A stretch of DNA of 64,000 nt from Steroidobacteraceae bacterium (GTDB lineage Bacteria > Pseudomonadota > Gammaproteobacteria > Steroidobacterales > Steroidobacteraceae). The stretch lies in assembly GCA_036262215.1 (NCBI GenBank), contig DATAJH010000106.1, positions 3,207-67,206 on the forward strand, given 5' to 3'. A program made the translations under genes and the position numbers. A model generated the notes under the pieces. The model made no database searches and had not been told where the DNA came from. It saw only the letters and a program-made list of their open reading frames with translations. How positions within the stretch are numbered: the first letter of the stretch is position 1; each line of letters begins with the position of its first letter. Of the stretch, positions 1 to 64,000 are shown in pieces.

Positions 1-1382
1 CGCTCGACGTCGCTCCCGATAAACCGCTCCAGCGCCTGGCGCGGATAGAGCATCAGGTAGGTGTTGGCGGCAATGGCATTCGAACGGTTGAATATGAAGC
101 GCTGCACGCGGCCGTCGCGCCGCCTGCGTGCGATATAGGTGCACAGGAAAAACGTCGGCGCGCGAATTTCCTGCGAATACCACGGCACGCGCCTGCTGCA
201 CAGGTACCCCTTGGCGACCTGTGCCTTGCCGGTCTCAAGATAGCGCCAGAGATCCGGGTGCTGCAGGCGAATCTGCTTTTCGGGCAAGCGACAGTCGAGA
301 ATCCATAGCGGCCGCGCCAACTGCGGATACCCGGCCGCATCCGCCTGCACCTCGTCCAGCTCCACGTGTCGCGGGCCCGGAAGAATGGGACGCAGGCATT
401 GGCGCGGAATTCCACGTTCCTGCGCCTGTCTGTCGGTCATGATGAAAAACCGGTTGGCACCTGTGGCAATACCGCGCTGTACGCGAAAATAGTGCCCCAG
501 GGTGGGCGAGCCGGGCTCACCGGCAGGCGCTGGCGCGGCCGGAAACCCGGTCCACTTCGCTGCTGCTTCGAGCCGGAATGTCGACACCATGCCGCGTGTC
601 TTCGGCCGGCTCAAGGTACCGCCGAAACTGAACTCCACCTGGTGTCCACGGCTCGGCCGCTCATTTCGAAACCACAGCACCGACGAGGACACCAGCGCGT
701 CGTCGAATTGACGTTCCGTGGGGTCGAAGCGATGGATGCGCAATAGCGTAACCTGGCGCAGCAGGTAGGTCTTGAGCTGCCTGCCATAGTTCACGTCCAT
801 GAATTCGCTTGGAATCAGCCATCCGGCGAGTGCGCCGCGGCTCATCCAGGCATGCGCCAGCAGCACGAAGTGCGCATACAGGCCCGCCTGACCGTTCAGT
901 TGCACACCGGTAGCGTGCATCGATCGCATCTGCAGCCGCGCCTTCACCGGGCGCTGCAGATGGTGGTGGCGTACATACGGAGGGTTACAGATCACCAGGT
1001 CGTAGCGTTCGGCTTCCGCTGGCGGCGGCGAAGCCGCAGTGAAGTCCTCGGGACGCAATTGCAGCGGCGTACCCTGCCACAACGCGTCGCAGGGTCGCGC
1101 GTAGTGCGGATCGATCTCGAAACCGGTGGCGGCAGTTATCAAAGCGGCCGGCCACTCGCGCAGCAGTGCCGAGTAGAACGAGCCGGTGCCGATGGCCGGA
1201 TCCAGAAATCGCACCGGCCTGCTTCCCAGCACCTGGTGCGCGTGGCGCAGCAGTTCCCCGGCCAGCGGCCCGGGCGTCGCGAACTGCCCGAGGCGGTTAC
1301 GATCGGCGTGCGTGCGCGCCTCATCCTGGGTTCTTTGAAGCGCCACTCGCTGCGCTTCGATAGCAACCAGACTGTGCGTCAA
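1..1382 (-). CDS. N6-adenine DNA methyltransferase (gamma-class, Eco57I/TaqI-like); C-terminus runs off the window edge
   Basis: Hand translation of the minus strand; absent from the ORF track because no stop lies in the window. Motifs: ...LGQFATPGPLAGELL...FLDPAIGTGSFY (SAM-binding FxGxG), ...YDLVICNPPYVRHHHL (catalytic NPPY), then a TaqI_C-like specificity region (...NRSNAIAANTYLMLYP...). There is no in-frame ATG at the 5' end. TTG at 1382, just after the ybjQ stop, is the first plausible start, so the start is uncertain. Confidence 0.8.
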   Translation of the reverse strand, partial: MTHSLVAIEAQRVALQRTQDEARTHADRNRLGQFATPGPLAGELLRHAHQVLGSRPVRFLDPAIGTGSFYSALLREWPAALITAATGFEIDPHYARPCDALWQGTPLQLRPEDFTAASPPPAEAERYDLVICNPPYVRHHHLQRPVKARLQMRSMHATGVQLNGQAGLYAHFVLLAHAWMSRGALAGWLIPSEFMDVNYGRQLKTYLLRQVTLLRIHRFDPTERQFDDALVSSSVLWFRNERPSRGHQVEFSFGGTLSRPKTRGMVSTFRLEAAAKWTGFPAAPAPAGEPGSPTLGHYFRVQRGIATGANRFFIMTDRQAQERGIPRQCLRPILPGPRHVELDEVQADAAGYPQLARPLWILDCRLPEKQIRLQHPDLWRYLETGKAQVAKGYLCSRRVPWYSQEIRAPTFFLCTYIARRRRDGRVQRFIFNRSNAIAANTYLMLYPRQALERFIGSDVE

Positions 1383-1387
1383 CTGCC

Positions 1388-1726
1388 CTACCCCAGCGGC
1401 TCGACACGCACCGCGGTACCGTATGCCAGCACTTCGCTGATGCCAGCACCAATCTCGGTCGCGTCATAGCGCACGCCGATGACGGCGTTGGCGCCCATTT
1501 CGCGCGCGTGCCTGAGCATCAGTTGATACGCATCATCGCGTGCACGTTCGCAAAGTTGTGTGTAGAGCGTGATGTTGCCGCCGAACAGGGTCTGCAGCGC
1601 CGCGCCGATCGAACCTACGATGCTGCGCGAGCGCACGATGATGCCGCGCACGATGCCAAAATTCTGCACCACGCGCTGGCCCGGCAGGTCGAATGCGGTC
1701 GTGACCTTGTCGCTGAAGATCGCCAT
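1388..1726 (-). CDS. ybjQ: YbjQ/UPF0145 family protein
   Basis: 112-aa [53 protein letters not shown]...YGTAV is the typical YbjQ-family sequence. Confidence 0.9.
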
Positions 1727-1863
1727 GCTTGCACCCCGAACGTTGCATCAAGACTGCCGCGCTGCGCGTCGGCGGTCAATTGAACTGGTGTTTCGCACCG
1801 CACCTCGACAAGCCGCACGGACCGATGGACCATAGGCACTCGACCACATGAGGAGGCCCAAAG

Positions 1864-2400
1864 GTGACCTATAGCAAACTAATCCCGCCTGCTGCCCTCG
1901 CGGCGTGCCTGATCAGCGCCTGTGCGGCTGCTCCGCATGCTCACGGCAATACCTCCAGCGCCGCCGCCCAGGCCCAGGCCCAGGCCCAGGCCGCGGCCCT
2001 GAATCCGGATTCGGCCAAGGCGGCGACGGCGATTGCCGTCAAACAGGTGATCGCCACCGAGCAGGCGTTCGCCAAGACCATGGCCGACCGCGACTTCAAG
2101 GCTTTTGTGACGTTCCTGTCGCCCGATGCGGTGTTCTTCAGCGGCACTTCCGTAAAACACGGCCCGGCGGAGGTTGCCGTGCAGTGGCGGCCATACTACG
2201 ACGGCCGCAAAGCGCCGTTCTCGTGGGCGCCCGATCACGTCGAAGTCCTGGCCTCGGGCAAGCTCGCGCTGAGCACCGGGCCGGTATATGAGGACGGCAA
2301 GATCGTCGGTCGTTTCAACTCGATCTGGCGACTTGAAGCCGACAATAACTGGCGCATCGTGTTCGACAAGGGCGAGGCGGTGTGCAGCACCAAGCTTTGA
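1864..2400 (+). CDS. lipoprotein with SnoaL-like/DUF4440 (NTF2-fold) domain
   Basis: GTG start 7 nt after GGAGG. Lipobox LISAC, an (AQ)n linker, then an NTF2-like pattern (...ATEQAFAKTMADRDFKAFVTFLSPDAVFF...WRLEADNNWRIVFDKG). Confidence 0.7.
   Translation: MTYSKLIPPAALAACLISACAAAPHAHGNTSSAAAQAQAQAQAAALNPDSAKAATAIAVKQVIATEQAFAKTMADRDFKAFVTFLSPDAVFFSGTSVKHGPAEVAVQWRPYYDGRKAPFSWAPDHVEVLASGKLALSTGPVYEDGKIVGRFNSIWRLEADNNWRIVFDKGEAVCSTKL
1966..1989 (+). repeat. (GCCCAG)x4 hexanucleotide tandem repeat inside the lipoprotein linker (encodes AQAQAQAQ)
   Basis: Read directly: gcccag gcccag gcccag gcccag. Confidence 0.8.
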
Positions 2401-2410
2401 GCCGTATCGT

Positions 2411-4066
2411 TCATGCGCTGCGACCCAGACGGCGCCGTACCGCATCACTCAATGCATGCAGTTCGTCGATATGCAGAGCGATGCCGCAGCCGACGAACAC
2501 CACTACACCCACCGCCACGGTCAACAGCAGCGATCCTAGTTTGCTGATGAACCCCTGCGTCGCCCAGTCAGCCAGCAGCCAGTGCTGTGACACCCAGCAT
2601 ATCGCCGCCAGTGCGGCCGAAGCCATCGCCACCTTGACCAACATCGCCAGCATGCGCCGCGTCTCGAGTCGCTTGAGTTGCTGACGCATGAGCCCATAGA
2701 GCACCAGAAAATTCAGACTCGCAACGCAGCCGGTCGAGAACGCGAGCCCGCGGTGCCCCCATCCGAGGCCGAAGGTGAAGATCCAGTTGAACAGCAGATT
2801 CAGGGCCACTGCCATGAAGCTCACCAGCATCGGCGTTTTGCGCCGGTCCAGCGCGTAGAACGCATTGACCAGGATTTTCAGCGCCGCGTAGCCGCACAGC
2901 CCTATGGCATAGAAGCGCAGCGCACCGGCAGCCTCCGCCGTCTGGTACGCATTGAATCTGCCGTGCTGGTAGAGCACCGAGATGATCGGCTCCGCCAGCA
3001 TCATGAGGCCAACCGCGGACGGGACCGTCAACAGAAACGCCAGTCGCATGGCGCGCGAGAGTTCGGCCCGGAACGCCGGCATGTCATCGGCGACAGCAAG
3101 GCGCGACAGCAACGGCAGTGTTACCGTGCCGAGCGCAACGCCGAACAGGCCCAGCGGCAGCTGCATCAGGCGAAACGCGATCGATAGCCAGAATATCCGT
3201 CCGTCGCCCAGGGTCGAGGCGAATATCGAATTGATCATCACGTTGAACTGTGTGGTTCCGGCCGCAATGACCGATGGACCCATGAGCGCCAGGATGGCGT
3301 TGACGCCGGCATCGCGCCAGGCGAAATCAGCATGGAAGTGGTAGCCGAGCCGGCGTAGCCGCGGCAGCTGCACCCCCAGCTGCAGCGCGCCACCGATCAG
3401 GGTGCCGATCGCAAGTCCAATGAGCGCGCGCGGACCGAAATGCGGATCGAGCCAGGCTCCGAGCAGCACTCCGCCGGCGATGGAGCCGATATTGAAGAAA
3501 CTCGAGGCCATGGCCGGCATGCCGAACACGTTCTTGGAGTTGAGCATGCCCATGACGAGCGCCGCGAGCGACACCATCAGGATGAACGGGAACATGATTC
3601 GCGTCAGCGTGACGGTCAGCGCCGCCTTGTCGACGTCGAAACCCGGTACCAGCGCGGCGACCAATTGGGGTGAGAATACGATTCCGATCACGCAGAGGGC
3701 GCTCAAAACGATCGTGGTCAGCGTCGCCACCTTGTCGGCAAGTCGCCATGCCGCCGCATCGCCACCGCGCGCTATGGTCTTGCTGAACGTGGTGACGAAG
3801 GCCGTCGACAGCGCACCCTCGGCGAACAAGTCGCGCAGTATATTGGGGATGCGGAACGCGGCCGTGAAGGCGTCCATGGCGGCGCCGCCGCCGAACAGGG
3901 CCGCGCAGATCTGCTCGCGCGCCAGGCCGAGCAGCCGGCTGCACATCACAGCCACACCGATGATTCCCGCCGCCCTGGTATTGAGGCGCTCGGTGCGCCG
4001 CTCCACATCGATCGCCGGGCTGTTGGGCGCATCGGCGGGCGGCGGCTTCGGTCCGGATGCGCTCAT
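2411..4066 (-). CDS. murJ: lipid II flippase MurJ (MviN)
   Basis: 551-aa polytopic ORF. N-terminus ...AGIIGVAVMCSRLLGLAREQICAALFGGGAAMDAFTAAFRIPNILRDLFAEGALSTAFV is the canonical MurJ/MviN signature. Confidence 0.95.
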   Translation of the reverse strand: MSASGPKPPPADAPNSPAIDVERRTERLNTRAAGIIGVAVMCSRLLGLAREQICAALFGGGAAMDAFTAAFRIPNILRDLFAEGALSTAFVTTFSKTIARGGDAAAWRLADKVATLTTIVLSALCVIGIVFSPQLVAALVPGFDVDKAALTVTLTRIMFPFILMVSLAALVMGMLNSKNVFGMPAMASSFFNIGSIAGGVLLGAWLDPHFGPRALIGLAIGTLIGGALQLGVQLPRLRRLGYHFHADFAWRDAGVNAILALMGPSVIAAGTTQFNVMINSIFASTLGDGRIFWLSIAFRLMQLPLGLFGVALGTVTLPLLSRLAVADDMPAFRAELSRAMRLAFLLTVPSAVGLMMLAEPIISVLYQHGRFNAYQTAEAAGALRFYAIGLCGYAALKILVNAFYALDRRKTPMLVSFMAVALNLLFNWIFTFGLGWGHRGLAFSTGCVASLNFLVLYGLMRQQLKRLETRRMLAMLVKVAMASAALAAICWVSQHWLLADWATQGFISKLGSLLLTVAVGVVVFVGCGIALHIDELHALSDAVRRRLGRSA

Positions 4067-4072
4067 TCAGGT

Positions 4073-4855
4073 TTACACGGCCAGACGAGCCCGGATCAGG
4101 ACGCTCACCAGCAGCATCGAAGCCGCGGCAGCGCGCATGCCGTCGACGGCGACCATACCGAGCGCCGCTCCGTTGGTGAACGGCGACTGACCGGCAGGCC
4201 ACGGCCGCAGCAGCAACCAGGCGACGACCATCAGTGACGGCAGCAGATAGGCGCCGATCCATGCCAGGCGCTCTGGCCGTGCAATGCGGCGTACCGGCGG
4301 CTCGAGCGGTGCCGGCGCATGGCGCAGCCATAGGATCAGCGCGGCGGCAACCACTGCCAGACCGATCAGGCTGCTGCCGTACTGCAACCAGCGATACAGG
4401 TGCAATGGATGACCGGACATTTCCGGGCCATAGTCCGTCAACAGCGGAAACATACGCACGCCGCGGGCATCTTCGTGCGTGAATGCATCCCAGATCAGAT
4501 GCGTACCTGCGCCCAGCAGCAGCGCTACGGCCGCGTACAGCCAGGCACCGGGTTGCCTGATCGACGCCGGCGGCGGCGCTGCGCGCAGCCGCACATAAGC
4601 CCGTTCCGGCACCACTTCGATCACCGCGGGTCTGATCAGCAGCAGCGTAAGCCAATAGATCGCCAGCCCTACCGGCAGGCAGAACGTCACCAAAGCCTCA
4701 AGACTGTGGCTCTGCCAGCGCGAAACGGATCCGGGCGCCAGCATGCCAAAATCCGGCACCATGCTGCCGATGACGGCCGCCGAAAATACGTTGGCGCGGG
4801 TAAATAGCCGGTAGCCCGGCAACACTGCGGCGATGTGCGATACGGTGAACGGCAT
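4073..4855 (-). CDS. DUF4184-family membrane protein
   Basis: 260 aa. MPFTVSHIAAVLP... start, several TM segments, and a GTHLIWDAFTHED His-rich motif typical of DUF4184. Confidence 0.65.
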   Translation of the reverse strand: MPFTVSHIAAVLPGYRLFTRANVFSAAVIGSMVPDFGMLAPGSVSRWQSHSLEALVTFCLPVGLAIYWLTLLLIRPAVIEVVPERAYVRLRAAPPPASIRQPGAWLYAAVALLLGAGTHLIWDAFTHEDARGVRMFPLLTDYGPEMSGHPLHLYRWLQYGSSLIGLAVVAAALILWLRHAPAPLEPPVRRIARPERLAWIGAYLLPSLMVVAWLLLRPWPAGQSPFTNGAALGMVAVDGMRAAAASMLLVSVLIRARLAV

Positions 4856-4861
4856 CGCGCC

Positions 4862-5446
4862 TTAACCACTCCAATCGCGCACGAACGCGGCCCGCTCAGG
4901 AGTGCGCGGCGGCGAGCTGTCCTGCACGGGTATCGAGCCCACATAGACGAAACCCAGGCAACGCTCCTGCGCATCGAACGCAAGCGCTGCGGCAACCTCG
5001 GGATCGTAGGCGTTGCCTCCGGTCAGCCATATCGCGCCATAGCCCTGGGCGTGGAATGCGTTCAGCAGGTTCATGACCGCGGCGCCGGTCGCCAGCAGCT
5101 GTTCCACTTCGGGCACCTTATGGTCCTGGCGCAGGCGCGCTCCCACGGCGAGTACCAGCGGCGCGCTCAGCGGCATGTCTCGGGCCTTGTCGAGCTTTCC
5201 CGGCGGTGTGGCCGGTTCGCGCTGCTGCAGGCGCCGTACAAACAGCTCCGACAGGCGCGCGCGCGCGGCGCCGCGAATCAGCACCAGTCGCAACGGCTTC
5301 AGGGCGCCATGATCCGGGGCGCGTAACGCGGCATCGATTGCGATATCGATCTGCGCCTGCGACGGTCCGGGCTCGCGCAACTGCAGTGCCGGCACCGAAC
5401 GACGCGACAGCAACATCTCGATGCTGTTGGACGCCTCACGCAGCAT
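4862..5446 (-). CDS. nitroreductase-family protein (YdjA-like)
   Basis: 194 aa. ...IEMLLSRRSVPALQLREPGPSQAQIDIAIDAALRAPDHGALKPLRLVLI... matches the nitroreductase fold pattern. The start overlaps the manB stop by 11 nt; an alternative ATG lies at 5416. Confidence 0.85.
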   Translation of the reverse strand: MLREASNSIEMLLSRRSVPALQLREPGPSQAQIDIAIDAALRAPDHGALKPLRLVLIRGAARARLSELFVRRLQQREPATPPGKLDKARDMPLSAPLVLAVGARLRQDHKVPEVEQLLATGAAVMNLLNAFHAQGYGAIWLTGGNAYDPEVAAALAFDAQERCLGFVYVGSIPVQDSSPPRTPERAAFVRDWSG

Positions 5447-6803
5447 CGAGCAACCGCAATATCTCGGCGGTCTTGTCCTGCATCAGCGACGCGTCAGCGC
5501 GCGATTCCACATTCAGGCGCACCAGCGGCTCGGTGTTGGAGCCGCGCAGATTGAAGCGCCAGCGCTCGAATTCCATCGACAGGCCGTCGGTGTAGTCGAT
5601 CGACTTGGCACGCGCCTGGTAATTGTGCTGAACGCGCGCGAGTACCGCCTTGGTGTCGCCGATGCGCTCGCTGATATGGCGATTGATCTCGCCGCTGGCC
5701 GGATACAGCCGCTGGCGTTCGCCCACCAGTTCCGACAGGGTTTTACCGGACTCGCTCATGACCGCCAGCACCAGTAACCAGGGAATCATGCCGCTGTCGC
5801 AATAGGCAAAGTCGCGGAAGTAATGATGCGCACTCATCTCACCGCCGTAGACCGCGTCGACTTCGCGCATTTTCTGTTTGATGAATGCATGGCCGGACTT
5901 GCACAGCACCGGCTGACCGCCGCATTGCTGCACGATCTCGATCGTATTCCAGGTAAGACGCGGGTCGTGAACGATGCGCGCGCCGCGGTGACGGCGCAGA
6001 AAAGCTTCGGCGAGCAGACCGACCAGATAATAGCCTTCGATGAATCCGCCATGCTCGTCGAAAAAGAAGCAGCGGTCATAGTCCCCGTCCCAGGCGAGGC
6101 CGACGTCGGCCTTGGAACGGCGAATCGCCTCAACCGTGCTGGCCCGGTTCTCCTCCAGCATCGGGTTGGGCACGCCATTCGGAAACGAGCCGTCGGGCTG
6201 GTGATTGATCTTGACGAAGTCAAACGGCAAACGCGGCTCGAGCTGATCGATGATCAGTCCGGCACCACCGTTGCCGGCGTTGACCACCACCTTCAGGGGC
6301 TTGAGCGTGTCCGCAGTGACGTAGCCCAGCAGGTGCTGCAGATATTTGCCGCTGGTATCGAGTGCGCTGACCACACCCGATCGGGCGGCGTTGCCCGGCA
6401 AGCTGGCGCCTTCGATCAGCGCCTGCATGTCGGCCAGTCCGGTATCGGAGCTGATCGGCCGGCTCTGCTCGCGCACGAATTTCATGCCGTTGTAATCCGG
6501 CGGATTGTGACTCGCGGTCACCATGATGCCGCCGTCGAGTTCTTCGGCGAAGGTTGCGAAATACACGCCCTCGGTTCCGCACAGCCCGATGTCGGCCACG
6601 TCGACGCCCGAATCCGTCAGGCCGCGCGCCAGCGAATCGCGCAATTGCGCGCTCGACTCGCGGATATCGCGCCCGACCGCGACCATCTTCGGTTTGACGA
6701 AGGCCGCGTACGACTGGCCGATCTGGTATGCCAGGGTGTCGTTAAGCTCATCCGGAATGCGGCCCCGAACGTCGTAGGCCTTGAAACAACGCAACTTGCC
6801 CAT
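5436..6803 (-). CDS. manB: phosphomannomutase
   Basis: 455 aa, collinear by eye with E. coli CpsG/ManB: KLRCFKAYDVRGRIPDELN, active-site TASHNPPDYNGMKF, GEMSAHHYFRDFAYCDSGMIPWLLV. Confidence 0.93.
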   Translation of the reverse strand: MGKLRCFKAYDVRGRIPDELNDTLAYQIGQSYAAFVKPKMVAVGRDIRESSAQLRDSLARGLTDSGVDVADIGLCGTEGVYFATFAEELDGGIMVTASHNPPDYNGMKFVREQSRPISSDTGLADMQALIEGASLPGNAARSGVVSALDTSGKYLQHLLGYVTADTLKPLKVVVNAGNGGAGLIIDQLEPRLPFDFVKINHQPDGSFPNGVPNPMLEENRASTVEAIRRSKADVGLAWDGDYDRCFFFDEHGGFIEGYYLVGLLAEAFLRRHRGARIVHDPRLTWNTIEIVQQCGGQPVLCKSGHAFIKQKMREVDAVYGGEMSAHHYFRDFAYCDSGMIPWLLVLAVMSESGKTLSELVGERQRLYPASGEINRHISERIGDTKAVLARVQHNYQARAKSIDYTDGLSMEFERWRFNLRGSNTEPLVRLNVESRADASLMQDKTAEILRLLDAA

Positions 6804-6854
6804 TCGCTTCCCTTTGGACCCTAGTGTGCAAAACCAGCGATATTAATCGCTTGA

Positions 6855-6920
6855 GGCGGGTATTGAGTACTAAGGGGATTTTTTTATTTTATAAAATCCA
6901 CTTAGTACTCAATACCCGCC
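6855..6920. repeat. long AT-centred perfect inverted repeat (hairpin) between manC and manB
   Basis: Arms ggcgggtattgagtactaag (6855-6874) and cttagtactcaatacccgcc (6901-6920) are perfect reverse complements (20 bp). After one mismatch, 7 more pairs follow (6876-6882 with 6893-6899). The loop is A/T only. Confidence 0.85.
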
Positions 6921-6936
6921 CCCTGCGTTGACACCG

Positions 6937-8355
6937 CTAGGTATTTGTACCCTGGCGTCCATAGCGATCTTCGAAGCGCACGATATCGTCCTCGCCGAAA
7001 TAGCTGCCCGACTGCACCTCGATGATTTGCAGCGGAATACGCCCCGGATTCTCGATGCGATGGCGCACGCCGATGGGAATGTAGGTGGACTGATTCTCCT
7101 CGAGCATGAAGGTCTCCTCGCCGCGCGTGATGCTGGCGGTACCGGAGACCACGACCCAATGTTCGGCGCGGTGATGGTGCATCTGCAGCGACAGCGCACC
7201 ACCGGGATTTACGATCAGACGCTTCACCTGAAAACGCTCGCCGACATCGATGCTGTCGTAACTGCCCCAGGGGCGGAACACTTCGCGATGCAGCGCATGC
7301 TCGTAGCGGCCGTAGGCTTTGAGCCGCGCGACCAGCTTCTTGACGTCCTGGGCCCGCTCCTTGGGTGCCACCAGCACGGCATCCTTGGTCTCTACCACCA
7401 CATGATCGCGCAGTCCCACCGTCGCCACCAGGCGGCTGGATGAGTAGACGTAACTGTCGTGGGTATCCTCGACCATGACGTCGCCAAACAGAGCGTTTCC
7501 CTGCGCATCCTGCTTGCAGGCCGCGTGCAGCGAGGTCCAGTTGCCGACGTCGCTCCAGCCGGCATCGAGCGGTACCACCACCGCATCGGAGGTCTTCTCC
7601 ATGACCGCGTAATCGATCGATTCGCTGCGACATTCACGGAATGCAGCGGGGTCGATGCGCGTGAAATCCAGATCACGTAGCGCGCCGGCAAAGCTGTTGG
7701 CGCACGCCGCGGCGATGTCGGGCGCGAATTTTTCGAGCTCCTCCAGATAGCGGCGGGCTCGAAACAGGAACATACCGCTGTTCCAGTAATAATCACCCGA
7801 TGCCAGGAATGCCTGTGCGCGTGACACATCCGGCTTTTCCACGAACTCGGCAATGCGATAGCTGCCACCTACCAGGCCGCCGCGCCGGATGTAGCCGTAT
7901 CCAGTCTCGGGATTGGTCGGGACGATGCCGAACGTCACCAGCGAACCGTTGCGCGCCGCCGCGCTCGCGACCTCGATGGCGCGATGAAATGCCGAGACAT
8001 CGGGGATCACATGGTCCGCCGGCAACACCAGCAGCAGCGGGTCACTCTCCTCGCCGGCCAATGTCGCGTGTGCCGCCAGTGCGATCGCAGGCGCGGTATT
8101 ACGCCCCGCCGGCTCGAGCACGATCGCGCGCGGCTTACAGTCGATTGAGCGCAGCTGTTCGGCGACCAGGAAGCGGTGCGCCTCATTGCACACCACCATG
8201 GGCGCAGCTACCTCCAGTCCCGCCAGCCGCCGTACCGTGTCCTGCAGCATGGTGTTAGTGCCGAGCAGCGGCAGCAGTTGCTTAGGATGCAGCTCCCGTG
8301 ACAGCGGCCACAGCCGCGTGCCGGCGCCGCCGGAGAGAATCACCGGTACCAGCAT
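6937..8355 (-). CDS. manC: mannose-1-phosphate guanylyltransferase / mannose-6-phosphate isomerase (bifunctional)
   Basis: 472 aa. [27 protein letters not shown]-terminal NTP-transferase motif. C-terminal cupin (...[27 protein letters not shown]...). Confidence 0.95.
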
Positions 8356-8358
8356 GAC

Positions 8359-9741
8359 TTACAGACGCTCCATGGTCAGGTCGGCGACACGTGGCTCGGC
8401 GTGCGGCACTCGGCCGCGACCGATCGCAAAATATTCGAAGCCCAGGCGCTGCATCAGCGCCGGGTCATATAGATTTCTGCCATCGAAGATCAGCGGCCGG
8501 ACCAGCAGGGATTTGAGCCGGTCATAATCCGGACTGCGAAACTCCTTCCATTCGGTTGCAATCAACAGCGCCTCCGCACCCTGCGCAGCCTCGTAAGCAT
8601 CCTTGCAGAATATCAGACTGTCCGCATGCTGGGCGTTCGCGTACAGCCGCCGCGCCTCGCGGCTCGCCACCGGATCATAGGCGCGCACGCTGGCGCCTGC
8701 GGCCAGCAGCGCATCGATGACGATCCGGCTCGGCGCCTCACGCATGTCATCGGTATTGGGCTTGAAGGCCAGGCCCCACAGCGCAAATGTGCGCCCACCG
8801 AGGCGGTCCTTGAAATGCGATCGCAGCTTTTGCACCAGCAGTGTTTTCTGCCGCTCATTCACGCTTTCAACGGCGCGCAGCAACGTGGCATCGTGACCGA
8901 CGTGATGCGCCGAGCGGATCAGCGCCTTGACGTCTTTGGGAAAGCACGAGCCGCCGTAACCGATCCCGGGATAAATGAAACTGTAGCCGATGCGCGGATC
9001 CGAACCGATGCCGATGCGCACCTTCTCTATGTCGGCACCGACGCGCTCGGCCACCGCGGCCAACTCGTTCATGAAACTGATCTTGGTGGCGAGCATGGCG
9101 TTGGCGGCGTACTTGGTGAGTTCGGCGGAGCGTATGTCCATGACCACCAGCCGATCGTGGTTGCGCGTAAACGGCTCGTACAGCGCGCGGATCAGCTCGG
9201 TGGTGCGCGGATTGTCAGTGCCGACCACGATCCGATCCGGCCGCATGAAGTCATCGATCGCGGCTCCTTCCTTGAGGAATTCCGGGTTTGATACCACATC
9301 GAATTCGATCGCCAGCCCGCGCGCAGCCAGCCCCGCCTGCACTTGCAGGCGCACCTGATCGGCGGTGCCGACCGGAACGGTGGATTTGGTGACCAGGATG
9401 GCATAGCGCGGCAGGTGCGCGCCGATAGCCTGCGCTACTTTCAGCACATGACTTAAGTCGGCGGAGCCGTCCTCATCGGCGGGCGTACCGACGCAGATGA
9501 GCTGAAACAGTCCATGCTCCACCCCGCGCGCAGTGTCGGCGGTGAATTCGAGACGGCCGGCGTCGCGATTGCGGTGCATCAATGCGTCCAGCCCCGGCTC
9601 GTGAATGGGCACCTCGCCGCTATTGAGGCGCTCGACCCGGGCGGCATCGATATCCACACACACCACGTGGTTACCGGCCTCTGCCAGGCAGGCACCGGAG
9701 ACCAGCCCTACGTAGCCGGAGCCAAAGATGGTGACTTTCAT
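8359..9741 (-). CDS. ugd: UDP-glucose 6-dehydrogenase
   Basis: 460 aa. [32 protein letters not shown] Rossmann N-terminus. Catalytic [11 protein letters not shown] motif. Confidence 0.95.
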
Positions 9742-9901
9742 TAGTAACGGCTTGAAATAACAGCAAATCGGAGCCTAGCGGAAGCGCGCGGACAAGGCAA
9801 AGCGCAGCCCCCTGACGCGGCGTTCATAACCGGTTTGTTACCAGCTTGGAACCGACCCGGATACCTTAAACTTCATACGATGCATGCTTGCGGGAGCATG
9901 C

Positions 9902-11770
9902 ATGTCGATCAACTTCGAGCAGATTACCAAGCATTACAACGCTGCGCCGGTCGTCAACGACGTTTCATTGCAGATCGAGGCCGGCGAGTTCTTCGTGCTG
10001 CTGGGCCCCAGCGGCAGCGGCAAGAGTACCTTGCTGCGCATCGCGGCCGGGCTGACCGATGTCGATCACGGTCGCATCTCCTTTCATGGCCGCGACGTAA
10101 CCAACATCCGCGCCCGCGAGCGCGGCGTAGGCCTGGTATTCCAGCACTACGCGCTGTTTCGTCATATGACGGTCGGCCAGAATGTCGAATTCGCACTGCG
10201 GGTGCGCGGTGTGCGGCGTCGCGATCGAGCGCGCCGGCGCGACGAACTGCTGCAGCTGGTCGCGCTCGAAGGCTATGCCAGCCGCCTGCCGGGACAGCTG
10301 TCCGGCGGCCAGCAACAGCGCGTAGCGGTCGCCCGGGCGCTGGCGCACGAGCCGCAGGTGCTGCTGCTGGATGAGCCGTTCGGCGCGCTCGACGCCAAGA
10401 TCCGGGTGGAACTGCGCGAGACCATTCGACAGGTGCAGCGTCGCCTGGGCATGACCACGATCCTGGTCACGCACGACCAGGAAGAGGCATTCGCGCTGGC
10501 CGATCGCATCGGCATCATGAACAATGGCCGGCTGCTCGAGACCGGGCGCGCGGAGACGCTGTATCGCCGTCCGGCCACGCGCTTCGTCGCCACCTTCCTC
10601 GGCGCCGCTAACCTGTTTCTGGGCGAGCGCGGCTCGGAAGGCCTGCGCCTGGGCAACCGTTTCCTGGCCGTGGGCGACAGCCTGAAGGCGGCCGGCATGG
10701 GCAATGAAGTGGTCACGATCGTACGCCCCGAGGACGTCGAGGTCGCCGAGGATGAAGATCGGCTGCGCAGCAGCGCGTTGAGCCTCGGGCACGTGCTGTC
10801 GGTGGATTTCGGCGGTGTATTCGAACGCCTGCGGGTACAGCTGCCGCGCGAATCCGGGGTCATATCGGCGGTCGGCCGTGAGCATCCGGCACACGCGGCC
10901 GATGGCAGCCACACGGCGCCGCAGGTGGTGATCGATGTGACACGCACCAATGGCGAACAGGCGCAGCTACCGCTGACGCCGGGCAAACGCGTCGCACTCG
11001 CCATCCGCCGCTTCCACGTACTGCCGACACCGATCTCAAGCTTCCGCATTCTGACCAGCGACGCCTCGACCGCGGCAGCGCTGCGTCAGGCGCCGCTGCT
11101 GCGCCAGCTGGTCCAGAGCATGCAGGCCCCGGTGCTGGAGGCGCAGGACAAGGGCGAGCGCGATGGCACGCAAACCGGCGTGGCAGTAATTGCCGGCGGC
11201 GGCGAACATGCGATCGACGAAATCGTCGCCGCAGCCTCACAGGGAAGGCGACAGATGTTGTGCATCCCGCCGCACCTGGCGCTGCCGCGGCGCATGCTGA
11301 TTCAGTGCAACAGCGATGCTGCGCGCTCGGCCACCCTGGGCCTGGTCGCCAGCGTCATGCGCCATCTGCACGCCGAGGCAACCTTTGTCAGCGTACAGAG
11401 CCCGACCGCGCCTCGATCGGAAGTCACCAGCTCGTTCCGCCGTCTGCTCGACGCGCGTGCCGAGCTGCAGGAAACCCACGGCCTGGATATCCGCACCGAC
11501 GTGCAGATCGGCGACCTCAACGGCTGGGTGGCGCATCTGGCCGCGTCGTCCGAGCCGGTACTGGTGGTGCTCGGCCTCGACGGTTCACCGCACGAGCTCG
11601 AGCAGACACTGCGCAGCGATTTCCAGCCGCTGTTCAACGCCGGCGGCAGCTGTGCCGTGCTGCTGTCCTGCACCGGACAGCCACGGGTGGATGCCGAGAG
11701 CCGCTCCAGCGGCATCGACTCGCTGTTCGACAGCAAGGCGTTCGATTTACTGCAGGAATCGCCCAGTTGA
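9902..11770 (+). CDS. cysA: sulfate/thiosulfate ABC importer ATPase CysA fused to a ~250-aa USP-like C-terminal extension
   Basis: Walker [10 protein letters not shown], signature [15 protein letters not shown], Walker B LLLDEPF, then a TOBE-like segment. The last ~250 codons resemble tandem universal-stress-protein folds (e.g. ...[38 protein letters not shown]). ATG at 9902 (MSINFEQ) is preferred over the track start at 9884 because GGGAG lies just upstream. Confidence 0.85.
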
Positions 11771-11772
11771 AT

Positions 11773-12819
11773 GTGTCCATCACACGCCGCGCGGCCGCGC
11801 CGCGCGCGGCCGCGGTGTGCGGTGCGCTCATCTGCGGCACGCTGCTGGTCGCCTGTTCCAAACCGGCAGGCGTCGGCAGCGCCGCGCCGGTCACGCTGCT
11901 GAATGTTTCATACGACCCGACGCGCGAGCTGTACGAGGCGGTGAACAAGGCATTTGCCGCCGAGTGGCTCGCGAGCGCCGGCGAACAGGTCACCATCCAC
12001 CAGAGCCACGGCGGTTCCGGCAAGCAGGCCCGCGCCATCATCGACGGGCTCGATGCCGACGTCGCCACGCTTGGCCTGGCCTACGACATCATCGAGCTGA
12101 ACAGGAAGGCGCAGCTGATCCCGGCCGACTGGGCTGCGCGCCTGCCGTACAACAGCGCGCCCTATACCTCGACCATCGTGTTCCTGGTGCGCAAGGGCAA
12201 TCCGAAGAACATCCGCGACTGGGACGATCTGATCCGCCCCGGCGTGCAGGTCATCACGCCCAACCCGAAGAGCTCGGGCGGGGCACGCTGGAATTATCTG
12301 GCCGCCTGGGCGTGGGCGCTCAAGCAGCCCGGCGGCGATGCCGCCCGCGCCGAGGATTTCGTCCGCAAGCTGTACCACAACGTGCCGGTGCTGGATTCCG
12401 GCGCGCGTGGCGCCACGGTGACGTTCGTGGACCGCGGCATCGGCGATGTGCTGCTCGCCTGGGAGAACGAGGCGATGCTGGCGAAGCAGCAGCTCGGCCC
12501 CGACAAGCTCGACATCGTGCTGCCGTCGGTGAGCATTCTGGCCGAACCGCCGGTTACCGTGGTGGATAAGGTCGTGGATCGGCGCGGCACGCGCAAAGTG
12601 GCCGAGGCCTACCTGAAGTTTCTCTACAGCAGCCAGGGCCAGGACATCATCGCGCGCAACTTCTACCGGCCGCGCGATCCGGACATCGCGCGCAAGTACG
12701 CCGGCCAGTTTCCAAGCCTCAAGCTGGTGACCATCGACGATACGTTCGGCGGCTGGGAGCAGGCCCAGGCCACGCATTTCGACGATGGCGGCACCTTCGA
12801 CCAGATCTACGCTCAGTAA
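11773..12819 (+). CDS. sbp: sulfate/thiosulfate-binding protein (lipoprotein form)
   Basis: The real gene is the 3' two-thirds of track ORF 11260..12819. It has lipobox LLVAC, then [22 protein letters not shown]...[22 protein letters not shown]...[16 protein letters not shown], the typical Sbp/CysP pattern. Start is GTG at 11773, or TTG at 11767 overlapping the cysA stop. Confidence 0.9.
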
Positions 12820-12823
12820 CGCC

Positions 12824-13708
12824 ATGCACGGCGCCGCCCTCACCCTGCCACAGCCTACCGACGGCGCCGCCAGCCGCCGCTCCCGGCGCAGCTTTCGCGT
12901 GCTGCCGGGGTTTGGCCTGACGATGGGATGCACGCTGCTGTACGTGTCGCTGATCGTGCTGATTCCGCTGTCGGCCGCGTTTCTGCGCTCGGCGGAGCTC
13001 GGACCTGCGAGATTCTGGCATGTGGTGACCACACCGCGCGTGCTGGCATCGCTGCGCCTGAGCTTCGGCGCCGCGCTGCTGGCCGCGGCACTCAACGCCG
13101 TGTTCGGTTTCATCATCGCCTGGGCTTTGACGCGCCAGCGCTTTCCGGGGCGCCGACTGTTCGATGCCATCATCGATCTGCCGTTCGCGCTGCCGACGGC
13201 GGTCGCGGGCATCGCCCTGACGGCGCTGTATGCGCCCAACGGCTGGATCGGCCAGCTGCTGCTGCCGCTCGGTATCCGCGTCGCCTATACGCCGCTGGGC
13301 ATCGTCGTGGCGCTGGCCTTTGTCAGCCTGCCGTTCGTGGTGCGAACGCTGCAGCCGGTGCTGGGCGATCTGGATCGCGAAGTCGAACGCGCCGCAGAGA
13401 CCCTCGGTGCCTCGAGATTCCAGAGCTTCATCTGGGTGGTGCTGCCGTCGATCTGGCCGACGCTGCTGACCGGTGTGGCGCTCGGCTTTTCCCGCGCCGT
13501 GGGTGAATACGGCTCGGTGATTTTCATCGCCGGCAATATCCCCATGGTGTCGGAGATCGCACCGCTAATGATCATGACCAAGCTGGAGCAGTATCAGTAC
13601 GCCGAGGCCACCGCGATCGCCGTCGTCATGCTGCTGGCCTCGTTCGCGCTGATGTTCGGCATCAATGGCCTGCAGCTCTGGGCGCAGCGGCGGCGGCTGA
13701 CGCGATGA
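12824..13708 (+). CDS. cysT: sulfate ABC transporter permease CysT
   Basis: Six-TM permease with the EAA-type loop (...EVERAAETLGASRFQSFIWVVLP...). ATG at 12824 lies just after the sbp stop. Confidence 0.92.
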   Translation: MHGAALTLPQPTDGAASRRSRRSFRVLPGFGLTMGCTLLYVSLIVLIPLSAAFLRSAELGPARFWHVVTTPRVLASLRLSFGAALLAAALNAVFGFIIAWALTRQRFPGRRLFDAIIDLPFALPTAVAGIALTALYAPNGWIGQLLLPLGIRVAYTPLGIVVALAFVSLPFVVRTLQPVLGDLDREVERAAETLGASRFQSFIWVVLPSIWPTLLTGVALGFSRAVGEYGSVIFIAGNIPMVSEIAPLMIMTKLEQYQYAEATAIAVVMLLASFALMFGINGLQLWAQRRRLTR

Positions 13709-14550
13709 TCCGCCGACAGCAGATACCGGAGGAACTTGGCCGCTATGTGGTGCTGGCCGTGGCGCTGCTGTACCTGGTGGGGCTGGTGGCACTGCCGCTG
13801 GTGGTGGTGTTCGTCGAAGCCTTCGCCAAGGGCATCGGCAGCTATATCCAGGCGCTGCTCGATCCTTATGCGCTCGCGGCGATGCGCCTGACGTTGCTCA
13901 CGGCGGCAATCGTCGTGCCGCTGAACGTGGTGTTCGGTATCGCCGCCGCCTGGGCGATCGCCAAGTTCGAATTTCGCGGCAAGAACGTGCTCGTCACCGT
14001 CATCGACCTGCCGTTTGCCGTCTCGCCGGTGATCGCCGGCCTGATTTACGTGCTGATGTTCGGCGCTCAGGGCTGGTTCGGCCCGTGGCTCATGGCGCAC
14101 GGCATTCGCATCATATTCGCCGTGCCCGGCATCGTACTTGCCACGACATTCGTAACCCTGCCGTTCGTGGCGCGCGAGCTGATCCCACTGATGCAGACCC
14201 AGGGCAATGACGAGGAGGTGACGGCGCTGTCGCTCGGCGCCAGCGGCTGGCAGACCTTCCGCCTGGTTACCCTGCCCAATATCCGCTGGGGTCTGCTCTA
14301 CGGAGTACTGCTGTGCAATGCGCGCGCGATGGGAGAATTCGGCGCGGTCTCGGTGGTCTCGGGTCACATCCGCGGTCAGACCAACACCCTGCCGCTGCAT
14401 ATCGAGATCCTGCACAGCGATTATAACTACGTGGGTGCCTTCGCCTCGGCCTCGATCCTGGCGCTGCTGGCGCTGGTCACGCTCGTGGCCAAGACGCTGC
14501 TCGAGCGCCGTCACCCGGAGCTGCGCGCCGGGGTGGCCACTCACGCCTGA
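13705..14550 (+). CDS. cysW: sulfate ABC transporter permease CysW
   Basis: 281 aa, with a 4-nt overlap with cysT. ...NDEEVTALSLGASGWQTFRLVTLPNIRWGLLYG... and the C-terminal HIEILHSDYNY pattern are typical of CysW. Confidence 0.92.
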   Translation: MIRRQQIPEELGRYVVLAVALLYLVGLVALPLVVVFVEAFAKGIGSYIQALLDPYALAAMRLTLLTAAIVVPLNVVFGIAAAWAIAKFEFRGKNVLVTVIDLPFAVSPVIAGLIYVLMFGAQGWFGPWLMAHGIRIIFAVPGIVLATTFVTLPFVARELIPLMQTQGNDEEVTALSLGASGWQTFRLVTLPNIRWGLLYGVLLCNARAMGEFGAVSVVSGHIRGQTNTLPLHIEILHSDYNYVGAFASASILALLALVTLVAKTLLERRHPELRAGVATHA

Positions 14551-14720
14551 CTCCGGGCCTTTAGGATGCGCCATTGGCCGCCGCGCGCGCCGCTCTGGTC
14601 AGTGCGCGGCGCGAGGATTAGGCTTCCCTGCCCATCACAGACACTCATAGCGCCCTGAACACCGATAAATCAAATTCCCAGGCGCAAGTCGGGCTGGCCT
14701 CCTGGCTTGGCGGCGGCAGC

Positions 14721-16745
14721 GTGTTCATCGTGCTGCTGGCGGTCGCCGCCATCGCCATCACCTGCGCGATTCTGCTCAACCGGCTGGTGCAGCAGCAGGC
14801 GCTGGTGCGCGCCCAGCTGGCGGTCGCCAGCGCGCGTGAGCTGCTGCGACGCGCCGGCGAGGACGCGCTCAGCGACGCGCGCGTGCTGGCCGAGCGCCCG
14901 ACGCTGCAACGCCTGATCGACAACGAGCAAAATAGCGGCCTGGAGCCGTTCTTGCGCCGCTTCAGCGAGACCACGCAGACCGACGTGACGGCGCTGATGC
15001 GCGGCGATACCGCGCTGGCCCAGTCCGGCCCGGCGATGGACTGGCCGGAAATCGCCACCGCGCTGCAGGAACAAGGTGAGCGCTTTGTCATCGCCCCGAA
15101 GGACGGCGGCCCACTGATCTGGGGAGCAGCGGCAACGGTGCCTGGCACCGGCGTGCGGGCGGTCACGCTCAAGCTTACGGACGAGAAACTGCTGCAAAAA
15201 CTCGGGCTCCAGGTCGGGGCGCAGCTGCGCGCGGTGAACTTCGCCGGCTATCACGCCCCGCCGGACGACGATATGACGACGTTGCACACCCGCGCGCTGG
15301 CCAATCCCGGCGGCGCGGCCGCAGGCAGGCTTGCCGGCGGCAAGCAGTATGCCGCCACCATCGTGCTGGCGGCGCAGACCGGCGAGGTTGTGGGACTGCT
15401 CGATGCGCGCCTTAGCGGCGCCGAATTCGCGGCCGCGACTCACAGCTTCGACTGGATACTCGGCACCACGGCGATCATCGTCGCGGCCATCGCCGGCCTG
15501 CTCGGTGTGCTCTACGGGCGCTGGCTGGCGCGGCCGGTCGTGGCGCTGCGCGAGCTGGCCGAGCGCATCGGCCGCGGCGACTTCTCCGTGGCGCTGCCGG
15601 CGGTAGCGCCGCTGGAAGTCGGCGCCCTGGCGCGCTCGATGAACGAGATGCGGCGCAACCTGGTGGAAGTGACCGACACGCTGCGACGGCGGGAGGCCGA
15701 AGCACAGACCGTGCTCAACGGCGTGATCGAGGGCGTGTATGCGGTCGATCACGAGCGGCGCATTCGTTACGCCAATGCCCAGGTGGCACGACTGCTGGGG
15801 CTGCCGGCCGGGGAGATTGTCGGCCAGTTCTGCGGTGACGTATTGCAGCCGCAGCGGGTCAACGGCGAGCGCCCCTGCGAGAGGCACTGCCCGATCCTCG
15901 CCGCTCGCGCCACGCCCCAGAGCAGCGCGCGCGAGATCCTGTGCCTGCGCGATGGCAGCACCCGCTCGGCCATCGTACTGAGTGCGCCGCCGGTGCAGGG
16001 CATCCAGGTGCAGATCCTGCGCGACGAGACCGATCTGGAGGCCGCGCGCCGCGCCCGCGACAGCGTGCTTGGCAATATTTCGCACGAATTTCGCACGCCG
16101 CTCGCGGCCCTGCTGGCCTCGATCGAGCTGCTGCGCGACGGCCTGAATGACATGCGGCCCGAGGCTCAGCGCGAGCTGCTGGCCAACGTCGAACGCGGGG
16201 TACTGCGCCTGATGCGCTTGATCGATAATCTGCTCGAGAGCGTGCGCATCGAGGCCGGGCAGCTCTCCATCCGCCAGCAACCGGTCGACCTGTCGGAGGT
16301 GATCGCCGATGCGCGCGATCTGATCGCACCGCTGCTGCGGCAGCGCCAGTTGACGATCGAGCTGGACGATTCAGGGCTAGGCGGTATGGTGCGCGGCGAT
16401 GCGCAACGACTCGGACAGGTGTTCGTGAACCTGATCGCCAATGCCGCCAAGTTCGCCCCCGAGGGCAGCATCATCCGCATCGGCGGCTGCAGCCGCGGCG
16501 CGCAGACCGAAGTGTGGGTGGAAGATGAAGGTCCCGGCGTGCAGGAAGGCAGTAGCGGCGCGATCTTCGAGCGCTTCCAGCGCGGCGCCGGGACCGAACC
16601 GGATGCACCGGGACTGGGACTTGGGCTGTGGATCGTCAAGTCCATCATCGAGCGTCACGGCGGCAGCGTGCGCATGGAGCGCACGCACGAGCGCCGCACA
16701 CGCTTCATATTGACGCTGCCGCGGCAGCCGGAGAGTGATGCTTGA
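14721..16745 (+). CDS. sensor histidine kinase (2 TM + ~220-aa periplasmic domain, HAMP, Cys-rich PAS, HisKA, HATPase_c)
   Basis: GTG start. TM1 IVLLAVAAIAITCAILL, TM2 ILGTTAIIVAAIAGLLGVLYG, H-box ISHEFRTPL, N-box NLIANAAKF, G-boxes EDEGPGV / GLGLGLWIV. Confidence 0.9.
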   Translation: MFIVLLAVAAIAITCAILLNRLVQQQALVRAQLAVASARELLRRAGEDALSDARVLAERPTLQRLIDNEQNSGLEPFLRRFSETTQTDVTALMRGDTALAQSGPAMDWPEIATALQEQGERFVIAPKDGGPLIWGAAATVPGTGVRAVTLKLTDEKLLQKLGLQVGAQLRAVNFAGYHAPPDDDMTTLHTRALANPGGAAAGRLAGGKQYAATIVLAAQTGEVVGLLDARLSGAEFAAATHSFDWILGTTAIIVAAIAGLLGVLYGRWLARPVVALRELAERIGRGDFSVALPAVAPLEVGALARSMNEMRRNLVEVTDTLRRREAEAQTVLNGVIEGVYAVDHERRIRYANAQVARLLGLPAGEIVGQFCGDVLQPQRVNGERPCERHCPILAARATPQSSAREILCLRDGSTRSAIVLSAPPVQGIQVQILRDETDLEAARRARDSVLGNISHEFRTPLAALLASIELLRDGLNDMRPEAQRELLANVERGVLRLMRLIDNLLESVRIEAGQLSIRQQPVDLSEVIADARDLIAPLLRQRQLTIELDDSGLGGMVRGDAQRLGQVFVNLIANAAKFAPEGSIIRIGGCSRGAQTEVWVEDEGPGVQEGSSGAIFERFQRGAGTEPDAPGLGLGLWIVKSIIERHGGSVRMERTHERRTRFILTLPRQPESDA

Positions 16746-17428
16746 AACTGCTGGTAGTCGATGACGATGCCGATATGCTGGCGGTAGTGGGCTTCGCCTT
16801 GCGCCAGGCCGGCTTTCCCGTCGTGAGCGCCAACAGCTACGGCACCGCGCTCAGCACCTTTCGCACCGAGCTGCCGGACCTGGCGATACTCGATATCAAT
16901 CTGCCGGGCGGCTCGGGCTTCGATCTGTGCGGCGTGTTACGCAGGGAAAGCACCGCGCCGATCATGATGCTCACCGCACGCGGCGAGGAGGCTGATCTGG
17001 TGCGTGCGCTCGAGCTTGGCGCGGACGATTACCTGACCAAGCCGTTCAGCCCGCGCACGCTCGTGGCGCGCGTCAAGGCACTGCTGCGACGTACCGGTCA
17101 CGACAGCGGTGGTCAAACCCAGGCCGGCGAGCTGTCGCTCGATCCGGATCTTCTGACGCTGCGCATCGCCGATCGCGAGATCAAGGTGACGCCGCTCGAA
17201 TCGCGGCTGCTGCAGTTGCTGCTGGCCAATGCCGGACAGGTGGTGCACACCGACCGACTGCTGGTGCACGTCTGGGGTCATCGCGGTGGCGGCGATCGCC
17301 AGCTGCTCAAGCAGCTGATCCATCGGCTGCGACAGAAGATCGGCGATGATCCGGAACAGCCGCGCTGGCTCAGCACCATCCCCAGCGTCGGCTACAAGCT
17401 GCACCTGACGAAAAAAAATGTTCCCTGA
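16742..17428 (+). CDS. OmpR-family response regulator
   Basis: TTG start overlapping the kinase stop. KLLVVDDDADML...LAILDINLPGGSGFDLC receiver domain. C-terminal winged helix (...LTPLESRLLQLLLANAGQVVHTDRLL...HRLRQKIGDDPEQPRWLSTIPSVGYKL). Confidence 0.93.
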   Translation: MKLLVVDDDADMLAVVGFALRQAGFPVVSANSYGTALSTFRTELPDLAILDINLPGGSGFDLCGVLRRESTAPIMMLTARGEEADLVRALELGADDYLTKPFSPRTLVARVKALLRRTGHDSGGQTQAGELSLDPDLLTLRIADREIKVTPLESRLLQLLLANAGQVVHTDRLLVHVWGHRGGGDRQLLKQLIHRLRQKIGDDPEQPRWLSTIPSVGYKLHLTKKNVP

Positions 17429-17627
17429 GATCGACTGAGATTCGCCGTCGTCGCAGCGCCGGTTCGCGCTCGCAGCGGCACCAGAAAATTCTTGCAAACC
17501 ATGGTAATTGCCGTCACAGTCATCGCAATAACGACGACCGGAACGCAGGCGAAAGCCCCACGGGACCAGGGAGGGAGAGCGCGCCAGGGACGGCGAGTTT
17601 TCGATCCTCCCAAAGGGCAATGCGTGA

Positions 17628-17840
17628 ATGAAGATCTACGGCGCCGACAATAAAGAGATGATGAATATCACGTCGCTGGAGCGCGAGGGCACCGATCTCG
17701 TAGTGAAGGGCAAACTGTTCGGCGCGATGCCGTTGACCGCGAAATTGCGGCCGGAGGACGCGCGCGCTGCGCTCAGGCTGCTCGACTTTCGCACCGCATT
17801 ATTCCTGCTGACGCTGTTGTTCCGGCGCAGGCGCAGCTGA
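17628..17840 (+). CDS. small hypothetical protein (70 aa) with C-terminal hydrophobic tail
   Basis: ATG ORF in an otherwise empty intergenic gap, with non-shadow amino-acid composition (MKIYGADNKEMMNITSLEREGTDLVVKGKLFGAMPLTAKL...). No family assignable by eye. Confidence 0.4.
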   Translation: MKIYGADNKEMMNITSLEREGTDLVVKGKLFGAMPLTAKLRPEDARAALRLLDFRTALFLLTLLFRRRRS

Positions 17841-17896
17841 GCACGAGGCCCAGCCAGCATCAGCCATAGCGGCATCCCCGGGCTGCCGCCCCGGTT

Positions 17897-18361
17897 TCAT
17901 TCCTTCGCGCCTGTCTCAGGCAGCTTCTGCGCCACGTCCCAGTGCTCGACGATCTTGCCGTCCACCAGCCGGTAGATGTCGACCATTGCCACGCCGCGGG
18001 ACTCCCCGGGCTTCTGGTCCCAGAACACCTGGACGGCCACCAGATCACCCTGGGCTACCGTGCGCTCCACCACTTTACGCGATGCGGGGTACTCGCTCGT
18101 GAGCAGATGGATCAGGACTTTGATCGCCGCCTCTCGATCGTCCGGCAGCATGGCACTGTGCTGCCTGAATTCCGCGCCGACGTAACGATCGAAGCCGTCC
18201 CTGACCCGGTGCTTGTTGAACACCGTCTCCTCGAATGCCAGCACCGTATGGGTGTTGGTCCTGGTCACCTCGGCGTCGATCAAAAGCCCGGAGGTTGCGC
18301 AACCGGTCGTGATCGCCGCTGCACCGACCATGAACGCTGCCAGCACTGTGCGCGTGATCAT
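17897..18361 (-). CDS. SnoaL-like/NTF2-fold lipoprotein
   Basis: 154 aa. Lipobox ITTGC. ...NTHTVLAFEETVFNKHRVRDGFDRYVGAEFRQH...VDIYRLVDGKIVEHWDV is a typical SnoaL-like polyketide-cyclase-fold pattern. Confidence 0.75.
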   Translation of the reverse strand: MITRTVLAAFMVGAAAITTGCATSGLLIDAEVTRTNTHTVLAFEETVFNKHRVRDGFDRYVGAEFRQHSAMLPDDREAAIKVLIHLLTSEYPASRKVVERTVAQGDLVAVQVFWDQKPGESRGVAMVDIYRLVDGKIVEHWDVAQKLPETGAKE

Positions 18362-18385
18362 GGTGTGGAATCTCCGGGCATTTGA

Positions 18386-19357
18386 TTACGGAATCAGTAC
18401 GGTCGAGCCAATGGTGCGGCGACTCTCCAGATCGCGCTGCGCCTGCGCCGCCGCCGCGAGCGGGTAGCGCTGGCCAATATGCACGCGGATGGCCTTGCGC
18501 CTGATGAGACCGAACAGCTCGCGCGCGCCAGCCCGCGGGGCCTCGGGTGCGGCCAGGTAATCGGCGGCACGCGCGCGGGTGAAATACAGCGATCCGCGCC
18601 TGGCGAGCTCCAGCGGCGAGAACGGCGGCGCAGCGCCCGAAGCGTTGCCGAAGCTCACCATCATGCCGCGCGGCCGCAAACTGTCGAGCGATGCGAACAG
18701 CGTATCCTTCCCGACACCATCGTAAACCACGTCGACGCCACGCCCGCGGTTGAGCTTACGCACCCTGGCGGCCAACTGCTCGTAGCCCACGAGCACCTGG
18801 TTGCAACCACTGCGCCTGGCGAGCCTTGCTTTGTCGTCGGTGCTGGCCACCCCGATCACTTTTGCACCCAGCGTGCGCGCCCACTGACTGAGGATCAGGC
18901 CGACGCCGCCAGCTGCGGCCGGAATCAGCAGCACGTCGCCGCGCTTGACCTTGCAGGTCTGACGCAGCAGAAACCAGCTCGTCAGTCCCTTGACCAGAAC
19001 CGCCGCGGCCTGCTCATCGCTGACGCCGGCGGGAGTCTTCAGCAGTACGTCGGCCGGCAGTACCCGCTGCTCGGCGTAGGCGCCGGGCGTGCGGAAATTG
19101 TAGACCACGCGGTCGCCCGGCTTGATGCCGCGCACCTTGCGACCCACGGCCTCGACCACGCCGGCGGCTTCGGAGCCGATGCCGGAGGGCAGCGGGTGCG
19201 GGTACAACCCGGTGCGCAGATACACGTCCGCGAAGTTGACGCCGATTGCCGTGTGGCGCACCAGCGCTTCATCCGCGCCGGGTTGGCCTACTTCGACCTG
19301 CTCCCACTTGAGAACCTCGGGCCCGCCGCGCTCGCTCAGTCGTATCGCCCTGGCCAT
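18386..19357 (-). CDS. qor: NADPH:quinone oxidoreductase (zeta-crystallin/MDR family)
   Basis: MARAIRLSERGGPEVLKWEQVEVGQPGADEALVRHTAIGVNFADVYLRTGLYP... and AAAGGVGL nucleotide-binding motif. ATG at 19357 is preferred over the track start at 19372. Confidence 0.9.
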   Translation of the reverse strand: MARAIRLSERGGPEVLKWEQVEVGQPGADEALVRHTAIGVNFADVYLRTGLYPHPLPSGIGSEAAGVVEAVGRKVRGIKPGDRVVYNFRTPGAYAEQRVLPADVLLKTPAGVSDEQAAAVLVKGLTSWFLLRQTCKVKRGDVLLIPAAAGGVGLILSQWARTLGAKVIGVASTDDKARLARRSGCNQVLVGYEQLAARVRKLNRGRGVDVVYDGVGKDTLFASLDSLRPRGMMVSFGNASGAAPPFSPLELARRGSLYFTRARAADYLAAPEAPRAGARELFGLIRRKAIRVHIGQRYPLAAAAQAQRDLESRRTIGSTVLIP

Positions 19358-19457
19358 CGGTGATCTCCTCATTCACCAGGCGGTCGCGCCAGGCGGTGAG
19401 AACCGCAACTTTGCCCTGAAGGCGCCTGGATAGCATCGCCTCACGCCGCCTTGGTTA

Positions 19458-19910
19458 TTGCCGGCGCGCGCCGCCTTCACGATCGGCGCCGTGTGGCTGT
19501 CTGTGGTCGATCCGGAACAGCAGCGCGAGCTGCGCCTGACAGCGGGCAGACTATCATACCGGTGCCGCGCGCTTAAACACGAGGCAGTGGCACGGTGGGG
19601 CGTCCGGCCCGAGGCCGCGCGCCACATGAACGTCGACCCGTCGCTGATCCGCCATTATTTTCGCGATCGCTCAACGCTGCTACTGGCTGCGGTGGCGAGG
19701 CTGAGCGCCGAATTATCGCGCCTCGTCATCGGCAGCGACTTCGATGAGCAAATAATGCTCGAATCCGGCCCGAAATTTGCAAGCCTTACAGCAACTCGGG
19801 AGCGCAGGGCCGCGCGACAGCCGGGGCACGAGCCATTACCATTGAGGCCGGCTTCCGCGCGCACCCGAACTCGTGTCGGCACCGTCCTACAAATTGCTAC
19901 AACAGACTGA
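19458..19910 (+). pseudogene. possible degraded TetR-family regulator remnant, divergent from qor
   Basis: Only a short stretch looks TetR-like (...GVRPEAARHMNVDPSLIRHYFRDRSTLLLAAVARL..., compare the usual VGVSxxxLYxHFxSKExLxxAV). The rest has no recognisable ligand-binding domain and GC drops locally. Weak call. Confidence 0.25.
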
Positions 19911-20071
19911 TGCCACTGGCAGTGTCAGTTGCGGACCCCGAGCAGATTCGGCAACTCCGCTTGCGTGGCACGTGGTGTGCTCATTACCGTACAAGGGCCC
20001 GCAGCGGGTAGGTGCAATTCGACGGTTATCCCTCCCTGTCGAGCCGTCAAACTACTTGTTCTGCGTTATTG

Positions 20072-20112
20072 GGCGCACCGTGGCCACTCCCAGACGGTGC
20101 GCCTATTTTTAT
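20072..20112 (+). terminator. rho-independent terminator-like hairpin with no intact upstream gene
   Basis: GGCGCACCG (20072-20080) pairs perfectly with CGGTGCGCC (20095-20103), with a 14-nt loop, followed by TATTTTTATT. Confidence 0.45.
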
Positions 20113-20165
20113 TGCGCAAGCCCGCTCGTGGCAATGTGGCGCCGCCATAGGCCACGCGGCCTGGC

Positions 20166-20627
20166 ATGTGCGCCGCAGGGCCGGAACTTCAGACTGCCCG
20201 ATTGACCCTGCGCCCGCTGCGCGTGGAGGACTTCGAGCCGTCGGCGGCCATCATGGCGGACACGGAGGCGGCGCGCTTCATTGCCGGTCCGCAGGTGCGC
20301 ACCGGCGCCTGGCATCTGCAGGGCTTCTCAATATTTTCCGTCATCGAGCGAGCCACCGGCCGCTGAGTCGGCAGACTGGGCCCGTGGCACCCGGAGCGCT
20401 GGCCAGCTCCGGAGATCGGCTGGGCCATCATCCGTCCGTGCTGGGGCCGCGGTTACGCCACCGAAGGGGCTGTCGGCGCGATGGACTGGGCGGTCGAGGC
20501 GCGGGGCTGGACCGGGCCGGGGCAGCTGCCGGCGCCGTTCCAATCCACGCGCGTCAACTTCTGGGCACAGACGCAAGCCCAGTGGAGCGCACACCGGGCG
20601 CAATGGCAACTACGCGTGCACCCCTAA
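20166..20627 (+). pseudogene. GNAT (RimJ/RimL-like) N-acetyltransferase interrupted by an in-frame TGA
   Basis: One 154-codon frame reads ...LQTARLTLRPLRVEDFEPSAAIMADTEAARFIAG...FSVIERATGR*VGRLGPWHPERWPAPEIGWAIIRPCWGRGYATEGAVGAMDWAVEARGW.... The TGA at 20364-20366 sits mid-domain. The protein is also shorter than typical family members, suggesting internal deletions. Confidence 0.7.
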
Positions 20628-20635
20628 GCACATTG

Positions 20636-21481
20636 TCATTCCGGCGCCGTTGGCTGATCGGCCGCAAACGGTGGTGTCGCACCGTACTGGCGATACATCG
20701 GGGCAAAGTCGGTGTTGTAGCAGGCCGCGAATAACTGCTCGAAACTATCGAGTACAAAATAGGTGCGCTGAAAATCATCAATGCGATAGTCGGTGCGCAT
20801 GACGCGCACCAGGTCGAAGTCCAGGCGCTGCGGCTCCGGACTCTCCACGCTGTAGACCGTCTCGCCTTTGGACGAGAGGATGCCGGCGCCGTAGACGCGC
20901 AGCCCGGAGCCGGTGCGAATCAGGCCAAATTCGACCATGTACCAGTACAGCCGCGCGAGCATGCGCAGGCCGCCCGGCGTGGCCATCGCCTTGGGTCCAG
21001 CCTCACCGTAGGCCTGCATGAAGCGCGCGAAGATCGGGTTGGTCAGCAGCGGCACGTGGCCGAAGAAATCGTGAAACACATCCGGTTCCACCAGATAGTC
21101 GAGTTCCTCGCGACTGCGGATCCAGACCGTGACGGGAAATCTCAGGTGCGCCAGATGATCGAAGAACGTGTGTTCAGGTATCAGTCCCGGCACTGCCACG
21201 ATGCGCCAGCCGGTGGTGGTCTGCAGCACTAGATTGGCGTCCTCGAAACGCGGAATCTGCGACGCCGAGGCGCCCAGCGCGCGCACCCCGGCCATAACCT
21301 CGGGTGCCGCATAGCGTTCAATCAGGTCGATCTGACGGCGATAGAGCGTCGCCCAGATGGCGTGCTCATGCTGCGAGTAGCGCTCCCAATCCTGAGCCAC
21401 GGTGTAATCCTCGGCCGCGCATGAATAATCGCCGCGCAAACCCCGAGGCTGATTTACCGGCGCCGACGGCGGCTGGACCAT
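20636..21481 (-). CDS. phhA: phenylalanine 4-hydroxylase
   Basis: ...HEHAIWATLYRRQ...VEPDVFHDFFGHVPLLTNPIFARFMQAYG...LARLYWYMVEFGL...YGAGILSS.... The iron-binding HxxxxH and downstream motifs are typical of bacterial PhhA. ATG at 21481 has AGGAG 5 nt upstream. The track start at 21589 would overlap mtnA. Confidence 0.9.
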   Translation of the reverse strand: MVQPPSAPVNQPRGLRGDYSCAAEDYTVAQDWERYSQHEHAIWATLYRRQIDLIERYAAPEVMAGVRALGASASQIPRFEDANLVLQTTTGWRIVAVPGLIPEHTFFDHLAHLRFPVTVWIRSREELDYLVEPDVFHDFFGHVPLLTNPIFARFMQAYGEAGPKAMATPGGLRMLARLYWYMVEFGLIRTGSGLRVYGAGILSSKGETVYSVESPEPQRLDFDLVRVMRTDYRIDDFQRTYFVLDSFEQLFAACYNTDFAPMYRQYGATPPFAADQPTAPE

Positions 21482-21560
21482 GCGCACTCCTGAGGAATCG
21501 ATGGGGCATTTTAACCCCGGCGGCATCGGTCGAGCGAAAAGCGGCTCAACTGCGCCGGCG

Positions 21561-22625
21561 CTATTCAAACAGCGCCGCAATGCCGGCAACGGTGGGTGAC
21601 CTGACCACCCCTTTTTCGGTGATCAGCGCAGTAACCAGCTCAGCCGGTGTCACGTCGAAGGCCGGATTGCGCACCGCGACATCGGCCGGAGCCCAGCGCT
21701 GATCAGCGAAGCCGCGCACCTCAGCGGCATTGCGTTCTTCGATCGGGATGTCCCTGCCGCTCGCCACCTGACGATCTATGGTCGATAGCGGCGCGGCAAC
21801 GTAGAACGGAATGCCGTGCCGCTGCGCCAGCACCGCGACCATATAGGTCCCGATCTTGTTGGCGAAGTCGCCGTTGGCGGCGATCCGGTCGGCTCCGACG
21901 ATGACCGCATCCACCGCACCCTGCTGCATCATATGCCCGGCCATATTGTCGGTGATCAAAGTCACCGGAATCTTCTCCTGTTGCAGCTCCCATACGGTCA
22001 GGCGTGCACCCTGGAGGAAGGGTCGTGTCTCGTCGACGATCACCGAAATGCTCTTCCCCGCGGCCACCGCCGAGCGGATCACCCCGAGCGCGGTGCCATG
22101 TCCCGCAGTAGCCAGCGCGCCGGCATTGCAATGTGTCAGTACCTGGGCCGTGGGCGGCAGCAGCGCGGCGCCATAAGCACCCATGGCGCGGTTGGCCGAC
22201 ACATCCTCGGCCAGTATGTCATGCGCCTCCTGCAGCAGCCTCGCGGCGATATCCGGCGGCGCCTGCCCCTGCGCGCTCGCCAGCGCAGCCTGCATGCGCT
22301 GCAGGGCCCAGAACAGGTTGACCGCGGTCGGGCGGCTTTGTGCGAGCAGCTCCAATGCCACGCTCATGCCGAGTGCGAAGTCGGTGTTGGACATCTGCCG
22401 CAGGCGCCGCGCTTCGAGCGCGACGCCATAGGCGGCGGCGCAGCCGATGGCGGGCGCGCCACGCACTACCATGTTGCGGATGGCAGCGGCCACCCCCGCC
22501 GCCGAATCGTAGGCCAGCATATCGAAACGTGCCGGCAGCACGCGTTGATCAATCATCTCGATCCGGCCGCTGGTGTCGTCCCAGCGCAGCGTCCGCACGG
22601 CCAGCGTGGCGCCGAGGTCGGTCAT
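21561..22625 (-). CDS. mtnA: S-methyl-5-thioribose-1-phosphate isomerase
   Basis: 354 aa. ...LRWDDTSGRIEMIDQRVLPARFDMLAYDSAAGVAAAIRNMVVRGAPAIGCAAAYG... (eIF-2B/MtnA family). The ATG abuts the mtnP stop (TGAATG). Confidence 0.93.
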   Translation of the reverse strand: MTDLGATLAVRTLRWDDTSGRIEMIDQRVLPARFDMLAYDSAAGVAAAIRNMVVRGAPAIGCAAAYGVALEARRLRQMSNTDFALGMSVALELLAQSRPTAVNLFWALQRMQAALASAQGQAPPDIAARLLQEAHDILAEDVSANRAMGAYGAALLPPTAQVLTHCNAGALATAGHGTALGVIRSAVAAGKSISVIVDETRPFLQGARLTVWELQQEKIPVTLITDNMAGHMMQQGAVDAVIVGADRIAANGDFANKIGTYMVAVLAQRHGIPFYVAAPLSTIDRQVASGRDIPIEERNAAEVRGFADQRWAPADVAVRNPAFDVTPAELVTALITEKGVVRSPTVAGIAALFE

Positions 22626-23513
22626 TCAATCGCTCCCGGATGTCGATCGACGACGCAGCACGCGGCCGGCAACGGCATCGAGAATCTTGACGACGTTGGG
22701 ATCGCGCGCTTCCGGCGCGGTGATCAGAGCGTATTCCAGCGCCCGCTGACACCCATGCGGGCACGCCGATGCCGGTGCCTGTACAACCCTGGGCACTGCG
22801 GATTTCAGCAATGCGCGCGCTTTGCCGGCATTGGCCTGCACCGTTTTGACGATCATATCAACCGTGACCGCATCGTGATCAGGGTGCCAGCAGTCGTAAT
22901 CGGTGACCATGGCGATGGTGGCATAGCACAGCTCCGCTTCGCGCGCGAGTTTGGCCTCCGGCATGTTGGTCATGCCGATGACATCGCAGCGCCAGGCGCG
23001 GTACAGCTCGGATTCGGCAACACTTGAAAATTGCGGCCCTTCCATCACCAGGTAAGTGCCGCCTCGCACATAACTGATCTGCAGGTTTCGGGCGGCGGCT
23101 TCGATGGCGTCACCCAGTCGGGCGCACACCGGATGCGCCATCGATACATGCGCGACCAGCCCGGTGCCAAAGAAGCTCTTGTCGCGCGCGAACGTACGGT
23201 CGATGAACTGATCGACGATGACGAACATGCCGGGCGGCAGCTCCGCCCTGAGCGCACCGACCGCGCTGACCGAAATGATCTGCGTCGCGCCGGCGCGTTT
23301 GAGGGCGTCGATGTTGGCGCGGTAATTGATCGCCGAGGGCGGTATCCGGTGACCGCGGCCGTGGCGCGGCAGAAACGCCAGCGCCTGGCCATCGAGTTCA
23401 CCCAGCAGCAGTTCATCCGATGGCGCACCATAGGGCGAATCGACCTTCACCCAACGGGTGTTGGTCAGTCCGTCGATGTTGTAGACGCCGCTGCCCCCGA
23501 TCATCGCCAGCAT
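22626..23513 (-). CDS. mtnP: S-methyl-5'-thioadenosine phosphorylase
   Basis: 295 aa. MLAMIGGSGVYNIDGL...FLPRHGRGHRIPPSAINYRANIDALKRAGATQIISVSAVGAL... (PNP/MTAP family). Confidence 0.93.
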   Translation of the reverse strand: MLAMIGGSGVYNIDGLTNTRWVKVDSPYGAPSDELLLGELDGQALAFLPRHGRGHRIPPSAINYRANIDALKRAGATQIISVSAVGALRAELPPGMFVIVDQFIDRTFARDKSFFGTGLVAHVSMAHPVCARLGDAIEAAARNLQISYVRGGTYLVMEGPQFSSVAESELYRAWRCDVIGMTNMPEAKLAREAELCYATIAMVTDYDCWHPDHDAVTVDMIVKTVQANAGKARALLKSAVPRVVQAPASACPHGCQRALEYALITAPEARDPNVVKILDAVAGRVLRRRSTSGSD

Positions 23514-23529
23514 GTTCGTTCCCCAGCGG

Positions 23530-25503
23530 TTAAATCACGCGCTCGTTGCCGCCGTCGACCGGCAGTTGCGCGCCCGTGGTCTTGTCGAACAGCGAGCCGC
23601 ACATCTCCGCCGCCAGTTCGGCTACGTCACGGCTGCAGATTTCGACTTTCAGCACATTGTTGGTCTTGTACCCGGCGATCGACAGACCGTAATGCCGGGC
23701 ACGTTCCGCCAGCACTTCATCCGACCAGATGCCGGTGTCGAATACCGCATTGGGATGCAACGTGTTGACGCGGATGCCGTCGGCACCCCATTCCAGTGCC
23801 ACCACGCGCGCCAGCTGCGTCAATGCCGCCTTGGACGCGGAATAGGCCGCCGCACCGGGTCCTGGCGCCGGCACGTTCTTCGAGCCGATGACTACCACGC
23901 GGCCGCCGCGCAGTGCGAGCCTGAGCAGCGGGTAAGTCTCGCGCAGCAGCGCCAGATTGGCGTCAAGATTGACCCGCATCACTCGCCGCCAGTCCTCATC
24001 CGCCAGCGCCGCGACGTGCTTGCCGCCGGGAAAGATGCCGGCGTTGAGCACCAGCAGGTCCAGCCCGCCGAATGCGCGCACGCCGCGATCCAGCGCCCGC
24101 GATATGTCATCGGCGGCGGTGACATCGCAGATCTGTCCGAGCACGTCCGGCCGCTGAAACACGGCGGCGACCTCGGGGTTGATATCGAGCGCGATCACCG
24201 CCGCGCCGCGTGCCAGCAGCGACTCGACACAGGCCTTGCCGATACCCGATGCGGCGCCGGTGACCAGGGCTACCTCGCCGGCGAATGCCGGTGGCGCACC
24301 GGTCTTCTTCAGCTTCGCCTGTTCCAGGTCCCAGTATTCGACGTCGAAGATGTCCTGCTCCGGCAAAGCACGATAGCCGCCGAGCGCGCTCGCCGCCAGA
24401 ATCACATCGATGGTGTGCGAATAGATATCGCGCACGATGTCCGCTTCCCCGACACTGCGACCGACACAGCCCAGCCCGAACCCGCCATCGAGCACCACGC
24501 GCGGCGCCGGATCGAGCATCACCTTGGGTTGTCTGGCGCGCGCGGCCTGTCGTGCGAAATAGTCGCGGTAGGCTTGCGCATAGCTGCCGACATCGCGCTC
24601 CAGCATCGGCACGCGCTTGGTGCGTATCACGTGATCGGGCGTCGCCGGGCCCTGCTGTGAAATCTGTGCGATATCGCCGCGCCGAGCGAAGGCGAGAAAT
24701 TTCGCATCGTCGTGGGTGGCAAAGATCACCGGGAAGCCGGCGCAGGCGGAGATGTCGTGGCGTAACCGCGCGATCTCCTGGCGGCCGGTGGCGGGCGCCG
24801 TTGCTGCCGCTGCTGGGGGCAGATGCCACGCGCGATTTTTTTCCAGATAGGCCTGCGCGCGGCCGACCAGCTCGATCATCCGCTGGTACGATTCCTGCGC
24901 GCTGCTGCCGAAGGAGAAGATGCCGTGATTGAGCAGCACCATGCCCAGCGTGCCCGCATGCGCCTGGCGCGGGAATTCCCGTGCGCACAGGCGGGCCAGG
25001 TCGAAGCCGGGCATCACATACGGAATCAGCACCACGTCGTCGCCGTAGATGTCGCGAATGCGCCGCGCACCGTCGGCGGTATTGGTGAGCGCGAGCAGCG
25101 CATCGGCATGCGTGTGATCGACGTACCGGTACGGCAGGATCGCATGCAGAATGGCCTCGACCGAGGGTGCCGGGGCGCCGGCGCGTACCAGCTGGGTCGC
25201 CAGTTCACTGACCATCTGCGGGTCGGATAAGGACTCGAGCCTCGCCAGTTTGAGCAAATGATCCAATCGTACCGGAGCAAAACCCGGTTCGCGGATGGTG
25301 GCCAGATCCCAGCCGCTGCCCTTGACGTAGAGAATATCCAGCGCTTCGCCCAGCACATTGACTTCGCGCAGCTTGACCGATGTGTTGCCGCCGCCGTGCA
25401 GTACCAGCGACGGATCGCGTCCCAGCAGTTGCGAGCTGTAGACACGCAGCGCCAGCTCACCGGAATAGCGCGCGGCATCGTCGCTGTTCCACAGTCCCAT
25501 CAC
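23530..25503 (-). CDS. bifunctional class II aldolase/adducin-domain + short-chain dehydrogenase/reductase fusion protein
   Basis: 657 aa. The N-terminal half has Zn-ligand motifs VDHTHAD and LLNHGIFSFG. The C-terminal half has SDR motifs VTGAASGIGKA, LNAGI and YSASKAAL. The likely start is ATG at 25500, one codon inside the track GTG. Confidence 0.9.
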   Translation of the reverse strand: MMGLWNSDDAARYSGELALRVYSSQLLGRDPSLVLHGGGNTSVKLREVNVLGEALDILYVKGSGWDLATIREPGFAPVRLDHLLKLARLESLSDPQMVSELATQLVRAGAPAPSVEAILHAILPYRYVDHTHADALLALTNTADGARRIRDIYGDDVVLIPYVMPGFDLARLCAREFPRQAHAGTLGMVLLNHGIFSFGSSAQESYQRMIELVGRAQAYLEKNRAWHLPPAAAATAPATGRQEIARLRHDISACAGFPVIFATHDDAKFLAFARRGDIAQISQQGPATPDHVIRTKRVPMLERDVGSYAQAYRDYFARQAARARQPKVMLDPAPRVVLDGGFGLGCVGRSVGEADIVRDIYSHTIDVILAASALGGYRALPEQDIFDVEYWDLEQAKLKKTGAPPAFAGEVALVTGAASGIGKACVESLLARGAAVIALDINPEVAAVFQRPDVLGQICDVTAADDISRALDRGVRAFGGLDLLVLNAGIFPGGKHVAALADEDWRRVMRVNLDANLALLRETYPLLRLALRGGRVVVIGSKNVPAPGPGAAAYSASKAALTQLARVVALEWGADGIRVNTLHPNAVFDTGIWSDEVLAERARHYGLSIAGYKTNNVLKVEICSRDVAELAAEMCGSLFDKTTGAQLPVDGGNERVI

Positions 25504-25537
25504 GTGTCACAATACCTTGTTTTCTCGATGAATTATG

Positions 25538-25610
25538 TGGGTCGGGTGGGGCTCGAACCCACGACCAACGCCTTAAAAGGGCGCTGCTCTACCGACTGAG
25601 CTACCGACCC
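25538..25610 (-). tRNA. tRNA-Lys (anticodon UUU)
   Basis: Hand-folded: acceptor GGGTCGG/CCGACCC, D-arm GCTC-AGTCGGTA-GAGC, anticodon arm GCGCC-CTTTTAA-GGCGT, T-arm GTGGG-TTCGAGC-CCCAC, discriminator A. CCA is not encoded. Confidence 0.9.
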
Positions 25611-25689
25611 GCTGGGCGCCGCGCAAACGGCCGCGCATAATATGCGAAAAGCCCCTATGCGGGCACGCTTGGGCCTACCTGGGCCGGCC

Positions 25690-26379
25690 TCACCGATACC
25701 CGGTCGGATCGGCGATGCCCGCCGCCTCGAAGCCTTGGCGCCGCAGCCGGCAGGAATCACAGCGGCCGCAGGCCCGACCCGCGGCATCTGCCTGGTAGCA
25801 CGATACGGTCATGGCGTAATCAACTCCGAGCCTGACACCGCTTTGGATGATCTGCGCCTTGCTCATCGATATCAGCGGCGCATGTACCTTGAACTGCGTG
25901 CCTTCAACACCAGCCTTGGTGGCGAGCGAGGCCAGCGCCTCAAAGCCGCGGATGAACTCGGGGCGGCAGTCCGGGTAGCCGCAATAGTCGACAGCATTGA
26001 CGCCGACCACCAGATCGCGCGCCTCGAGCACTTCGGCCCAGGCCAGCGCCAACGCCAGCAACATGGTATTTCTCGCCGGCACGTAGCTGACCGGGATGCC
26101 GCTGCCCGGCTGATCGGGCAGCGCAATGCTCCAGTCGGTCAATGCCGAGCCACCGATACCGGCCAGATCCACCTGCATCACGCGATGCTCGCACGCCGAT
26201 AGTGCGCGTGCGACGCGCGCCGCCGCCGCGAGCTCGGACTGGTGGCGCTGACCGTAGGCGACCGTCAGAGCGTAGCAATCGAAGCCCTGCGCCCGCGCCC
26301 AGGCCAGCGCGGTACTCGAATCGAGGCCGCCGGAGAGCAGCACCACGGCGCGTGCGCCCGTGTCAGCGGCCCGGCTCAT
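25690..26379 (-). CDS. queC: 7-cyano-7-deazaguanine synthase
   Basis: ...[19 protein letters not shown] (PP-loop SGGxDS) ... and C-terminal Zn cluster [13 protein letters not shown] at 26379. The track ORF is over-extended to 26688. Confidence 0.93.
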
Positions 26380-27016
26380 CGCCCCACAGGTGCTTGTGCA
26401 GCTGGATCTGGAAACGCACCGGCAGCCGGTCCGCCAGAATCCAGTCGGCGAGTTGCCGCGCCGGCAGCTGCTCGTGACTCGCGGAGAACAGCACCTGACA
26501 GCGCTGCGCCAGCTGCAGCGATGCCAGCTTGCTGCGGCTCCAGTCGTAGTCGGCGCGGTCGCACACCACGAACTTGATCTGCTCTTCAGGCCGCAGCAGC
26601 GCCAGTTGATCGTAGCGGTTGCGGTGCTCCTCGTGCGACCCCGGCGTCTTGACGTCCACCACGCGGATGACACGCGGGTCAACCGCATCGATCGCCATCG
26701 CGCCGCTGGTCTCGAGCGACACCCGGTAACCGGCCTCGGCCAGCGCGCTCAGCAGTGCCAGGCAGTTCGGCTGCGCCAGCGGCTCCCCACCGGTGACGCA
26801 GACGTAGCGCACCTGGAACTCACGCACCCGCTCGAGGATGGCGGCCAGCTGCCACCACTGACCGCCATGAAAGGCATAGGCGGTATCGCAGTACTGGCAG
26901 CGCAGCGGACAGCCGGTCAGGCGTATGAAGACCGTCGGGATTCCGACCGTGTCGGCCTCGCCCTGCAGCGAGTAGAAGATTTCCGTGAGCTTGAGCCGGA
27001 CGCTCAATCCGCTCAC
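26363..27016 (-). CDS. queE: 7-carboxy-7-deazaguanine synthase (radical SAM)
   Basis: ...[42 protein letters not shown]... (CxxxCxxC radical-SAM cluster). Start is GTG at 27016 or TTG at 27007, so uncertain. It overlaps queC by 17 nt. Confidence 0.88.
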
Positions 27017-27017
27017 C

Positions 27018-27821
27018 CTAATGCTCGTCGGGCGGGATGTTCTGCAGTCTGCTGGCCGCGAGCTTGGCCGCATCGGTGCCTGGGAAGCGCTGTACCACCT
27101 GCTTCAATGTCGCACGGGCATCGACCAGTTTCTTCTGGTCGATCTGCGTCAAACCGAGTTTCACCAACGCGTCGGCCACCTTGGGCGACTGCGGATATTG
27201 CTCGCCGACCGCGCGAAATGCGACGGCAGCATTGTCGTAGTCGTGGGTGACGTAATAGGCTTCGCCCAGCCAGTACTGTGCATTGCCGGCGAGCTGGCTC
27301 TGCGGATAGGCGCGCACGAAATCGCGAAAGCGGGTGATCGCGCCGGCGTAGTCGGTGGACTTCAGGGCATCGAATGCGCGCGCGTACGCGGCCTGATCGC
27401 CACCGCTGTCGGCACCGGTCGCGCCGCCGCCGCCACTGCCATCGCCTGACCCGAGCGCCCCGTTCTTCGCCCCCGCCTGCAGTGCCGACAGCCTGCGATC
27501 CAGGTCGGCATACAGGTCGCGCTGCTGCTTGCGCAGCATGTCATTGCTGTTTTGCAGCTCCTCCTGCTCGCCGCGCATCTGGCGCATCTGGGTTTCGAGC
27601 ACATCGATGCGCTGCGACAGCTGCAGCAGTCCCTGATTGACGTGCTCGATACGTCCGAGTCGCTCATCGACGTCGTTGAGCTTGACCTGCGTGGGATCGG
27701 GCTGCGACGGCGTCGACTCGCAGGCGGCCAGCAGCAGCGTGGCAATCGCCAGCGGCAGCCACCGGGGTGGCAATCGTCGGGGAAGCGACCATCGAGTTGG
27801 CAGCGGTGACATCAGCGGCAT
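27018..27821 (-). CDS. cpoB: Tol-Pal system protein CpoB (YbgF)
   Basis: Signal peptide, coiled-coil (...LETQMRQMRGEQEELQ...), and C-terminal TPR (...AGNAQYWLGEAYYVTHDYDNAAVAFRAVGEQYPQSPKVADALVKLG...). Confidence 0.9.
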   Translation of the reverse strand: MPLMSPLPTRWSLPRRLPPRWLPLAIATLLLAACESTPSQPDPTQVKLNDVDERLGRIEHVNQGLLQLSQRIDVLETQMRQMRGEQEELQNSNDMLRKQQRDLYADLDRRLSALQAGAKNGALGSGDGSGGGGATGADSGGDQAAYARAFDALKSTDYAGAITRFRDFVRAYPQSQLAGNAQYWLGEAYYVTHDYDNAAVAFRAVGEQYPQSPKVADALVKLGLTQIDQKKLVDARATLKQVVQRFPGTDAAKLAASRLQNIPPDEH

Positions 27822-27823
27822 GG

Positions 27824-28366
27824 TTAATTCAGATAGACGATGTCTACCCGTCGATTGCGCGCCCAGGCCTCTTCCGTGTGGCCGGTGACCGCCGGCCGCT
27901 CCTCGCCGTAGCTCACGGTCGTGATCTGCACTTCCGCTACCCCCTGCAGCGTCAGCGCCCGACGCACCGACTGCGCACGGCGCTCGCCGAGGCCGATGTT
28001 GTATTCGCGCGAGCCGCGCTCGTCGGTATTGCCTTCCAGCCGCACCCGGACCGACGGGTTCGAGGCCAGGTAGCGCGCATGGGCCGTGATCAGGCTGTTG
28101 TAATCCGACTTGACCTCGCTGCTGTCGAAGTCGAAATAAATGGTCCGATTCTGCAGCTGTGCTCCCGATGGGCCTGCCACGCCGGCCCCGGAGGCATCCC
28201 CGGCCGCGCCGAAGGCCTTGGAAGCGTCGGCTCCCGAAGTCTGCGACTGATCGGTGGGCACCGCGGCGTTGCTGCTGGTTGGCGTCGGGCGCGGCTTTTT
28301 GCTGCTGCAGCCGGCGACCAGCGAGACGCTGAGCACAGCGATCAGGATGAGAACGGTCTTGTTCAT
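27824..28366 (-). CDS. pal: peptidoglycan-associated lipoprotein Pal
   Basis: MNKTVLILIAVLSVSLVAGC lipobox. OmpA-like C-terminal domain (...IYFDFDSSEVK...LEGNTDERGSREYNIGLGERRAQSV...). ATG at 28366. Confidence 0.93.
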   Translation of the reverse strand: MNKTVLILIAVLSVSLVAGCSSKKPRPTPTSSNAAVPTDQSQTSGADASKAFGAAGDASGAGVAGPSGAQLQNRTIYFDFDSSEVKSDYNSLITAHARYLASNPSVRVRLEGNTDERGSREYNIGLGERRAQSVRRALTLQGVAEVQITTVSYGEERPAVTGHTEEAWARNRRVDIVYLN

Positions 28367-28461
28367 GTTGCTACTCCAATTGTCGCTGCCGGGTCGCGGC
28401 AGCCGCCTTATTACCATACTGCGCCGCAAGCTAACACCTGCGGCAGGCCCGCAAGGCGCCG

Positions 28462-29817
28462 CTAGCGCGGGAATGGTCCCCACACCGGTTCGCGCACCTC
28501 GCCCTGATCCGACTTAAGCCGCTGCGTGACCAGCCCGTCGACCGACACCGTCTGCAGTGTCCCGATCTCGCCGTCGCGCCCGGCGTAAATGATGGCCGCC
28601 CCATTGGGCGCAAAGCTTGGCGATTCATCCAGGCTGCCGTGCGAGAGCACGCTCACGGTACCGGAAGCCAGATCCTGCACCGCGATTCGGTAGTTGCCGC
28701 CATCGCGCGTCACGTAGGCGATTTTCTTGCCGTCCGGAGACACGCGCGGCCGCGCGTTGTAGGCCGAACCGAAGGTTATGCGCTCGACGCGCTTGGGCTG
28801 GGCAATATCTAGCTTGTAGATCTGCGGGCCGCCGGCGCGATCCGAGGTGAAATACAGGCTCTTGCCGTCCGCACTCCATGCCGGCTCGGTATCGACCGCC
28901 GGATCGTCCGTCAGCCGCGTCAGCCCCTGGGTGCTCAGATCGAGCAGCCAGACGTCCAGATTACCCCCGACGCCCGACAGCGTCAGCGCCAGATGCGTGC
29001 CATCGGGTGAATACGCCGGCGCGCCGTTGACGCCGACCCGGGCCGATACCAGCTGGCGCTCGCCGGTGTGTACCTTCTGCACGTACACGCCCGAGAGGCG
29101 GTTTTCGAACGATACGTAGGCCAGCCATTGCTCGTCAGGCGACCACGCCGGCGACATGATCGGCTGCAACGACTCGAGAATCACTTTCGGATTCTCGCCG
29201 TCGGCATCGGCAACGATGAGCTGGAAGTGTTGGCTGGGCGGCTGCCCGCGCACCGCCACGTAGGCGATTCGGGTGGCAAATGCGCCGCGCACGCCCAGGA
29301 TCTTGCCGTAGATGAAATCGCTGACCAGGTGGGCGGCATTGCGCAGGCTGGCGCTGTTGGCAATGAATTTCTGGCTGGCGACGCGGCTTCCGGTCTGGAT
29401 ATTGATCAGATCGCATTCGACGTCGAGCTCACTGGCCGAGGCCGCGGTCACACGGCCGACGGCGACATAGTCATTGCCTGCCGCCTTCCAGTCGGCGGCC
29501 TGCACGTCGTTGGCGCTGGTCGGGGTGGTCAGCATGTCGCGTCGCTGCATGGCGCGAAAGCGTCCGCTGCTCTCCAGGTCGTGCTGGACCACGGCAGCGA
29601 CGTCGAAAGCACCGTCCGCCGGCATCGCTCGTGCGAACGGTACGATCGCGATTGGGATCGGGTCGGTGACACCCTTGGTGATCAGAACCTGCAGATCCGC
29701 CCGCGCCGGTGCGACCGCGAGGCCCATGGCCGCGCCGATCAGCAGCGCGCAACCAACCAGGCGCTGCGGCCACTGCCGTGCCGGCGCCGCCATCCCTCGG
29801 GTCATTGCTCTATTCAT
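28462..29817 (-). CDS. tolB: Tol-Pal system beta-propeller protein TolB
   Basis: Signal peptide ...LAVAPARA, TolB N-domain, and repeated PAWSPDG-type propeller motifs (SPAWSPDEQWLAY, PAYSPDGTHLA, PAWSADGKSLYF, PRVSPDGKKIAY). The start is uncertain: ATGs at 29817, 29805 and 29793. Confidence 0.92.
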   Translation of the reverse strand: MNRAMTRGMAAPARQWPQRLVGCALLIGAAMGLAVAPARADLQVLITKGVTDPIPIAIVPFARAMPADGAFDVAAVVQHDLESSGRFRAMQRRDMLTTPTSANDVQAADWKAAGNDYVAVGRVTAASASELDVECDLINIQTGSRVASQKFIANSASLRNAAHLVSDFIYGKILGVRGAFATRIAYVAVRGQPPSQHFQLIVADADGENPKVILESLQPIMSPAWSPDEQWLAYVSFENRLSGVYVQKVHTGERQLVSARVGVNGAPAYSPDGTHLALTLSGVGGNLDVWLLDLSTQGLTRLTDDPAVDTEPAWSADGKSLYFTSDRAGGPQIYKLDIAQPKRVERITFGSAYNARPRVSPDGKKIAYVTRDGGNYRIAVQDLASGTVSVLSHGSLDESPSFAPNGAAIIYAGRDGEIGTLQTVSVDGLVTQRLKSDQGEVREPVWGPFPR

Positions 29818-30667
29818 CGGGCGCGAACGTAACATCGATGTTTGGATCAAACAATGCCGGATCCGAGGGGGCCGGCAGCGGGGAGGCCCGGTAGGCAGCG
29901 GTTTCTACCGACTGTCTTACAGCCTCATCGCCGTTACAGCCCGCCACCACGACGTGCGTGATCTCACCACCCGGAATCTGCGTGATATGCAGCAGGCACT
30001 TCACACCGGGCCGCGCGCTGGCCGGCCTGATCCACGCACGGTTGATGCGCGCCGTGATCAACGACAGATACTCGGCCTTGGCCGGGCTCGACTGCACGGC
30101 GTTGATATGCTCTTCGCTCGCCATCTGCGAGCGCAGGTCCGCCTCGCGCTGGGCACGCTCCTGCTCGGCCTTGCGCTGCTGGGCGAGCTGCTGCGCCTTG
30201 CGATCGGCCTCGGCCTTGGCAGCGGCGGCACGCTCCGCCTCAGCCTTGGCGGCAGCGGCACGTTCGGCCTCGGCTTTTTCGGCTGCCGCGCGCTCGGCCT
30301 GCTCGCGCTGACGCTGCTGCTCGGCCTGCTCCTCGGCGCTGCGCTTTTCCTGCGCGGCGCGCTGCTGTTCCTGTGCCTTTTGCCGCGCTGCCTCGTCCGC
30401 CCGCGCCTGCTGTGCGGCCTGCTCTTCCGCCGATGGCACCGGTGGCGGCGGATTTGCCGGCTCCGGGGGCGGATTCGCCGGCGGGCTTGGTGGCTGGGTC
30501 GCCGGCGGCGCGTTGCGCACTACGGTGGCTTCGATCGCCAGACTCGGCACTGTCGCCGTTGGCCGCCGGTACTGGAACCATCCCCACAACAGCACGCCGA
30601 CGATCGCGGCATGGATCAGTATCGACAGTACGATCGACAGGACACGATCGCTCCGGCGTTCGGTCAT
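29810..30667 (-). CDS. tolA: Tol-Pal system protein TolA
   Basis: N-terminal TM (VLSIVLSILIHAAIVGVLLW), Pro-rich segment, long Ala/Glu/Lys/Arg helical domain, and C-terminal TolA domain (...RINRAWIRP...). Confidence 0.88.
   Translation of the reverse strand: MTERRSDRVLSIVLSILIHAAIVGVLLWGWFQYRRPTATVPSLAIEATVVRNAPPATQPPSPPANPPPEPANPPPPVPSAEEQAAQQARADEAARQKAQEQQRAAQEKRSAEEQAEQQRQREQAERAAAEKAEAERAAAAKAEAERAAAAKAEADRKAQQLAQQRKAEQERAQREADLRSQMASEEHINAVQSSPAKAEYLSLITARINRAWIRPASARPGVKCLLHITQIPGGEITHVVVAGCNGDEAVRQSVETAAYRASPLPAPSDPALFDPNIDVTFAPDE
30211..30300. repeat. three imperfect 30-nt tandem repeats inside tolA domain II (encode AEAERAAAAK-type units)
   Basis: Read directly: cggccttggcagcggcggcacgctccgcct / cagccttggcggcagcggcacgttcggcct / cggctttttcggctgccgcgcgctcggcct. 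Confidence 0.6.
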
Positions 30668-31110
30668 GGCGGGGTCGGTGCCTTCGGCAGCGGATCGGTC
30701 TGGAAGCCGACCTTATGGGCACCGGCCTGCTGCAGAATGACCATGGCCTGCACTACGCGGCCATAATTTACCGCCTGATCGCCGTTGACCAGCACCGCAC
30801 GCTCCGGCGCACGCCGCAGGGCGGCCGTGGCGCGCACCAGGGCGGTCTGATCGTCCACCGGCTGGCGCGGATTGGCACCCAGGTTAAGGTACAGCCGGCC
30901 GCTGGCATCGATCGACAGCACCAGCGGCGGTTCGTTCGCCTGCGTGGCGATCGGTTCGGCCTTGGCCTTCGGCAGGTCGACCTTGATGCCTTGTGTCAAC
31001 AGCGGCGCGGTGATCATGAAAATAATCAGCAGCACCAGCATCACATCGATGTAGGGCACCACGTTGATGTCGCCCATCAATCTGCGCTTGCCTTTGGTGA
31101 GTGCCGGCAT
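30664..31110 (-). CDS. tolR: Tol-Pal system protein TolR
   Basis: MPALTKGKRRLMGDINVVPYIDVMLVLLIIFMITAP... (ExbD/TolR family). ATG at 31110, 1 nt after the tolQ stop. The track ORF is over-extended. Confidence 0.93.
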   Translation of the reverse strand: MPALTKGKRRLMGDINVVPYIDVMLVLLIIFMITAPLLTQGIKVDLPKAKAEPIATQANEPPLVLSIDASGRLYLNLGANPRQPVDDQTALVRATAALRRAPERAVLVNGDQAVNYGRVVQAMVILQQAGAHKVGFQTDPLPKAPTPP

Positions 31111-31111
31111 G

Positions 31112-31846
31112 TCAGCTCCTTGCCGCGCCCGGCGGCGCCGACGCTGCGCCCATGCCGGCCGCTGCCCCGGCCGGATTGCGGCCGGCATAGCGCTGCAGAA
31201 TGGTGGACAGTTCCTCCATGAAGGCGTCGTAGCGCAGCTCCAGGCGGCTCGCCTGATCGGCGAAGCGGTTATAGGCCACGACCGCCGGGATAGCGGCAAA
31301 CAAGCCGATTGCAGTGGTCACCAGCGCCTCGGAGATTCCCGGCGCGACCATCGCCAGCGTCGCCTGCTGCACGTTACCAAGCGAGCTGAACGCATTCATG
31401 ATGCCCCAGACGGTGCCGAACAGGCCGACGTAGGGACTGGTCGAGCCCACCGTGGCGAGCGTCGCCAGACTGTGCTCGAGCCGCTCGATTTCCTTGAGCT
31501 GCGCGACGCGCATCGCGCGGCGCGCGCCTTCCAGCAGCATGTCGGCCGCCACGCCGCCCTGCGCCCGCAGCCGCGCGAATTCGCGGAAGCCGAACTCGAA
31601 GATGCTCTCCATGCCGGTAGCACTGCCGCGCGACTCGATGGCCCGATACAGCGAACTCAGATCACCGCCGGACCAGAAACTGTTCTCGAACCGATCCGCG
31701 TCGCGCTGCGCGCGCCGCACCACCAGGCTCTTGCGGAAGATGATCGCCCAGGACATCAGCGAGGCGGCGAGCAGAATGCCGATGACAATCTGCACCACCA
31801 GGCTGGCCTGTACGATCATGCTGAGAATCGACAACTCACCGCCCAT
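31112..31846 (-). CDS. tolQ: Tol-Pal system protein TolQ
   Basis: 244 aa, MotA/TolQ/ExbB channel pattern (...LATVGSTSPYVGLFGTVWGIMNAF...). Confidence 0.95.
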   Translation of the reverse strand: MGGELSILSMIVQASLVVQIVIGILLAASLMSWAIIFRKSLVVRRAQRDADRFENSFWSGGDLSSLYRAIESRGSATGMESIFEFGFREFARLRAQGGVAADMLLEGARRAMRVAQLKEIERLEHSLATLATVGSTSPYVGLFGTVWGIMNAFSSLGNVQQATLAMVAPGISEALVTTAIGLFAAIPAVVAYNRFADQASRLELRYDAFMEELSTILQRYAGRNPAGAAAGMGAASAPPGAARS

Positions 31847-31880
31847 CAGCTACTCCTTGGGTCGCCGCCGCGCTGCACGC

Positions 31881-32288
31881 TCATGCCGACAACTCTCTGA
31901 CTATGACTGGCGGCAGGCGCCGCGGTTTCAGTGTGGCGGCGTCGAGGCAGGCAACGCGCACCGAGGCGCTGACCAGCAGATCCTCCTCGAGCGGATCGCG
32001 CCAGATGCGCTGCGCAAACACGATGCTCGCGCCGCCCTCCCATTGCGGCTCGCAGCTGATCGACAGCATATCGTCGAGCCGCGCCGGCCGACGGTACTGC
32101 GCTTCGAGTGCTACCACCGAGAACACCACCCCGGGATCGCGTGCCATCGCCAGCTGCGACACGCCGCGCGCGCGCAGCCACTCGCTGCGTGCACGCTCCA
32201 GAAATCGCAGATAATTCGCATAATAAACAATGCCTCCGGCGTCAGTGTCCTCCCAGTAGACGCGTGCCTGCCAGACGAAGGGTATCAA
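31881..32288 (-). CDS. ybgC: Tol-Pal-associated acyl-CoA thioesterase YbgC
   Basis: 135 aa. ...[31 protein letters not shown]... (4HBT hot-dog fold). Confidence 0.9.
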
Positions 32289-33334
32289 GCGCCCTCGCCG
32301 AACAGCGGCAGGTTGGCGGCCGCGCGCTCCGGCATCTTCAGCCCGAAATGCTGCCAGCTCAGGCGCGTGGCGATGCGGCCGCGTGCGGTGCGGGCGATGA
32401 AGCCCTGCTGGATCAGGAACGGTTCGATCACATCTTCGAGCGTGCCGCGCTCCTCGCCGATGGCCGCGGACAGGCTCTCGATGCCCACCGGCCCACCGTC
32501 GAATTTCTCCATGATGGTCAGCAGCAGCTTGCGATCCAGCGCGTCGAGCCCCTGCGGATCCACCTGCAGCAGATCCAGCGCCGCGTGCGCGGCCGGTTCA
32601 TCGATATGCCCGTTCCCCTTCACCTGGGCGTAATCGCGCACCCGTCGCAGCAGGCGGTTGGCGATGCGCGGCGTACCGCGCGCGCGCTGCGCGATCCGCA
32701 TCGCGCCGGCATCGTCGATCGGCACCTCGAGGATGCGGGCCGAACGCTGCACGATGCGCTCGATCTCCGGCACGGTGTAGAACTCGAGCCGCTGCACGAT
32801 GCCGAAGCGGTCGCGCAGCGGCGATGTCAGAAGGCCGGCGCGTGTCGTGGCACCGACCAGCGTGAACGGCGGCAGGTTGAGCTTGATCGAACGCGCGCCT
32901 GGACCCTCGCCGATCATGATATCGAGCTGATAGTCCTCCATTGCCGGATACAGCACTTCCTCGACCACCGGGCTCAGCCGATGAATCTCATCGACGAACA
33001 GCACATCGCGCGGCTGCAGATTGGTCAGGATCGCCGCCAGGTCGCCGGGCCGTTCCAGCACCGGTCCGGCGGTCTGCCGCAGACTCACGCCCAGCTCGGC
33101 GGCGATGATGTGCGCCAGCGTGGTCTTGCCCAGTCCCGGCGGTCCGAAGATCAGCACGTGATCGAGCGCTTCGGCGCGCATGCGCGCCGCGTCGATGAAG
33201 ATCGACAGTTGCGATTTGACCTGCTCCTGGCCGATGTAGTCGCTCAGGGCGCGCGGACGGATCGCCTGATCGATCGCCTCCTCCGCACCGCCCGGGGCCG
33301 CACTCACCAGCCGCTCGCCGTCCAGGGCGCTCAT
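32285..33334 (-). CDS. ruvB: Holliday junction branch migration helicase RuvB
   Basis: ...[19 protein letters not shown]...[20 protein letters not shown]...[10 protein letters not shown].... ATG at 33334 overlaps the ruvA stop (ATGA). The track ORF is over-extended to 34009. Confidence 0.97.
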
Positions 33335-33936
33335 GAATGCACCGCGCCCTGCAGCGCCCGCCGGATCAATTCCTCGGTGCTCAGACTGGCGCTCGCGGCA
33401 CCGACCCCTTTGAGCAGCCGCGTGGCCTCCACCGGCTTGTAGCCCAGCGACACCAGCGCACCATAAGCCTCGGCTTCCGCGCCCGGTGCAACCGCGCCGG
33501 CGCCGAGCTCGCCGTCCGCGGGCGCCGCACCGGCCAATTCGAGACGATCGCGCATCTCCACGATAAGGCGTTCGGCTATCTTGCGGCCCACCCCGGGGAT
33601 TCGCGTCAGTGCTGCCGCGTCGCGTTCGCGCACGGCATGGGCAAAAGTGGCCGTCGTGCCGCCCGAGAGTATCGCCAACGCGATCCGCGGGCCCACGCCC
33701 GACACCTTCAGCAAGTTGCGAAACAGCGTGCGCTCCTCGTCGGTCGCGAAACCGTACAACACGTGCGCGTCCTCGCGCACCAACAGGTGTGTCAGCAGCC
33801 GGATGCGTTCGCCGATGGCAGGCAGGCGATAGAAAGTCGACATCGGCGCTTCCACCTCGTAGCCGATACCACCGACTTCGAGCAGCAGATGCGGCGGCGA
33901 TTTGGAGGCGAGCACGCCAGTAAGAGTCCCGATCAT
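33331..33936 (-). CDS. ruvA: Holliday junction DNA-binding protein RuvA
   Basis: [39 protein letters not shown]...[17 protein letters not shown]... Confidence 0.95.
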
Positions 33937-33954
33937 GGCCGGGCCGCCCGCCGC

Positions 33955-34461
33955 TCAGGCGACATCGACTGCATTGAGCGCGCCCAGCCGACGCGTCTGG
34001 GCATGACACAGCGCCACAGCGAGCGCATCGGCCGCATCCGCCGCAAGCCTGGTCTCGAGGAGCAGTAATGTGCGCACCATCTGCGCCACCTGCGGCTTGG
34101 CGGCGGCACCGTAGCCGGTGACCGCCATCTTGATGGCCCTGGGCGCGTATTCATGCACGCTCGCGCCGAGCGAAGCCGCGGCGCATAAGGCCACGCCGCG
34201 CGCCTGGCCGAGCTTCAGGGCGCTGTCGGGGTTGCGATGCACGAACACGCGCTCGATGGCGACGCTGTCGGGTCGATGCTCGGCCACCAGCGCGGTCACG
34301 GCGGCGTAGATGCGCTGCAGCCGCACCACCATGTCGTGGCCGATCACGTCGACGCAGCCGCTGGCGACATGCCGCTCAGCGCTGCCCCGACAATCGATGA
34401 TTCCGTAGCCGGTGCGCTGCGAGCCCGGATCCAGGCCGAGCACCCTGCAGTCGCGCGCCAC
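33955..34461 (-). CDS. ruvC: crossover junction endodeoxyribonuclease RuvC
   Basis: ...[17 protein letters not shown]...[22 protein letters not shown]...[18 protein letters not shown] at 34461 (or 34443) gives the normal ~165-aa length. The track start (34617) and ATG 34545 would add an atypical N-terminal extension. Confidence 0.88.
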
Positions 34462-34590
34462 CAGTCGAATCGACGCCGCGGCGGGCACCGCGGCGGCACT
34501 GCGCGGCCGGAACGTGCGCCAGGACTTGCTGGCATATCGCGTCATGAATGCATATCCCCAACGCACTTGCTGAAGGCGGCCATACCTTGA

Positions 34591-36747
34591 ATGATAGCCG
34601 GAAGACACCAGCCACACAGCATGGAAACCGCAACTCCCGCACCGCCCGAGATCGCCGCGCAGCTCGATGCTGCGCGCGCGTCGCTGGCCGAGTCAGGCGC
34701 CGACCAGACGGCGCTCGAGGCAGGGGTCGAGGCCGCCCGGACCGTGGCGGCCCTGACGCACGATGCCGATCTGGCGCTGGGCACGATGCTGCATCGGCTG
34801 CGCCAGGCCGGCCTGTCGCGCGAGGACCCGCAGATCGACGTGCGCCTTGGGGCCGCCTGCATACGGGTGGCGGTCGAGCTCGAGCGGCTCGGTGAGCTGC
34901 ATCTGCCTGCCGGCTGGACCGCGGACCAGGGCCTGAACGCACAGCAGGCCGAGATCCTGCGCAAGATGCTGCTGGCGGTGGCCGCGGATCCGCGCCTGGT
35001 GGTGGCGCATCTGGCCGGGCAGCTGGTACAGCTGCGCGGCGCGCGTGAACTGTCGGCACCCAGGCGGCAGCGGCTGGCGCTGGAGACGCGCGAGATACTG
35101 GCGCCGCTGGCCAATCGCCTGGGGGTCTGGAGTCTGAAGTGGGAACTCGAGGACCTGTCGTTCCGTTACCTCGAGCCCGAGGCCTACCACCGCATCGCGC
35201 GCGCCCTGGCAGAGCGGCGCGTGGATCGCGAACGCTACATAGGTGAGGTGTGTGCGCTGCTGCAGCGTGAACTGCGCCAAGCCGGCGTAGTCGCGGCCGC
35301 GGTGTATGGGCGGCCCAAGCATATCTACAGCATCTGGCGAAAAATGCAGCGCAAACAGCTCGCTTTCGAACAGCTGTTCGACGTGCGCGCGGTGCGCATT
35401 GTGGTGGCATCGATCGAGGACTGCTACGCTGCCTTAGGGTTGGTGCACGCACTGTGGCGCTACATCCCCGGCGAGTTCGACGATTACATCGCCACTCCGA
35501 AGGATAACGAGTACCGCTCGATTCACACCGCGGTGATCGGTCCGGAGGACAAATCGCTCGAGGTGCAGATTCGATCGCGCGACATGGACCAGTACGCCGA
35601 GCTCGGCGTCGCGGCGCATTGGCGCTACAAGGAAGGCGGTGCGCGCGACCTCGGCTACGAGCGCAAGATCGAATGGGTACGACGCGTGCTCGATCCGGCG
35701 CATGCCGCACAGTTCGAAGGCGACCTGATCGAGCGCGTCAAGGACGAACTGTTCGCCGATCGCATCTATGCGATGACGCCGCGCGGCGAGGTGGTCGATC
35801 TGCCGCGCGGCGCCACGCCGCTGGATTTCGCCTACCAGGTGCACACCGGCCTGGGCCATCGCTGTCGCGGCGCCAAGATCGCCGGCCGCATCGTGCCGCT
35901 TAACCAGCCGCTGGCCAACGGCGACGTGGTCGAGATCATCACCGGCAAACAGGCCGCGCCGAGCCGCGACTGGTTGTCGCCGGAACCTGGATTTCTGGTA
36001 TCGCCCAAGAGCCGCGCCAAGGTCAGGGCCTGGTTTCGGCGCATCGATGAGTCGCAGCATCGTGCGCTCGGACGCGAGACCCTGGAGCGCGAACTCGCCC
36101 GGGTCGGTGGCGGACCGGAGCTGATCGCAGCCCTGGTGCGCGAGCTGCACGCCGACAGCGCCGAAGACCTGCAGCGCCGCATCGGTGAGGGTGACATTGG
36201 CACCGCGGCGCTCAGCCAGGCGCTGACACGACTGCGCGCGCCCGCGGTAGCGCCGCTGGCGCCGACGCGCAAGCGTACGGGTCGCGCCCCGGCGGCCCGC
36301 TCGCCGGTGGAAATCGAGGGTGTGGGCGATCTGCCGACCACGATCGCGCGCTGCTGCGGGCCGGTGCCACCCGAACCCATCGCCGGCTACGTCACGCTCG
36401 GACGCGGCGTCACCATCCATCGTGAGGGCTGTCCGAATCTGCTGCGCATGCAATCGCTCAACGCAAGAAGGGTGCTGCGTGTCGAGTGGAACCTCGAGTC
36501 CGACAGCCTGCTGCCGGTCAGGATCCGCGTCGAGGCGCTCGACCGCCACGGCCTGCTGCGCGATGTGTCGGACGTGATGGCACTGGAGCGATTGAGCATA
36601 GAAGGAGTCAACTCCGACACCGACCCCAACGATCGAATTGCCACCATCGTGATGCGCACCGCGGTGCGCGACAGCGAGCAGCTGGGGCGCGTACTGCAGC
36701 GGCTGAGCGCAGTACCAAACGTACTGCGCGCGCTGCGCCTTGCCTGA
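34591..36747 (+). CDS. relA: GTP pyrophosphokinase, (p)ppGpp synthetase I (RelA)
   Basis: 718 aa. Synthetase core ...GRPKHIYSIWRKMQRK...FDVRAVRIVV...DNEYRSIHTAV...EVQIRSRDMDQYAELGVAAHWRYKEG, then TGS and ACT domains. The N-terminal pseudo-hydrolase lacks an obvious HD motif. Alternative ATG at 34621. Confidence 0.93.
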   Translation: MIAGRHQPHSMETATPAPPEIAAQLDAARASLAESGADQTALEAGVEAARTVAALTHDADLALGTMLHRLRQAGLSREDPQIDVRLGAACIRVAVELERLGELHLPAGWTADQGLNAQQAEILRKMLLAVAADPRLVVAHLAGQLVQLRGARELSAPRRQRLALETREILAPLANRLGVWSLKWELEDLSFRYLEPEAYHRIARALAERRVDRERYIGEVCALLQRELRQAGVVAAAVYGRPKHIYSIWRKMQRKQLAFEQLFDVRAVRIVVASIEDCYAALGLVHALWRYIPGEFDDYIATPKDNEYRSIHTAVIGPEDKSLEVQIRSRDMDQYAELGVAAHWRYKEGGARDLGYERKIEWVRRVLDPAHAAQFEGDLIERVKDELFADRIYAMTPRGEVVDLPRGATPLDFAYQVHTGLGHRCRGAKIAGRIVPLNQPLANGDVVEIITGKQAAPSRDWLSPEPGFLVSPKSRAKVRAWFRRIDESQHRALGRETLERELARVGGGPELIAALVRELHADSAEDLQRRIGEGDIGTAALSQALTRLRAPAVAPLAPTRKRTGRAPAARSPVEIEGVGDLPTTIARCCGPVPPEPIAGYVTLGRGVTIHREGCPNLLRMQSLNARRVLRVEWNLESDSLLPVRIRVEALDRHGLLRDVSDVMALERLSIEGVNSDTDPNDRIATIVMRTAVRDSEQLGRVLQRLSAVPNVLRALRLA

Positions 36748-36767
36748 AGGGCGGCCCAGTCGGGTGT

Positions 36768-39700
36768 TCAGGAGCTGCGCTTGGAGCGACGTTTGCGACT
36801 TGCGGCCGCCGCGACCGCAGTTCGCGCGACGGAAACTGCCGCTTCAGGGCCGGCCAGCGGTGCCGGTGCAGCCAGCATCAGCTCGACCTGCTCGATCGGG
36901 ATCGGTCGCGAGTACAGGTAACCCTGCATCTGGCCGCAGCGCAACTCGCGCAGCTTGTCGAGCTGCTCGGTGGTCTCGACCCCTTCGGCCACCGTCACCA
37001 GCCCGAACGCCGCCGCCAGCCCGATGATGCTCGTGGTCAGCGCTACGCTGGCCAGGTCGAGCGGTAGTCCGCTGATGAAGGAACGATCGATCTTCAGCAT
37101 ATCCAGCGGCAATCGCGCCAGCAGTCCGAGAAATGAATACCCGGTACCGAAGTCGTCGAGCGCCACACGGATGCCGGCCTCTCGCAGCATCTGCAGCTTG
37201 CGGCTCGTGGTATCGATGTCCTGCAACAGGCTGGACTCGGTGATCTCGATGTCCATGCCATAGCCGGCGCCGTTCAAGCCCTCGGCCGCAGCCAGCACCT
37301 CTTCGACGAAGGCACGTTGACGAACCTGCAACGCGGCGACATTGACCGCGACACGCACCGGCCCCAGGCCCAGCGCCCGCCAGCGCCGGCAGTCCTGCGC
37401 TGCACGCGCCAGCACCCAGCTGCCCACTGGAACGATCAATCCGGATGACTCGAGGATCGGCAGGAATTGGCCGGGCATCGCCGGGCCGCCTTCCGGGTCG
37501 TTCCAGCGTATCAGTGCCTCCAGCGAATGGATGCGTCCGGTGGCGATATCCAGTTGCGGTTGATAGTGTAGAAAGAATTGTTCCTCATCCAGGGCGGTTC
37601 GAAGCTTGTGCTCAAGGTGCATGCGTCCGGCTATCTCGCCGTGCATCTGCAGTTTGTAGGTCAGGAATTGCTCACCGCTGTCCTTCGCCCGTTTCAGCGC
37701 CGCTTCGGCCTTGTGCACCAGCGTGTCGGCACTTTCCCCGTCGTTCGGATAACGCGCAATGCCCACCGGGCAATTGACCCGGATCGCGTGGCCTTCGATC
37801 TCGAACGGCTTGCCGAACACTGCGCTGCCGAGCATCGCCGCGATGTTCTCCGCCGATGCGCTCGGGCCCGGTTCCACCATGACAAACGTGCCGCCTCCAA
37901 GATAGCCGACCCGTTCCTCGCTCTCGGTATTGCGCTTGAGCCGCTCGGCGACCTGCCGCAACAGCAGGTCCCCCACACGACGACCAAAGCTGTCGTTGAT
38001 GTTGGCCAGACCGTGAATATCGAACGCGGCAACCGTCAGCACCTTCTGCGGTTCGGGCCGGTCTCGCAGCGCCGCGTCGAGGCGCTCGTAGAACAGCGCC
38101 CGCTTGGCCAGCCCCGCCAGCGAGTCGAACGACGCCAGATACTCGGCAACGCCCGCGCTCTCCTCGTGCTCGAGCGCCAGTGCCAGCGTCGCGCGGATGT
38201 CCTGCAGCAGCAGTATCTCCTCATCACGGACCAGGTTGAGGGTGCGCGATGCCAGCATCAGCGCGCCGCGCCGCCAGCTGCCCAGAACCAGCGGTATCAC
38301 CACCAGTGACTTGTAGCCAAGTCCGGCCAGAACTTCGTGCGTAGTGGCAGTCGGAGTGGTGTGGGACAGGTCGTTGCATACCGTGAGTTCGCCGGTGCGA
38401 AGCGCCCGGCTGGTGAAGCTCGCATCCGGCTCATCGCCATCGCTGAGCTGCAGCGGTTGATTCTCCGGACCGTCCACCTCCGAACCCGAAGTGAACAGTG
38501 GTCGTGCAATCCGTCCGTCCCAGTCGACGATCCAGAGCGTGGCGTACTCGTAGCCGCCAATCTCGGTAGCGACACGGCAAGCTTCCCGAAGCAGATCATC
38601 GCGGTCGCGAATGCGCAAAACGGCTGCATTGATGCTGCTTTGCATGCGCACCACGCGGGTAAAATGCGCCGTCTGCTCTTCAAACTGCCTGCGCTCGGTG
38701 ATATCCCGCGCCAGTGCGATCAGATACCCGCGATGCCCGTACTCGACGTAACTGGTGCTGAATTCAACCGGGAACACCCGCCCGTCCTTGCAGCGATAGA
38801 CGCCTTCCCGCAACAGCGGTCCCGAACTCTGTGCGGCATGCACGCGTTCCGGCCAGGGCTGATCGGGGCCGCCGGATGAGATTTCGGCGGCGCTCAGCTG
38901 CAACAATTCGTCGCGCGTGTAACCGAGTCGCTGCGACGCGGTTTCATTCACGTCGACCAGGCGGCCGCTCGACACCTCGGCGATGTAGATCAGGTCACGG
39001 GTTTTGTCGAACAGGTGCCAGAACAGCTGCAGCTTGCCTTCTGCACGCTCGCTTTCTGCGCGTGCGCGCAGCGCCGAGATACCATAGGTCAGATTGTCAC
39101 CCAGTTCCATCAGCAGCTTCACCTGATCCGCTTCGAAGGCGGCGCCGCGGTCCGCATAGATGGTGAGGGCGCCGAGCGTGCCCGAGTCGATGATGAGCGG
39201 CACGGCGATCGATGCGACGTAGTGGCCGGCGAGCGCTTCGCCGCACCATGGCGCGATCGCCGGGTCCTGGTCCAGGTTCGCGCAGATACTCGGACTGCCG
39301 TCGCGGATCGCGCGCGCGGTAGGACCGTCGCCTGCGGATGCAGCATCCCAGCTCAGCCTCACCTGCTGCAGGTACCCGGCATCCAACCCCGCGCAAGCCA
39401 TGATGCGCACCGACTTCGCCGCGTCATGCTCCGCGAATCCGACCCAGGCCAGAGGATAGCCCCCGATTTCGACAATCACCCTGCAGATGCTGGCCAGCAG
39501 CGCCGCCTCATCCGATGCGCGAATGAGTTCGTGATTGCAGTCACTCAACATCAGCAGGTTACGATTCGACTGGCCCAGAGCGCCTTCCATGCTCTTACGA
39601 GCTGAAACGTCGACGCCGCTGCCCACGACCGCGACCACGCGGCCGGCGGCGTTGCGCAGCGGACTGAAGACGCAGTCCACGGCAACCAATTGCTCGCCCT

Positions 39701-40439
39701 TCATGCGCACTACCAGCTCCTGGCGCACCGGGTTGCCTTTCAATGCCGACTCCAGCACGGCACGAATCTGTTGCTGGGCGTCCTTGGAGTATGACCACCA
39801 GTAGGTATCCCATACCTGCCGTCGAATGACGTCGGCGATCCGCAACCCGGCGGCGTCGAGCGCCGCCTGATTGACTTCGAGCACGACCCCATCGCGTGAC
39901 ACGACGCCGACGAAGGCGGCAATACCGTCGAAGATTTCGCGCCACTGTGCCGAGGTGGGAACACCGAGCTCGGCCAGCGGACTGCCATCGGTGGCGCCGG
40001 CAGAGATCGGCACCGCGCCAACTTCGCATAACGCCATCACCTTGCCCGCCGCGTTCTTGATCGGGCAGACGGCCAGGTGCAGCGCGACTTCGGAACCATC
40101 GCGCGTCAGACGCAGGGTATTGACGGAGGCTACCTGCGCGCTCTCCAGCAGGCGTCGCATCAGCGCCCGATGCTCGGAACGCAACTGAACAGGAATGATT
40201 TGTGCCATCGGCCGGCCGGCCAGATCCGGCGTGGAGTAGCCGAGCAGATCGGCGGCGGCCGCATTGCAATCAGTGACGATGCCATCGACGTCATACACCA
40301 CAACAATGTCCGCGCCGATCGTCAAACACACCTCTCGATTGCGCCGCACGTCTCGCGGCGGGAGACGATGCAATTGCGTGGCTGATTCGCCGTGCAGAGC
40401 ACATGCCATCGCACATGCGACGCTCAGCACAATCAACAA
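36768..40439 (-). CDS. PAS-PAS-GAF-PAS-GAF-GGDEF(degenerate)-EAL signalling protein (predicted c-di-GMP phosphodiesterase)
   Basis: 1223 aa. The GGDEF position reads GGGTF (37884-37898). EAL-domain motifs are intact: EALIRW (37512-37520), EITES, DDFGTGYS, KIDRSF, EGVET, QGY. Confidence 0.93.
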   Translation of the reverse strand: MLIVLSVACAMACALHGESATQLHRLPPRDVRRNREVCLTIGADIVVVYDVDGIVTDCNAAAADLLGYSTPDLAGRPMAQIIPVQLRSEHRALMRRLLESAQVASVNTLRLTRDGSEVALHLAVCPIKNAAGKVMALCEVGAVPISAGATDGSPLAELGVPTSAQWREIFDGIAAFVGVVSRDGVVLEVNQAALDAAGLRIADVIRRQVWDTYWWSYSKDAQQQIRAVLESALKGNPVRQELVVRMKGEQLVAVDCVFSPLRNAAGRVVAVVGSGVDVSARKSMEGALGQSNRNLLMLSDCNHELIRASDEAALLASICRVIVEIGGYPLAWVGFAEHDAAKSVRIMACAGLDAGYLQQVRLSWDAASAGDGPTARAIRDGSPSICANLDQDPAIAPWCGEALAGHYVASIAVPLIIDSGTLGALTIYADRGAAFEADQVKLLMELGDNLTYGISALRARAESERAEGKLQLFWHLFDKTRDLIYIAEVSSGRLVDVNETASQRLGYTRDELLQLSAAEISSGGPDQPWPERVHAAQSSGPLLREGVYRCKDGRVFPVEFSTSYVEYGHRGYLIALARDITERRQFEEQTAHFTRVVRMQSSINAAVLRIRDRDDLLREACRVATEIGGYEYATLWIVDWDGRIARPLFTSGSEVDGPENQPLQLSDGDEPDASFTSRALRTGELTVCNDLSHTTPTATTHEVLAGLGYKSLVVIPLVLGSWRRGALMLASRTLNLVRDEEILLLQDIRATLALALEHEESAGVAEYLASFDSLAGLAKRALFYERLDAALRDRPEPQKVLTVAAFDIHGLANINDSFGRRVGDLLLRQVAERLKRNTESEERVGYLGGGTFVMVEPGPSASAENIAAMLGSAVFGKPFEIEGHAIRVNCPVGIARYPNDGESADTLVHKAEAALKRAKDSGEQFLTYKLQMHGEIAGRMHLEHKLRTALDEEQFFLHYQPQLDIATGRIHSLEALIRWNDPEGGPAMPGQFLPILESSGLIVPVGSWVLARAAQDCRRWRALGLGPVRVAVNVAALQVRQRAFVEEVLAAAEGLNGAGYGMDIEITESSLLQDIDTTSRKLQMLREAGIRVALDDFGTGYSFLGLLARLPLDMLKIDRSFISGLPLDLASVALTTSIIGLAAAFGLVTVAEGVETTEQLDKLRELRCGQMQGYLYSRPIPIEQVELMLAAPAPLAGPEAAVSVARTAVAAAASRKRRSKRSS

Positions 40440-40484
40440 ATTATACTTTCTCCATCACACCATGGCGCACGATCAAAAGTTTGT

Positions 40485-40506
40485 CACCTGTCATCTTTTA
40501 CAGGTG
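40485..40506. promoter_or_regulatory. 7-bp perfect inverted repeat CACCTGT-N8-ACAGGTG in the AT-richer divergent promoter region
   Basis: Read directly at 40485-40491 / 40500-40506, between the PAS/GAF-EAL gene (-) and the kaiC-like operon (+). Function is unknown; candidate operator only. Confidence 0.25.
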
Positions 40507-40637
40507 CGGCATGCATCACGAGCGCGCATCCTTTGTATTCTTTTCAACCGCGCCGGCGCATGCGCCGCGGAGAATGCCATTGTAGATTAGGCGTATCATC
40601 CGCTGTGCCGCGTGCGCGGGTTGCCTGCGGATGGCCG

Positions 40638-41063
40638 ATGCAAAGTGAAGCACGACGTATTCAAGCCACGATTGCTGATCTGGCAGCGATCAATGCAGAT
40701 GCCGAGCGCATCGCTGAAGTGGCTGCGTCGACCTGGCGCGAAATTCACGCGGCGTTGTCTCCAGTCATCGGCCCGGGCGGCGTCGCCGCGCTTTACCAAC
40801 GAAGTCTGTACGTGACACGTGCCGCCCATCCCTGTCTGGCTGCGGTGCGTGACGACACTCTGCGCCCTGGCGAATTTGCCGCCCTGCAACTGGTGCTGTC
40901 ACAGCAGAGCAGTGCGCAAGTGGCGGCCGCAAATGGCGCCCTGCTGCAGACCTTCTGCGATCTGCTGGGTAACCTGATCGGTGTACCGCTGAGCGAGCGG
41001 CTGCTTCGATCGGTCCGCGACCTGCCTTCGAGCGGAACTGCCGTGCCGGACGACCCGAAATGA
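40638..41063 (+). CDS. hypothetical 141-aa protein, translationally coupled to the KaiC-like gene
   Basis: ATG at 40638 (MQSEARRIQATIADLAAINADAERIAEV...). The stop overlaps the kaiC-like ATG (ATGA at 41060-41063). Predicted helical with no signal peptide. It does not look like KaiB or KaiA by eye. The start is uncertain. Confidence 0.5.
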   Translation: MQSEARRIQATIADLAAINADAERIAEVAASTWREIHAALSPVIGPGGVAALYQRSLYVTRAAHPCLAAVRDDTLRPGEFAALQLVLSQQSSAQVAAANGALLQTFCDLLGNLIGVPLSERLLRSVRDLPSSGTAVPDDPK

Positions 41064-42547
41064 GTGCCAGCAAGGCAACCATCCGTCGTCTTTGCACCGG
41101 TGTACCGGGGCTGGACGAGGTGCTCGGCGGCGGCTTACCGGAGTTCTCGTTCAATGTCATTGCCGGGGCGCCCGGTAGCGGCAAGACGACGCTGGCACAT
41201 CAGATCATGTTCACGTTAGCGACCCGGGAACGCCCGGCGCTGTATTTCACGGTACTCGGCGAGCCGCCGCTGAAGATGCTGCGCTACCAGCAGCAATTCG
41301 ACTTCTTCGACAGCGAACAGGTAAATGCCGCGATCCGATTCATCAATCTCGCCGACGATACGGCCAGTGGCGATCTCGATCGGGTGCTGAGCCGGATCGT
41401 CGCCGAGGTTGAAGCGCACGGACCAGCCGCGGTGTTCGTCGACTCTTTCCGCTCAGTGATGCTCGCAAGCCAGGGCGACGGCAGGTCCTTCTTGGGCCTG
41501 CAGCAGTTAATCCAGCAATTGGGCATGCTGATGACCGGCTGGCAGGCCACCACGTTCCTGATCGGGGAATACATGAGCGAGATCGATCCGAATCCGGTAT
41601 TCACCGTTGCCGACGGGCTTATCTGGCTGCGGCAGAGCCTGCACCGCAATTCAGTCGTGCGAAAAATGGAGATTATAAAGATGCGTGGGCAGCGGACCTT
41701 GCCCGGGCTTCATACCTTTCGCATCAGCACTGCGGGAATTCAGGTGTTTGCGCCCGCACCAGCTGCCGCACCGACCGAATCGCCGGCGCCGGCGCGCACG
41801 GATGCGAGGTTGCGCATGGGGGTGCCGGAACTCGACCGGATGATGTATGGCGGACTGCCGCGCGGATACTCGCTGTTGGTCGCCGGGCCGTCGGGATCGG
41901 GTAAGAGCATCCTGGCTGCGGCGTTCCTGATTGAAGGTGCGCGCAGCGGAGAGACCGCCGTCATTGCCGCCTTCGAGCAGCGATCCAACGCGGCGCGCGG
42001 ACCCGCCCTGGCCGAGTTGATCGGCAGCGACCGGATTGGCGTGGTCGACACCCGGGCGCCGGATCTGTCGGTCGAGGAGATCACCAGGCTGCTGCTCACC
42101 GAGATTCACCGCCTCAAGGCGAGCCGCGTCGTGATCGATTCCCTATCGGGCTTCGAGCTCGCCCTGGCGCCGGCGTTCCGCGACGATTTTCGCGAGTCGT
42201 TGTCGCGCCTGGTGTCGTCGCTCACCGCCGCCGGCGCCTCGGTGCTGATGACTTCCGAGCTGGAAGACCGGTACACCGATCTGCGCTTCAGCCCCTATGG
42301 AGCGGCCTTTATGACCGACGCGATCATCGTGCAGCGCTACATAGAGGTAGACAGCCGATTGGAGCGCATATTAGCGGTGGTGAAGCTACGAGCCAGCGAG
42401 CATTCAAACGAGCTGCGCCTGTTCCACATCGATGGTGATGGCATCAAGATCGGCGCGATGGTCGCCGGACGTGAAGGACTGCTGGGCGGACAACCGAGCC
42501 GGGAGCAGAGAAAGGGCGCCTCCGCCATGCGTGCCGACGATGACTGA
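41060..42547 (+). CDS. KaiC-like double RecA-domain ATPase
   Basis: 495 aa. Domain 1: GVPGLDEVLGGGLPEFSFNVIAGAPGSGKTTLAHQ. Domain 2: [35 protein letters not shown]-terminal ...KLRASEHSNELRLFHIDGDGIKIG matches the KaiC ...KMRGSxHxxxxRxF pattern. Confidence 0.9.
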   Translation: MSASKATIRRLCTGVPGLDEVLGGGLPEFSFNVIAGAPGSGKTTLAHQIMFTLATRERPALYFTVLGEPPLKMLRYQQQFDFFDSEQVNAAIRFINLADDTASGDLDRVLSRIVAEVEAHGPAAVFVDSFRSVMLASQGDGRSFLGLQQLIQQLGMLMTGWQATTFLIGEYMSEIDPNPVFTVADGLIWLRQSLHRNSVVRKMEIIKMRGQRTLPGLHTFRISTAGIQVFAPAPAAAPTESPAPARTDARLRMGVPELDRMMYGGLPRGYSLLVAGPSGSGKSILAAAFLIEGARSGETAVIAAFEQRSNAARGPALAELIGSDRIGVVDTRAPDLSVEEITRLLLTEIHRLKASRVVIDSLSGFELALAPAFRDDFRESLSRLVSSLTAAGASVLMTSELEDRYTDLRFSPYGAAFMTDAIIVQRYIEVDSRLERILAVVKLRASEHSNELRLFHIDGDGIKIGAMVAGREGLLGGQPSREQRKGASAMRADDD

Positions 42548-42571
42548 ACTTTCCGTCGAGAGCCCATCCGA

Positions 42572-44209
42572 GTGAACGAGCGTCCCGACACCGGCGACGT
42601 CACCGCGGCAGCACGGGCAGTGGCGCTGCTCAACAAACAGGCGGACGAGATTCGCGCGGACATCGTCCGCTCACGGCTCGAGCTGGAGCAATTGCAACGC
42701 GAGTCCGGCGACACCTGGGCCGCCCAACTGGTGCAGGCCAATGAGCAACTGGTGCTGGCAGCACTCCAGGCCGAAACCATTGCCGAGACAGCCACCGGCC
42801 ACCTGGATGAACTGGCGCGCGCCAGCCAGCGCGACGCGCTAACGGACACGCCCAACCGTGCGCTGATGCTCGACCGGCTGGAGAACGCCATTGCCCTGGC
42901 ACGGCGGCACGTAACTCGGTTAGCCGTGCTGTTTCTCGACCTCGATCAGTTCAAGCACATCAACGACACGATGGGCCATGCGGTCGGGGATGAGGTGCTG
43001 CAACTGGTAGCTCGCCGTCTGGAATCAGTGGTGCGTGCCTCGGACACCGTCAGCCGTCACGGCGGCGACGAATTTTTGGTGCTGATAGGGGAGGTGTCGA
43101 AGGCATCAGACGCCGCCGTGATCGCCGCAAAGATTCTCGCCGTGCTCACGGCACCATGCCGGGTCGGCGATCACATGCTGCGGCTATCGGCCAGTCTCGG
43201 CATCGCCACCTACCCGGATGACGGCGAGGACGCGGCCAGTCTCATCAGCCGGGCCGACGCCGCGATGTACCGCTCCAAGCGGCGCCGACGTGGCGGGTTT
43301 GAGTTTCACCGCGAGCAGATTCCGGGGGTGCCGGCGCTGGGGCAATCCAGCAGCGACGCACCGCAGCTACCGACCGCCCGCTACGATTCCGCGCTGTCCG
43401 AGCAGCAGCCGCGACTTCGCGAACTGCGAGAGGCCAATGAGCAGCTGGTGATCGCGGCACTGACGGCGCAGCAGATGGAGGCGCAAGCCGAGCTCGCGTA
43501 TTCGCGCCAGACGAAGTTCCTGGCGATGGTGGCGCATGAACTGCGCAATCCGCTGATCCCGATACAAACCGCTGCCGGGCTGCTCAACCGCGCGCTCACG
43601 GACGAGCCGCTGCTGGCGCAGCTACAGGCGGCAATCAAGCGCCAGGTCTCGCTGGTGTCACGACTGGTGGACGATCTGCTCGACGGATCGCGGGTCAGTT
43701 CCGGCAAATTCAGGCTGGAATGCAGTGTGGTGGAGATGGCCGGCATCCTCAGCCTCGCGGTCGAGACCTGCCGGCCTGCGGTTGAGGCGCGCTCGCAGAG
43801 TCTGACCATTCATCTGGCACCCGCGCCGCTGCTCGTGATTGGCGATCCTCTGCGGCTGGGCCAGATCTTCAGCAATCTGCTGGACAACGCGTCGAAATAT
43901 ACCGCCAAGGGCGGGGAGGTCTCGCTCATGGCGGTGGTGCTCGATCGTACGTTGCAGGTTACCGTATCCGATAATGGCATCGGCATTATGTCCGAAGCGC
44001 TGCCCAACATCTTCGAGTTGTTCATGCAGGACGCGCGCGCCGTTGCCCACTACAACGGCGGACTAGGAATTGGACTCGCAGTAGTGCGCGACCTGGTTGA
44101 GGCGCATGGCGGCACCGTGACCGCCAGGAGCCCGGGCCGCGACCTCGGCAGCGACTTCATCGTCACGCTACCGATGAGCGCCAGGCCGATTGCAGCCATC
44201 ACCAGATGA
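42572..44209 (+). CDS. cytoplasmic hybrid diguanylate cyclase (GGDEF) / histidine kinase (HisKA-HATPase_c), no sensor or receiver domain
   Basis: GTG start. A coiled-coil precedes the GGDEF domain, which has I-site RASD and active-site GGDEF (…RASDTVSRHGGDEFLVL…). A second coiled-coil precedes H-box MVAHELRNPL, N-box NLLDNASKYT, and G-boxes DNGIGI / GGLGIGLAVV. Confidence 0.9.
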   Translation: MNERPDTGDVTAAARAVALLNKQADEIRADIVRSRLELEQLQRESGDTWAAQLVQANEQLVLAALQAETIAETATGHLDELARASQRDALTDTPNRALMLDRLENAIALARRHVTRLAVLFLDLDQFKHINDTMGHAVGDEVLQLVARRLESVVRASDTVSRHGGDEFLVLIGEVSKASDAAVIAAKILAVLTAPCRVGDHMLRLSASLGIATYPDDGEDAASLISRADAAMYRSKRRRRGGFEFHREQIPGVPALGQSSSDAPQLPTARYDSALSEQQPRLRELREANEQLVIAALTAQQMEAQAELAYSRQTKFLAMVAHELRNPLIPIQTAAGLLNRALTDEPLLAQLQAAIKRQVSLVSRLVDDLLDGSRVSSGKFRLECSVVEMAGILSLAVETCRPAVEARSQSLTIHLAPAPLLVIGDPLRLGQIFSNLLDNASKYTAKGGEVSLMAVVLDRTLQVTVSDNGIGIMSEALPNIFELFMQDARAVAHYNGGLGIGLAVVRDLVEAHGGTVTARSPGRDLGSDFIVTLPMSARPIAAITR

Positions 44210-44252
44210 ATCGGTGTACCATCGCGAGCTGCTGGGTGCGCCAGATAAGGCC

Positions 44253-44690
44253 ATGAAAAAACCGCTGCCGATCATGCGAGTGGTGTCGTTCTATCACAAG
44301 GTGACCGGTCTGTTTCATGCCCGGCATCTGATGTCGTCCGATGCCAAAGCGATTGTGCTGAATACCCCTCACGATCACATTGCGCTCGATGGCGATCATT
44401 TCGATCGGCTGTCGCAACGCATGGACATCAAGACCGGCAAAGTGATCGACCAGGTACCGGCGCAACCCAGCGACGATCACGAGTGGAACGCGACCGATCG
44501 GCGCTGGCAACTAAAGCCGGAAGTCGTTGCCAAGGAGGAAACGCGCCGCCACGCCATCCTCCGGATCAGTCAGCTCGAGCAGTCGGGTATTCGCTCGCTG
44601 CGCGAGTTGGCGTTGGGCGAGGCCAAGGCGGCCGATCGGCTCAAGGCGCTCGATATTGAAATCGCCGCGCTGCGCAAATCGCTCATTTAG
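44253..44690 (+). CDS. hypothetical 145-aa protein (visibly lower GC than its neighbours)
   Basis: ATG at 44253 preceded by TAAGG. MKKPLPIMRVVSFYHKVTGLFHARHLMSSD...WNATDRRWQLKPEVVAKEE...LKALDIEIAALRKSLI. Non-shadow composition with a C-terminal amphipathic helix. No family assignable by eye. Confidence 0.55.
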   Translation: MKKPLPIMRVVSFYHKVTGLFHARHLMSSDAKAIVLNTPHDHIALDGDHFDRLSQRMDIKTGKVIDQVPAQPSDDHEWNATDRRWQLKPEVVAKEETRRHAILRISQLEQSGIRSLRELALGEAKAADRLKALDIEIAALRKSLI

Positions 44691-44702
44691 TTAGGCCTCG
44701 GC

Positions 44703-44730
44703 GGCTGCCGGCATGCGGTTGTCGGCAGCC
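44703..44730 (+). terminator. GC-rich stem-loop downstream of the kaiC-like operon (possible terminator, no U-tract)
   Basis: GGCTGCCG (44703-44710) pairs with CGGCAGCC (44723-44730), with a 12-nt loop. Confidence 0.3.
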
Positions 44731-45066
44731 ATCATGACGACCTACACAAAGAACGGGCCTTCACTTGGCCGACGCGTGCTGTAGGATTGATCCATCGGCA
44801 GCTGGCGCAATTCACCGCAGCGGCGTCGAGCCGCCGGCTCCGGCATCCGGTAGCGCACAGCGCGGCCAGCTCCATGGGAGGATTGCATATGCAGCAACGC
44901 CGATTTGGAAACGGGGAAACCGACCTCCTGGCACCGGGACTCGGCCGGGCGCTGCGCTCGCGGCGCCCGGCCGCTGGCGGGCGTTACTCAGCCGCGGGCA
45001 TGGCCTCTGTCAGTCGCTGAGCGTCCATCCGTCGAGCCCAAGACCAGCCCGCAGCGGCCGGCGCGC

Positions 45067-45945
45067 GTGGACCCCGGCGTCTGTGGCAATTGCGATGCCC
45101 GGTTGACGGGCCCCTATTGCGCACAGTGCGGGCAGCATGCGCGCGACAGCGCGCGCTCCCTGGGCGCGGTGCTGCGTGACGGCTGGCATTTGTTTGTCCA
45201 CGTCGACGGCCGCTTCTGGTACACATTGTGGACCCTGCTTGCACGGCCAGGGCAGCTCACGGTCGACTATTTTGCCGATCGCCGCGCGCGCTATGTGTCC
45301 CCGGTGCGGCTGTACTTCGTGATCAGCCTCGCGTTCTTCGCGCTCACGGCGGCGAACTCGAACCTGATGTCGAAATCCGCGACGCCTGCGCCGGCTGCCG
45401 CGGCTAGCAGCGGCACCTCGGCCAACGTCCCCGCCGACGCCAGCGATTGCGACAACATCCAGCTGCGCCTGCCGTGGCTGCAGGCGCGGCTGCGCGCCGC
45501 CTGCAGGCGTCAGGTCGCCGATAGTGGCAAATCGGCGGCACGCGCATTCGGTTCCTACATCCCGAAAATGATGTTCCTGTTTCTGCCGCTGGTGGCGCTG
45601 ACGATGGTGCCGCTGTACCGGAGCACGCGGCACTATTACGTCGAGCACGTGGTGTTCTTTCTGCACATCCAGGCCGCGCTGTTCCTGGTGATGATCGCCG
45701 ACCTGTTGCTCAGCATAGCCACGCATGGGCTGGCGCCGCTCCGCGGCGTTGCCTCCATTGGCGACTTCAGCGCGGCCGCTGCAGCCGGATATGCGATCTG
45801 GTGTACCTACCGGGCGATGCGCCGCTACTACGGTGAGCGTCGCGCCCCGACGCTGGTCAAGCTGGCCGTCGTTGGCATTGCCTACCAGATCTTTCTGGTC
45901 ATCATGGTAGCGGCGACGCTGTTGCTGAGTGCGCTGACAGCCTGA
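45067..45945 (+). CDS. DUF3667-family zinc-ribbon membrane protein
   Basis: ...CGNCDARLTGPYCAQCGQHARDS...GRFWYTLWTLLARPGQLTVDYFADRRARYVSPVRLYFVISLAFF.... The start is uncertain: GTG at 45067, just before the zinc ribbon, is preferred over the track start at 44905. Confidence 0.7.
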   Translation: MDPGVCGNCDARLTGPYCAQCGQHARDSARSLGAVLRDGWHLFVHVDGRFWYTLWTLLARPGQLTVDYFADRRARYVSPVRLYFVISLAFFALTAANSNLMSKSATPAPAAAASSGTSANVPADASDCDNIQLRLPWLQARLRAACRRQVADSGKSAARAFGSYIPKMMFLFLPLVALTMVPLYRSTRHYYVEHVVFFLHIQAALFLVMIADLLLSIATHGLAPLRGVASIGDFSAAAAAGYAIWCTYRAMRRYYGERRAPTLVKLAVVGIAYQIFLVIMVAATLLLSALTA

Positions 45946-46009
45946 GCGAAACGCGATCAGTACACCTCGGCCGGGCCAGCCCAGGCCGGCCCGTGCACAC
46001 TGCAACAGT

Positions 46010-48022
46010 TCAGTAGTCGACGCTCAATGTCGCCAGCACGCGTCGCTCGACCGCGGAACTCGCGGTCTGAATCTGCTGGTCGTGCAGCAGGTTCTGCCCC
46101 GACAGCGCCAGCGTGGCGCGCCGCGTCAGACGATACGCCGCACGCGCGTCCGCCGACATGTAGCCAGGAATGCGCACCAGGGCTGCGCTCGCGTTGACAT
46201 CACTGAAACCGCGGATACCGTACGCAGCGGATTGATAATGCAGAAAACCATCGAGTTCCCACGGGCCGCCCGACCAGCCCAGTTGCCCGTCCGCGGTGTG
46301 CCTGGGCGCCGTATCCTCGAAATCGGTCAGCGTGGCGCTGACCGGATTGTTGCCAAAACTGTCCTTGATCGCCTGCGGGCTGTAGCCCAGGCCCCAACGC
46401 CAGTGGTCGCCCGAGCGGCCTTTCAGTGAAAATTCGAGTCCGAACGATTGTGAGTCGCCGACGTTGACCGGGCCACCGATCAGTCCCGGCGACACCGGTA
46501 TCTGGCGACCAAACTGCGCCTGAGCGTCGTGTATGGAATCGTAATAGGCGCTGAGCGCCAACTGCGCGCCCAGCAATGGCAGGCGCCGATCCCATCCGAA
46601 CTCATAGTGCAGATTGATCGTCGGCTCCAGGAACGGGCTGCCGCCAGTAAACAGACCGGGAACCGGTAACGGAATCAACACCGCGCCCATCGCCGCGAGG
46701 GACGGCATCTGCACGCCGCGCGCGGCGGTAAGGCGCACCAGGTCGGCGGCGGTGAGCGACCAGACCAGCCCGGAATTGAAACTCAATTCGGTGAAGCCTC
46801 GATTCCACTGAGCATTGGTCAGCCCCAGGTCCGGCGGCACCAGGCCGTCGCGGCCATAGTCGATGCGATCTACCCGAACCGCATTGGTCAGCGTCGCGGC
46901 CGGCCGGATTTTCCACTCCCACATGGTGGACGCGGCCAGCACCTGGGACGACAGTTCGGCTCCCCCTTCGGGCGTCACGGCGATGCGGTCGTGCTGATAT
47001 TCGGCCGCTAGCCGAAACGAATTCGCGGCACCGATCTTGAAGATGTCCTGCAGTTGCGCAACCACAGTGGTGTCGTTGATATCCAGCGCCAGCCCGACCG
47101 ACGATGGCACGATATCGGTGCCGTTACGATACAAACGCGCCTCGGTCACGCCAAAGGCAGAATCGTTGGTCAGTACCGCCTCGACCGAATTGGTGTGAAT
47201 GTTTTCATCGACTGTTACAGCGGTGATAACGTAGTCGGGCTGGCGGACGCGGCTATCGGTGGCCTCGAGTTCAAGCTGGGTCTTGTCATTCAAAACAAAA
47301 GCGCCGCGCAGGTTCGCCGTCTCGCGCAGGTTGCCGTCGCGCGAGCCCAAGTCCTGCGGCGCCTGCGGTGTCGAGAAATCATGATCCGAATATCCACCTG
47401 CGAGTACCCGCACCCCTGCCATTGCATCTGCCTTGAGCCCCGCCGTCAGCGAACCCTGGATCAGGGACTGTGTGCCGCCAGTGAGCGACGCCTCATTCAC
47501 AGAATCGTAGAGCGGATTGTAGGTGATGATATTGATCACCCCGCCGACGGCGTTGAAACCGAACAACGCGGTATTGGGGCCCTTGACCACTTCGATCTGG
47601 CGGATGCCGCTCAATTCGACCGGCAGTGCCGACCATGCCGTGTAGTCGAAGGAATGCAGATAGACCTCGCGGCCGTCGATGAGCACCAGCAGCCGTGGCG
47701 ACTGCACCTGGTTGTAGCCTCGCACCGCGACATCGGCGTCGTCATTACCCCATTGCTGAACGTCGACACCGAGAACATGACGCAGTACCCCGGGAATATC
47801 GCGCGCCCCGGAACGGCGGATGTCGTCGGCGGTGATGATTTCCATCCCCGCCGGCACCTGGCTCGCGCGCTGCGGCGACCCGGTGACGCTGGTCGTTACC
47901 GGCTCGCCGAACAGTTGCTCGAGTGCGCCGTAGTCCATGGTCTGCGCATCGGCGCTCAACGCGCCGGCACCCAGCAAGCAGTTGCACGCCAGCAGGCACG
48001 GCCACTTGATTCGTATAGGCAT
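46010..48022 (-). CDS. TonB-dependent outer-membrane receptor
   Basis: Signal peptide, plug domain (...ITADDIRRSGARDIPGVLRHVLGVDVQQWG...VAVRGYN...), long beta-barrel, and C-terminal ...ATLSVDY ending in an aromatic residue. Start is ATG at 48022 or 48043. Confidence 0.9.
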   Translation of the reverse strand: MPIRIKWPCLLACNCLLGAGALSADAQTMDYGALEQLFGEPVTTSVTGSPQRASQVPAGMEIITADDIRRSGARDIPGVLRHVLGVDVQQWGNDDADVAVRGYNQVQSPRLLVLIDGREVYLHSFDYTAWSALPVELSGIRQIEVVKGPNTALFGFNAVGGVINIITYNPLYDSVNEASLTGGTQSLIQGSLTAGLKADAMAGVRVLAGGYSDHDFSTPQAPQDLGSRDGNLRETANLRGAFVLNDKTQLELEATDSRVRQPDYVITAVTVDENIHTNSVEAVLTNDSAFGVTEARLYRNGTDIVPSSVGLALDINDTTVVAQLQDIFKIGAANSFRLAAEYQHDRIAVTPEGGAELSSQVLAASTMWEWKIRPAATLTNAVRVDRIDYGRDGLVPPDLGLTNAQWNRGFTELSFNSGLVWSLTAADLVRLTAARGVQMPSLAAMGAVLIPLPVPGLFTGGSPFLEPTINLHYEFGWDRRLPLLGAQLALSAYYDSIHDAQAQFGRQIPVSPGLIGGPVNVGDSQSFGLEFSLKGRSGDHWRWGLGYSPQAIKDSFGNNPVSATLTDFEDTAPRHTADGQLGWSGGPWELDGFLHYQSAAYGIRGFSDVNASAALVRIPGYMSADARAAYRLTRRATLALSGQNLLHDQQIQTASSAVERRVLATLSVDY

Positions 48023-48032
48023 GTCCTGAGTC

Positions 48033-48566
48033 CTAGATCTCATTGATCATCATGCGAAACAAAGTGGAAAAGGTTGTGCCACTGGCTTGTGCCGCGGCGC
48101 GGTTGACCAGGATCTCGACGGTCGGTTCCGAACTCACACCGATCGCACACCGACCGCTATGCACTTGCGACAGATCGCTGGTGATACACGGCAGGTGCCT
48201 GGTCCGGCTTGCGATTTCTACCGCGGCGGCCTGTTCTCCCAGCCCCGCTGTCAGAAACAGCACGCCCACATTTGCCTGCGCCACGTGTTCCAGCGATACC
48301 ACCAGCGGCTTGAGCAACACGTTACCGACGCGCAGACCGCCCGCGAGCAGGCGCTGCAGATCCTGCGCATCGTGCGCCGATTGCGGATTGTCAGCTGAAT
48401 AGACAATGCCGACGGTCACCTCACCGCTCATGGGTTTGTCGAGGAAAGTCAGCGCGCGCCCCATGATCTGCAGGTCACCGGCCGTGACCTCGGCTTGCGC
48501 CGGGAGCGTCAGCAGCATCGCGCTGCAGCTCAGCAGCAGCGCCCGGCAGTAGCGCGGCAGCGTCAT
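48033..48566 (-). CDS. YfiR-like (DUF4154) periplasmic protein
   Basis: Signal peptide ...LLTLPAQA. The layout resembles YfiR by eye (...VTVGIVY...VGVLFLT...HLPCITSDLSQVHSGRCAIGVSSEPTVEILVNRAAAQASGTTFSTLF...). The family call is from memory, not a search. Confidence 0.55.
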   Translation of the reverse strand: MTLPRYCRALLLSCSAMLLTLPAQAEVTAGDLQIMGRALTFLDKPMSGEVTVGIVYSADNPQSAHDAQDLQRLLAGGLRVGNVLLKPLVVSLEHVAQANVGVLFLTAGLGEQAAAVEIASRTRHLPCITSDLSQVHSGRCAIGVSSEPTVEILVNRAAAQASGTTFSTLFRMMINEI

Positions 48567-48872
48567 GTTTCGACTCGCGCGAAACATCCATCGCAGCGAC
48601 CGGCAGCGGGAACTACCCATCGGAACGGGCGCGGCGATTTGTCGACCGGGGCTGCCATAGCTGAGCTCCCAGTCTCTTACGCGGTCGCCGGGGGTTTATC
48701 GACTCCTGAGACGCCCTATTTGCTGCTCATCGATGGCTTGTAAAATATCGCTGCCCGCACCGCCACCGGCCGGTCAAAAGCGACCAGCGCCGGGCGTCTG
48801 GCTGTGCCCGGAAGTCTTGCGCAGCTGTATAGCTCTTTGTGTTACCGGCCCAACCTGCCGGCCAAGGCGATC

Positions 48873-50300
48873 TCAACGGTTGATGATGTCGATCGCGCGC
48901 TTGTCGGCTGCCAGCGCTGCCTCGTGCAGTGCTTCCGCGAGCGTCGGATGCGCGTGAATAGTGCGCTGCAGATCCTCGGCGCTAGCCTGGAATTCCATGG
49001 CCAGCGTGGCCTCGGCAATGAGCTCACCGGCCATGGGGCCGATGATGTGCACGCCCAGAATGCTGTCGGTGTCGCGCGCAGCCAGGATCTTCGCGAATCC
49101 GGCCGCAGCCTCCATGGCGCGGGCGCGGCCGCTGGCCGCAAATGGAAATAACCCGATCTTGAAATCGATCCCGGCGCTTCTGAGCTGCTGCTCGGTCCGG
49201 CCCACCCAGGCGATCTCCGGCGCAGTGTAGATCACCGAGGGAATCACCTCGTAGTTCACGTGTGCGTAGCGGCCGGCGATCAGATCGGCGACGGCGATAC
49301 CCTCCTCCTTGCCTTTGTGCGCCAGCATCGGCCCGCGCACGCAGTCGCCCACGGCCCAGACGCCTTCGGCTGCCGTGCGGCATTGCTCGTCCACCTGAAT
49401 GAACCCGCGCTCATCGAGTGCGACGCCGGTACCGGGCGCCAGCAGGTTTGCAGTGTACGGGCGGCGCCCGACCGCAACGATAACCTTGTCGACGCCGAGC
49501 GTATGTGCTCCGCTGTTGTCGCCGTAGCTGACGGTGACGCCGCCGTCCGCCACGACGGCGCCGGTCACCTTGGCGCCAAGGCGGATATCCAGTCCCTGCT
49601 TCCTGAAGTGGCGCGCAGCCTCGGTGGCGATCTGCTGATCGGCGATGGTCAGAAAGCTCTCGAGCGCCTCCAGCACCACCACCTCGGCGCCAAGCCGGCG
49701 CCAGACGCTGCCCAGCTCCAGGCCGATGACCCCGGCACCGATGACGCAAAGCTTGTTCGGTACCGCGGCGAATTCGAGCGCGTCCCAGGAATCGACGATG
49801 TGCTGGTGATCGAACGGCGCGGATTTGAGCTCGGTCGGTACCGAGCCGCTGGCGAGCACCACATGGCGCGCTTCAAACTCACTGGTGGAACCGTCGTGCC
49901 TGGTCACCTCCACCCGCCGGCCGGGCAGCAGCCGGGCGCGGCCGAACATCCCGGTCACACCGGCCGCCTTGAACAGCGACGCGATGCCGCCGGTCATGTT
50001 GCGCACGATGCTGGCGCGGCGCTTCTGCATGACCGCCAGGTCGAGCACGATACCGGTGGCGACAATGCCGTGCGCGGCGAATTCGGTGTGCGCGCGATAC
50101 AGCAGCTCGGATGACTCGAGCAGGGCCTTGGATGGAATGCAACCGGCGTTGAGACAGGTGCCGCCAAGCGCGTTGCCGCCATCGCGATTCGTCCAGGCGT
50201 CGACGCACACGACCTTGAGGCCGTTCTGTGCGGCGCGAATGGCCGCCGGATAGCCAGCCGGACCCGCGCCGATCACGACGACATCGATAGCCTCAGCCAT
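48873..50300 (-). CDS. lpdA: dihydrolipoyl dehydrogenase (E3)
   Basis: VVVIGAGPAGYPAAIRAA...GGTCLNAGCIPSKALL (redox-active disulfide) ...HAHPTLAEA. Confidence 0.96.
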   Translation of the reverse strand: MAEAIDVVVIGAGPAGYPAAIRAAQNGLKVVCVDAWTNRDGGNALGGTCLNAGCIPSKALLESSELLYRAHTEFAAHGIVATGIVLDLAVMQKRRASIVRNMTGGIASLFKAAGVTGMFGRARLLPGRRVEVTRHDGSTSEFEARHVVLASGSVPTELKSAPFDHQHIVDSWDALEFAAVPNKLCVIGAGVIGLELGSVWRRLGAEVVVLEALESFLTIADQQIATEAARHFRKQGLDIRLGAKVTGAVVADGGVTVSYGDNSGAHTLGVDKVIVAVGRRPYTANLLAPGTGVALDERGFIQVDEQCRTAAEGVWAVGDCVRGPMLAHKGKEEGIAVADLIAGRYAHVNYEVIPSVIYTAPEIAWVGRTEQQLRSAGIDFKIGLFPFAASGRARAMEAAAGFAKILAARDTDSILGVHIIGPMAGELIAEATLAMEFQASAEDLQRTIHAHPTLAEALHEAALAADKRAIDIINR

Positions 50301-50305
50301 GATGG

Positions 50306-51547
50306 TCAGACTCCGAGCAGCAGACGGCCCGGGTCCTCGAGGCAGTCCTTGATGGTGACGAGAAACTGCACTGCCTCGCGTCCGTCGATGATGCGATGGT
50401 CGTAGGTCACCGCCAGATACATCATCGGCCGGATCACGACCTGGCCGTCCACTGCCATTGGCCGCTGTTGAATTTTGTGCATGCCGAGGATCGCACTTTG
50501 CGGCGCATTGGCAATCGGGGTCGACATCAGCGAGCCGAATATGCCGCCGTTGGTGATGCTGAAGGTGCCACCGGTCAGATCCTCGAGTGTGATCGATCCG
50601 GTGCGCGCGCGCGCGGCGTAGTCGGCGATGCCGCGCTCGACATCGGCGAAGCTCATGGCATCGGCGTCGCGCAGCACTGGCACCATCAGGCCGCGCTCGG
50701 TCGACACCGCGACGCCGATGTCGAAGTATTCGTGGTAGATGATGTCGTTATTTTCCACCGAGGCATTGACTACCGGAAACCGCTTCAGGGCCTCGATCGA
50801 GGCCTTGACGAAGAACGACATGAACCCGAGCTTGACGCCGTGTTTCTTCTCGAAGCTGTCCTTGTAGCGCGCGCGCAGCTCCTGCACCGCCGTCAGGTCC
50901 ACCTCGTTGAAAGTGGTGAGCAGCGCCTGGGTCGATTGCGCCTGTATCAGCCGTTCGGCGATACGCGCGCGCAGTCGCGTCATCGGCACACGCTGTTCGC
51001 TCCGCCCGGCGCGCGCGATGGCGGGTACCGGCGCTGCCGGCTTCGCCGCCGCCGGTGCTGCCGGTGTTGCCGCCGGCGTAGATGCCGCCGCAGCCGCCAG
51101 CGCGTCGTTCTTCGTGATGCGACCGCCGGGCGCAGAGCCTGCAACCGACCCGGGGGCGAGATTGTTCTGCTCGATGACGCGACGTGCGGCCGGACCGGCT
51201 CTGGACGCGGCTGAGGCGCTGGTTGCGGCCGCAGCGGCGGGCGTAGCGTTGCCATTACCGCTCGCCGCGGCAGTCGTTGCAGACGTAGCCGCGGTGGCGC
51301 TGGCAGTGGCCGCCTCGTCGATCACCGCCAGCAGCTCGCCGCTCTTGACCGATGCGCCGGTCTGCACCTTGATTTCACGCAGCACGCCACTGATCGGCGC
51401 CGGTACTTCCAGCACCACCTTGTCGGTTTCCAGGTCGGCGAGATTCTCGTCGCGGCTGACGGGTTGACCGGGCTGCTTGCGCCACGCGACCAGGGTGGCA
51501 TCGGCCACCGACTCGGGTAATTGCGGAACGCGGATCTCGACGCTCAT
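50306..51547 (-). CDS. sucB: 2-oxoglutarate dehydrogenase E2, dihydrolipoyllysine-residue succinyltransferase
   Basis: Lipoyl domain ...[16 protein letters not shown]..., Ala/Pro linker, and catalytic ...[14 protein letters not shown].... Confidence 0.96.
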
Positions 51548-54477
51548 GAACTTTTCCTAATGGCCGTGCTGATCGGCGTCGGCGCACGCTCGGGCGCGCC
51601 CGCCACGGCGCCGGAGGGCGTCAATGTCAGCCGCGGTGTATTGCGCATGGTCTGTTCAATCGACACCGCATTGAGCGCGGTGTCGACCAGACGCCGCTGC
51701 TCGAGTTCGTGATCCCTGGTCTGGCCGGTGGCAGGCGCTGCCGCGGCGGCGCGCCCGGCGTAGTACACGCTGCGGGGACCGGCAAGATCCTGCAGCCGAT
51801 GACGGATCTGATACCAGGCACCCTGGTTCTGCGGCTCTTCCTGGCACCACACCAGATCGGTCGCGTTGGCATAGCGCGCCAGCGCGGCTTGGTACTGCTC
51901 CACCGGAAACGGATAGAGCTGCTCGATTCGTACCAGGGCAACGCTGCGCAACCCACTGCCGCGGCGCGCCTTGAGCAGATCGAAGTACACCTTGCCGCTG
52001 CAGAACACCACGCGTTCCACCTGTGCCGCGGGTATGTCGTCGATCTCGCCGATCACATTGGCGAAGCTGTTGTTGCTCAGCTCGGCCAGCGCGGACACCG
52101 ACAGTTCGTGGCGCAGCAGGCTCTTGGGTGTGAATACGATCAGCGGCCGGCGAAACGGCTGCAGAACCTGGCGGCGCACCAGGTGAAACATCTGCGCCGG
52201 CGTGGACGGCACCACCACCTGCATGTTTTCTTCGGCGCATAGCTGCAGGAAACGCTCGAGGCGCGCGGAGGAATGCTCCGGCCCCTGGCCCTCATAGCCG
52301 TGCGGCAGAAACAGCGTCAGTCCGCACAGCCGGCCCCACTTGGCCTCGCCCGAGGAAATGAACTGGTCGATCACCACCTGTGCACCGTTGACGAAATCGC
52401 CGAACTGCGCTTCCCAGATCACCAGATAGTCCGGGCTGGTGGTGGCGTAACCGTACTCGAAGCCGACCACCGCCTCTTCGGACAGTATCGAGTCGATCAC
52501 GGTGAAGCGCGGCTGGCCGTCGCGCACGTGCTGCAGCGGGATGAACCGGCGGCCGGTATTCTGGTCATGCAGCACCGCGTGCCGGTGGAAAAACGTGCCG
52601 CGACCACTGTCCTGACCCGAGATACGCACCGCAACGCCCTGATCGAGCAACGAGGCATAGGCCAGGGTTTCGGCTGCGCCCCAGTCCAGGGGTATTTCCC
52701 CTGCCATCATCTTGGCGCGATTGGCAATGACCTGGGCGACGCGCGGATGCAGCACCAGTTCGTTTGGAATGTGCACCAGGCGCTGGCCCAGGGCCGCCAG
52801 CCGCTCCGGCTCGACGCCGGTGGCTACGCGTTCGGACCAATCAGCCCGTCCGTACCGCGTCCAGTCGATCGTATATTTGTTGCCGATGAGTCCCAAAGCC
52901 TGATGCAGCTCCAGCCGGCCGGAGTCGAGCGCCTGGCGATATTGGGCGACCAGTTGCTCGACGTCTGCCGGCGTCAGCATACCGTCGGCGACCAGCCGGT
53001 CGGCATACAGTTTACGTACCGTCGGATGCTGGCGGATGATTCGATACATCATCGGCTGCGTCGCCGCGGGCTCGTCGGCTTCGTTGTGCCCGAGCCGCCG
53101 GTAGCAGACCAGATCGATGACGACATCCTTATGGAAGCGCTGGCGATAGCGCAGCGCCAGACGCGTCACGAACAGCACCTCCTCGGGGTCGTCGGCATTG
53201 ACGTGAAAAATCGGCGCCTCGACGATCTTCGCGACGTCGCTGCAATAGGCGGTGGAGCGGGCATCGCGCGGATCGGACGTGGTGAAGCCGATCTGGTTGT
53301 TGATGATGATATGAATCGTGCCACCGGTACGATAGCCGCGCGCCTGGGACAGCTGCAGCGTTTCCATGACGACGCCCTGGCCGGCGAAGGCGGCATCGCC
53401 GTGCATCAGCACCGGAACCACCTTGTCGCCCTGCGCATCGTCGCGGCGCTCCTGGCGCGCACGCACCGAACCCTCGACCACCGGATTGACGATCTCAAGA
53501 TGTGAGGGGTTGAAGGCCAGCACGACGTGCACGTTGCCGCCGGGCGTTCGCACATCGGCGGAGAATCCCTTGTGGTACTTGACGTCACCGGATCCCTGGG
53601 CGTGATTGTCGTCGTACTTGCCTTCGAACTCCGAGAACAGCTGCCCGGGGGATTTGCCCAGCACATTGACCAGCACATTGAGACGGCCGCGATGCGCCAT
53701 GCCGAGCACGAACTCCTCGATGCCGGATTGGCCACCGGTCTGGATGAGCTCGTTGAGCGAGGCGATCAGCGCATCGGCGCCCTCGAGTGAAAAGCGCTTC
53801 TGGCCCACGTACTTGGTGTGCAGGTAGCGCTCCAGGCCCTCGGCCGCGGTCAGCTGCGCCAGCAGATTGCGCCGTTCCTCGGCGCTGAAGCGGTGCTGTG
53901 TGCGACCGAGCTGGAATTCATCCTGCAGCCACAGCCGCTCGTCAGTATCGGAGACATGGGCGAACTCGGCACCAATGTGCCCGCAATAGACCTGCTCGAG
54001 GCGCGCGATGATGTCACGCAGCGGCGCGCGCCTGGGCATCCAGTCGTTGCGGCTGCCGGTATAGAATTCGGTATCGAGGTCGGCTTCGCTCAGGCCGGCA
54101 TAGTCCAGATCGAGCACGCGCGGCCGCGCACGCTGCAACAGACCCAGCGGGTCGATGTGCGCGATCAGATGGCCGCGATTGCTGTAGATCTGTATCAGCC
54201 GCGAGACCGCGGCTTGCTTTTCGCTGGCGGCAGCCGCGGGTTGCGCCAGCGACGAGCTGCCCGGGCCGGCCTGGGTGCGTGCCGCGACACCTGCGATGAC
54301 CGCGCTGTGCGCCTGCTCGGGCAGAGCGGACGGCGGCAGCGTATCGAAGTAGCGGCGCCAGGCCGGATCGATACTGTCGGGATTGTGCAGATACTGTTCA
54401 TACAGCGCTTCGACGTAAGGGGCGTTGGCACCCGACAGCGGAGTGCTCGCGAGCAGCTCGGGCAGAGATGGGGGCAT
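51544..54477 (-). CDS. sucA: 2-oxoglutarate dehydrogenase E1 component
   Basis: 977 aa. ...[31 protein letters not shown]...[17 protein letters not shown]...[12 protein letters not shown].... 4-nt overlap with sucB. Confidence 0.96.
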
Positions 54478-54656
54478 GGGATAACCTGGGAAGCTTCGAA
54501 AAAAAACCTGTCAGCTCAATGATCTAGACGGTAGCGGCGCGACTTAACATTCTATAGGAATGAGTCCTGCAAGGAAACGGACGCAAGTCACGGATGACCA
54601 CAGATCCTTGAATGTCTTGGCTTCCCATGGCCAGGCTCGACCACTCCAACCGACAC

Positions 54657-56195
54657 TCAAGGACGATCCGCGGATGCGCCGCTATCCCCTGCCTCCCAGC
54701 CACCGCCCAGAGCGCGGTACAGACCCACCAGATCCACTGCAACGGCAGTGATACTGTCGATCAGCGACTCCTGGTTCTGCTGCAGGGTACGCTCCGCATC
54801 CAGTACCTCGATGAAATTCGCCAGCCCGCTCTCATAGCGCTGGCGCACCAGGGTCAGCACGTCGCGGTCCTGCGCCACGGTGGCGTGCAGCCAGCTGCGT
54901 CGCTGCTGATCGGCGCCGTATATCGCTAACGCGTTCTCGACTTCGTGCAACGCCCCGAGCACCGTGCGTTGATACCCCAGGGCGGCCTGCTGTGCCCGCA
55001 CATCGTACAGACGAACGGTCTTCCAGCGGCCGCGATCGAAGATCGGCAGCTGCAGGGCGGGTCCGATCGAGCCAAACCGACTGGCCCATTCGAGCAGTTC
55101 GCTACTGGTCTCTGATTGAAATCCGCCCATGGCCGACAGCGTCAGCCGCGGATACAGATCCGCCACCGCGACGCCGCTCTGCGCGATCGCCGCGTGCAGA
55201 TTGGCTTCGGCTTCGCGAACGTCGGGTCGGCGCCGCGCCAGGTCGGCCGGCACACCGATCGGCAGCAGCTCGGGCAGTGGCGGCACGGGGGCGACGCTGT
55301 CCAATTCGGCGCGCAGTGCCTCGGGTTCACGGCCGAGCAATTGGCTGAGCTGGTTGATGCTGTGCGTGATCTGCTGGTCGAAAGCCGGCAGTTCGGCGCG
55401 TGTCGCACTCGACTGCGCAATTGCATTGCTGACGTCAACGTCGGTGGTCATGCCAGCGTCGCGCCGCTGTCGCGTCAGTTCCTGCAGCTCATCGATGGTT
55501 GCGAGATTCTCCCTGAGGATCAGCAGGTGTGACTGCGCACCGCGCAGCTCGATGTAGTTCTGCGCCACATCGGCCAGCACCGACACCAGTACCGCGCGCC
55601 GATCCTCGATCGAAACCTGAACGCCGGCGTCGGCGGCTTCCACTGCACGCCGTACGCGCCCGAACAGATCGATCTCCCACGAAGCATCGGCGCTGAGCTG
55701 ATACTGGCTGTAGGGGTTGGGAATGCTGATGCCGGCGCCGCCGGGCAAGTGCAGGTTGCCGACCGAATTGAACAGCGCTCCGGTGGGCGTGGTTTCACTC
55801 AGCCGCTGCCGGCTATAGGAGGCATCGGCCGACAACGTCGGCCAGAAACCCGCCGCCGTGACGTCACGCTGAGCGCGTGCCTCCTCGATGCGCAGCACTG
55901 CGACGCGCAGATCCAGATTCGAGTCCAGGCTGCGCTGCGCCAGCGAGGTCAGCAGCGGATCGTTGAACGCCGCCCACCACGCCGGCTGCTGCGCCGATTG
56001 TTCGGTGACTGAAGTCACCGGCTGCACATCGGCCGGCGCCGACATCGCCCGCGCGGACCAATGCGCCGGCGCCTGCGGCGTCGGCCGCACGAAGTCCGGC
56101 CCGACGGCGCAAGCGGCGCACAGCATCGACAGCGCCGCGGCGCCGAGCAGGCATGACGGAGAAACGCTATGCGGCCGGCGGCGCATGATGATCAT
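54657..56195 (-). CDS. efflux outer-membrane factor lipoprotein (NodT family)
   Basis: MIIMRRRPHSVSPSCLLGAAALSMLCAAC lipobox, ...GPDFVRP...WW..FNDPLL.... ATG at 56195 overlaps the upstream permease stop (ATGA). The track ORF is over-extended to 56570. Confidence 0.92.
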   Translation of the reverse strand: MIIMRRRPHSVSPSCLLGAAALSMLCAACAVGPDFVRPTPQAPAHWSARAMSAPADVQPVTSVTEQSAQQPAWWAAFNDPLLTSLAQRSLDSNLDLRVAVLRIEEARAQRDVTAAGFWPTLSADASYSRQRLSETTPTGALFNSVGNLHLPGGAGISIPNPYSQYQLSADASWEIDLFGRVRRAVEAADAGVQVSIEDRRAVLVSVLADVAQNYIELRGAQSHLLILRENLATIDELQELTRQRRDAGMTTDVDVSNAIAQSSATRAELPAFDQQITHSINQLSQLLGREPEALRAELDSVAPVPPLPELLPIGVPADLARRRPDVREAEANLHAAIAQSGVAVADLYPRLTLSAMGGFQSETSSELLEWASRFGSIGPALQLPIFDRGRWKTVRLYDVRAQQAALGYQRTVLGALHEVENALAIYGADQQRRSWLHATVAQDRDVLTLVRQRYESGLANFIEVLDAERTLQQNQESLIDSITAVAVDLVGLYRALGGGWEAGDSGASADRP

Positions 56196-57310
56196 TGCAT
56201 GCGGTGGCTGAACATCCACGAGGCGCCCGACAGGGTCAGCGCCGCGAGCAGGCACAGCGGCCACAGATCGGGCAGCAGCAGATTGAATCCGGTTCCCTCC
56301 AGATATACGCGCCGTGTGATGTCGATCGCGTAGCGCAGCGGATTGATCGCGGTCAGATACTGCAGCCAGTCCGGCATGCTGCTGAGCGGCGTGGTCAGGC
56401 CCGACAGCAGCGAGAACGGCATGATCAGCAGCATGGAATACAGCATTGCCTGCTGCATCGTGGCCGCCACTGCCGACAGCAGCAACCCGATACCCACCGC
56501 CGCCAGCAGGAACAGCATCAGGCCGGCGTACAGCGTCAGGTACGAGCCCGCAAACGGAATGCGAAACCAAAGCTGCGCCACCAGCAGCACACCGGTGGCC
56601 TGGATGGTTCCGACCAGCATCGATGGCAGAGCCTTGCCGGCCATGATCTCGTACGGCCGGAATGGCGTCACCAGCAACTGGTCGAAGGTGCCCTGCTCGC
56701 GCTCGCGCGCTACCGACATTGCGGTCAACATCATGGTCTGGATCAGCGTCAGCGTGCCGATCATGCCGGGGATCATGAACCAGCGGGTCTCGAGATTGGG
56801 GTTGTACCAGGCGCGACTGACCATCTGCACCGGTGCTGGCGCCCAGCCGTGATCGCCGCCCCAGGCGGCGTTGAACTGCTCGACAATGCTGCCGACGTAG
56901 CCGATGGCGGTGCCTGCGGTATTGGAGTTGCGCCCGTCGGCAACCACCTGCAGATCGGCGCCGCGGCCGGAGAGCAGCTGGCGTTCGAAGTTCTGATCGA
57001 TTTGTACCACCAGCAGAGCGCGGCGGGCATCGATATAGGTTGCAATATCGCCCGCACGCTGCAGATCCGCGACGCGCTCAAACACGCCCGAACCGTCAAG
57101 GCCGGCCAGCAGCTGGCGCGAAGCGGCGCTGTGGTCCTGGTCCAGGGCCGCGTAGGTGACGTGATTCAGGTCGTAGGTGGCGGCGTAGCCGAAGATCAGC
57201 GCCTGCACCACCGGCGGAATCAACAGACTTAAGCGACTGCGCTTGTCCTTCAGCACCGCGAGCAACTCCTTGCGCGTCAGGGCCAGGATGCGCAGCAGCG
57301 AGTCGAGCAT
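56192..57310 (-). CDS. ABC-2 type transporter permease (YbhR-like)
   Basis: MLDSLLRILALTRKELLAVLKDKRSRLSLLIPPVVQALIFGYA..., a large periplasmic loop, then 5 TM. ATG at 57310. The track ORF is over-extended to 57829. Confidence 0.9.
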   Translation of the reverse strand: MLDSLLRILALTRKELLAVLKDKRSRLSLLIPPVVQALIFGYAATYDLNHVTYAALDQDHSAASRQLLAGLDGSGVFERVADLQRAGDIATYIDARRALLVVQIDQNFERQLLSGRGADLQVVADGRNSNTAGTAIGYVGSIVEQFNAAWGGDHGWAPAPVQMVSRAWYNPNLETRWFMIPGMIGTLTLIQTMMLTAMSVAREREQGTFDQLLVTPFRPYEIMAGKALPSMLVGTIQATGVLLVAQLWFRIPFAGSYLTLYAGLMLFLLAAVGIGLLLSAVAATMQQAMLYSMLLIMPFSLLSGLTTPLSSMPDWLQYLTAINPLRYAIDITRRVYLEGTGFNLLLPDLWPLCLLAALTLSGASWMFSHRMQ

Positions 57311-57315
57311 GCGCG

Positions 57316-58464
57316 TCACTCCAGGGTCTTGCGCATGGCGGCGCGGCTGCCCAGAGCCAGCGCCGCCGCCATCGCCGCCAGCGCCAGCGTGTTCGGTACG
57401 ATCACCGACCAGACATCGCCGGCGAGAAACACCGTCTGCAGCAAGGCTACGTAATAACGCGCCGGCAGCGCATAGCTGATGACCTGCACCACGACCGGGG
57501 TGCTGCGCAGATCGAACAGAAAGCCCGACAGCATGAAGGCCGGCATGAAAGTCACCAGCATCGTGAGCTGGCTCGCTACCAGCTGGTTCCTTACCCAGGA
57601 TGAGATCAGCAGGCCGATGCCAAGCGCCACCAGCACGTACAGCATCGATGCGCCGAGCAGCACCCACAGTTCGCCGCGCAACGGCACATGAAACAGGAAC
57701 CGGGCCGAGAGCACGCACAGGGCAAATCCGATCAGGGCAAGCAGGAAATACGGCAGCGTCTTGCCGAGCAGGATCTCGTCGCTGCGTACCGGCGTGACCA
57801 GCAGCGCCTCCAGGGTGCCGCGCTCCCATTCGCGCGCCATCACCATGGCCGTCAGCAGCCCGCCGATCAGCGTCATCACCAGCACCACCAGCCCCGGCAC
57901 CAGGAAATAGCTGCTGTCATCGGCCTCGTTGAACCACAGCCGCGTCTGTACGCTTACCGGCGCACTGGCGGGCTGCTGCCCCTGCGCCGCCTGACGCGCC
58001 GACCAGGTGCCAAGTACGCCCTGAACGTAGCCCTGGATGATCCGCGCCCGATTGGCATCGCCGCCGTGTACGATCAGCTGCATCTCGGCATCGCCGGCAG
58101 CGACGTGACGGGAGAAGTCGGCGGGGATGCGCACGATGCCATCGACCGAATGCGCGAGCAGCAGAGCCTGCGCCGGCGGCATCGCCCGCATCAGCTGCGG
58201 CTTGAAATACGGCGACAGCTGAAAACCCGCGGCCAACTCCATCGCCTCGGGCGTGGGCTGCTCCATCACCACCGCGATCGGCACGTTTCTGACGTCGAGC
58301 GACAGCCCGTAGCCGAACAGCAGAATCAGGATCAACGGCAATATCACGCCGATCGCGATGCTGGAAGGATCGCGCATCACCTGGTGGGTCTCCTTCCACA
58401 CCAGCGCGCGGATGCGGCGCAGCTTTGCGTGTGCCAGTAAACCCATGGGTTGCGGCGACGTCAT
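57316..58464 (-). CDS. ABC-2 type transporter permease (YbhS-like)
   Basis: ...IRALVWKETHQVMRDPSSIAIGVILPLILILLFGYG.... Same architecture as the downstream paralog. ATGA overlap with the ATPase gene. Confidence 0.9.
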   Translation of the reverse strand: MTSPQPMGLLAHAKLRRIRALVWKETHQVMRDPSSIAIGVILPLILILLFGYGLSLDVRNVPIAVVMEQPTPEAMELAAGFQLSPYFKPQLMRAMPPAQALLLAHSVDGIVRIPADFSRHVAAGDAEMQLIVHGGDANRARIIQGYVQGVLGTWSARQAAQGQQPASAPVSVQTRLWFNEADDSSYFLVPGLVVLVMTLIGGLLTAMVMAREWERGTLEALLVTPVRSDEILLGKTLPYFLLALIGFALCVLSARFLFHVPLRGELWVLLGASMLYVLVALGIGLLISSWVRNQLVASQLTMLVTFMPAFMLSGFLFDLRSTPVVVQVISYALPARYYVALLQTVFLAGDVWSVIVPNTLALAAMAAALALGSRAAMRKTLE

Positions 58465-60242
58465 GCGGCAGCCTGGGCCGCCCGCGCCTGCTCCACCACG
58501 GCGATGAAAGCATCCTCCATGCTCGGTTCGGGTCGGGCCTCGGTCCGGGCGCGTTGGCGCACTTCAGCCGGCGATCCCTGCGACAGCACCTGGCCGGAAT
58601 CCATGATTGCGACGCGGTCGCAGTACTCGGCCTCCTGCATGAAGTGCGTGGTGACGATGATGGTCACGCCCTGCTCCGCCAGTGCGGTGATGCGGCGCCA
58701 GAACGCGCGCCGCGCCAGCGGATCGGCGCCGCTGGTGGGTTCATCGAGAAACAGGATCTCCGGCTCGTGCAGCAGTGCCGCGGCCATCGCCAGCCGTTGC
58801 TTGAAGCCGCCGGGCAGTTGCGCGCTGGTGGCGCGCAGATGTTCGCCGAGTTCAAACTGCTGCGTCGCCCAGGCGATCCGGGCACGCTTGCGCTCGCCGC
58901 GCAGGCCGTAGGCGCTGGCAAAGAATTCGAGATTCTCCAGCACGCTCAGAGGGCCGTAGAGCGCGAACTTCTGGGCCACATACCCCAATCGGGCGCGGGC
59001 TGAGGCCGACGCGGTGCGTACGTCGGCGCCGGCGACACGCAGCTGGCCTGCGCTCGGTGCCAGCAGACCGCACAGCATGCGGAAGGTGGTGGTCTTACCC
59101 GCCCCATTGGGACCGAGCAGGCCGAAAATCTCACCGCGCCGAACTTCGAAGCTGATGCGATCGACCGCGGTAAAGGCGCCGAATTTCTTCAGCAGCCGCT
59201 GCACCTGCACCACCGCGTCGCCAGCCTGGCCGGCGACCGGACGCGTGACCGAGATCTGCGGCAGGCGCTCACGCTCGACCGCGGTGCGCAGCAGCATCAT
59301 GAATCCGTCCTCGAACCGCGACGGCACGGAATCGACCGATAACCCGTGCAGCGCAGCGTCGAGCGCAGCCGGCTGCGCGCCAGCGGCGCAAACGAAATGC
59401 ACCCGCCCGCCATCGGGCACGGCGTCGACGATGTCAGGCTGATCCAGCAGCCGCGCCTGCAGCACGCGCGGCGATTGCTGCGCCGACGGCGTAGCCACGA
59501 AGCAGCGACCGGCGGCCATGTCAGCTACCTGCTGTGGCGATCCTCGCGACAGCACTTTGCCCTGGTTCAGCAGGATCACGCGACTGCAGCGCTCGGCCTC
59601 GTCCAGGTAGGCGGTACTCAGCAGCACAGTCAAGCCCTGCTCGGCGACCAGCCGGCGCACGATGTCCCACAGCTCGCGCCGCGATATCGGATCAACGCCG
59701 ACCGTGGGCTCATCCAGCAGCAGCAATTCGGGCGAGCGCACCAGCGTGCAGGCCAGGCCAAGCTTCTGTTTCATGCCACCCGACAACTGACCGGCGAGAC
59801 GCGCCCGGAACGGAGCGAGCGCGGTCATCTCGAACAGCGCCGGATAGCGTTGCGCGCGTCCGGCGGCGCTCACGCCGTGCAGATCGGCGTACAGGTCGAG
59901 GTTTTCCTGGACGCTGAGGTCCTCGTACAGACCGAAGCGTTGCGGCATGTAGCTGATTCGATCCTGCACCTGCTGCGCATCGGTGGTGACATTCAATCCC
60001 AGCACCGTGAGCGATCCGGCATCGACGTGCAGCAGGCCGGCCGCCAGGCGCATCAGCGTGGTCTTGCCGGCGCCGTCCGGGCCCACCAGTGCGGTCAGTT
60101 CTCCATAGCGGGCCTCGAACGAAACCCCAGCCAGCGCCTGCACCGGCGAATCGTCTTTGCGGCGGAACTGCTTATGCAGCTGCTGTGCGACCAGGGCCGC
60201 TGCACCGCGGCCCGCGTCGCCGGTGTCGACCGCAGCGTTCAT
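58461..60242 (-). CDS. tandem-cassette ABC transporter ATP-binding protein (YbhF-like)
   Basis: Two complete cassettes: GPDGAGKTT / LSGGMKQKLGLA / LLLLDEPT and GPNGAGKTT / LPGGFKQRLAMA / ILFLDEPT. Confidence 0.93.
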   Translation of the reverse strand: MNAAVDTGDAGRGAAALVAQQLHKQFRRKDDSPVQALAGVSFEARYGELTALVGPDGAGKTTLMRLAAGLLHVDAGSLTVLGLNVTTDAQQVQDRISYMPQRFGLYEDLSVQENLDLYADLHGVSAAGRAQRYPALFEMTALAPFRARLAGQLSGGMKQKLGLACTLVRSPELLLLDEPTVGVDPISRRELWDIVRRLVAEQGLTVLLSTAYLDEAERCSRVILLNQGKVLSRGSPQQVADMAAGRCFVATPSAQQSPRVLQARLLDQPDIVDAVPDGGRVHFVCAAGAQPAALDAALHGLSVDSVPSRFEDGFMMLLRTAVERERLPQISVTRPVAGQAGDAVVQVQRLLKKFGAFTAVDRISFEVRRGEIFGLLGPNGAGKTTTFRMLCGLLAPSAGQLRVAGADVRTASASARARLGYVAQKFALYGPLSVLENLEFFASAYGLRGERKRARIAWATQQFELGEHLRATSAQLPGGFKQRLAMAAALLHEPEILFLDEPTSGADPLARRAFWRRITALAEQGVTIIVTTHFMQEAEYCDRVAIMDSGQVLSQGSPAEVRQRARTEARPEPSMEDAFIAVVEQARAAQAAA

Positions 60243-61258
60243 GCGCCATCACGCCGCAGCGACAGGTGCACCGTCGCCGGCATTCCAAGACGCAGCTCAT
60301 CGGCCGGATCGTGCACGAACACGCGGATTTCGTACACCAGGCTCGAACGCAGTTCCGTGGTCTCCACCGACTTGGGCGTGAATTCCGCAACCGGCGAGAT
60401 GAAGCCGACCCACCCGGCAAAGCGCCGTCCGTTGAAGGCATCGACCGTCACCGTGGCGCTCATGCCTTCGTGCACCGAACCCAGATCCGGTTCGCCCACA
60501 TAGGCCCGCACCCACTTCGGATCGGTAATAGCGAGCGTGAAGGCAGCCTTCTGCGGCGAGGCGATCTCACCCGGCTCGACGATGCGTGAGCGCACCACGG
60601 CATCGAGCGGCGCCAGCAGATCGGCGTCCTTGAGCTGCTGCTGCAGCAATGCCAGCTGCGCCTGATCGGCCCGCAGCTGGGCGTCACCCTGCGCGACGTC
60701 CTCCTTGCGCGGACCGGCGAGCTGCAGCGCCAGCGCCTTCTGATTCACCGCCAGCCTGGCGTCGGCAGTATCGAGCGCGGCTTTGGCCGCATCCATGTCC
60801 TGGCGGCTGACCGCCCGGCCAGAAGAGCTGTCGGACAGCGTGCGCAGGCGTTCATACTGCGCCCGCGCGTTGGCGGCATCGGCTGCCGCGGCGTCGACAT
60901 TGGCGCGCGCCTGCCCGATTTCCTCCGGCCGGTTGCCATGATGCAGGCGATCGACCGCCTGCTGCTGGACCGCCACGTCGGCCTCGGCCTTGGCGACCTG
61001 CGGCGCAAGCCGGCTGGTCTCGAGCTGCGCCAGCAGCTGTCCCTGCTTGACGTGATCGCCCTCCTGCACCAGCACCGCCGCGATGCGCTCGCTGCCGTTG
61101 AACGGCAGCTCCACCTGGCGCAGGTCCACGTTGCCGTACAGGCTCAACTCAGTGCGCGCGCGCTGGCGACCCATGAACCACCACAGCGCCGCCACGATGA
61201 CCAAGACCACGACGATTCCGCCAGCGAGAAAAACAGCCAGTCGCGTCATCTTCGGCAT
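60239..61258 (-). CDS. HlyD-family periplasmic adaptor (YbhG-like)
   Basis: N-terminal TM, ...GNVDLRQVELPFNGSERIAAVLVQEGDHVKQGQLLAQLE..., coiled-coil hairpin, and beta-barrel C-terminus. 4-nt overlap with the ATPase gene. Confidence 0.9.
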   Translation of the reverse strand: MPKMTRLAVFLAGGIVVVLVIVAALWWFMGRQRARTELSLYGNVDLRQVELPFNGSERIAAVLVQEGDHVKQGQLLAQLETSRLAPQVAKAEADVAVQQQAVDRLHHGNRPEEIGQARANVDAAAADAANARAQYERLRTLSDSSSGRAVSRQDMDAAKAALDTADARLAVNQKALALQLAGPRKEDVAQGDAQLRADQAQLALLQQQLKDADLLAPLDAVVRSRIVEPGEIASPQKAAFTLAITDPKWVRAYVGEPDLGSVHEGMSATVTVDAFNGRRFAGWVGFISPVAEFTPKSVETTELRSSLVYEIRVFVHDPADELRLGMPATVHLSLRRDGA

Positions 61259-61466
61259 GCGGTCACCTGCTTGCAGCGCAGTTAAGAGCAGTCCCGCAGC
61301 TCAAGTCAACCGCCGCGGCGTCGGCGGCTCGGCAATTGTGCTGACCGTGTTGGTTGTGGCGCGAGCTCAGGCGCAGGACTTTGTCGTGCAGCCGCCAGTC
61401 AGCACCGGCCTGAGCTCATCGGTGTGCTGTCTGATCAGCCGCCAATCCCGCGGCTGCCGTTACTCG

Positions 61467-62759
61467 TCAAGCATGGCTGCCGTCTGTGCACGGTTCTACG
61501 GGCATGAGTTCCACGCGTCGGTCAAGCATGTCGCTCGCATCGTCTCGCCCAGTGCCAATCAGATTTTCACGTGATCCCACTCCCGCGGCTAGGATTCGCT
61601 TTACCAGTACTGCCTGATCGGTTTCGAGGCGCGATTGGATGTATTCTGCTCGCAGCAGCGACAATCGATCATTCAGGGCGGCGGTCCCCGACGGACTGGT
61701 ATGGCCGGTGACCTGAAGACAGACCTGGCCGGCTACCGCTTTGGTCGCGATTTGGTGGATCCACATATCATAACTGCCGCTAAAGCTGCTGTCCCCCACG
61801 AGTCTGATGGAACCGGGCCGGAATAAGAATTTGACCGCCAGCCGCTTCCTGCGCAGTCCGTAGTCCACGAGATCGCCAAACGCAGCCGCGGCCTGGCTGG
61901 TGCGGCCCAGCTTTGTCAGCGAAAGGTAAACACCGTTATAAACGCGCAGTTGTTCGCCTGCCGGGCTCTTACGAGCGGTCTTGTACAAATCGAGCGCCTC
62001 GGCATAGTGCCCTTCCTGATAGGCATTGCCCGCCTCGCTCACCAAAGCAGCTGCAAGCAAGCCGTCCAGATATTCTGGTCTGATCGGATCGCCGACTTTG
62101 CTACCTTTGCAGGTAGTAATGTAGGCCTGAATGCTTGGATCTTCAGTCCAGATTGGACTGTCGCCGAAGGCAGCGACCGGAGTCGCATCCACCCCCTCCA
62201 TTCGAGCTCTTGCGACTGACTTCGCGACGATTTTTCCGGTCTTCAGATCTCCCATCACGAGGCAAAACCAGTATGACTCCCTCTGGCCGGCGGGGTTTAG
62301 TTCGGCGTTAATGGGAGTGAACGTGCCGATTAAAAAGCGTGGCTGCCGCTCGAGGCTCTGCGATGTAATGGGCTGGGCCGCGTATTGCGGGAAGTCCTTC
62401 TTCATGAGGCCCACAATGCGGTCCTGAATGCTCTGGGTCGCGCTGGATTGATAGCCGGTAATCCCATCGACCAGGGGATCGATCACCACCATCGCAGGCG
62501 CCGCCTGCGGCGCTGGCGCGGCTGTCAGCACCGCGCGTGTGGCGTTTGTAACCGCCTCATCGAAGGAGAGGATTGGCGGCGGTGGGGGCGCCGGAGTGAC
62601 CGTCGGTGGCGTAGCGGCGGCCTGCGGCGCGGGCGGCTTGGCTGTGTCCGCATCCGGCGGGATGTGTGGCTGCGGCAGATCCTTATCGCAGCCAGCGATT
62701 AGCGCGCATAGCAATGCACTATTGACGGTTCTCCGTGAGATAGGCGCGATTCTTGCCAT
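61467..62759 (-). CDS. multidomain lipoprotein with C-terminal OmpA-like peptidoglycan-binding domain
   Basis: ATG at 62759 with GGAGAG upstream. Lipobox LIAGC, Pro-rich linker, a central domain plus a TPR-like stretch (...AGNAYQEGHYAEALDLYKTA...), and a C-terminal ...VTGHTSPSGTAALNDRLSLLRAEYI...DRRVEL OmpA_C pattern. Confidence 0.8.
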   Translation of the reverse strand: MARIAPISRRTVNSALLCALIAGCDKDLPQPHIPPDADTAKPPAPQAAATPPTVTPAPPPPPILSFDEAVTNATRAVLTAAPAPQAAPAMVVIDPLVDGITGYQSSATQSIQDRIVGLMKKDFPQYAAQPITSQSLERQPRFLIGTFTPINAELNPAGQRESYWFCLVMGDLKTGKIVAKSVARARMEGVDATPVAAFGDSPIWTEDPSIQAYITTCKGSKVGDPIRPEYLDGLLAAALVSEAGNAYQEGHYAEALDLYKTARKSPAGEQLRVYNGVYLSLTKLGRTSQAAAAFGDLVDYGLRRKRLAVKFLFRPGSIRLVGDSSFSGSYDMWIHQIATKAVAGQVCLQVTGHTSPSGTAALNDRLSLLRAEYIQSRLETDQAVLVKRILAAGVGSRENLIGTGRDDASDMLDRRVELMPVEPCTDGSHA

Positions 62760-63045
62760 CGAACGTCTCTCCAAGCTGGGCTTCGAGCGTTGATTTCGGC
62801 GTCTGGGCTGTCGGCAATCGAGGCGCAGGATTATGCCGGCAGGCATCGAGAATCACGATGCTTGTGACTGCCTCGCCCCCGATTCTACCGCGATGACGAC
62901 CCAGGTTTTGGAAGCTCAGCGGATCCGGGAAACTTGGGGTAGAGTTAAAAGCGCGAGCAGGCAGGAATGCTCCAGGCATTGAACGATCGGGGAAGATCTC
63001 AAACGCGGCACACGGCTCGGCCATCGTGTTGCAGTGCAGCAGACC

Positions 63046-64000
63046 ATGATCAAGAGTGGCACCTACCCAAGGCTCGGGCAGCACGCAGGCCGCAGCGCTG
63101 CGCGCGTTCGTGTCGCGCTGAGCGCCTGTAGCCTGTCGCTGCTGGCGCCGGCGCTGGCAATGGCTCAATCGGCGCAACTGCCGCTGACGTATCAGAAATT
63201 CGAACAGGCCAGGGAGGTCGGTGATTTCCGGGCCGCAGAAGCCTATGGACGCAGCGCGCTGGCGATCGAAAACGCCCCCGGCAGCGACCCGCATGAGCGC
63301 ATCGATCTTTTGCTCCGCCTGGGCGAGGTATCGGGCAAGGCCGGCGACGACCAGCAGGCGCTGGAGTTCTACCGGCACGCGCTGTCGCTGCAGGAGTCCG
63401 AGCTCGGCCTGGTCCACCCGGATCTGGTGCCGGTGCTAACGGCGCTGGCGGATATAGAGATCAAGGACCGGCGCTACCCGGCTGCGGAGGAGCTGCTGCA
63501 ACGGGTGCTGAAAATTGAACGCGCCGCCTACGGCGAGCGGCACGAGAACGTGCTGGCAACGCTGAAGCAGCTGCGCGACGTCTATCTCGCCGCCGGCGAC
63601 ACCGACGCGCTGGCGCGGACCGACCAGCAGATCGCACGTTTCGGCGCGACGTCCAAAGACTTTTCCGTGGCGCCCGCGCCTGCCGGCAGCATTGCGGCCA
63701 GAGCTCGCCGCTACAAGCTGAATCAGGGCTATGCCACGGTGCGCGTGTTCTATGGAACCGATCGCAAGACGACCGGATCGTCGAAACCGGCCGAGTTCTA
63801 CGGCATAGAACGCGGCGAGCTTCAATACGGCTACCTGGACGTCACCATTCCGGCACTGCACCAGGAAGCCGAGCTGGAGACGCGCTCGCGCTGGGACATA
63901 GTCTCCTATTTCGTGGGTGATGCCGGGATGAGGAACCGCTATGTGCTGCTGGATTCGGTGACGCCGCAGACCAGGGAAGACTTCCTGAGCGCGTTGCGAA
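63046..64000 (+). CDS. secreted TPR-repeat protein fused to a DUF900-type alpha/beta hydrolase; 3' end beyond the window
   Basis: Hand translation; absent from the track because no stop lies in the window. MIKSGTYPRLGQHAGRSAARVRVALSACSLSLLAPALAMA signal peptide, TPR_12-like repeats (...LLLRLGEVSGKAGDDQQALEFYRHALSLQESELGLVHPDLVPVLTALADIEIKDRRYPAAEELLQRVLKIERAAYGERHENVLATL...), then ...YATVRVFYGTDRK...FYGIERGELQYGYLDVTIP..., typical of the DUF900 N-terminus. Alternative GTG start at 63034. Confidence 0.75.
   Translation, partial: MIKSGTYPRLGQHAGRSAARVRVALSACSLSLLAPALAMAQSAQLPLTYQKFEQAREVGDFRAAEAYGRSALAIENAPGSDPHERIDLLLRLGEVSGKAGDDQQALEFYRHALSLQESELGLVHPDLVPVLTALADIEIKDRRYPAAEELLQRVLKIERAAYGERHENVLATLKQLRDVYLAAGDTDALARTDQQIARFGATSKDFSVAPAPAGSIAARARRYKLNQGYATVRVFYGTDRKTTGSSKPAEFYGIERGELQYGYLDVTIPALHQEAELETRSRWDIVSYFVGDAGMRNRYVLLDSVTPQTREDFLSALR

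Follow-up and report, generated by a model that had tools for sequence, protein, structure and literature searches.

In a 64,000-nt stretch of Steroidobacteraceae DNA (hereafter the window), a gene for a class II aldolase fused to an SDR precedes mtnP and mtnA. What reaction does the fusion carry out, and does it belong to one pathway with its two neighbors? The original prediction was that the three genes form a fused variant of the DHAP shunt for MTA and 5'-deoxyadenosine. ORF analysis of the window placed them on the minus strand in the order fusion, mtnP, mtnA, with a tRNA gene ahead of them:

23530 to 25503, minus strand: aldolase-SDR fusion gene, 657 aa (ORF, NF006196, PF00596, and PF00106)
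22626 to 23513, minus strand: mtnP, S-methyl-5'-thioadenosine phosphorylase, 295 aa (NF006492, TIGR01694)
21561 to 22625, minus strand: mtnA, S-methyl-5-thioribose-1-phosphate isomerase, 354 aa (TIGR00512, NF004326)
25537 to 25610, minus strand: tRNA-Lys(UUU), separated by 33 nt from the start of the fusion gene downstream

The ORFs and junctions match the predicted layout exactly. The fusion/mtnP junction reads ...GTGATTTAA-CCGCTGGGGAACGAAC-ATG, with a gap of 16 nt, and the mtnP/mtnA junction reads GATTGAATGACC, where the stop codon of mtnP abuts the start codon of mtnA (TGAATG; gap of 0 nt). Neither junction had a predicted terminator-like site, and this operon-like spacing is thus compatible with a single transcript. 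The fusion has two possible start codons, GTG at 25503 or ATG at 25500. The tRNA-Lys(UUU) gene marks the 5' boundary of the operon and is probably not one of its functional parts. As it lies 33 nt from the fusion start, there is no space for a leader or riboswitch, and a search for a SAM-related riboswitch found none. On the other side, phhA follows mtnA on the same strand with a 29-nt overlap of the ORFs, which is probably an artefact of choosing the first TTG as the phhA start.

Both neighbors of the fusion were clearly identified. MtnP scored 502.7 bits with NF006492 (cut-off 437) and 305 with TIGR01694 (cut-off 275), and MtnA scored 442.4 bits with TIGR00512 (cut-off 279) and 468 with NF004326. 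An MTA phosphorylase encoded together with MtnA is one feature of the DHAP shunt, and here the two genes abut. The local absence of mtnB, mtnC, and mtnD, also predicted, held for the ORFs examined: reading the translations of coding-like ORFs of the 64-kb window by eye and searching ten ambiguous ORFs with Pfam, a narrower survey than an HMM scan of all ORFs would be, revealed none. Neither the ten ORFs nor the translations contained a class II aldolase, ARD cupin, or enolase-phosphatase.

We then divided the fusion protein into three parts. Pfam recognized PF00596 (Aldolase_II) at residues 30–220 (E = 1.6e-18) and PF00106 (adh_short) at residues 411–593 (E = 1.2e-40), both well above what chance would give.

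24829 to 25503, minus strand: class II aldolase domain, residues 1–225 (motifs; match to PDB 3m4r)
24292 to 24828, minus strand: conserved middle domain, residues 226–404 (PRK08324-type models only)
23530 to 24291, minus strand: classical SDR domain, residues 405–657 (PF00106; TGAASGIG, NAG, S541, Y554, and K558)

The aldolase half contains GGGNTS (37–42), KGSG (61–64), PSVE (113), DHTH (129), and NHG (192), so that the DHTH and NHG metal motifs were located as predicted. Judging from the motifs of FucA, we take H130, H132, and H193 to be the Zn ligands, E116 to be the catalytic residue, and GGGNTS and KGSG to bind phosphate. The SDR half, also predicted to be intact, contains TGAASGIG (415), VIALD (436–440), NAG (487), S541, and YSASK (554–558), and thereby has all marks of a classical NAD(H)-type SDR: TGxxxGxG, an acidic residue at the end of β2, NAG, and Ser-Tyr-Lys. 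From established SDR knowledge, we take D440 at the end of β2 to direct preference for NAD(H), and infer this preference for the fusion. A comparison of 20 family members showed the catalytic and phosphate-binding motifs of the aldolase half and the motifs of the SDR half to be conserved, and in five subfamilies they are almost fully retained. In the alignment, the key residues of the aldolase domain vary little or not at all between subfamilies, and D440, S541, Y554, and K558 are nearly invariant. The middle domain is specific to the fusion superfamily, terminates in an invariant EYWDLEQAKL motif, and lacks a 12–17-residue insertion that other subfamilies carry. The AF2 model reached its highest pLDDT (80–93) across residues of about 240–380.

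To which family does the fusion belong? It aligned over its entire length (1–657/657) with NF006196, "bifunctional aldolase/short-chain dehydrogenase" (an NCBIfam equivalog also named PRK08324.2-4), at 1073.5 bits against a curated cut-off of 831. It is thereby a member of the RhaEW/YuxG-type superfamily of fusions, in an equivalog of its own. NF006196 is a discrete conserved orthologous group. Relatives 62–85% identical to the fusion come from Gamma-, Beta-, and Zetaproteobacteria, Cyanobacteria, and Verrucomicrobia, and those scanned from these five phylum- or class-level groups scored 1058–1212 bits (cut-off 831); the nearest outsiders were at most 43% identical and fell below the cut-off. 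NF006196 is widespread in cyanobacteria. The model cyanobacteria that Rapp et al. name were absent from the matches listed.

RhaEW/YuxG, the bifunctional L-rhamnulose-1-phosphate aldolase/L-lactaldehyde dehydrogenase (TIGR02632, NF006189; Rodionova et al. 2013, PMC3870299), is the only characterized precedent in the superfamily, a rhamnose enzyme and a true aldolase yielding DHAP. We compared the fusion with this enzyme as a candidate equivalog. It has the same architecture of Aldolase_II, middle domain, and SDR with intact catalytic residues, but scored 444.5 bits with TIGR02632 (cut-off 567.75) and 410.3 with NF006189 (cut-off 634). The Rhizobium etli fusion in the rhamnose locus of p42e, which holds rhaI, rhaS, rhaM, and an FGGY kinase, scored 1200 and 1291 bits, respectively. 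NCBI annotates that protein as rhamnulose-1-P aldolase/SDR, and the window fusion is 32–33% identical to it. A rhamnose utilization locus was likewise rejected, as no rha genes were found among the window ORFs examined or the recurrent neighbors of 80 NF006196 loci. JGI labels many NF006196 members "rhamnose utilization protein RhaD".

These data bear on whether the fusion catabolizes another deoxy- or keto-sugar phosphate (rhamnulose-1-P, fuculose-1-P, or an unknown ketose-1-P), with "MtnA" acting on a different sugar-1-phosphate or the linkage being unrelated to MTA and 5'-deoxyadenosine. The JGI label, the rhamnose substrate of the characterized member, and the location of other subfamilies among sugar-catabolic genes, FGGY kinases and ABC transporters included, agree with such a role. 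L-Rhamnulose-1-P is 3R,4S, whereas MTRu-1-P and 5-dRu-1-P are 3R,4R, the FucA-type configuration; a switch in C4 selectivity from RhaEW would thus be required for the latter, and this difference in stereochemistry also favors another sugar. However, the scores below both rhamnulose cut-offs, the low identity to the rhamnose-locus fusion, and the lack of a rhamnose isomerase, kinase, or transporter among the recurrent neighbors of the 80 loci or the window ORFs examined argue against it, as do neighbors scoring above the equivalog cut-offs for MtnA and MtnP. At four loci the operon also contains apt, which points to an adenine nucleoside substrate. We consider another sugar substrate unlikely. 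The clustering with bona fide rhamnose enzymes that would have spoken against the original prediction was not observed.

The origin of the aldolase half was examined by phmmer of residues 1–404 against all PDB chains, a set presumably including FucA, RhaD, DrdA, and APIP/MtnB structures. At E ≤ 10, 3m4r was the only match, and a domain of the Ald2/DrdA/FucA type was thus rejected. Outside the fusion models, the best NCBIfam matches were the marginal ones to RhaD (E = 0.003) and MtnB (E = 0.07), and likeness to FucA, Ald2, DrdA, and MtnB was confined to the superfamily level of PF00596. Hence, the picture of a class II aldolase fused to an SDR stands, but the aldolase is of the RhaE/YuxG type and not an Ald2/FucA-type enzyme that was later fused.

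The MtnB dehydratase has the same fold and metal-site motifs, and the motifs alone therefore fail to separate an aldolase from a dehydratase. Instead of cleaving MTRu-1-P, the aldolase-like domain might dehydrate it in the manner of MtnB, epimerize it, or catalyze some other enediolate reaction, with the SDR acting on the product in a different branch of methionine salvage rather than a DHAP shunt. The weak MtnB match fits this idea, and varied chemistry in the superfamily is suggested by the setting of an unfused homologue of the aldolase and middle domains that ends the AI-2 (lsr) locus in S. meliloti, P-DPD being a phosphorylated diketone. Against it, the sole characterized homologue acts as a true aldolase and yields DHAP, the RhaD match is stronger than the MtnB match, and neither the window ORFs examined nor the recurrent neighbors included mtnC- or mtnD-like partners. 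We regard such alternative chemistry as improbable, and aldol cleavage as the more probable reaction.

To evaluate the linkage of the fusion with its neighbors, we surveyed the 80 loci. mtnA lay within 10 kb of the fusion in 31 of them, from five phylum- or class-level groups and in at least five different arrangements, where a single-copy gene is expected by chance in roughly 0.5% of loci. It was by far the commonest neighbor, and no other neighbor recurred across phyla. In Betaproteobacteria, where downstream sequence of at least 1.5 kb was available in 20 of the 29 loci, mtnA was downstream of the fusion on the same strand in 20/29 loci, 3–486 nt apart in 18 of these. The linkage was weak in Gammaproteobacteria (3/21 loci) and Cyanobacteria (3/20 loci). 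mtnP was near the fusion in eight loci and apt, encoding adenine phosphoribosyltransferase, in four. The arrangements included fusion-mtnP-apt-mtnA (four loci), fusion-mtnP-mtnA, convergent fusion and mtnA in Limnothrix and Chthoniobacter, and mtnA upstream of the fusion in one cyanobacterium. MtnA proteins from one cyanobacterial and one verrucomicrobial locus passed TIGR00512. MtnB, MtnC, and MtnD were not found among the recurrent neighbors. A second subfamily, NF006192 (37% identical), occurs on two Rhizobiaceae plasmids with a sugar ABC transporter and mtnK-mtnA, and is an independent recurrence of the pairing. The cross-phylum linkage of the fusion to mtnA, mtnP, and apt is conserved, as the prediction had called for. 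All that the prediction said about the sequence itself thus held, and the main conditions named for its refutation mostly turned out in its favor.

Could the gene order nevertheless be inherited or accidental synteny, with the fusion having an unrelated housekeeping role? The betaproteobacterial signal may in large part go back to one ancestral arrangement, most cyanobacterial and gammaproteobacterial loci have no mtnA nearby, and phhA, queC, and queE also adjoin the operon here, recurring only in the closest relative. The diversity of arrangements and groups, the independent association of NF006192 with mtnK-mtnA, and the recurrence of mtnA alone across phyla make uncoupled synteny very improbable.

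We therefore favor, with somewhat better than even confidence, a DHAP-shunt variant in which the fusion would cleave MTRu-1-P or 5-dRu-1-P and process the aldehyde. Since several bacterial phyla repeat its pairing with mtnA and mtnP, the fusion probably supplies a previously undescribed final step in a route recycling the waste nucleosides of S-adenosylmethionine. MtnP would phosphorolyze the nucleoside to adenine, which the apt product would salvage where present, and 5-methylthio- or 5-deoxy-ribose-1-phosphate. MtnA would isomerize the latter to the ribulose-1-phosphate, and the Zn-dependent aldolase domain would split it into DHAP and 2-(methylthio)acetaldehyde or acetaldehyde. This reactive aldehyde would be converted at once by the NAD(H)-type SDR joined to the aldolase, possibly by channelling between the domains. 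The fusion may thus non-orthologously replace both Ald2/DrdA and the separate aldehyde oxidoreductase of the shunt. Oxidation or reduction of the aldehyde had been left open in the prediction. RhaEW oxidizes the aldehyde released from its ketose-1-phosphate with NAD+ and is inactive with NADH (PMC3870299), and by this analogy oxidation, probably NAD+-dependent and most likely yielding methylthioacetate or acetate with NADH, is somewhat likelier than reduction to the alcohol.

Our literature search found no description of an aldolase-SDR fusion in MTA salvage, consistent with the novelty first supposed. The aldehyde-reducing dehydrogenase of the DHAP shunt was called unknown in a 2026 review (PMC13474568), and cyanobacteria with only mtnP and mtnA, without Ald2, "must employ another pathway" (PMC8102628). 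If our reading is true, the fusion would fill both gaps; the wide spread of NF006196 in cyanobacteria agrees with this, and the lack of the model cyanobacteria among the matches listed speaks against it.

Canonical methionine salvage shares MtnP and MtnA with the operon, and its MtnB is likewise built on the class II aldolase fold. In contrast to its MtnB dehydratase, MtnC enolase-phosphatase, and MtnD dioxygenase, for which no similar ORF was found among the window ORFs examined, the predicted C-C cleavage to DHAP would not return the methylthio group directly to methionine. The closest solved structure is 3m4r (aligned residues 12–222, E = 4e-49), which structural genomics provided for the N-terminal class II aldolase domain of a conserved protein from Thermoplasma acidophilum. 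It shares all metal and phosphate motifs but is archaeal, covers the aldolase domain only, and has no assigned function.

With RhaEW/YuxG, the fusion shares the three-part architecture, catalytic residues, Asp at the end of β2, and, as predicted, the logic of ketose-1-phosphate cleavage followed by immediate aldehyde processing. It differs from RhaEW in sequence and cut-off scores, in its middle domain without the insertion, in the mtnA, mtnP, and apt genes that it adjoins in place of rhamnose genes in the loci examined, and in an expected substrate that has the opposite C4 configuration.

The DHAP shunt is known as MtnP or MtnN plus MtnK, MtnA, and Ald2 in R. rubrum, R. palustris, and ExPEC E. 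coli, and the 5-deoxyribose pathway of B. thuringiensis as DrdK-DrdI-DrdA. As in the shunt, the genes of the first two enzymes (in the phosphorylase variant) form an operon with one for a class II aldolase-fold protein, and DHAP and an aldehyde are predicted as products. The NF006192 sister subfamily has a version with mtnK and a sugar transporter, like the Drd and E. coli clusters. Unlike the shunt, the aldolase has no detectable pairwise similarity to the Ald2/DrdA/FucA type, a conserved middle domain and a covalently joined SDR are added, and the aldehyde step, assigned to a separate enzyme in the described shunt, would be built into the fusion.

We located the three genes of the predicted string on the minus strand, in the order fusion, mtnP and mtnA.

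23530-25503, minus strand, fusion of class II aldolase, middle domain and SDR, 657 aa
22626-23513, minus strand, mtnP, 295 aa
21561-22625, minus strand, mtnA, 354 aa

Direct reading of the sequence agreed with the original prediction at both junctions. The fusion and mtnP are separated by a 16-nt spacer (TAA-CCGCTGGGGAACGAAC-ATG), and the stop codon of mtnP abuts the start codon of mtnA with a 0-nt gap (TGAATG). Neither junction had a predicted terminator-like site. MtnP (S-methyl-5'-thioadenosine phosphorylase) contained the Pfam domain PNP_UDP_1 and scored 502.7 bits against the NCBIfam equivalog NF006492 (cut-off 437), and MtnA (S-methyl-5-thioribose-1-phosphate isomerase) contained IF-2B and scored 442.4 bits against the equivalog TIGR00512 (cut-off 279).

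Pfam detected Aldolase_II (residues 30-220) and adh_short (residues 411-593) in the fusion protein. All motifs previously cited for the two halves were located, namely DHTH (129-132) and NHG (192-194) in the aldolase and TGAASGIG (415-422), NAG (487-489) and YSASK (554-558) in the SDR. The phosphate-binding motifs GGGNTS and KGSG and the Glu of PSVE were also found, and all catalytic elements were kept in both halves. Asp440 is located at the end of β-strand 2 of the SDR, a position at which Asp marks classical SDRs that prefer NAD(H).

The claimed local absence of the canonical methionine salvage genes mtnB, mtnC and mtnD held among the coding-like ORFs of the 64-kb window. No candidates for a class II aldolase (beyond the fusion), an acireductone dioxygenase or an enolase-phosphatase were seen when the translations were read by eye, with Pfam added for ten ambiguous ORFs only. 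The three-gene string is flanked by the following features.

25537-27073, tRNA-Lys(UUU) (same strand as the fusion), with queC and radical-SAM queE directly past it
20636-21589, same strand as mtnA and downstream of it, phhA, phenylalanine 4-monooxygenase (TIGR01267, 348 bits)

The tRNA-Lys gene ends 33 nt upstream of the fusion start codon, and no riboswitch (SAM/SAH or other) was found upstream of the fusion, either here or at 20 related loci. QueE is a radical-SAM enzyme that produces 5'-deoxyadenosine, and a functional link to the fusion was considered. It was rejected as lineage-specific, since queC and queE were near the fusion only in its closest relative (L010), 7 kb away; their proximity appears to be lineage-specific synteny. 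The position of phhA was likewise conserved only in L010. The phhA ORF overlaps mtnA by 29 nt from its listed start, and its true start is probably a downstream Met. Upstream of queE, a standard cpoB-pal-tolB-tolA-(tolR)-tolQ-ybgC cluster followed by ruvB/A/C (27018-34617) was identified by eye from translations. Also recognized by eye was a signaling cluster at 36768-44209, whose members are a PAS/GGDEF/EAL protein of 1223 aa, an ORF for a KaiC-like double ATPase (41060-42547) and a hybrid of GGDEF and histidine kinase (42572-44209). The ORF at 9884-11770 encodes an ABC transporter ATPase similar to those of sulfate/molybdate importers, with a long C-terminal extension (about 300 aa), and a CysW/T-like permease is encoded at 13705-14550.

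We placed the fusion among known subfamilies by curated HMM cut-offs and pairwise identities, with comparators from plasmid records. Over its full length it matched NF006196 ("bifunctional aldolase/short-chain dehydrogenase") at 1073.5 bits (cut-off 831), and relatives with 62-85% identity all scored 1058-1212 bits on this model irrespective of phylum. The fusion did not score as a bona fide rhamnose enzyme: it fell under the cut-offs of both rhamnulose-1-phosphate aldolase/SDR models (TIGR02632, 444.5 against 567.75; NF006189, 410.3 against 634).

Comparators of the window protein (identity; model; context)
Rhizobium etli p42e: 32-33%; NF006189/TIGR02632; rhamnose locus (rhaI, rhaS, rhaM, FGGY kinase)
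Rhizobium sp. K102: 38%; NF006195; FGGY kinase nearby
Shinella: 42-43%; NF006196 at 718 bits, under the 831 cut-off; record without annotation
Sinorhizobium meliloti pSymB, unfused aldolase and middle domain: 41-44%; after an lsrK-lsrACDB locus

The aldolase half (residues 1-225) and the middle domain (226-404) strongly matched solely PRK08324-type fusion models, and the best stand-alone class II aldolase matches in NCBIfam were marginal (RhaD, E = 0.003; MtnB, E = 0.07). When residues 1-404 were searched with phmmer against all PDB chains (E ≤ 10), nothing matched besides 3m4r, the N-terminal aldolase domain of an uncharacterized Thermoplasma protein. The AlphaFold2 model was mediocre (mean pLDDT 68, from a shallow alignment of 20 sequences), and Foldseek matched it only to 3m4r and generic SDRs. 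We considered that an Ald2/FucA-like aldolase had acquired an SDR. The fusion-model matches and the marginal stand-alone matches reject this origin, because no FucA-like similarity was detectable and the protein groups with RhaE-type fusions. Thus, the reading as a class II aldolase/SDR fusion stood in architecture and motifs, but its aldolase half is RhaE-type rather than Ald2-type by HMM and phmmer. The fusion forms a paralogous branch within the superfamily of RhaEW/YuxG-type fusions. The NF006196 family is already catalogued, under a generic or misleading rhamnose name.

To evaluate conservation of the linkage, GTDB species representatives were scanned, yielding at least 600 relatives, and the best 80 loci (62-85% identical) were analyzed. 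The closest relatives carried the labels Steroidobacterales or Steroidobacteraceae. These 80 loci included Gammaproteobacteria (Steroidobacterales, Acidiferrobacterales, Sulfuricaulis), Betaproteobacteria (Burkholderiales, Nitrosomonadales, Gallionellaceae, Usitatibacter), a Zetaproteobacterium, Verrucomicrobia and Cyanobacteria (Pseudanabaena, Limnothrix, Spirulina, Crocosphaera and others). Using tblastn with the window MtnA and MtnP as queries, we found mtnA in the fetched flanks of 31 of the 80 loci and mtnP in 8.

Loci by group (tallies of flank and of mtnA were made separately and are not necessarily of the same loci)
Betaproteobacteria: 29 loci; 20 with at least 1.5 kb downstream; 20 with mtnA
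Gammaproteobacteria: 21 loci; 17 with at least 1.5 kb downstream; 3 with mtnA
Cyanobacteria: 20 loci; 19 with at least 1.5 kb downstream; 3 with mtnA
Zetaproteobacteria: 1 locus; 1 with at least 1.5 kb downstream; 1 with mtnA
Verrucomicrobia: 2 loci; 2 with at least 1.5 kb downstream; 1 with mtnA
Unclassified labels: 7 loci; 5 with at least 1.5 kb downstream; 3 with mtnA

The linkage is uneven across taxa. All 20 betaproteobacterial mtnA genes were downstream on the same strand, 18 of them at a gap of 3-486 nt. Arrangements across groups included fusion-mtnA and fusion-mtnP-mtnA, convergent genes (Limnothrix and Chthoniobacter) and mtnA upstream of the fusion (one cyanobacterium). MtnA of one cyanobacterial and one verrucomicrobial locus exceeded the TIGR00512 cut-off. 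When all neighbors within ±6 kb in the 80 loci were clustered, none recurred nearly as often as mtnA; the remaining recurrent neighbors were lineage-specific, and none was a rhamnose gene. In a genome of about 4 Mb, a single-copy gene would lie within ±10 kb of the fusion by chance in about 0.5% of cases. The pattern seen here, in several arrangements, argues for functional coupling of the fusion and mtnA.

Four loci, from a Zetaproteobacterium, a Gallionellaceae MAG and two other proteobacterial MAGs, had apt (adenine phosphoribosyltransferase) between mtnP and mtnA.

L021, 12918-13445, apt
L025, 13055-13582, apt
L032, 11915-12442, apt
L035, about 13038-13562, apt

The product scored 278-283 bits on NF002634 in the two of these loci that were scanned. 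Apt would recycle the adenine released by MtnP, coupling adenine recycling to the pathway.

A sister fusion (NF006192, 37% identical to the window protein) was clustered with mtnK and mtnA on two Rhizobiaceae plasmids.

L085 (LR723679.1), 411-10444, NF006192 cluster
L086 (NZ_CP119568.1), 7966-20034, NF006192 cluster

The order was sugar-binding regulator, fusion, divergent sugar ABC transporter, mtnK, mtnA and split transketolase; a RuBisCO-like protein follows in L086, and the L085 sequence stops short of that point. This is a second, independent association with mtnA, by another subfamily. The cluster resembles an island for uptake and catabolism of a 5-deoxy- or 5-methylthio-pentose, possibly with two branches downstream. 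In S. meliloti pSymB (L083, CP140934.1, 7001-8251), an aldolase and middle-domain protein without the SDR, 41% identical to residues 1-399 of the window protein, directly follows lsrK, a regulator and lsrACDB. The AI-2-phosphate processing genes lsrF/lsrG are expected at that position; therefore, the aldolase fold may be used there for different phospho-pentose chemistry.

The gene identities, motifs, family membership and linkage are demonstrated here; the substrate, chemistry and redox direction of the fusion we infer as follows, as the simplest account. MtnP and MtnA would convert MTA and/or 5'-deoxyadenosine to a 5-substituted ribulose-1-phosphate, which the fusion would cleave to DHAP and (methylthio)acetaldehyde or acetaldehyde. 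Its SDR would clear the aldehyde immediately, with NAD+-dependent oxidation probable and reduction possible. Comparative genomics supports the predicted DHAP-shunt variant with a fused aldehyde step, with the aldolase corrected to RhaE-type. Our confidence in this assignment, a DHAP shunt in which a fused aldolase-dehydrogenase stands in non-orthologously, is moderate because the linkage varies between taxa. The chief caveat concerns stereochemistry: the substrates of RhaD/RhaE have the 3R,4S configuration, and ribulose-1-phosphates have 3R,4R, the FucA/Ald2/DrdA type.

A broader reading, to which we give slightly less than an even chance, is that NF006196 and NF006192 fusions act as the missing final enzyme for salvage of MTA/5'-deoxyadenosine in many bacteria with only MtnP or MtnK plus MtnA, including Betaproteobacteria such as Nitrosomonadales/Gallionellaceae, Steroidobacterales, Zetaproteobacteria and many Cyanobacteria. 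A RhaE-type aldolase would have been re-tuned to D-erythro 5-deoxypentulose-1-phosphates and obligatorily coupled to an SDR oxidizing acetaldehyde/methylthioacetaldehyde to the acid. If so, the DHAP shunt would be self-contained and aldehyde-free, and methylthioacetate would be a previously unrecognized sulfur metabolite.

MTA and 5'-deoxyadenosine have to be disposed of in any cell that uses SAM to make polyamines or for radical-SAM chemistry. The question of the disposal route arises for organisms with mtnP and mtnA without mtnBCD or Ald2, and has been raised explicitly for cyanobacteria (PMC8102628). Rapp et al. concluded that cyanobacteria with only mtnP and mtnA and no Ald2 homologue "must employ another pathway" (PMC8102628). 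Cyanobacteria commonly encode NF006196 proteins (Crocosphaera including ATCC 51142, Rippkaea PCC 8801, Leptolyngbya PCC 7376, Spirulina, Coleofasciculus and others); none of the strains of Rapp et al. was among the 120 matches listed. If the assignment is correct, one conserved family would answer both the disposal and the aldehyde-handling questions in a wide range of environmental bacteria, the widespread mis-annotation "rhamnose utilization protein RhaD" would be corrected, and the fusion would be the second case in which coupling of an SDR to a class II aldolase serves to contain an aldehyde.

Consistent with the claim that the fusion is uncharacterized in MTA salvage, a full-text search on the shunt, MtnA or MTA with such fusions gave no description within its reach, which excluded North et al. 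2020, reportedly the main bioinformatic survey of the DHAP shunt, where fusions might be mentioned.

Two DHAP-shunt variants are described, using MtnP or MtnN and MtnK, each followed by MtnA and Ald2 (PMC13474568, PMC10986504), and the enzyme reducing 2-methylthioacetaldehyde is stated as unknown (PMC13474568, 2026; PMC10986504). The 5-deoxyribose pathway uses DrdK, DrdI and the FucA-like aldolase DrdA (PMC6079011). RhaEW, the characterized relative, splits L-rhamnulose-1-phosphate into DHAP and L-lactaldehyde, and uses NAD+ to oxidize the latter to L-lactate; NADH gave no activity, and DHAP was absent without NAD+ (PMC3870299). The Asp at the end of β-strand 2 is common to the window fusion and the rhamnose-locus member. 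In contrast to the Ald2 aldolase of the described shunt, the fusion operon encodes a non-orthologous RhaE-type aldolase with an SDR attached.

Follow-up and report, generated by a model that had tools for sequence, protein, structure and literature searches.

The pairing of KaiC-like ATPases with histidine kinases, without KaiA or KaiB, has been described in Ramlibacter (Rta_04330/04340; De Luca et al. 2011, PMC3164672) and in Pseudomonas putida (PP_3834/3835) and P. protegens (Terrettaz et al. 2022, bioRxiv 10.1101/2022.01.26.477890). For two groups other than the one considered here, two-hybrid assays have shown binding of the KaiC-like protein to the kinase encoded beside it, and co-immunoprecipitation was also obtained for the P. 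putida pair; members of other groups in Pseudomonas are phosphorylated as cultures age, and the authors suggested that in group II nearby threonines could serve (bioRxiv 10.1101/2022.01.26.477890). An 'AF' phosphosite class, encoded near histidine kinases or GGDEF/EAL proteins, was listed by De Luca et al. (PMC3164672), who considered homologs without two phosphorylatable sites probably unable to sustain a cyclic timer. Other systems relevant for comparison are the cyanobacterial KaiABC clock with its SasA/CikA-RpaA output, the KaiBC hourglass systems of Rhodobacter sphaeroides (PDB 8dba/8fwi) and Rhodopseudomonas palustris, and the bifunctional GGDEF/histidine-kinase proteins and coiled-coil (signalling-helix) cyclases.

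The locus analysed here lies in a 64,000-nucleotide stretch of Steroidobacteraceae DNA (the window). Four ORFs follow one another on the forward strand, to which the coordinates below refer unless stated otherwise: ORF1 (40638-41063; 141 aa, all-helical), a KaiC-like double-domain ATPase (41060-42547; 495 aa), ORF3, a cytoplasmic bifunctional diguanylate cyclase/histidine kinase (42572-44209; 545 aa, GTG start), and ORF4, a conserved protein with no assigned function (44253-44690; 145 aa). The stop of ORF1 overlaps the start of the KaiC-like gene (ATGA), gaps of 24 and 43 nt precede ORF3 and ORF4, respectively, and the GC content of ORF4 is somewhat lower than that of the other three (0.587 vs 0.63-0.65). 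A 1223-aa PAS/GAF c-di-GMP phosphodiesterase (36768-40439, reverse strand), recognised by Pfam and a motif check and carrying a degenerate GGDEF (GGGTF) and an intact EAL domain, is encoded divergently. No KaiA, KaiB, SasA-like or receiver domain was found among the ORFs of the locus with Pfam and NCBIfam, and no response regulator is encoded in it. The original prediction, made from the sequence, had described this arrangement, the domain make-up, the lower GC of ORF4, the missing Kai and output components and the divergent phosphodiesterase, all of which were borne out by the ORF coordinates and the domain searches. It had also allowed that the two small ORFs might lack homologs or coding signal; both were found, with dN/dS values of 0.17-0.33 for ORF1 and 0.07-0.22 for ORF4. 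Since dN/dS against relatives is 0.07-0.33 over all four ORFs and ORF1 has hundreds of homologs of equal length, all four are real coding genes under purifying selection. The 198 nt that separate ORF1 from the divergent phosphodiesterase gene (40440-40637; reduced GC, 0.57-0.60) presumably hold the promoters of both; a consensus sigma-70 scan returned no promoter and no Rfam RNA family matched there. A GC-rich hairpin 12 nt past the ORF4 stop (44703-44730; -28.1 kcal/mol, z -3.1) is likely to mark the 3' end of the transcription unit, though without a T tract, and the folding scan found no comparable structure in the ORF3-ORF4 gap.

Conservation of the gene set, on which the original prediction depended, was examined in related loci and was found. 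ORF1 is followed by the KaiC-like ATPase in 90 of the 91 loci with at least 130 nt downstream of ORF1, and of the 47 loci with at least 3.4 kb downstream, 45 have a histidine kinase after the ATPase (28 with a GGDEF domain, 16 without and one split in two ORFs). The exceptions include a locus in which the cyclase-kinase comes directly after ORF1 with no ATPase between them (L094) and one with the ATPase and no kinase detected downstream (L034). Across proteobacterial classes the three genes are inherited together, in the same order and closely packed; they occur in Gamma-, Beta- and Alphaproteobacteria in unrelated genomic contexts, plasmids included, with flanking genes that vary from locus to locus. 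Cultured hosts are Marilutibacter alkalisoli, Caballeronia sp. SBC1/SBC2 and Paracoccus liaowanqingii, and in Caballeronia and Paracoccus the triad lies on plasmids beside IS elements. In Paracoccus the small protein is distantly homologous to ORF1 (hhalign probability 96.5%, E 7e-10), and the genes after it encode a KaiC-like ATPase of 49% identity, a kinase of the HWE type and a response regulator; thus, the ORF1/ATPase pair is the constant part and the kinase the variable one. Homologs of ORF4 (80-94% identity) occur only in loci of one Steroidobacteraceae-like subclade (L001-5, L008 and L009), and the phosphodiesterase gene adjoins the triad in only a part of it (L001-5 and L008); in L011, L026 and L080 the triad has unrelated GGDEF-EAL genes nearby. 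The conserved unit therefore consists of three genes and not of the four proposed originally, with ORF4 and the phosphodiesterase as additions confined to one lineage. Likewise, of the two small proteins put forward as partners, ORF1 belongs to the conserved core, whereas ORF4 stands outside it. ORF4 has no Pfam or NCBIfam match, matches PHROG 2837 'tail protein' weakly (E 0.0024), has no phage match by tblastn, and gives a poor single-sequence AF2 model with a low-confidence beta-rich N-terminal half and a long C-terminal helix.

The KaiC-like ATPase contains two KaiC domains (PF06745, E 7e-65; Pfam). Its top PDB match is KaiC 8zn5 (E 3e-48), the match to KaiBC-type KaiC (E 1e-31) being weaker than that to cyanobacterial/reconstructed KaiC (E 3e-48), and with 203 bits it stays under the NCBIfam KaiC equivalog cut-offs (408 bits). 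Both Walker A loops, GAPGSGKT in CI (41165-41188; aa 36-43) and GPSGSGKS in CII (41885-41908; aa 276-283), and one catalytic glutamate per domain are retained. In the alignments to KaiC, Gly-Glu takes the place of the E77/E78 pair in CI ('TVLGEPP', aa 64-70; PDB KaiC), E318 is kept and E319 replaced by Gln in CII ('FEQ', aa 305-307), and A416 and F417 (42305-42310; HMMER alignment) are the equivalents of the phosphosites S431 and T432. The Walker A loops, G67-E68, E306-Q307 and A416-F417 are invariant in 52 unique relatives. With a single catalytic glutamate in place of two, CI may hydrolyse ATP weakly or not at all. Because of the Ala/Phe pair, the Gly-Glu in CI and the Glu-Gln in CII, the protein, presumed to be a hexamer, is not a canonical clock KaiC; matched by description, it fits the 'AF', non-phosphorylatable class of De Luca et al. 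(2011) and the uncharacterised group II of Terrettaz et al. (2022). As in the 2011 and 2022 pairs, its gene lies immediately upstream of and co-directional with that of a histidine kinase, without KaiA or KaiB, in a pairing conserved across genomes. [quoted passage not shown] The locus shares with cyanobacterial KaiABC a two-ring KaiC-fold ATPase whose state would be read by a histidine kinase, but has neither KaiA nor KaiB, no S431/T432, an incomplete Glu pair in both domains and a kinase without a thioredoxin-like (KaiB-like) N-terminal domain. The KaiBC hourglass systems likewise have a proteobacterial KaiC homolog without KaiA, but with phosphorylatable Ser residues and an adjacent kaiB.

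ORF3 begins with a helical module (42572-42826; aa 1-85) that has no Pfam domain match, is the proposed docking or input region and is closed by an EANEQLV-type motif (42728-42775; aa 53-68). The GGDEF domain follows (42827-43291; aa 86-240, E 3e-48), then a second EANEQLV motif (43424-43471; aa 285-300, LREANEQLVIAALTAQ) in the helix leading into HisKA, and the kinase core (43508-44179) of HisKA (aa 313-377) and HATPase_c (aa 424-536). The claim of an intact cyclase and a complete kinase without sensor or receiver held in both Pfam and the motif check, with the I-site (R155ASD), G164GDEF, H322 and the N, G1 and G2 boxes all intact, and no sensor domain or transmembrane segment was found in any protein of the module. 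Helix register is a general control mechanism for GGDEF and HisKA domains, and ORF3 resembles bifunctional GGDEF/histidine-kinase proteins and signalling-helix cyclases in having one helix before an I-site GGDEF and a second before HisKA. It differs from the bifunctional proteins in that it has no sensor of its own, its GGDEF lies between copies of one helix motif, and its kinase family also occurs without GGDEF. The N-terminal module and both motifs are kept in GGDEF-bearing and kinase-only relatives alike, the second motif in every one inspected, while GGDEF with RxxD is retained in 21 of 23 unique relatives. Because 16 of the 47 long loci have the same kinase without GGDEF, the cyclase is an optional insertion, phosphotransfer the ancestral output and c-di-GMP an add-on. 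In the originally proposed readout through c-di-GMP and/or phosphotransfer, c-di-GMP is thus not the core output, the GGDEF domain being dispensable in a third of the relatives.

ORF1 belongs to a large unannotated family of at least 2,809 representative clusters at 50% identity (E<=1e-3), with no Pfam, NCBIfam, PHROGs or PDB sequence match. Its AF2 model (pLDDT 79.6, pTM 0.76) has seven helices and a disordered tail (residues 129-141), and Foldseek against the PDB found no fold match (best E 2.1) and no similarity to KaiA or KaiB. Its identity in relatives drops to about 40%, the KaiC-like ATPase holding at 69-88%.

Taken together, these data are explained with moderate confidence by a three-component cytoplasmic signalling module: a dimeric histidine kinase without a sensor domain reads the conformation of the KaiC-like ATPase ring, and ORF1 is the third component. 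ORF1 would be made in a fixed ratio with the ATPase, as the two genes are translationally coupled, and would bind it as a regulator or adaptor. The helical module of the kinase would read the nucleotide-dependent conformation of the ring and not a phosphorylation cycle, and the two EANEQLV signalling helices would relay this state to the GGDEF pair, which would synthesise c-di-GMP limited through I-site feedback, and to HisKA/HATPase, which would phosphorylate or dephosphorylate an unlinked response regulator. We infer the ORF1/ATPase and ATPase/kinase contacts from gene order alone; the natural interpretation is that the KaiC-like ATPase provides the input for the sensor-less kinase, for which other KaiC-like groups offer experimental precedent.

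A phosphorylation-based hourglass, as envisaged in the original prediction, would instead have the ATPase autophosphorylate over time on alternative residues (T415, T419 and S411), with its phospho-state gating the cyclase-kinase and ORF1 acting as a KaiA- or KaiB-like protein. Invariant residues include E306, which corresponds to the general base E318 of KaiC, together with T419 and S411; position 415 is Thr in 49 of 52 relatives, and the ageing-dependent phosphorylation and the threonines suggested for group II are in line with such a timer. It is nevertheless unlikely, because Ala/Phe is invariant at the S431/T432 equivalents and the window's own protein has Ala at 415, one of two conserved neighbouring threonines being lost; the lack of a KaiA or KaiB fold in ORF1 and the doubt of De Luca et al. 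(PMC3164672) about cyclic timers without two phosphorylatable sites also weigh against it.

ORF1 could alternatively be the real input, a small helical sensor or anti-kinase on the kinase coiled coil, while the ATPase, as a chaperone or remodeller, would build or take apart the complex. RecA-fold hexamers often remodel partner proteins, the tail of ORF1 carries, as docking peptides typically do, a conserved motif ([QH][DE] in its last nine residues in 104 of 136 unique members), and the locus that lacks the ATPase (L094) retains ORF1 and the cyclase-kinase. That locus is, however, a lone exception and may reflect a deletion in the assembly, the translational coupling of ORF1 is with the ATPase and not with the kinase, and the ORF1/ATPase pair persists in Paracoccus with a kinase of HWE type, which makes this arrangement quite improbable. 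Weak, sub-threshold NCBIfam matches to RadA, RadB and RecA models would suit a RadA/Sms-type DNA-repair ATPase lying beside an independent orphan signalling protein, their adjacency being meaningless; this is very hard to reconcile with the far stronger matches to KaiC models, the two domains, the absence of a DNA-binding or Lon-like domain in Pfam and a gene order that 45 of 47 loci keep, in three proteobacterial classes and on plasmids.

The three-component module is thus a variant of a known association, that between KaiC-like ATPases and histidine kinases. The statement that no characterised system has this exact composition needs qualification, since such pairings have been known since 2011 and 2022, but the GGDEF inserted in the kinase and the 141-aa partner gene before the ATPase are described in neither paper, and neither the small partner protein nor an output through c-di-GMP appears to have been described so far. 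In the lineage of the window, the divergent PAS/GAF phosphodiesterase would provide the opposing c-di-GMP activity and ORF4 would be an accessory. The module would report, through c-di-GMP and phosphotransfer, on an internal state, for which energy charge or the duration of stress are the most plausible candidates.

In agreement with the original prediction, the locus carries four co-directional, closely spaced ORFs on the forward strand. ORF1 (40638-41063; 141 aa) is followed by the KaiC-like gene ORF2 (41060-42547; 495 aa), the start ATG of which shares an ATGA tetranucleotide with the ORF1 stop, by ORF3 (42572-44209; 545 aa), which begins with GTG after a gap of 24 nt, and by ORF4 (44253-44690; 145 aa) after a further 43 nt. 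The dN/dS values obtained against relatives (0.07-0.33) indicate purifying selection on all four, and none of them is a chance ORF; the two small ORFs, treated as coding in the original prediction, are thus genuine genes, and homologs of ORF1 close to it in length number in the hundreds, none of them annotated. No transmembrane-like segment was found in any of the four proteins, in keeping with the cytoplasmic location ascribed earlier to ORF3. A GC-rich hairpin of 11 bp without a T tract (44703-44730; -28.1 kcal/mol, z -3.1) follows the ORF4 stop at a distance of 12 nt, and no similar structure occurs between ORF3 and ORF4. Its position is compatible with a single transcription unit in the window's lineage, and it may represent a transcript end or a REP-like element. 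Searches of the locus for consensus promoters and intrinsic terminators yielded nothing beyond the shuffle expectation, and those for riboswitches or other RNAs gave no Rfam match at E<=1.

A total of 98 related loci (L001-L098) were gathered from genomes, metagenomes and plasmids, and the first 96 (L001-L096) were scored for the window's proteins. The scan for metagenome loci used a small ORF1 alignment, a set of 36 distant ORF1 relatives being too divergent, and the scan of genomic contigs with the ORF1 alignment gave at least five loci. A KaiC-like gene, with 69-88% identity, begins at or just past the ORF1 stop in 90 of the 91 loci that extend at least 130 nt downstream, a count of loci that were not de-duplicated (unique full-length ATPases, n=52). 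The kinase comes next after the ATPase in 45/47 loci with at least 3.4 kb of downstream sequence: as a GGDEF-HisKA-HATPase protein in 28 of the 47, as a HisKA-HATPase protein devoid of GGDEF in 16, and in one, L011 from a Betaproteobacteria MAG, as a cyclase and a kinase-receiver encoded by two ORFs. Exceptions to the triad are L034 (ATPase 2952-4481), where no kinase was detected in the 3.6 kb covered downstream, and L094 (ORF1 4911-5435), where a GGDEF kinase directly follows ORF1 and the ATPase is absent. Co-conservation of the neighbourhood, on which the original prediction depended, is thus borne out.

Two of these loci show irregular reading frames. The 248-aa cyclase of L011 (8932-9678) overlaps the kinase (9632-11038), which carries the receiver domain at its C-terminus, and the arrangement is either a true split into a hybrid kinase or an assembly frameshift; a convergent GGDEF-EAL gene lies downstream. 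The KaiC-like gene of L001 (8423-9911) is spread over two frames, which match aa 1-187 and aa 186-485, and its called product has 309 aa. The contig is syntenic in other respects, and the break stems from a frameshift or from faulty assembly.

The genes flanking the triad differ wholly from lineage to lineage. Among L001-L096, ORF4 is confined to a Steroidobacteraceae-like subclade (L001-5, L008 and L009) and the gene divergent from the locus (36768-40439, minus strand) to L001-5 and L008. As ORF4 and this divergent gene are restricted to one subclade or part of it, the core consists of ORF1, the ATPase and the kinase, in place of the four-gene unit proposed originally. The divergent gene encodes a 1223-aa PAS/GAF protein, described earlier as a phosphodiesterase, in which the GGDEF motif is degenerate (GGGTF at aa 848) and the EAL domain intact (EALIR at 974, DDFGTG at 1095); it is probably a phosphodiesterase only. 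L011, L026 and L080 likewise have unrelated GGDEF-EAL genes close to the triad. The neighbouring genes for a RelA/SpoT homolog (718 aa; 34591-36747) and a DUF3667 protein (44905-45945), considered as possible members of the system, keep this position in L001, L002 and L008 alone, the closest relatives, and are therefore placed outside the module.

The double KaiC domain reported for ORF2 was confirmed (Pfam PF06745, E 7e-65). Residues of the ATPase were mapped to Synechococcus KaiC by HMMER alignments to PDB chains, and the corresponding columns were checked in the 52 unique relatives. The Walker A motifs of the first and second domains, GAPGSGKT and GPSGSGKS, are invariant, and each domain retains one Glu of the catalytic Glu pair of KaiC: the equivalents of E77/E78 are G67-E68, invariant in the relatives, and those of E318/E319 are E306-Q307, with E306 invariant and Q307 present in 51/52. 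A416/F417, invariant in all 52, stand at the positions of the phosphosites S431/T432, while the equivalent of T426 is the invariant S411. Two conserved threonines flank the lost phosphosites; one, T419, is present in the window's ATPase and invariant in the relatives, and the other, at position 415 (42302-42304), is Thr in 49/52 relatives and Ala in the window's copy. The matches listed in the homolog search were all close relatives (73-89% identical), with no other KaiC-like clades among them. Against the NCBIfam KaiC equivalog models NF006799 and TIGR02655 the ATPase scores 203 bits (cut-off 408) and 124 bits (cut-off 546). Pfam and NCBIfam detected no KaiA, KaiB or SasA-like domain in the ORFs of the locus, as anticipated, and a tblastn search with an approximate KaiB query gave no match in the 64-kb window or in 96 related loci. 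Thus, the ATPase shares with canonical KaiC the two KaiC/RecA-like domains in tandem and the Walker A motif of each, but differs from it in the equivalog score, the S431/T432 residues, the Glu pairs and the kaiB/kaiA partners, and on these four tested features it is not a canonical KaiC.

ORF3 was found, as predicted, to hold an intact GGDEF domain (aa 86-240) together with HisKA (313-377) and HATPase_c (424-536) domains, on the evidence of Pfam, NCBIfam and a motif check. The GGDEF domain (PF00990, 164 bits; cut-off 23.8) bears the I-site R155ASD and the active-site motif G164GDEF and is a predicted cyclase; GGDEF and the RxxD I-site are retained in 21 of 23 unique cyclase-kinases. The kinase part (PF00512 and PF02518) has the H, N, G1 and G2 boxes in the form of H322ELRNP, LLDNASKY, DNGIG and GGLGIGL. 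A helical segment that spans some 45 residues at the N-terminus is common to the GGDEF-containing and the kinase-only versions, as is the motif 'EANEQLV(L)AAL.AQ', a second copy of which ('LREANEQLV.AAL.AQ.L') runs into HisKA, so that the GGDEF domain constitutes an insertion between the two copies. Residues 1-85 of ORF3 are helical and heptad-like, ending in the EANEQLV motif, and match no domain in Pfam or NCBIfam, including the thioredoxin-like (KaiB-like) N-terminal domain that characterises the KaiC-binding kinases of the SasA type.

When 1.84 billion representative proteins (clusters at 50% identity) were searched with a profile, the ORF1 family grew to at least 2,809 clusters (E<=1e-3; 1,510 at E<=1e-10). 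The AlphaFold2 model of ORF1, built with 26 homologs, is a confident one (pLDDT 79.6, pTM 0.76), with seven helices and a disordered tail (129-141). ORF1 matched nothing in Pfam, NCBIfam or PHROGs, an HMM search of PDB sequences returned chance matches only, and the best Foldseek match of the model in the PDB had an E-value of 2.1, with no Kai protein among the matches listed. Since the Foldseek and PDB profile searches were empty, ORF1 is not detectably KaiA- or KaiB-like, and its identification as either protein was ruled out for want of sequence or fold similarity to solved structures. In 104 of 136 unique family members an end motif [QH][DE], commonly A-[AV]-Q-D, follows the variable tail, the window's ORF1 having AVPDDPK. 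ORF4 is without matches in Pfam and NCBIfam; among close relatives (80-94% identity, dN/dS 0.07-0.22) it is better conserved than ORF1. A weak PHROG 'tail protein' match of ORF4 (E 0.0024) was accompanied by an empty tblastn search of 50,697 phage records for a phage remnant, and its single-sequence AF2 model, with a beta-rich N-terminal half and a long C-terminal helix, was too poor in quality for a fold search.

The triad's hosts are for the most part MAGs from soil and peat that belong to the Steroidobacteraceae, other Gammaproteobacteria and Burkholderiales. Among cultured organisms, the triad is chromosomal in Marilutibacter alkalisoli, where it falls in region 3213214-3227633 of CP041242.1, and on plasmids in Caballeronia sp. 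SBC1 and SBC2, the genes of SBC1 being SBC1_RS38800, RS38805 and RS38810 of pSBC1_4. A plasmid of Paracoccus liaowanqingii (L098) encodes a 138-aa hypothetical protein remotely homologous to ORF1 (hhalign probability 96.5%, E 7e-10). The ORF1/ATPase pair is thus constant, and it is the type of kinase that differs. IS21, IS110 and IS5 elements adjoin the module on plasmids (L097, Caballeronia sp. SBC1 pSBC1_4, and L098). The plasmid and IS setting suggests horizontal spread of the module, which is consistent with its patchy distribution over the Alpha-, Beta- and Gammaproteobacteria. Crp/FNR-type regulators (cNMP_binding and HTH_Crp_2), often as two paralogs, recur beside both GGDEF-containing and kinase-only triads (L084 4452-5213; L048 9598-10317 and 10546-11322; L063 6765-7565; L018 4761-5453; also L071, L037, L035/L038, L051, L014, L027, L028, L056 and L090), sometimes on the strand of the triad with gaps of -3 to 182 nt; none of this kind is present in the 64-kb window. 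Some Crp-family proteins bind c-di-GMP, and these regulators may provide a transcriptional output of the system.

On the reading that we favour, with moderate confidence, translation of ORF1 would be coupled to that of the KaiC-like ATPase, a presumed hexamer, which ORF1 would bind; the N-terminal helical module of the kinase would sense the nucleotide-dependent conformation of the ATPase ring; the state of the ATPase would be relayed by the two EANEQLV helices to the GGDEF pair and the HisKA/HATPase core; and the outcome would be I-site-limited c-di-GMP synthesis together with phosphotransfer to an unlinked response regulator. This reading, all four steps of which we infer, builds on the gene order, the co-inheritance, the intact motifs and the lack of a sensor domain and of clock phosphosites. 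It preserves the KaiC-to-kinase logic of the original prediction along with the co-conservation; c-di-GMP as the central output was overstated, as shown by the kinases without GGDEF in 16 of the 47 long loci.

A phospho-hourglass, in which the ATPase would be phosphorylated on alternative residues, seems rather unlikely: the phosphosite equivalents are invariably Ala and Phe, residue 415 is Ala in the window's ATPase and no KaiA- or KaiB-like fold was found, and on the same residues the hourglass suggested originally was wrong or overstated. That ORF1 might be the true input of the kinase, with the ATPase serving as a remodeller, we consider improbable, and mere adjacency of a repair ATPase and a kinase is scarcely credible.

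The locus is not a categorically new system. The original prediction knew of no characterised system of exactly this composition, but the KaiC-like/kinase pairing that underlies it has been published before. De Luca et al. 2011 (PMC3164672) classed proteobacterial kaiC genes by context, one class being kaiC with a kinase and without kaiB, and another, heterogeneous one having poorly conserved phosphosites, including 'AF', beside HK or GGDEF/EAL proteins. In Pseudomonas, KaiC-like genes virtually always adjoin a kinase; those of groups I and III encode proteins that bind the neighbouring kinases in two-hybrid assays, with co-immunoprecipitation in addition for the pair from P. putida (Terrettaz et al. 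2022, bioRxiv 10.1101/2022.01.26.477890), and these interactions set a precedent for the favoured reading. Here too, the ATPase lies directly upstream of a co-directional kinase. Group II of the same study lacks phosphorylatable 431/432 residues, has two nearby conserved threonines, finds its nearest relatives in the Xanthomonadales and has the kinase as sole partner. The present ATPase family resembles it in A/F, in T415 (A415 in the window) and T419 and in the kinase neighbour, a likeness by description only, and the published description of group II fits the family. Neither study mentions the GGDEF insertion or the conserved small protein encoded upstream, and within the literature searched we found no description of these two features or of the operon, and nothing for the EANEQL motif string.

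What the many KaiC homologs of non-photosynthetic bacteria do is the question on which this compact and very widespread module bears. It adds to the known pairing a conserved third protein without detectable relatives of known structure and a direct output as c-di-GMP, which the domain content predicts for most members. The loss of the clock phosphosites in ATPases that are yet 69-88% identical makes them well suited to testing whether KaiC-type signalling can work by ATPase state alone, and genetic and biochemical tests are feasible now because the triad occurs in the cultured Marilutibacter alkalisoli, Caballeronia sp. SBC1/SBC2 and Paracoccus liaowanqingii. Tentatively, the ORF1 family may be the obligate partner of a large phosphosite-less KaiC-like ATPase clade, a counterpart of KaiA/KaiB with an unrelated fold, and the pair a phosphorylation-independent, ATPase-driven timer or energy-state switch, wired directly to c-di-GMP synthesis in some 60% of the loci sampled. 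If so, KaiC-type timekeeping would be tied to whether soil Proteobacteria adopt a sessile or a motile lifestyle.
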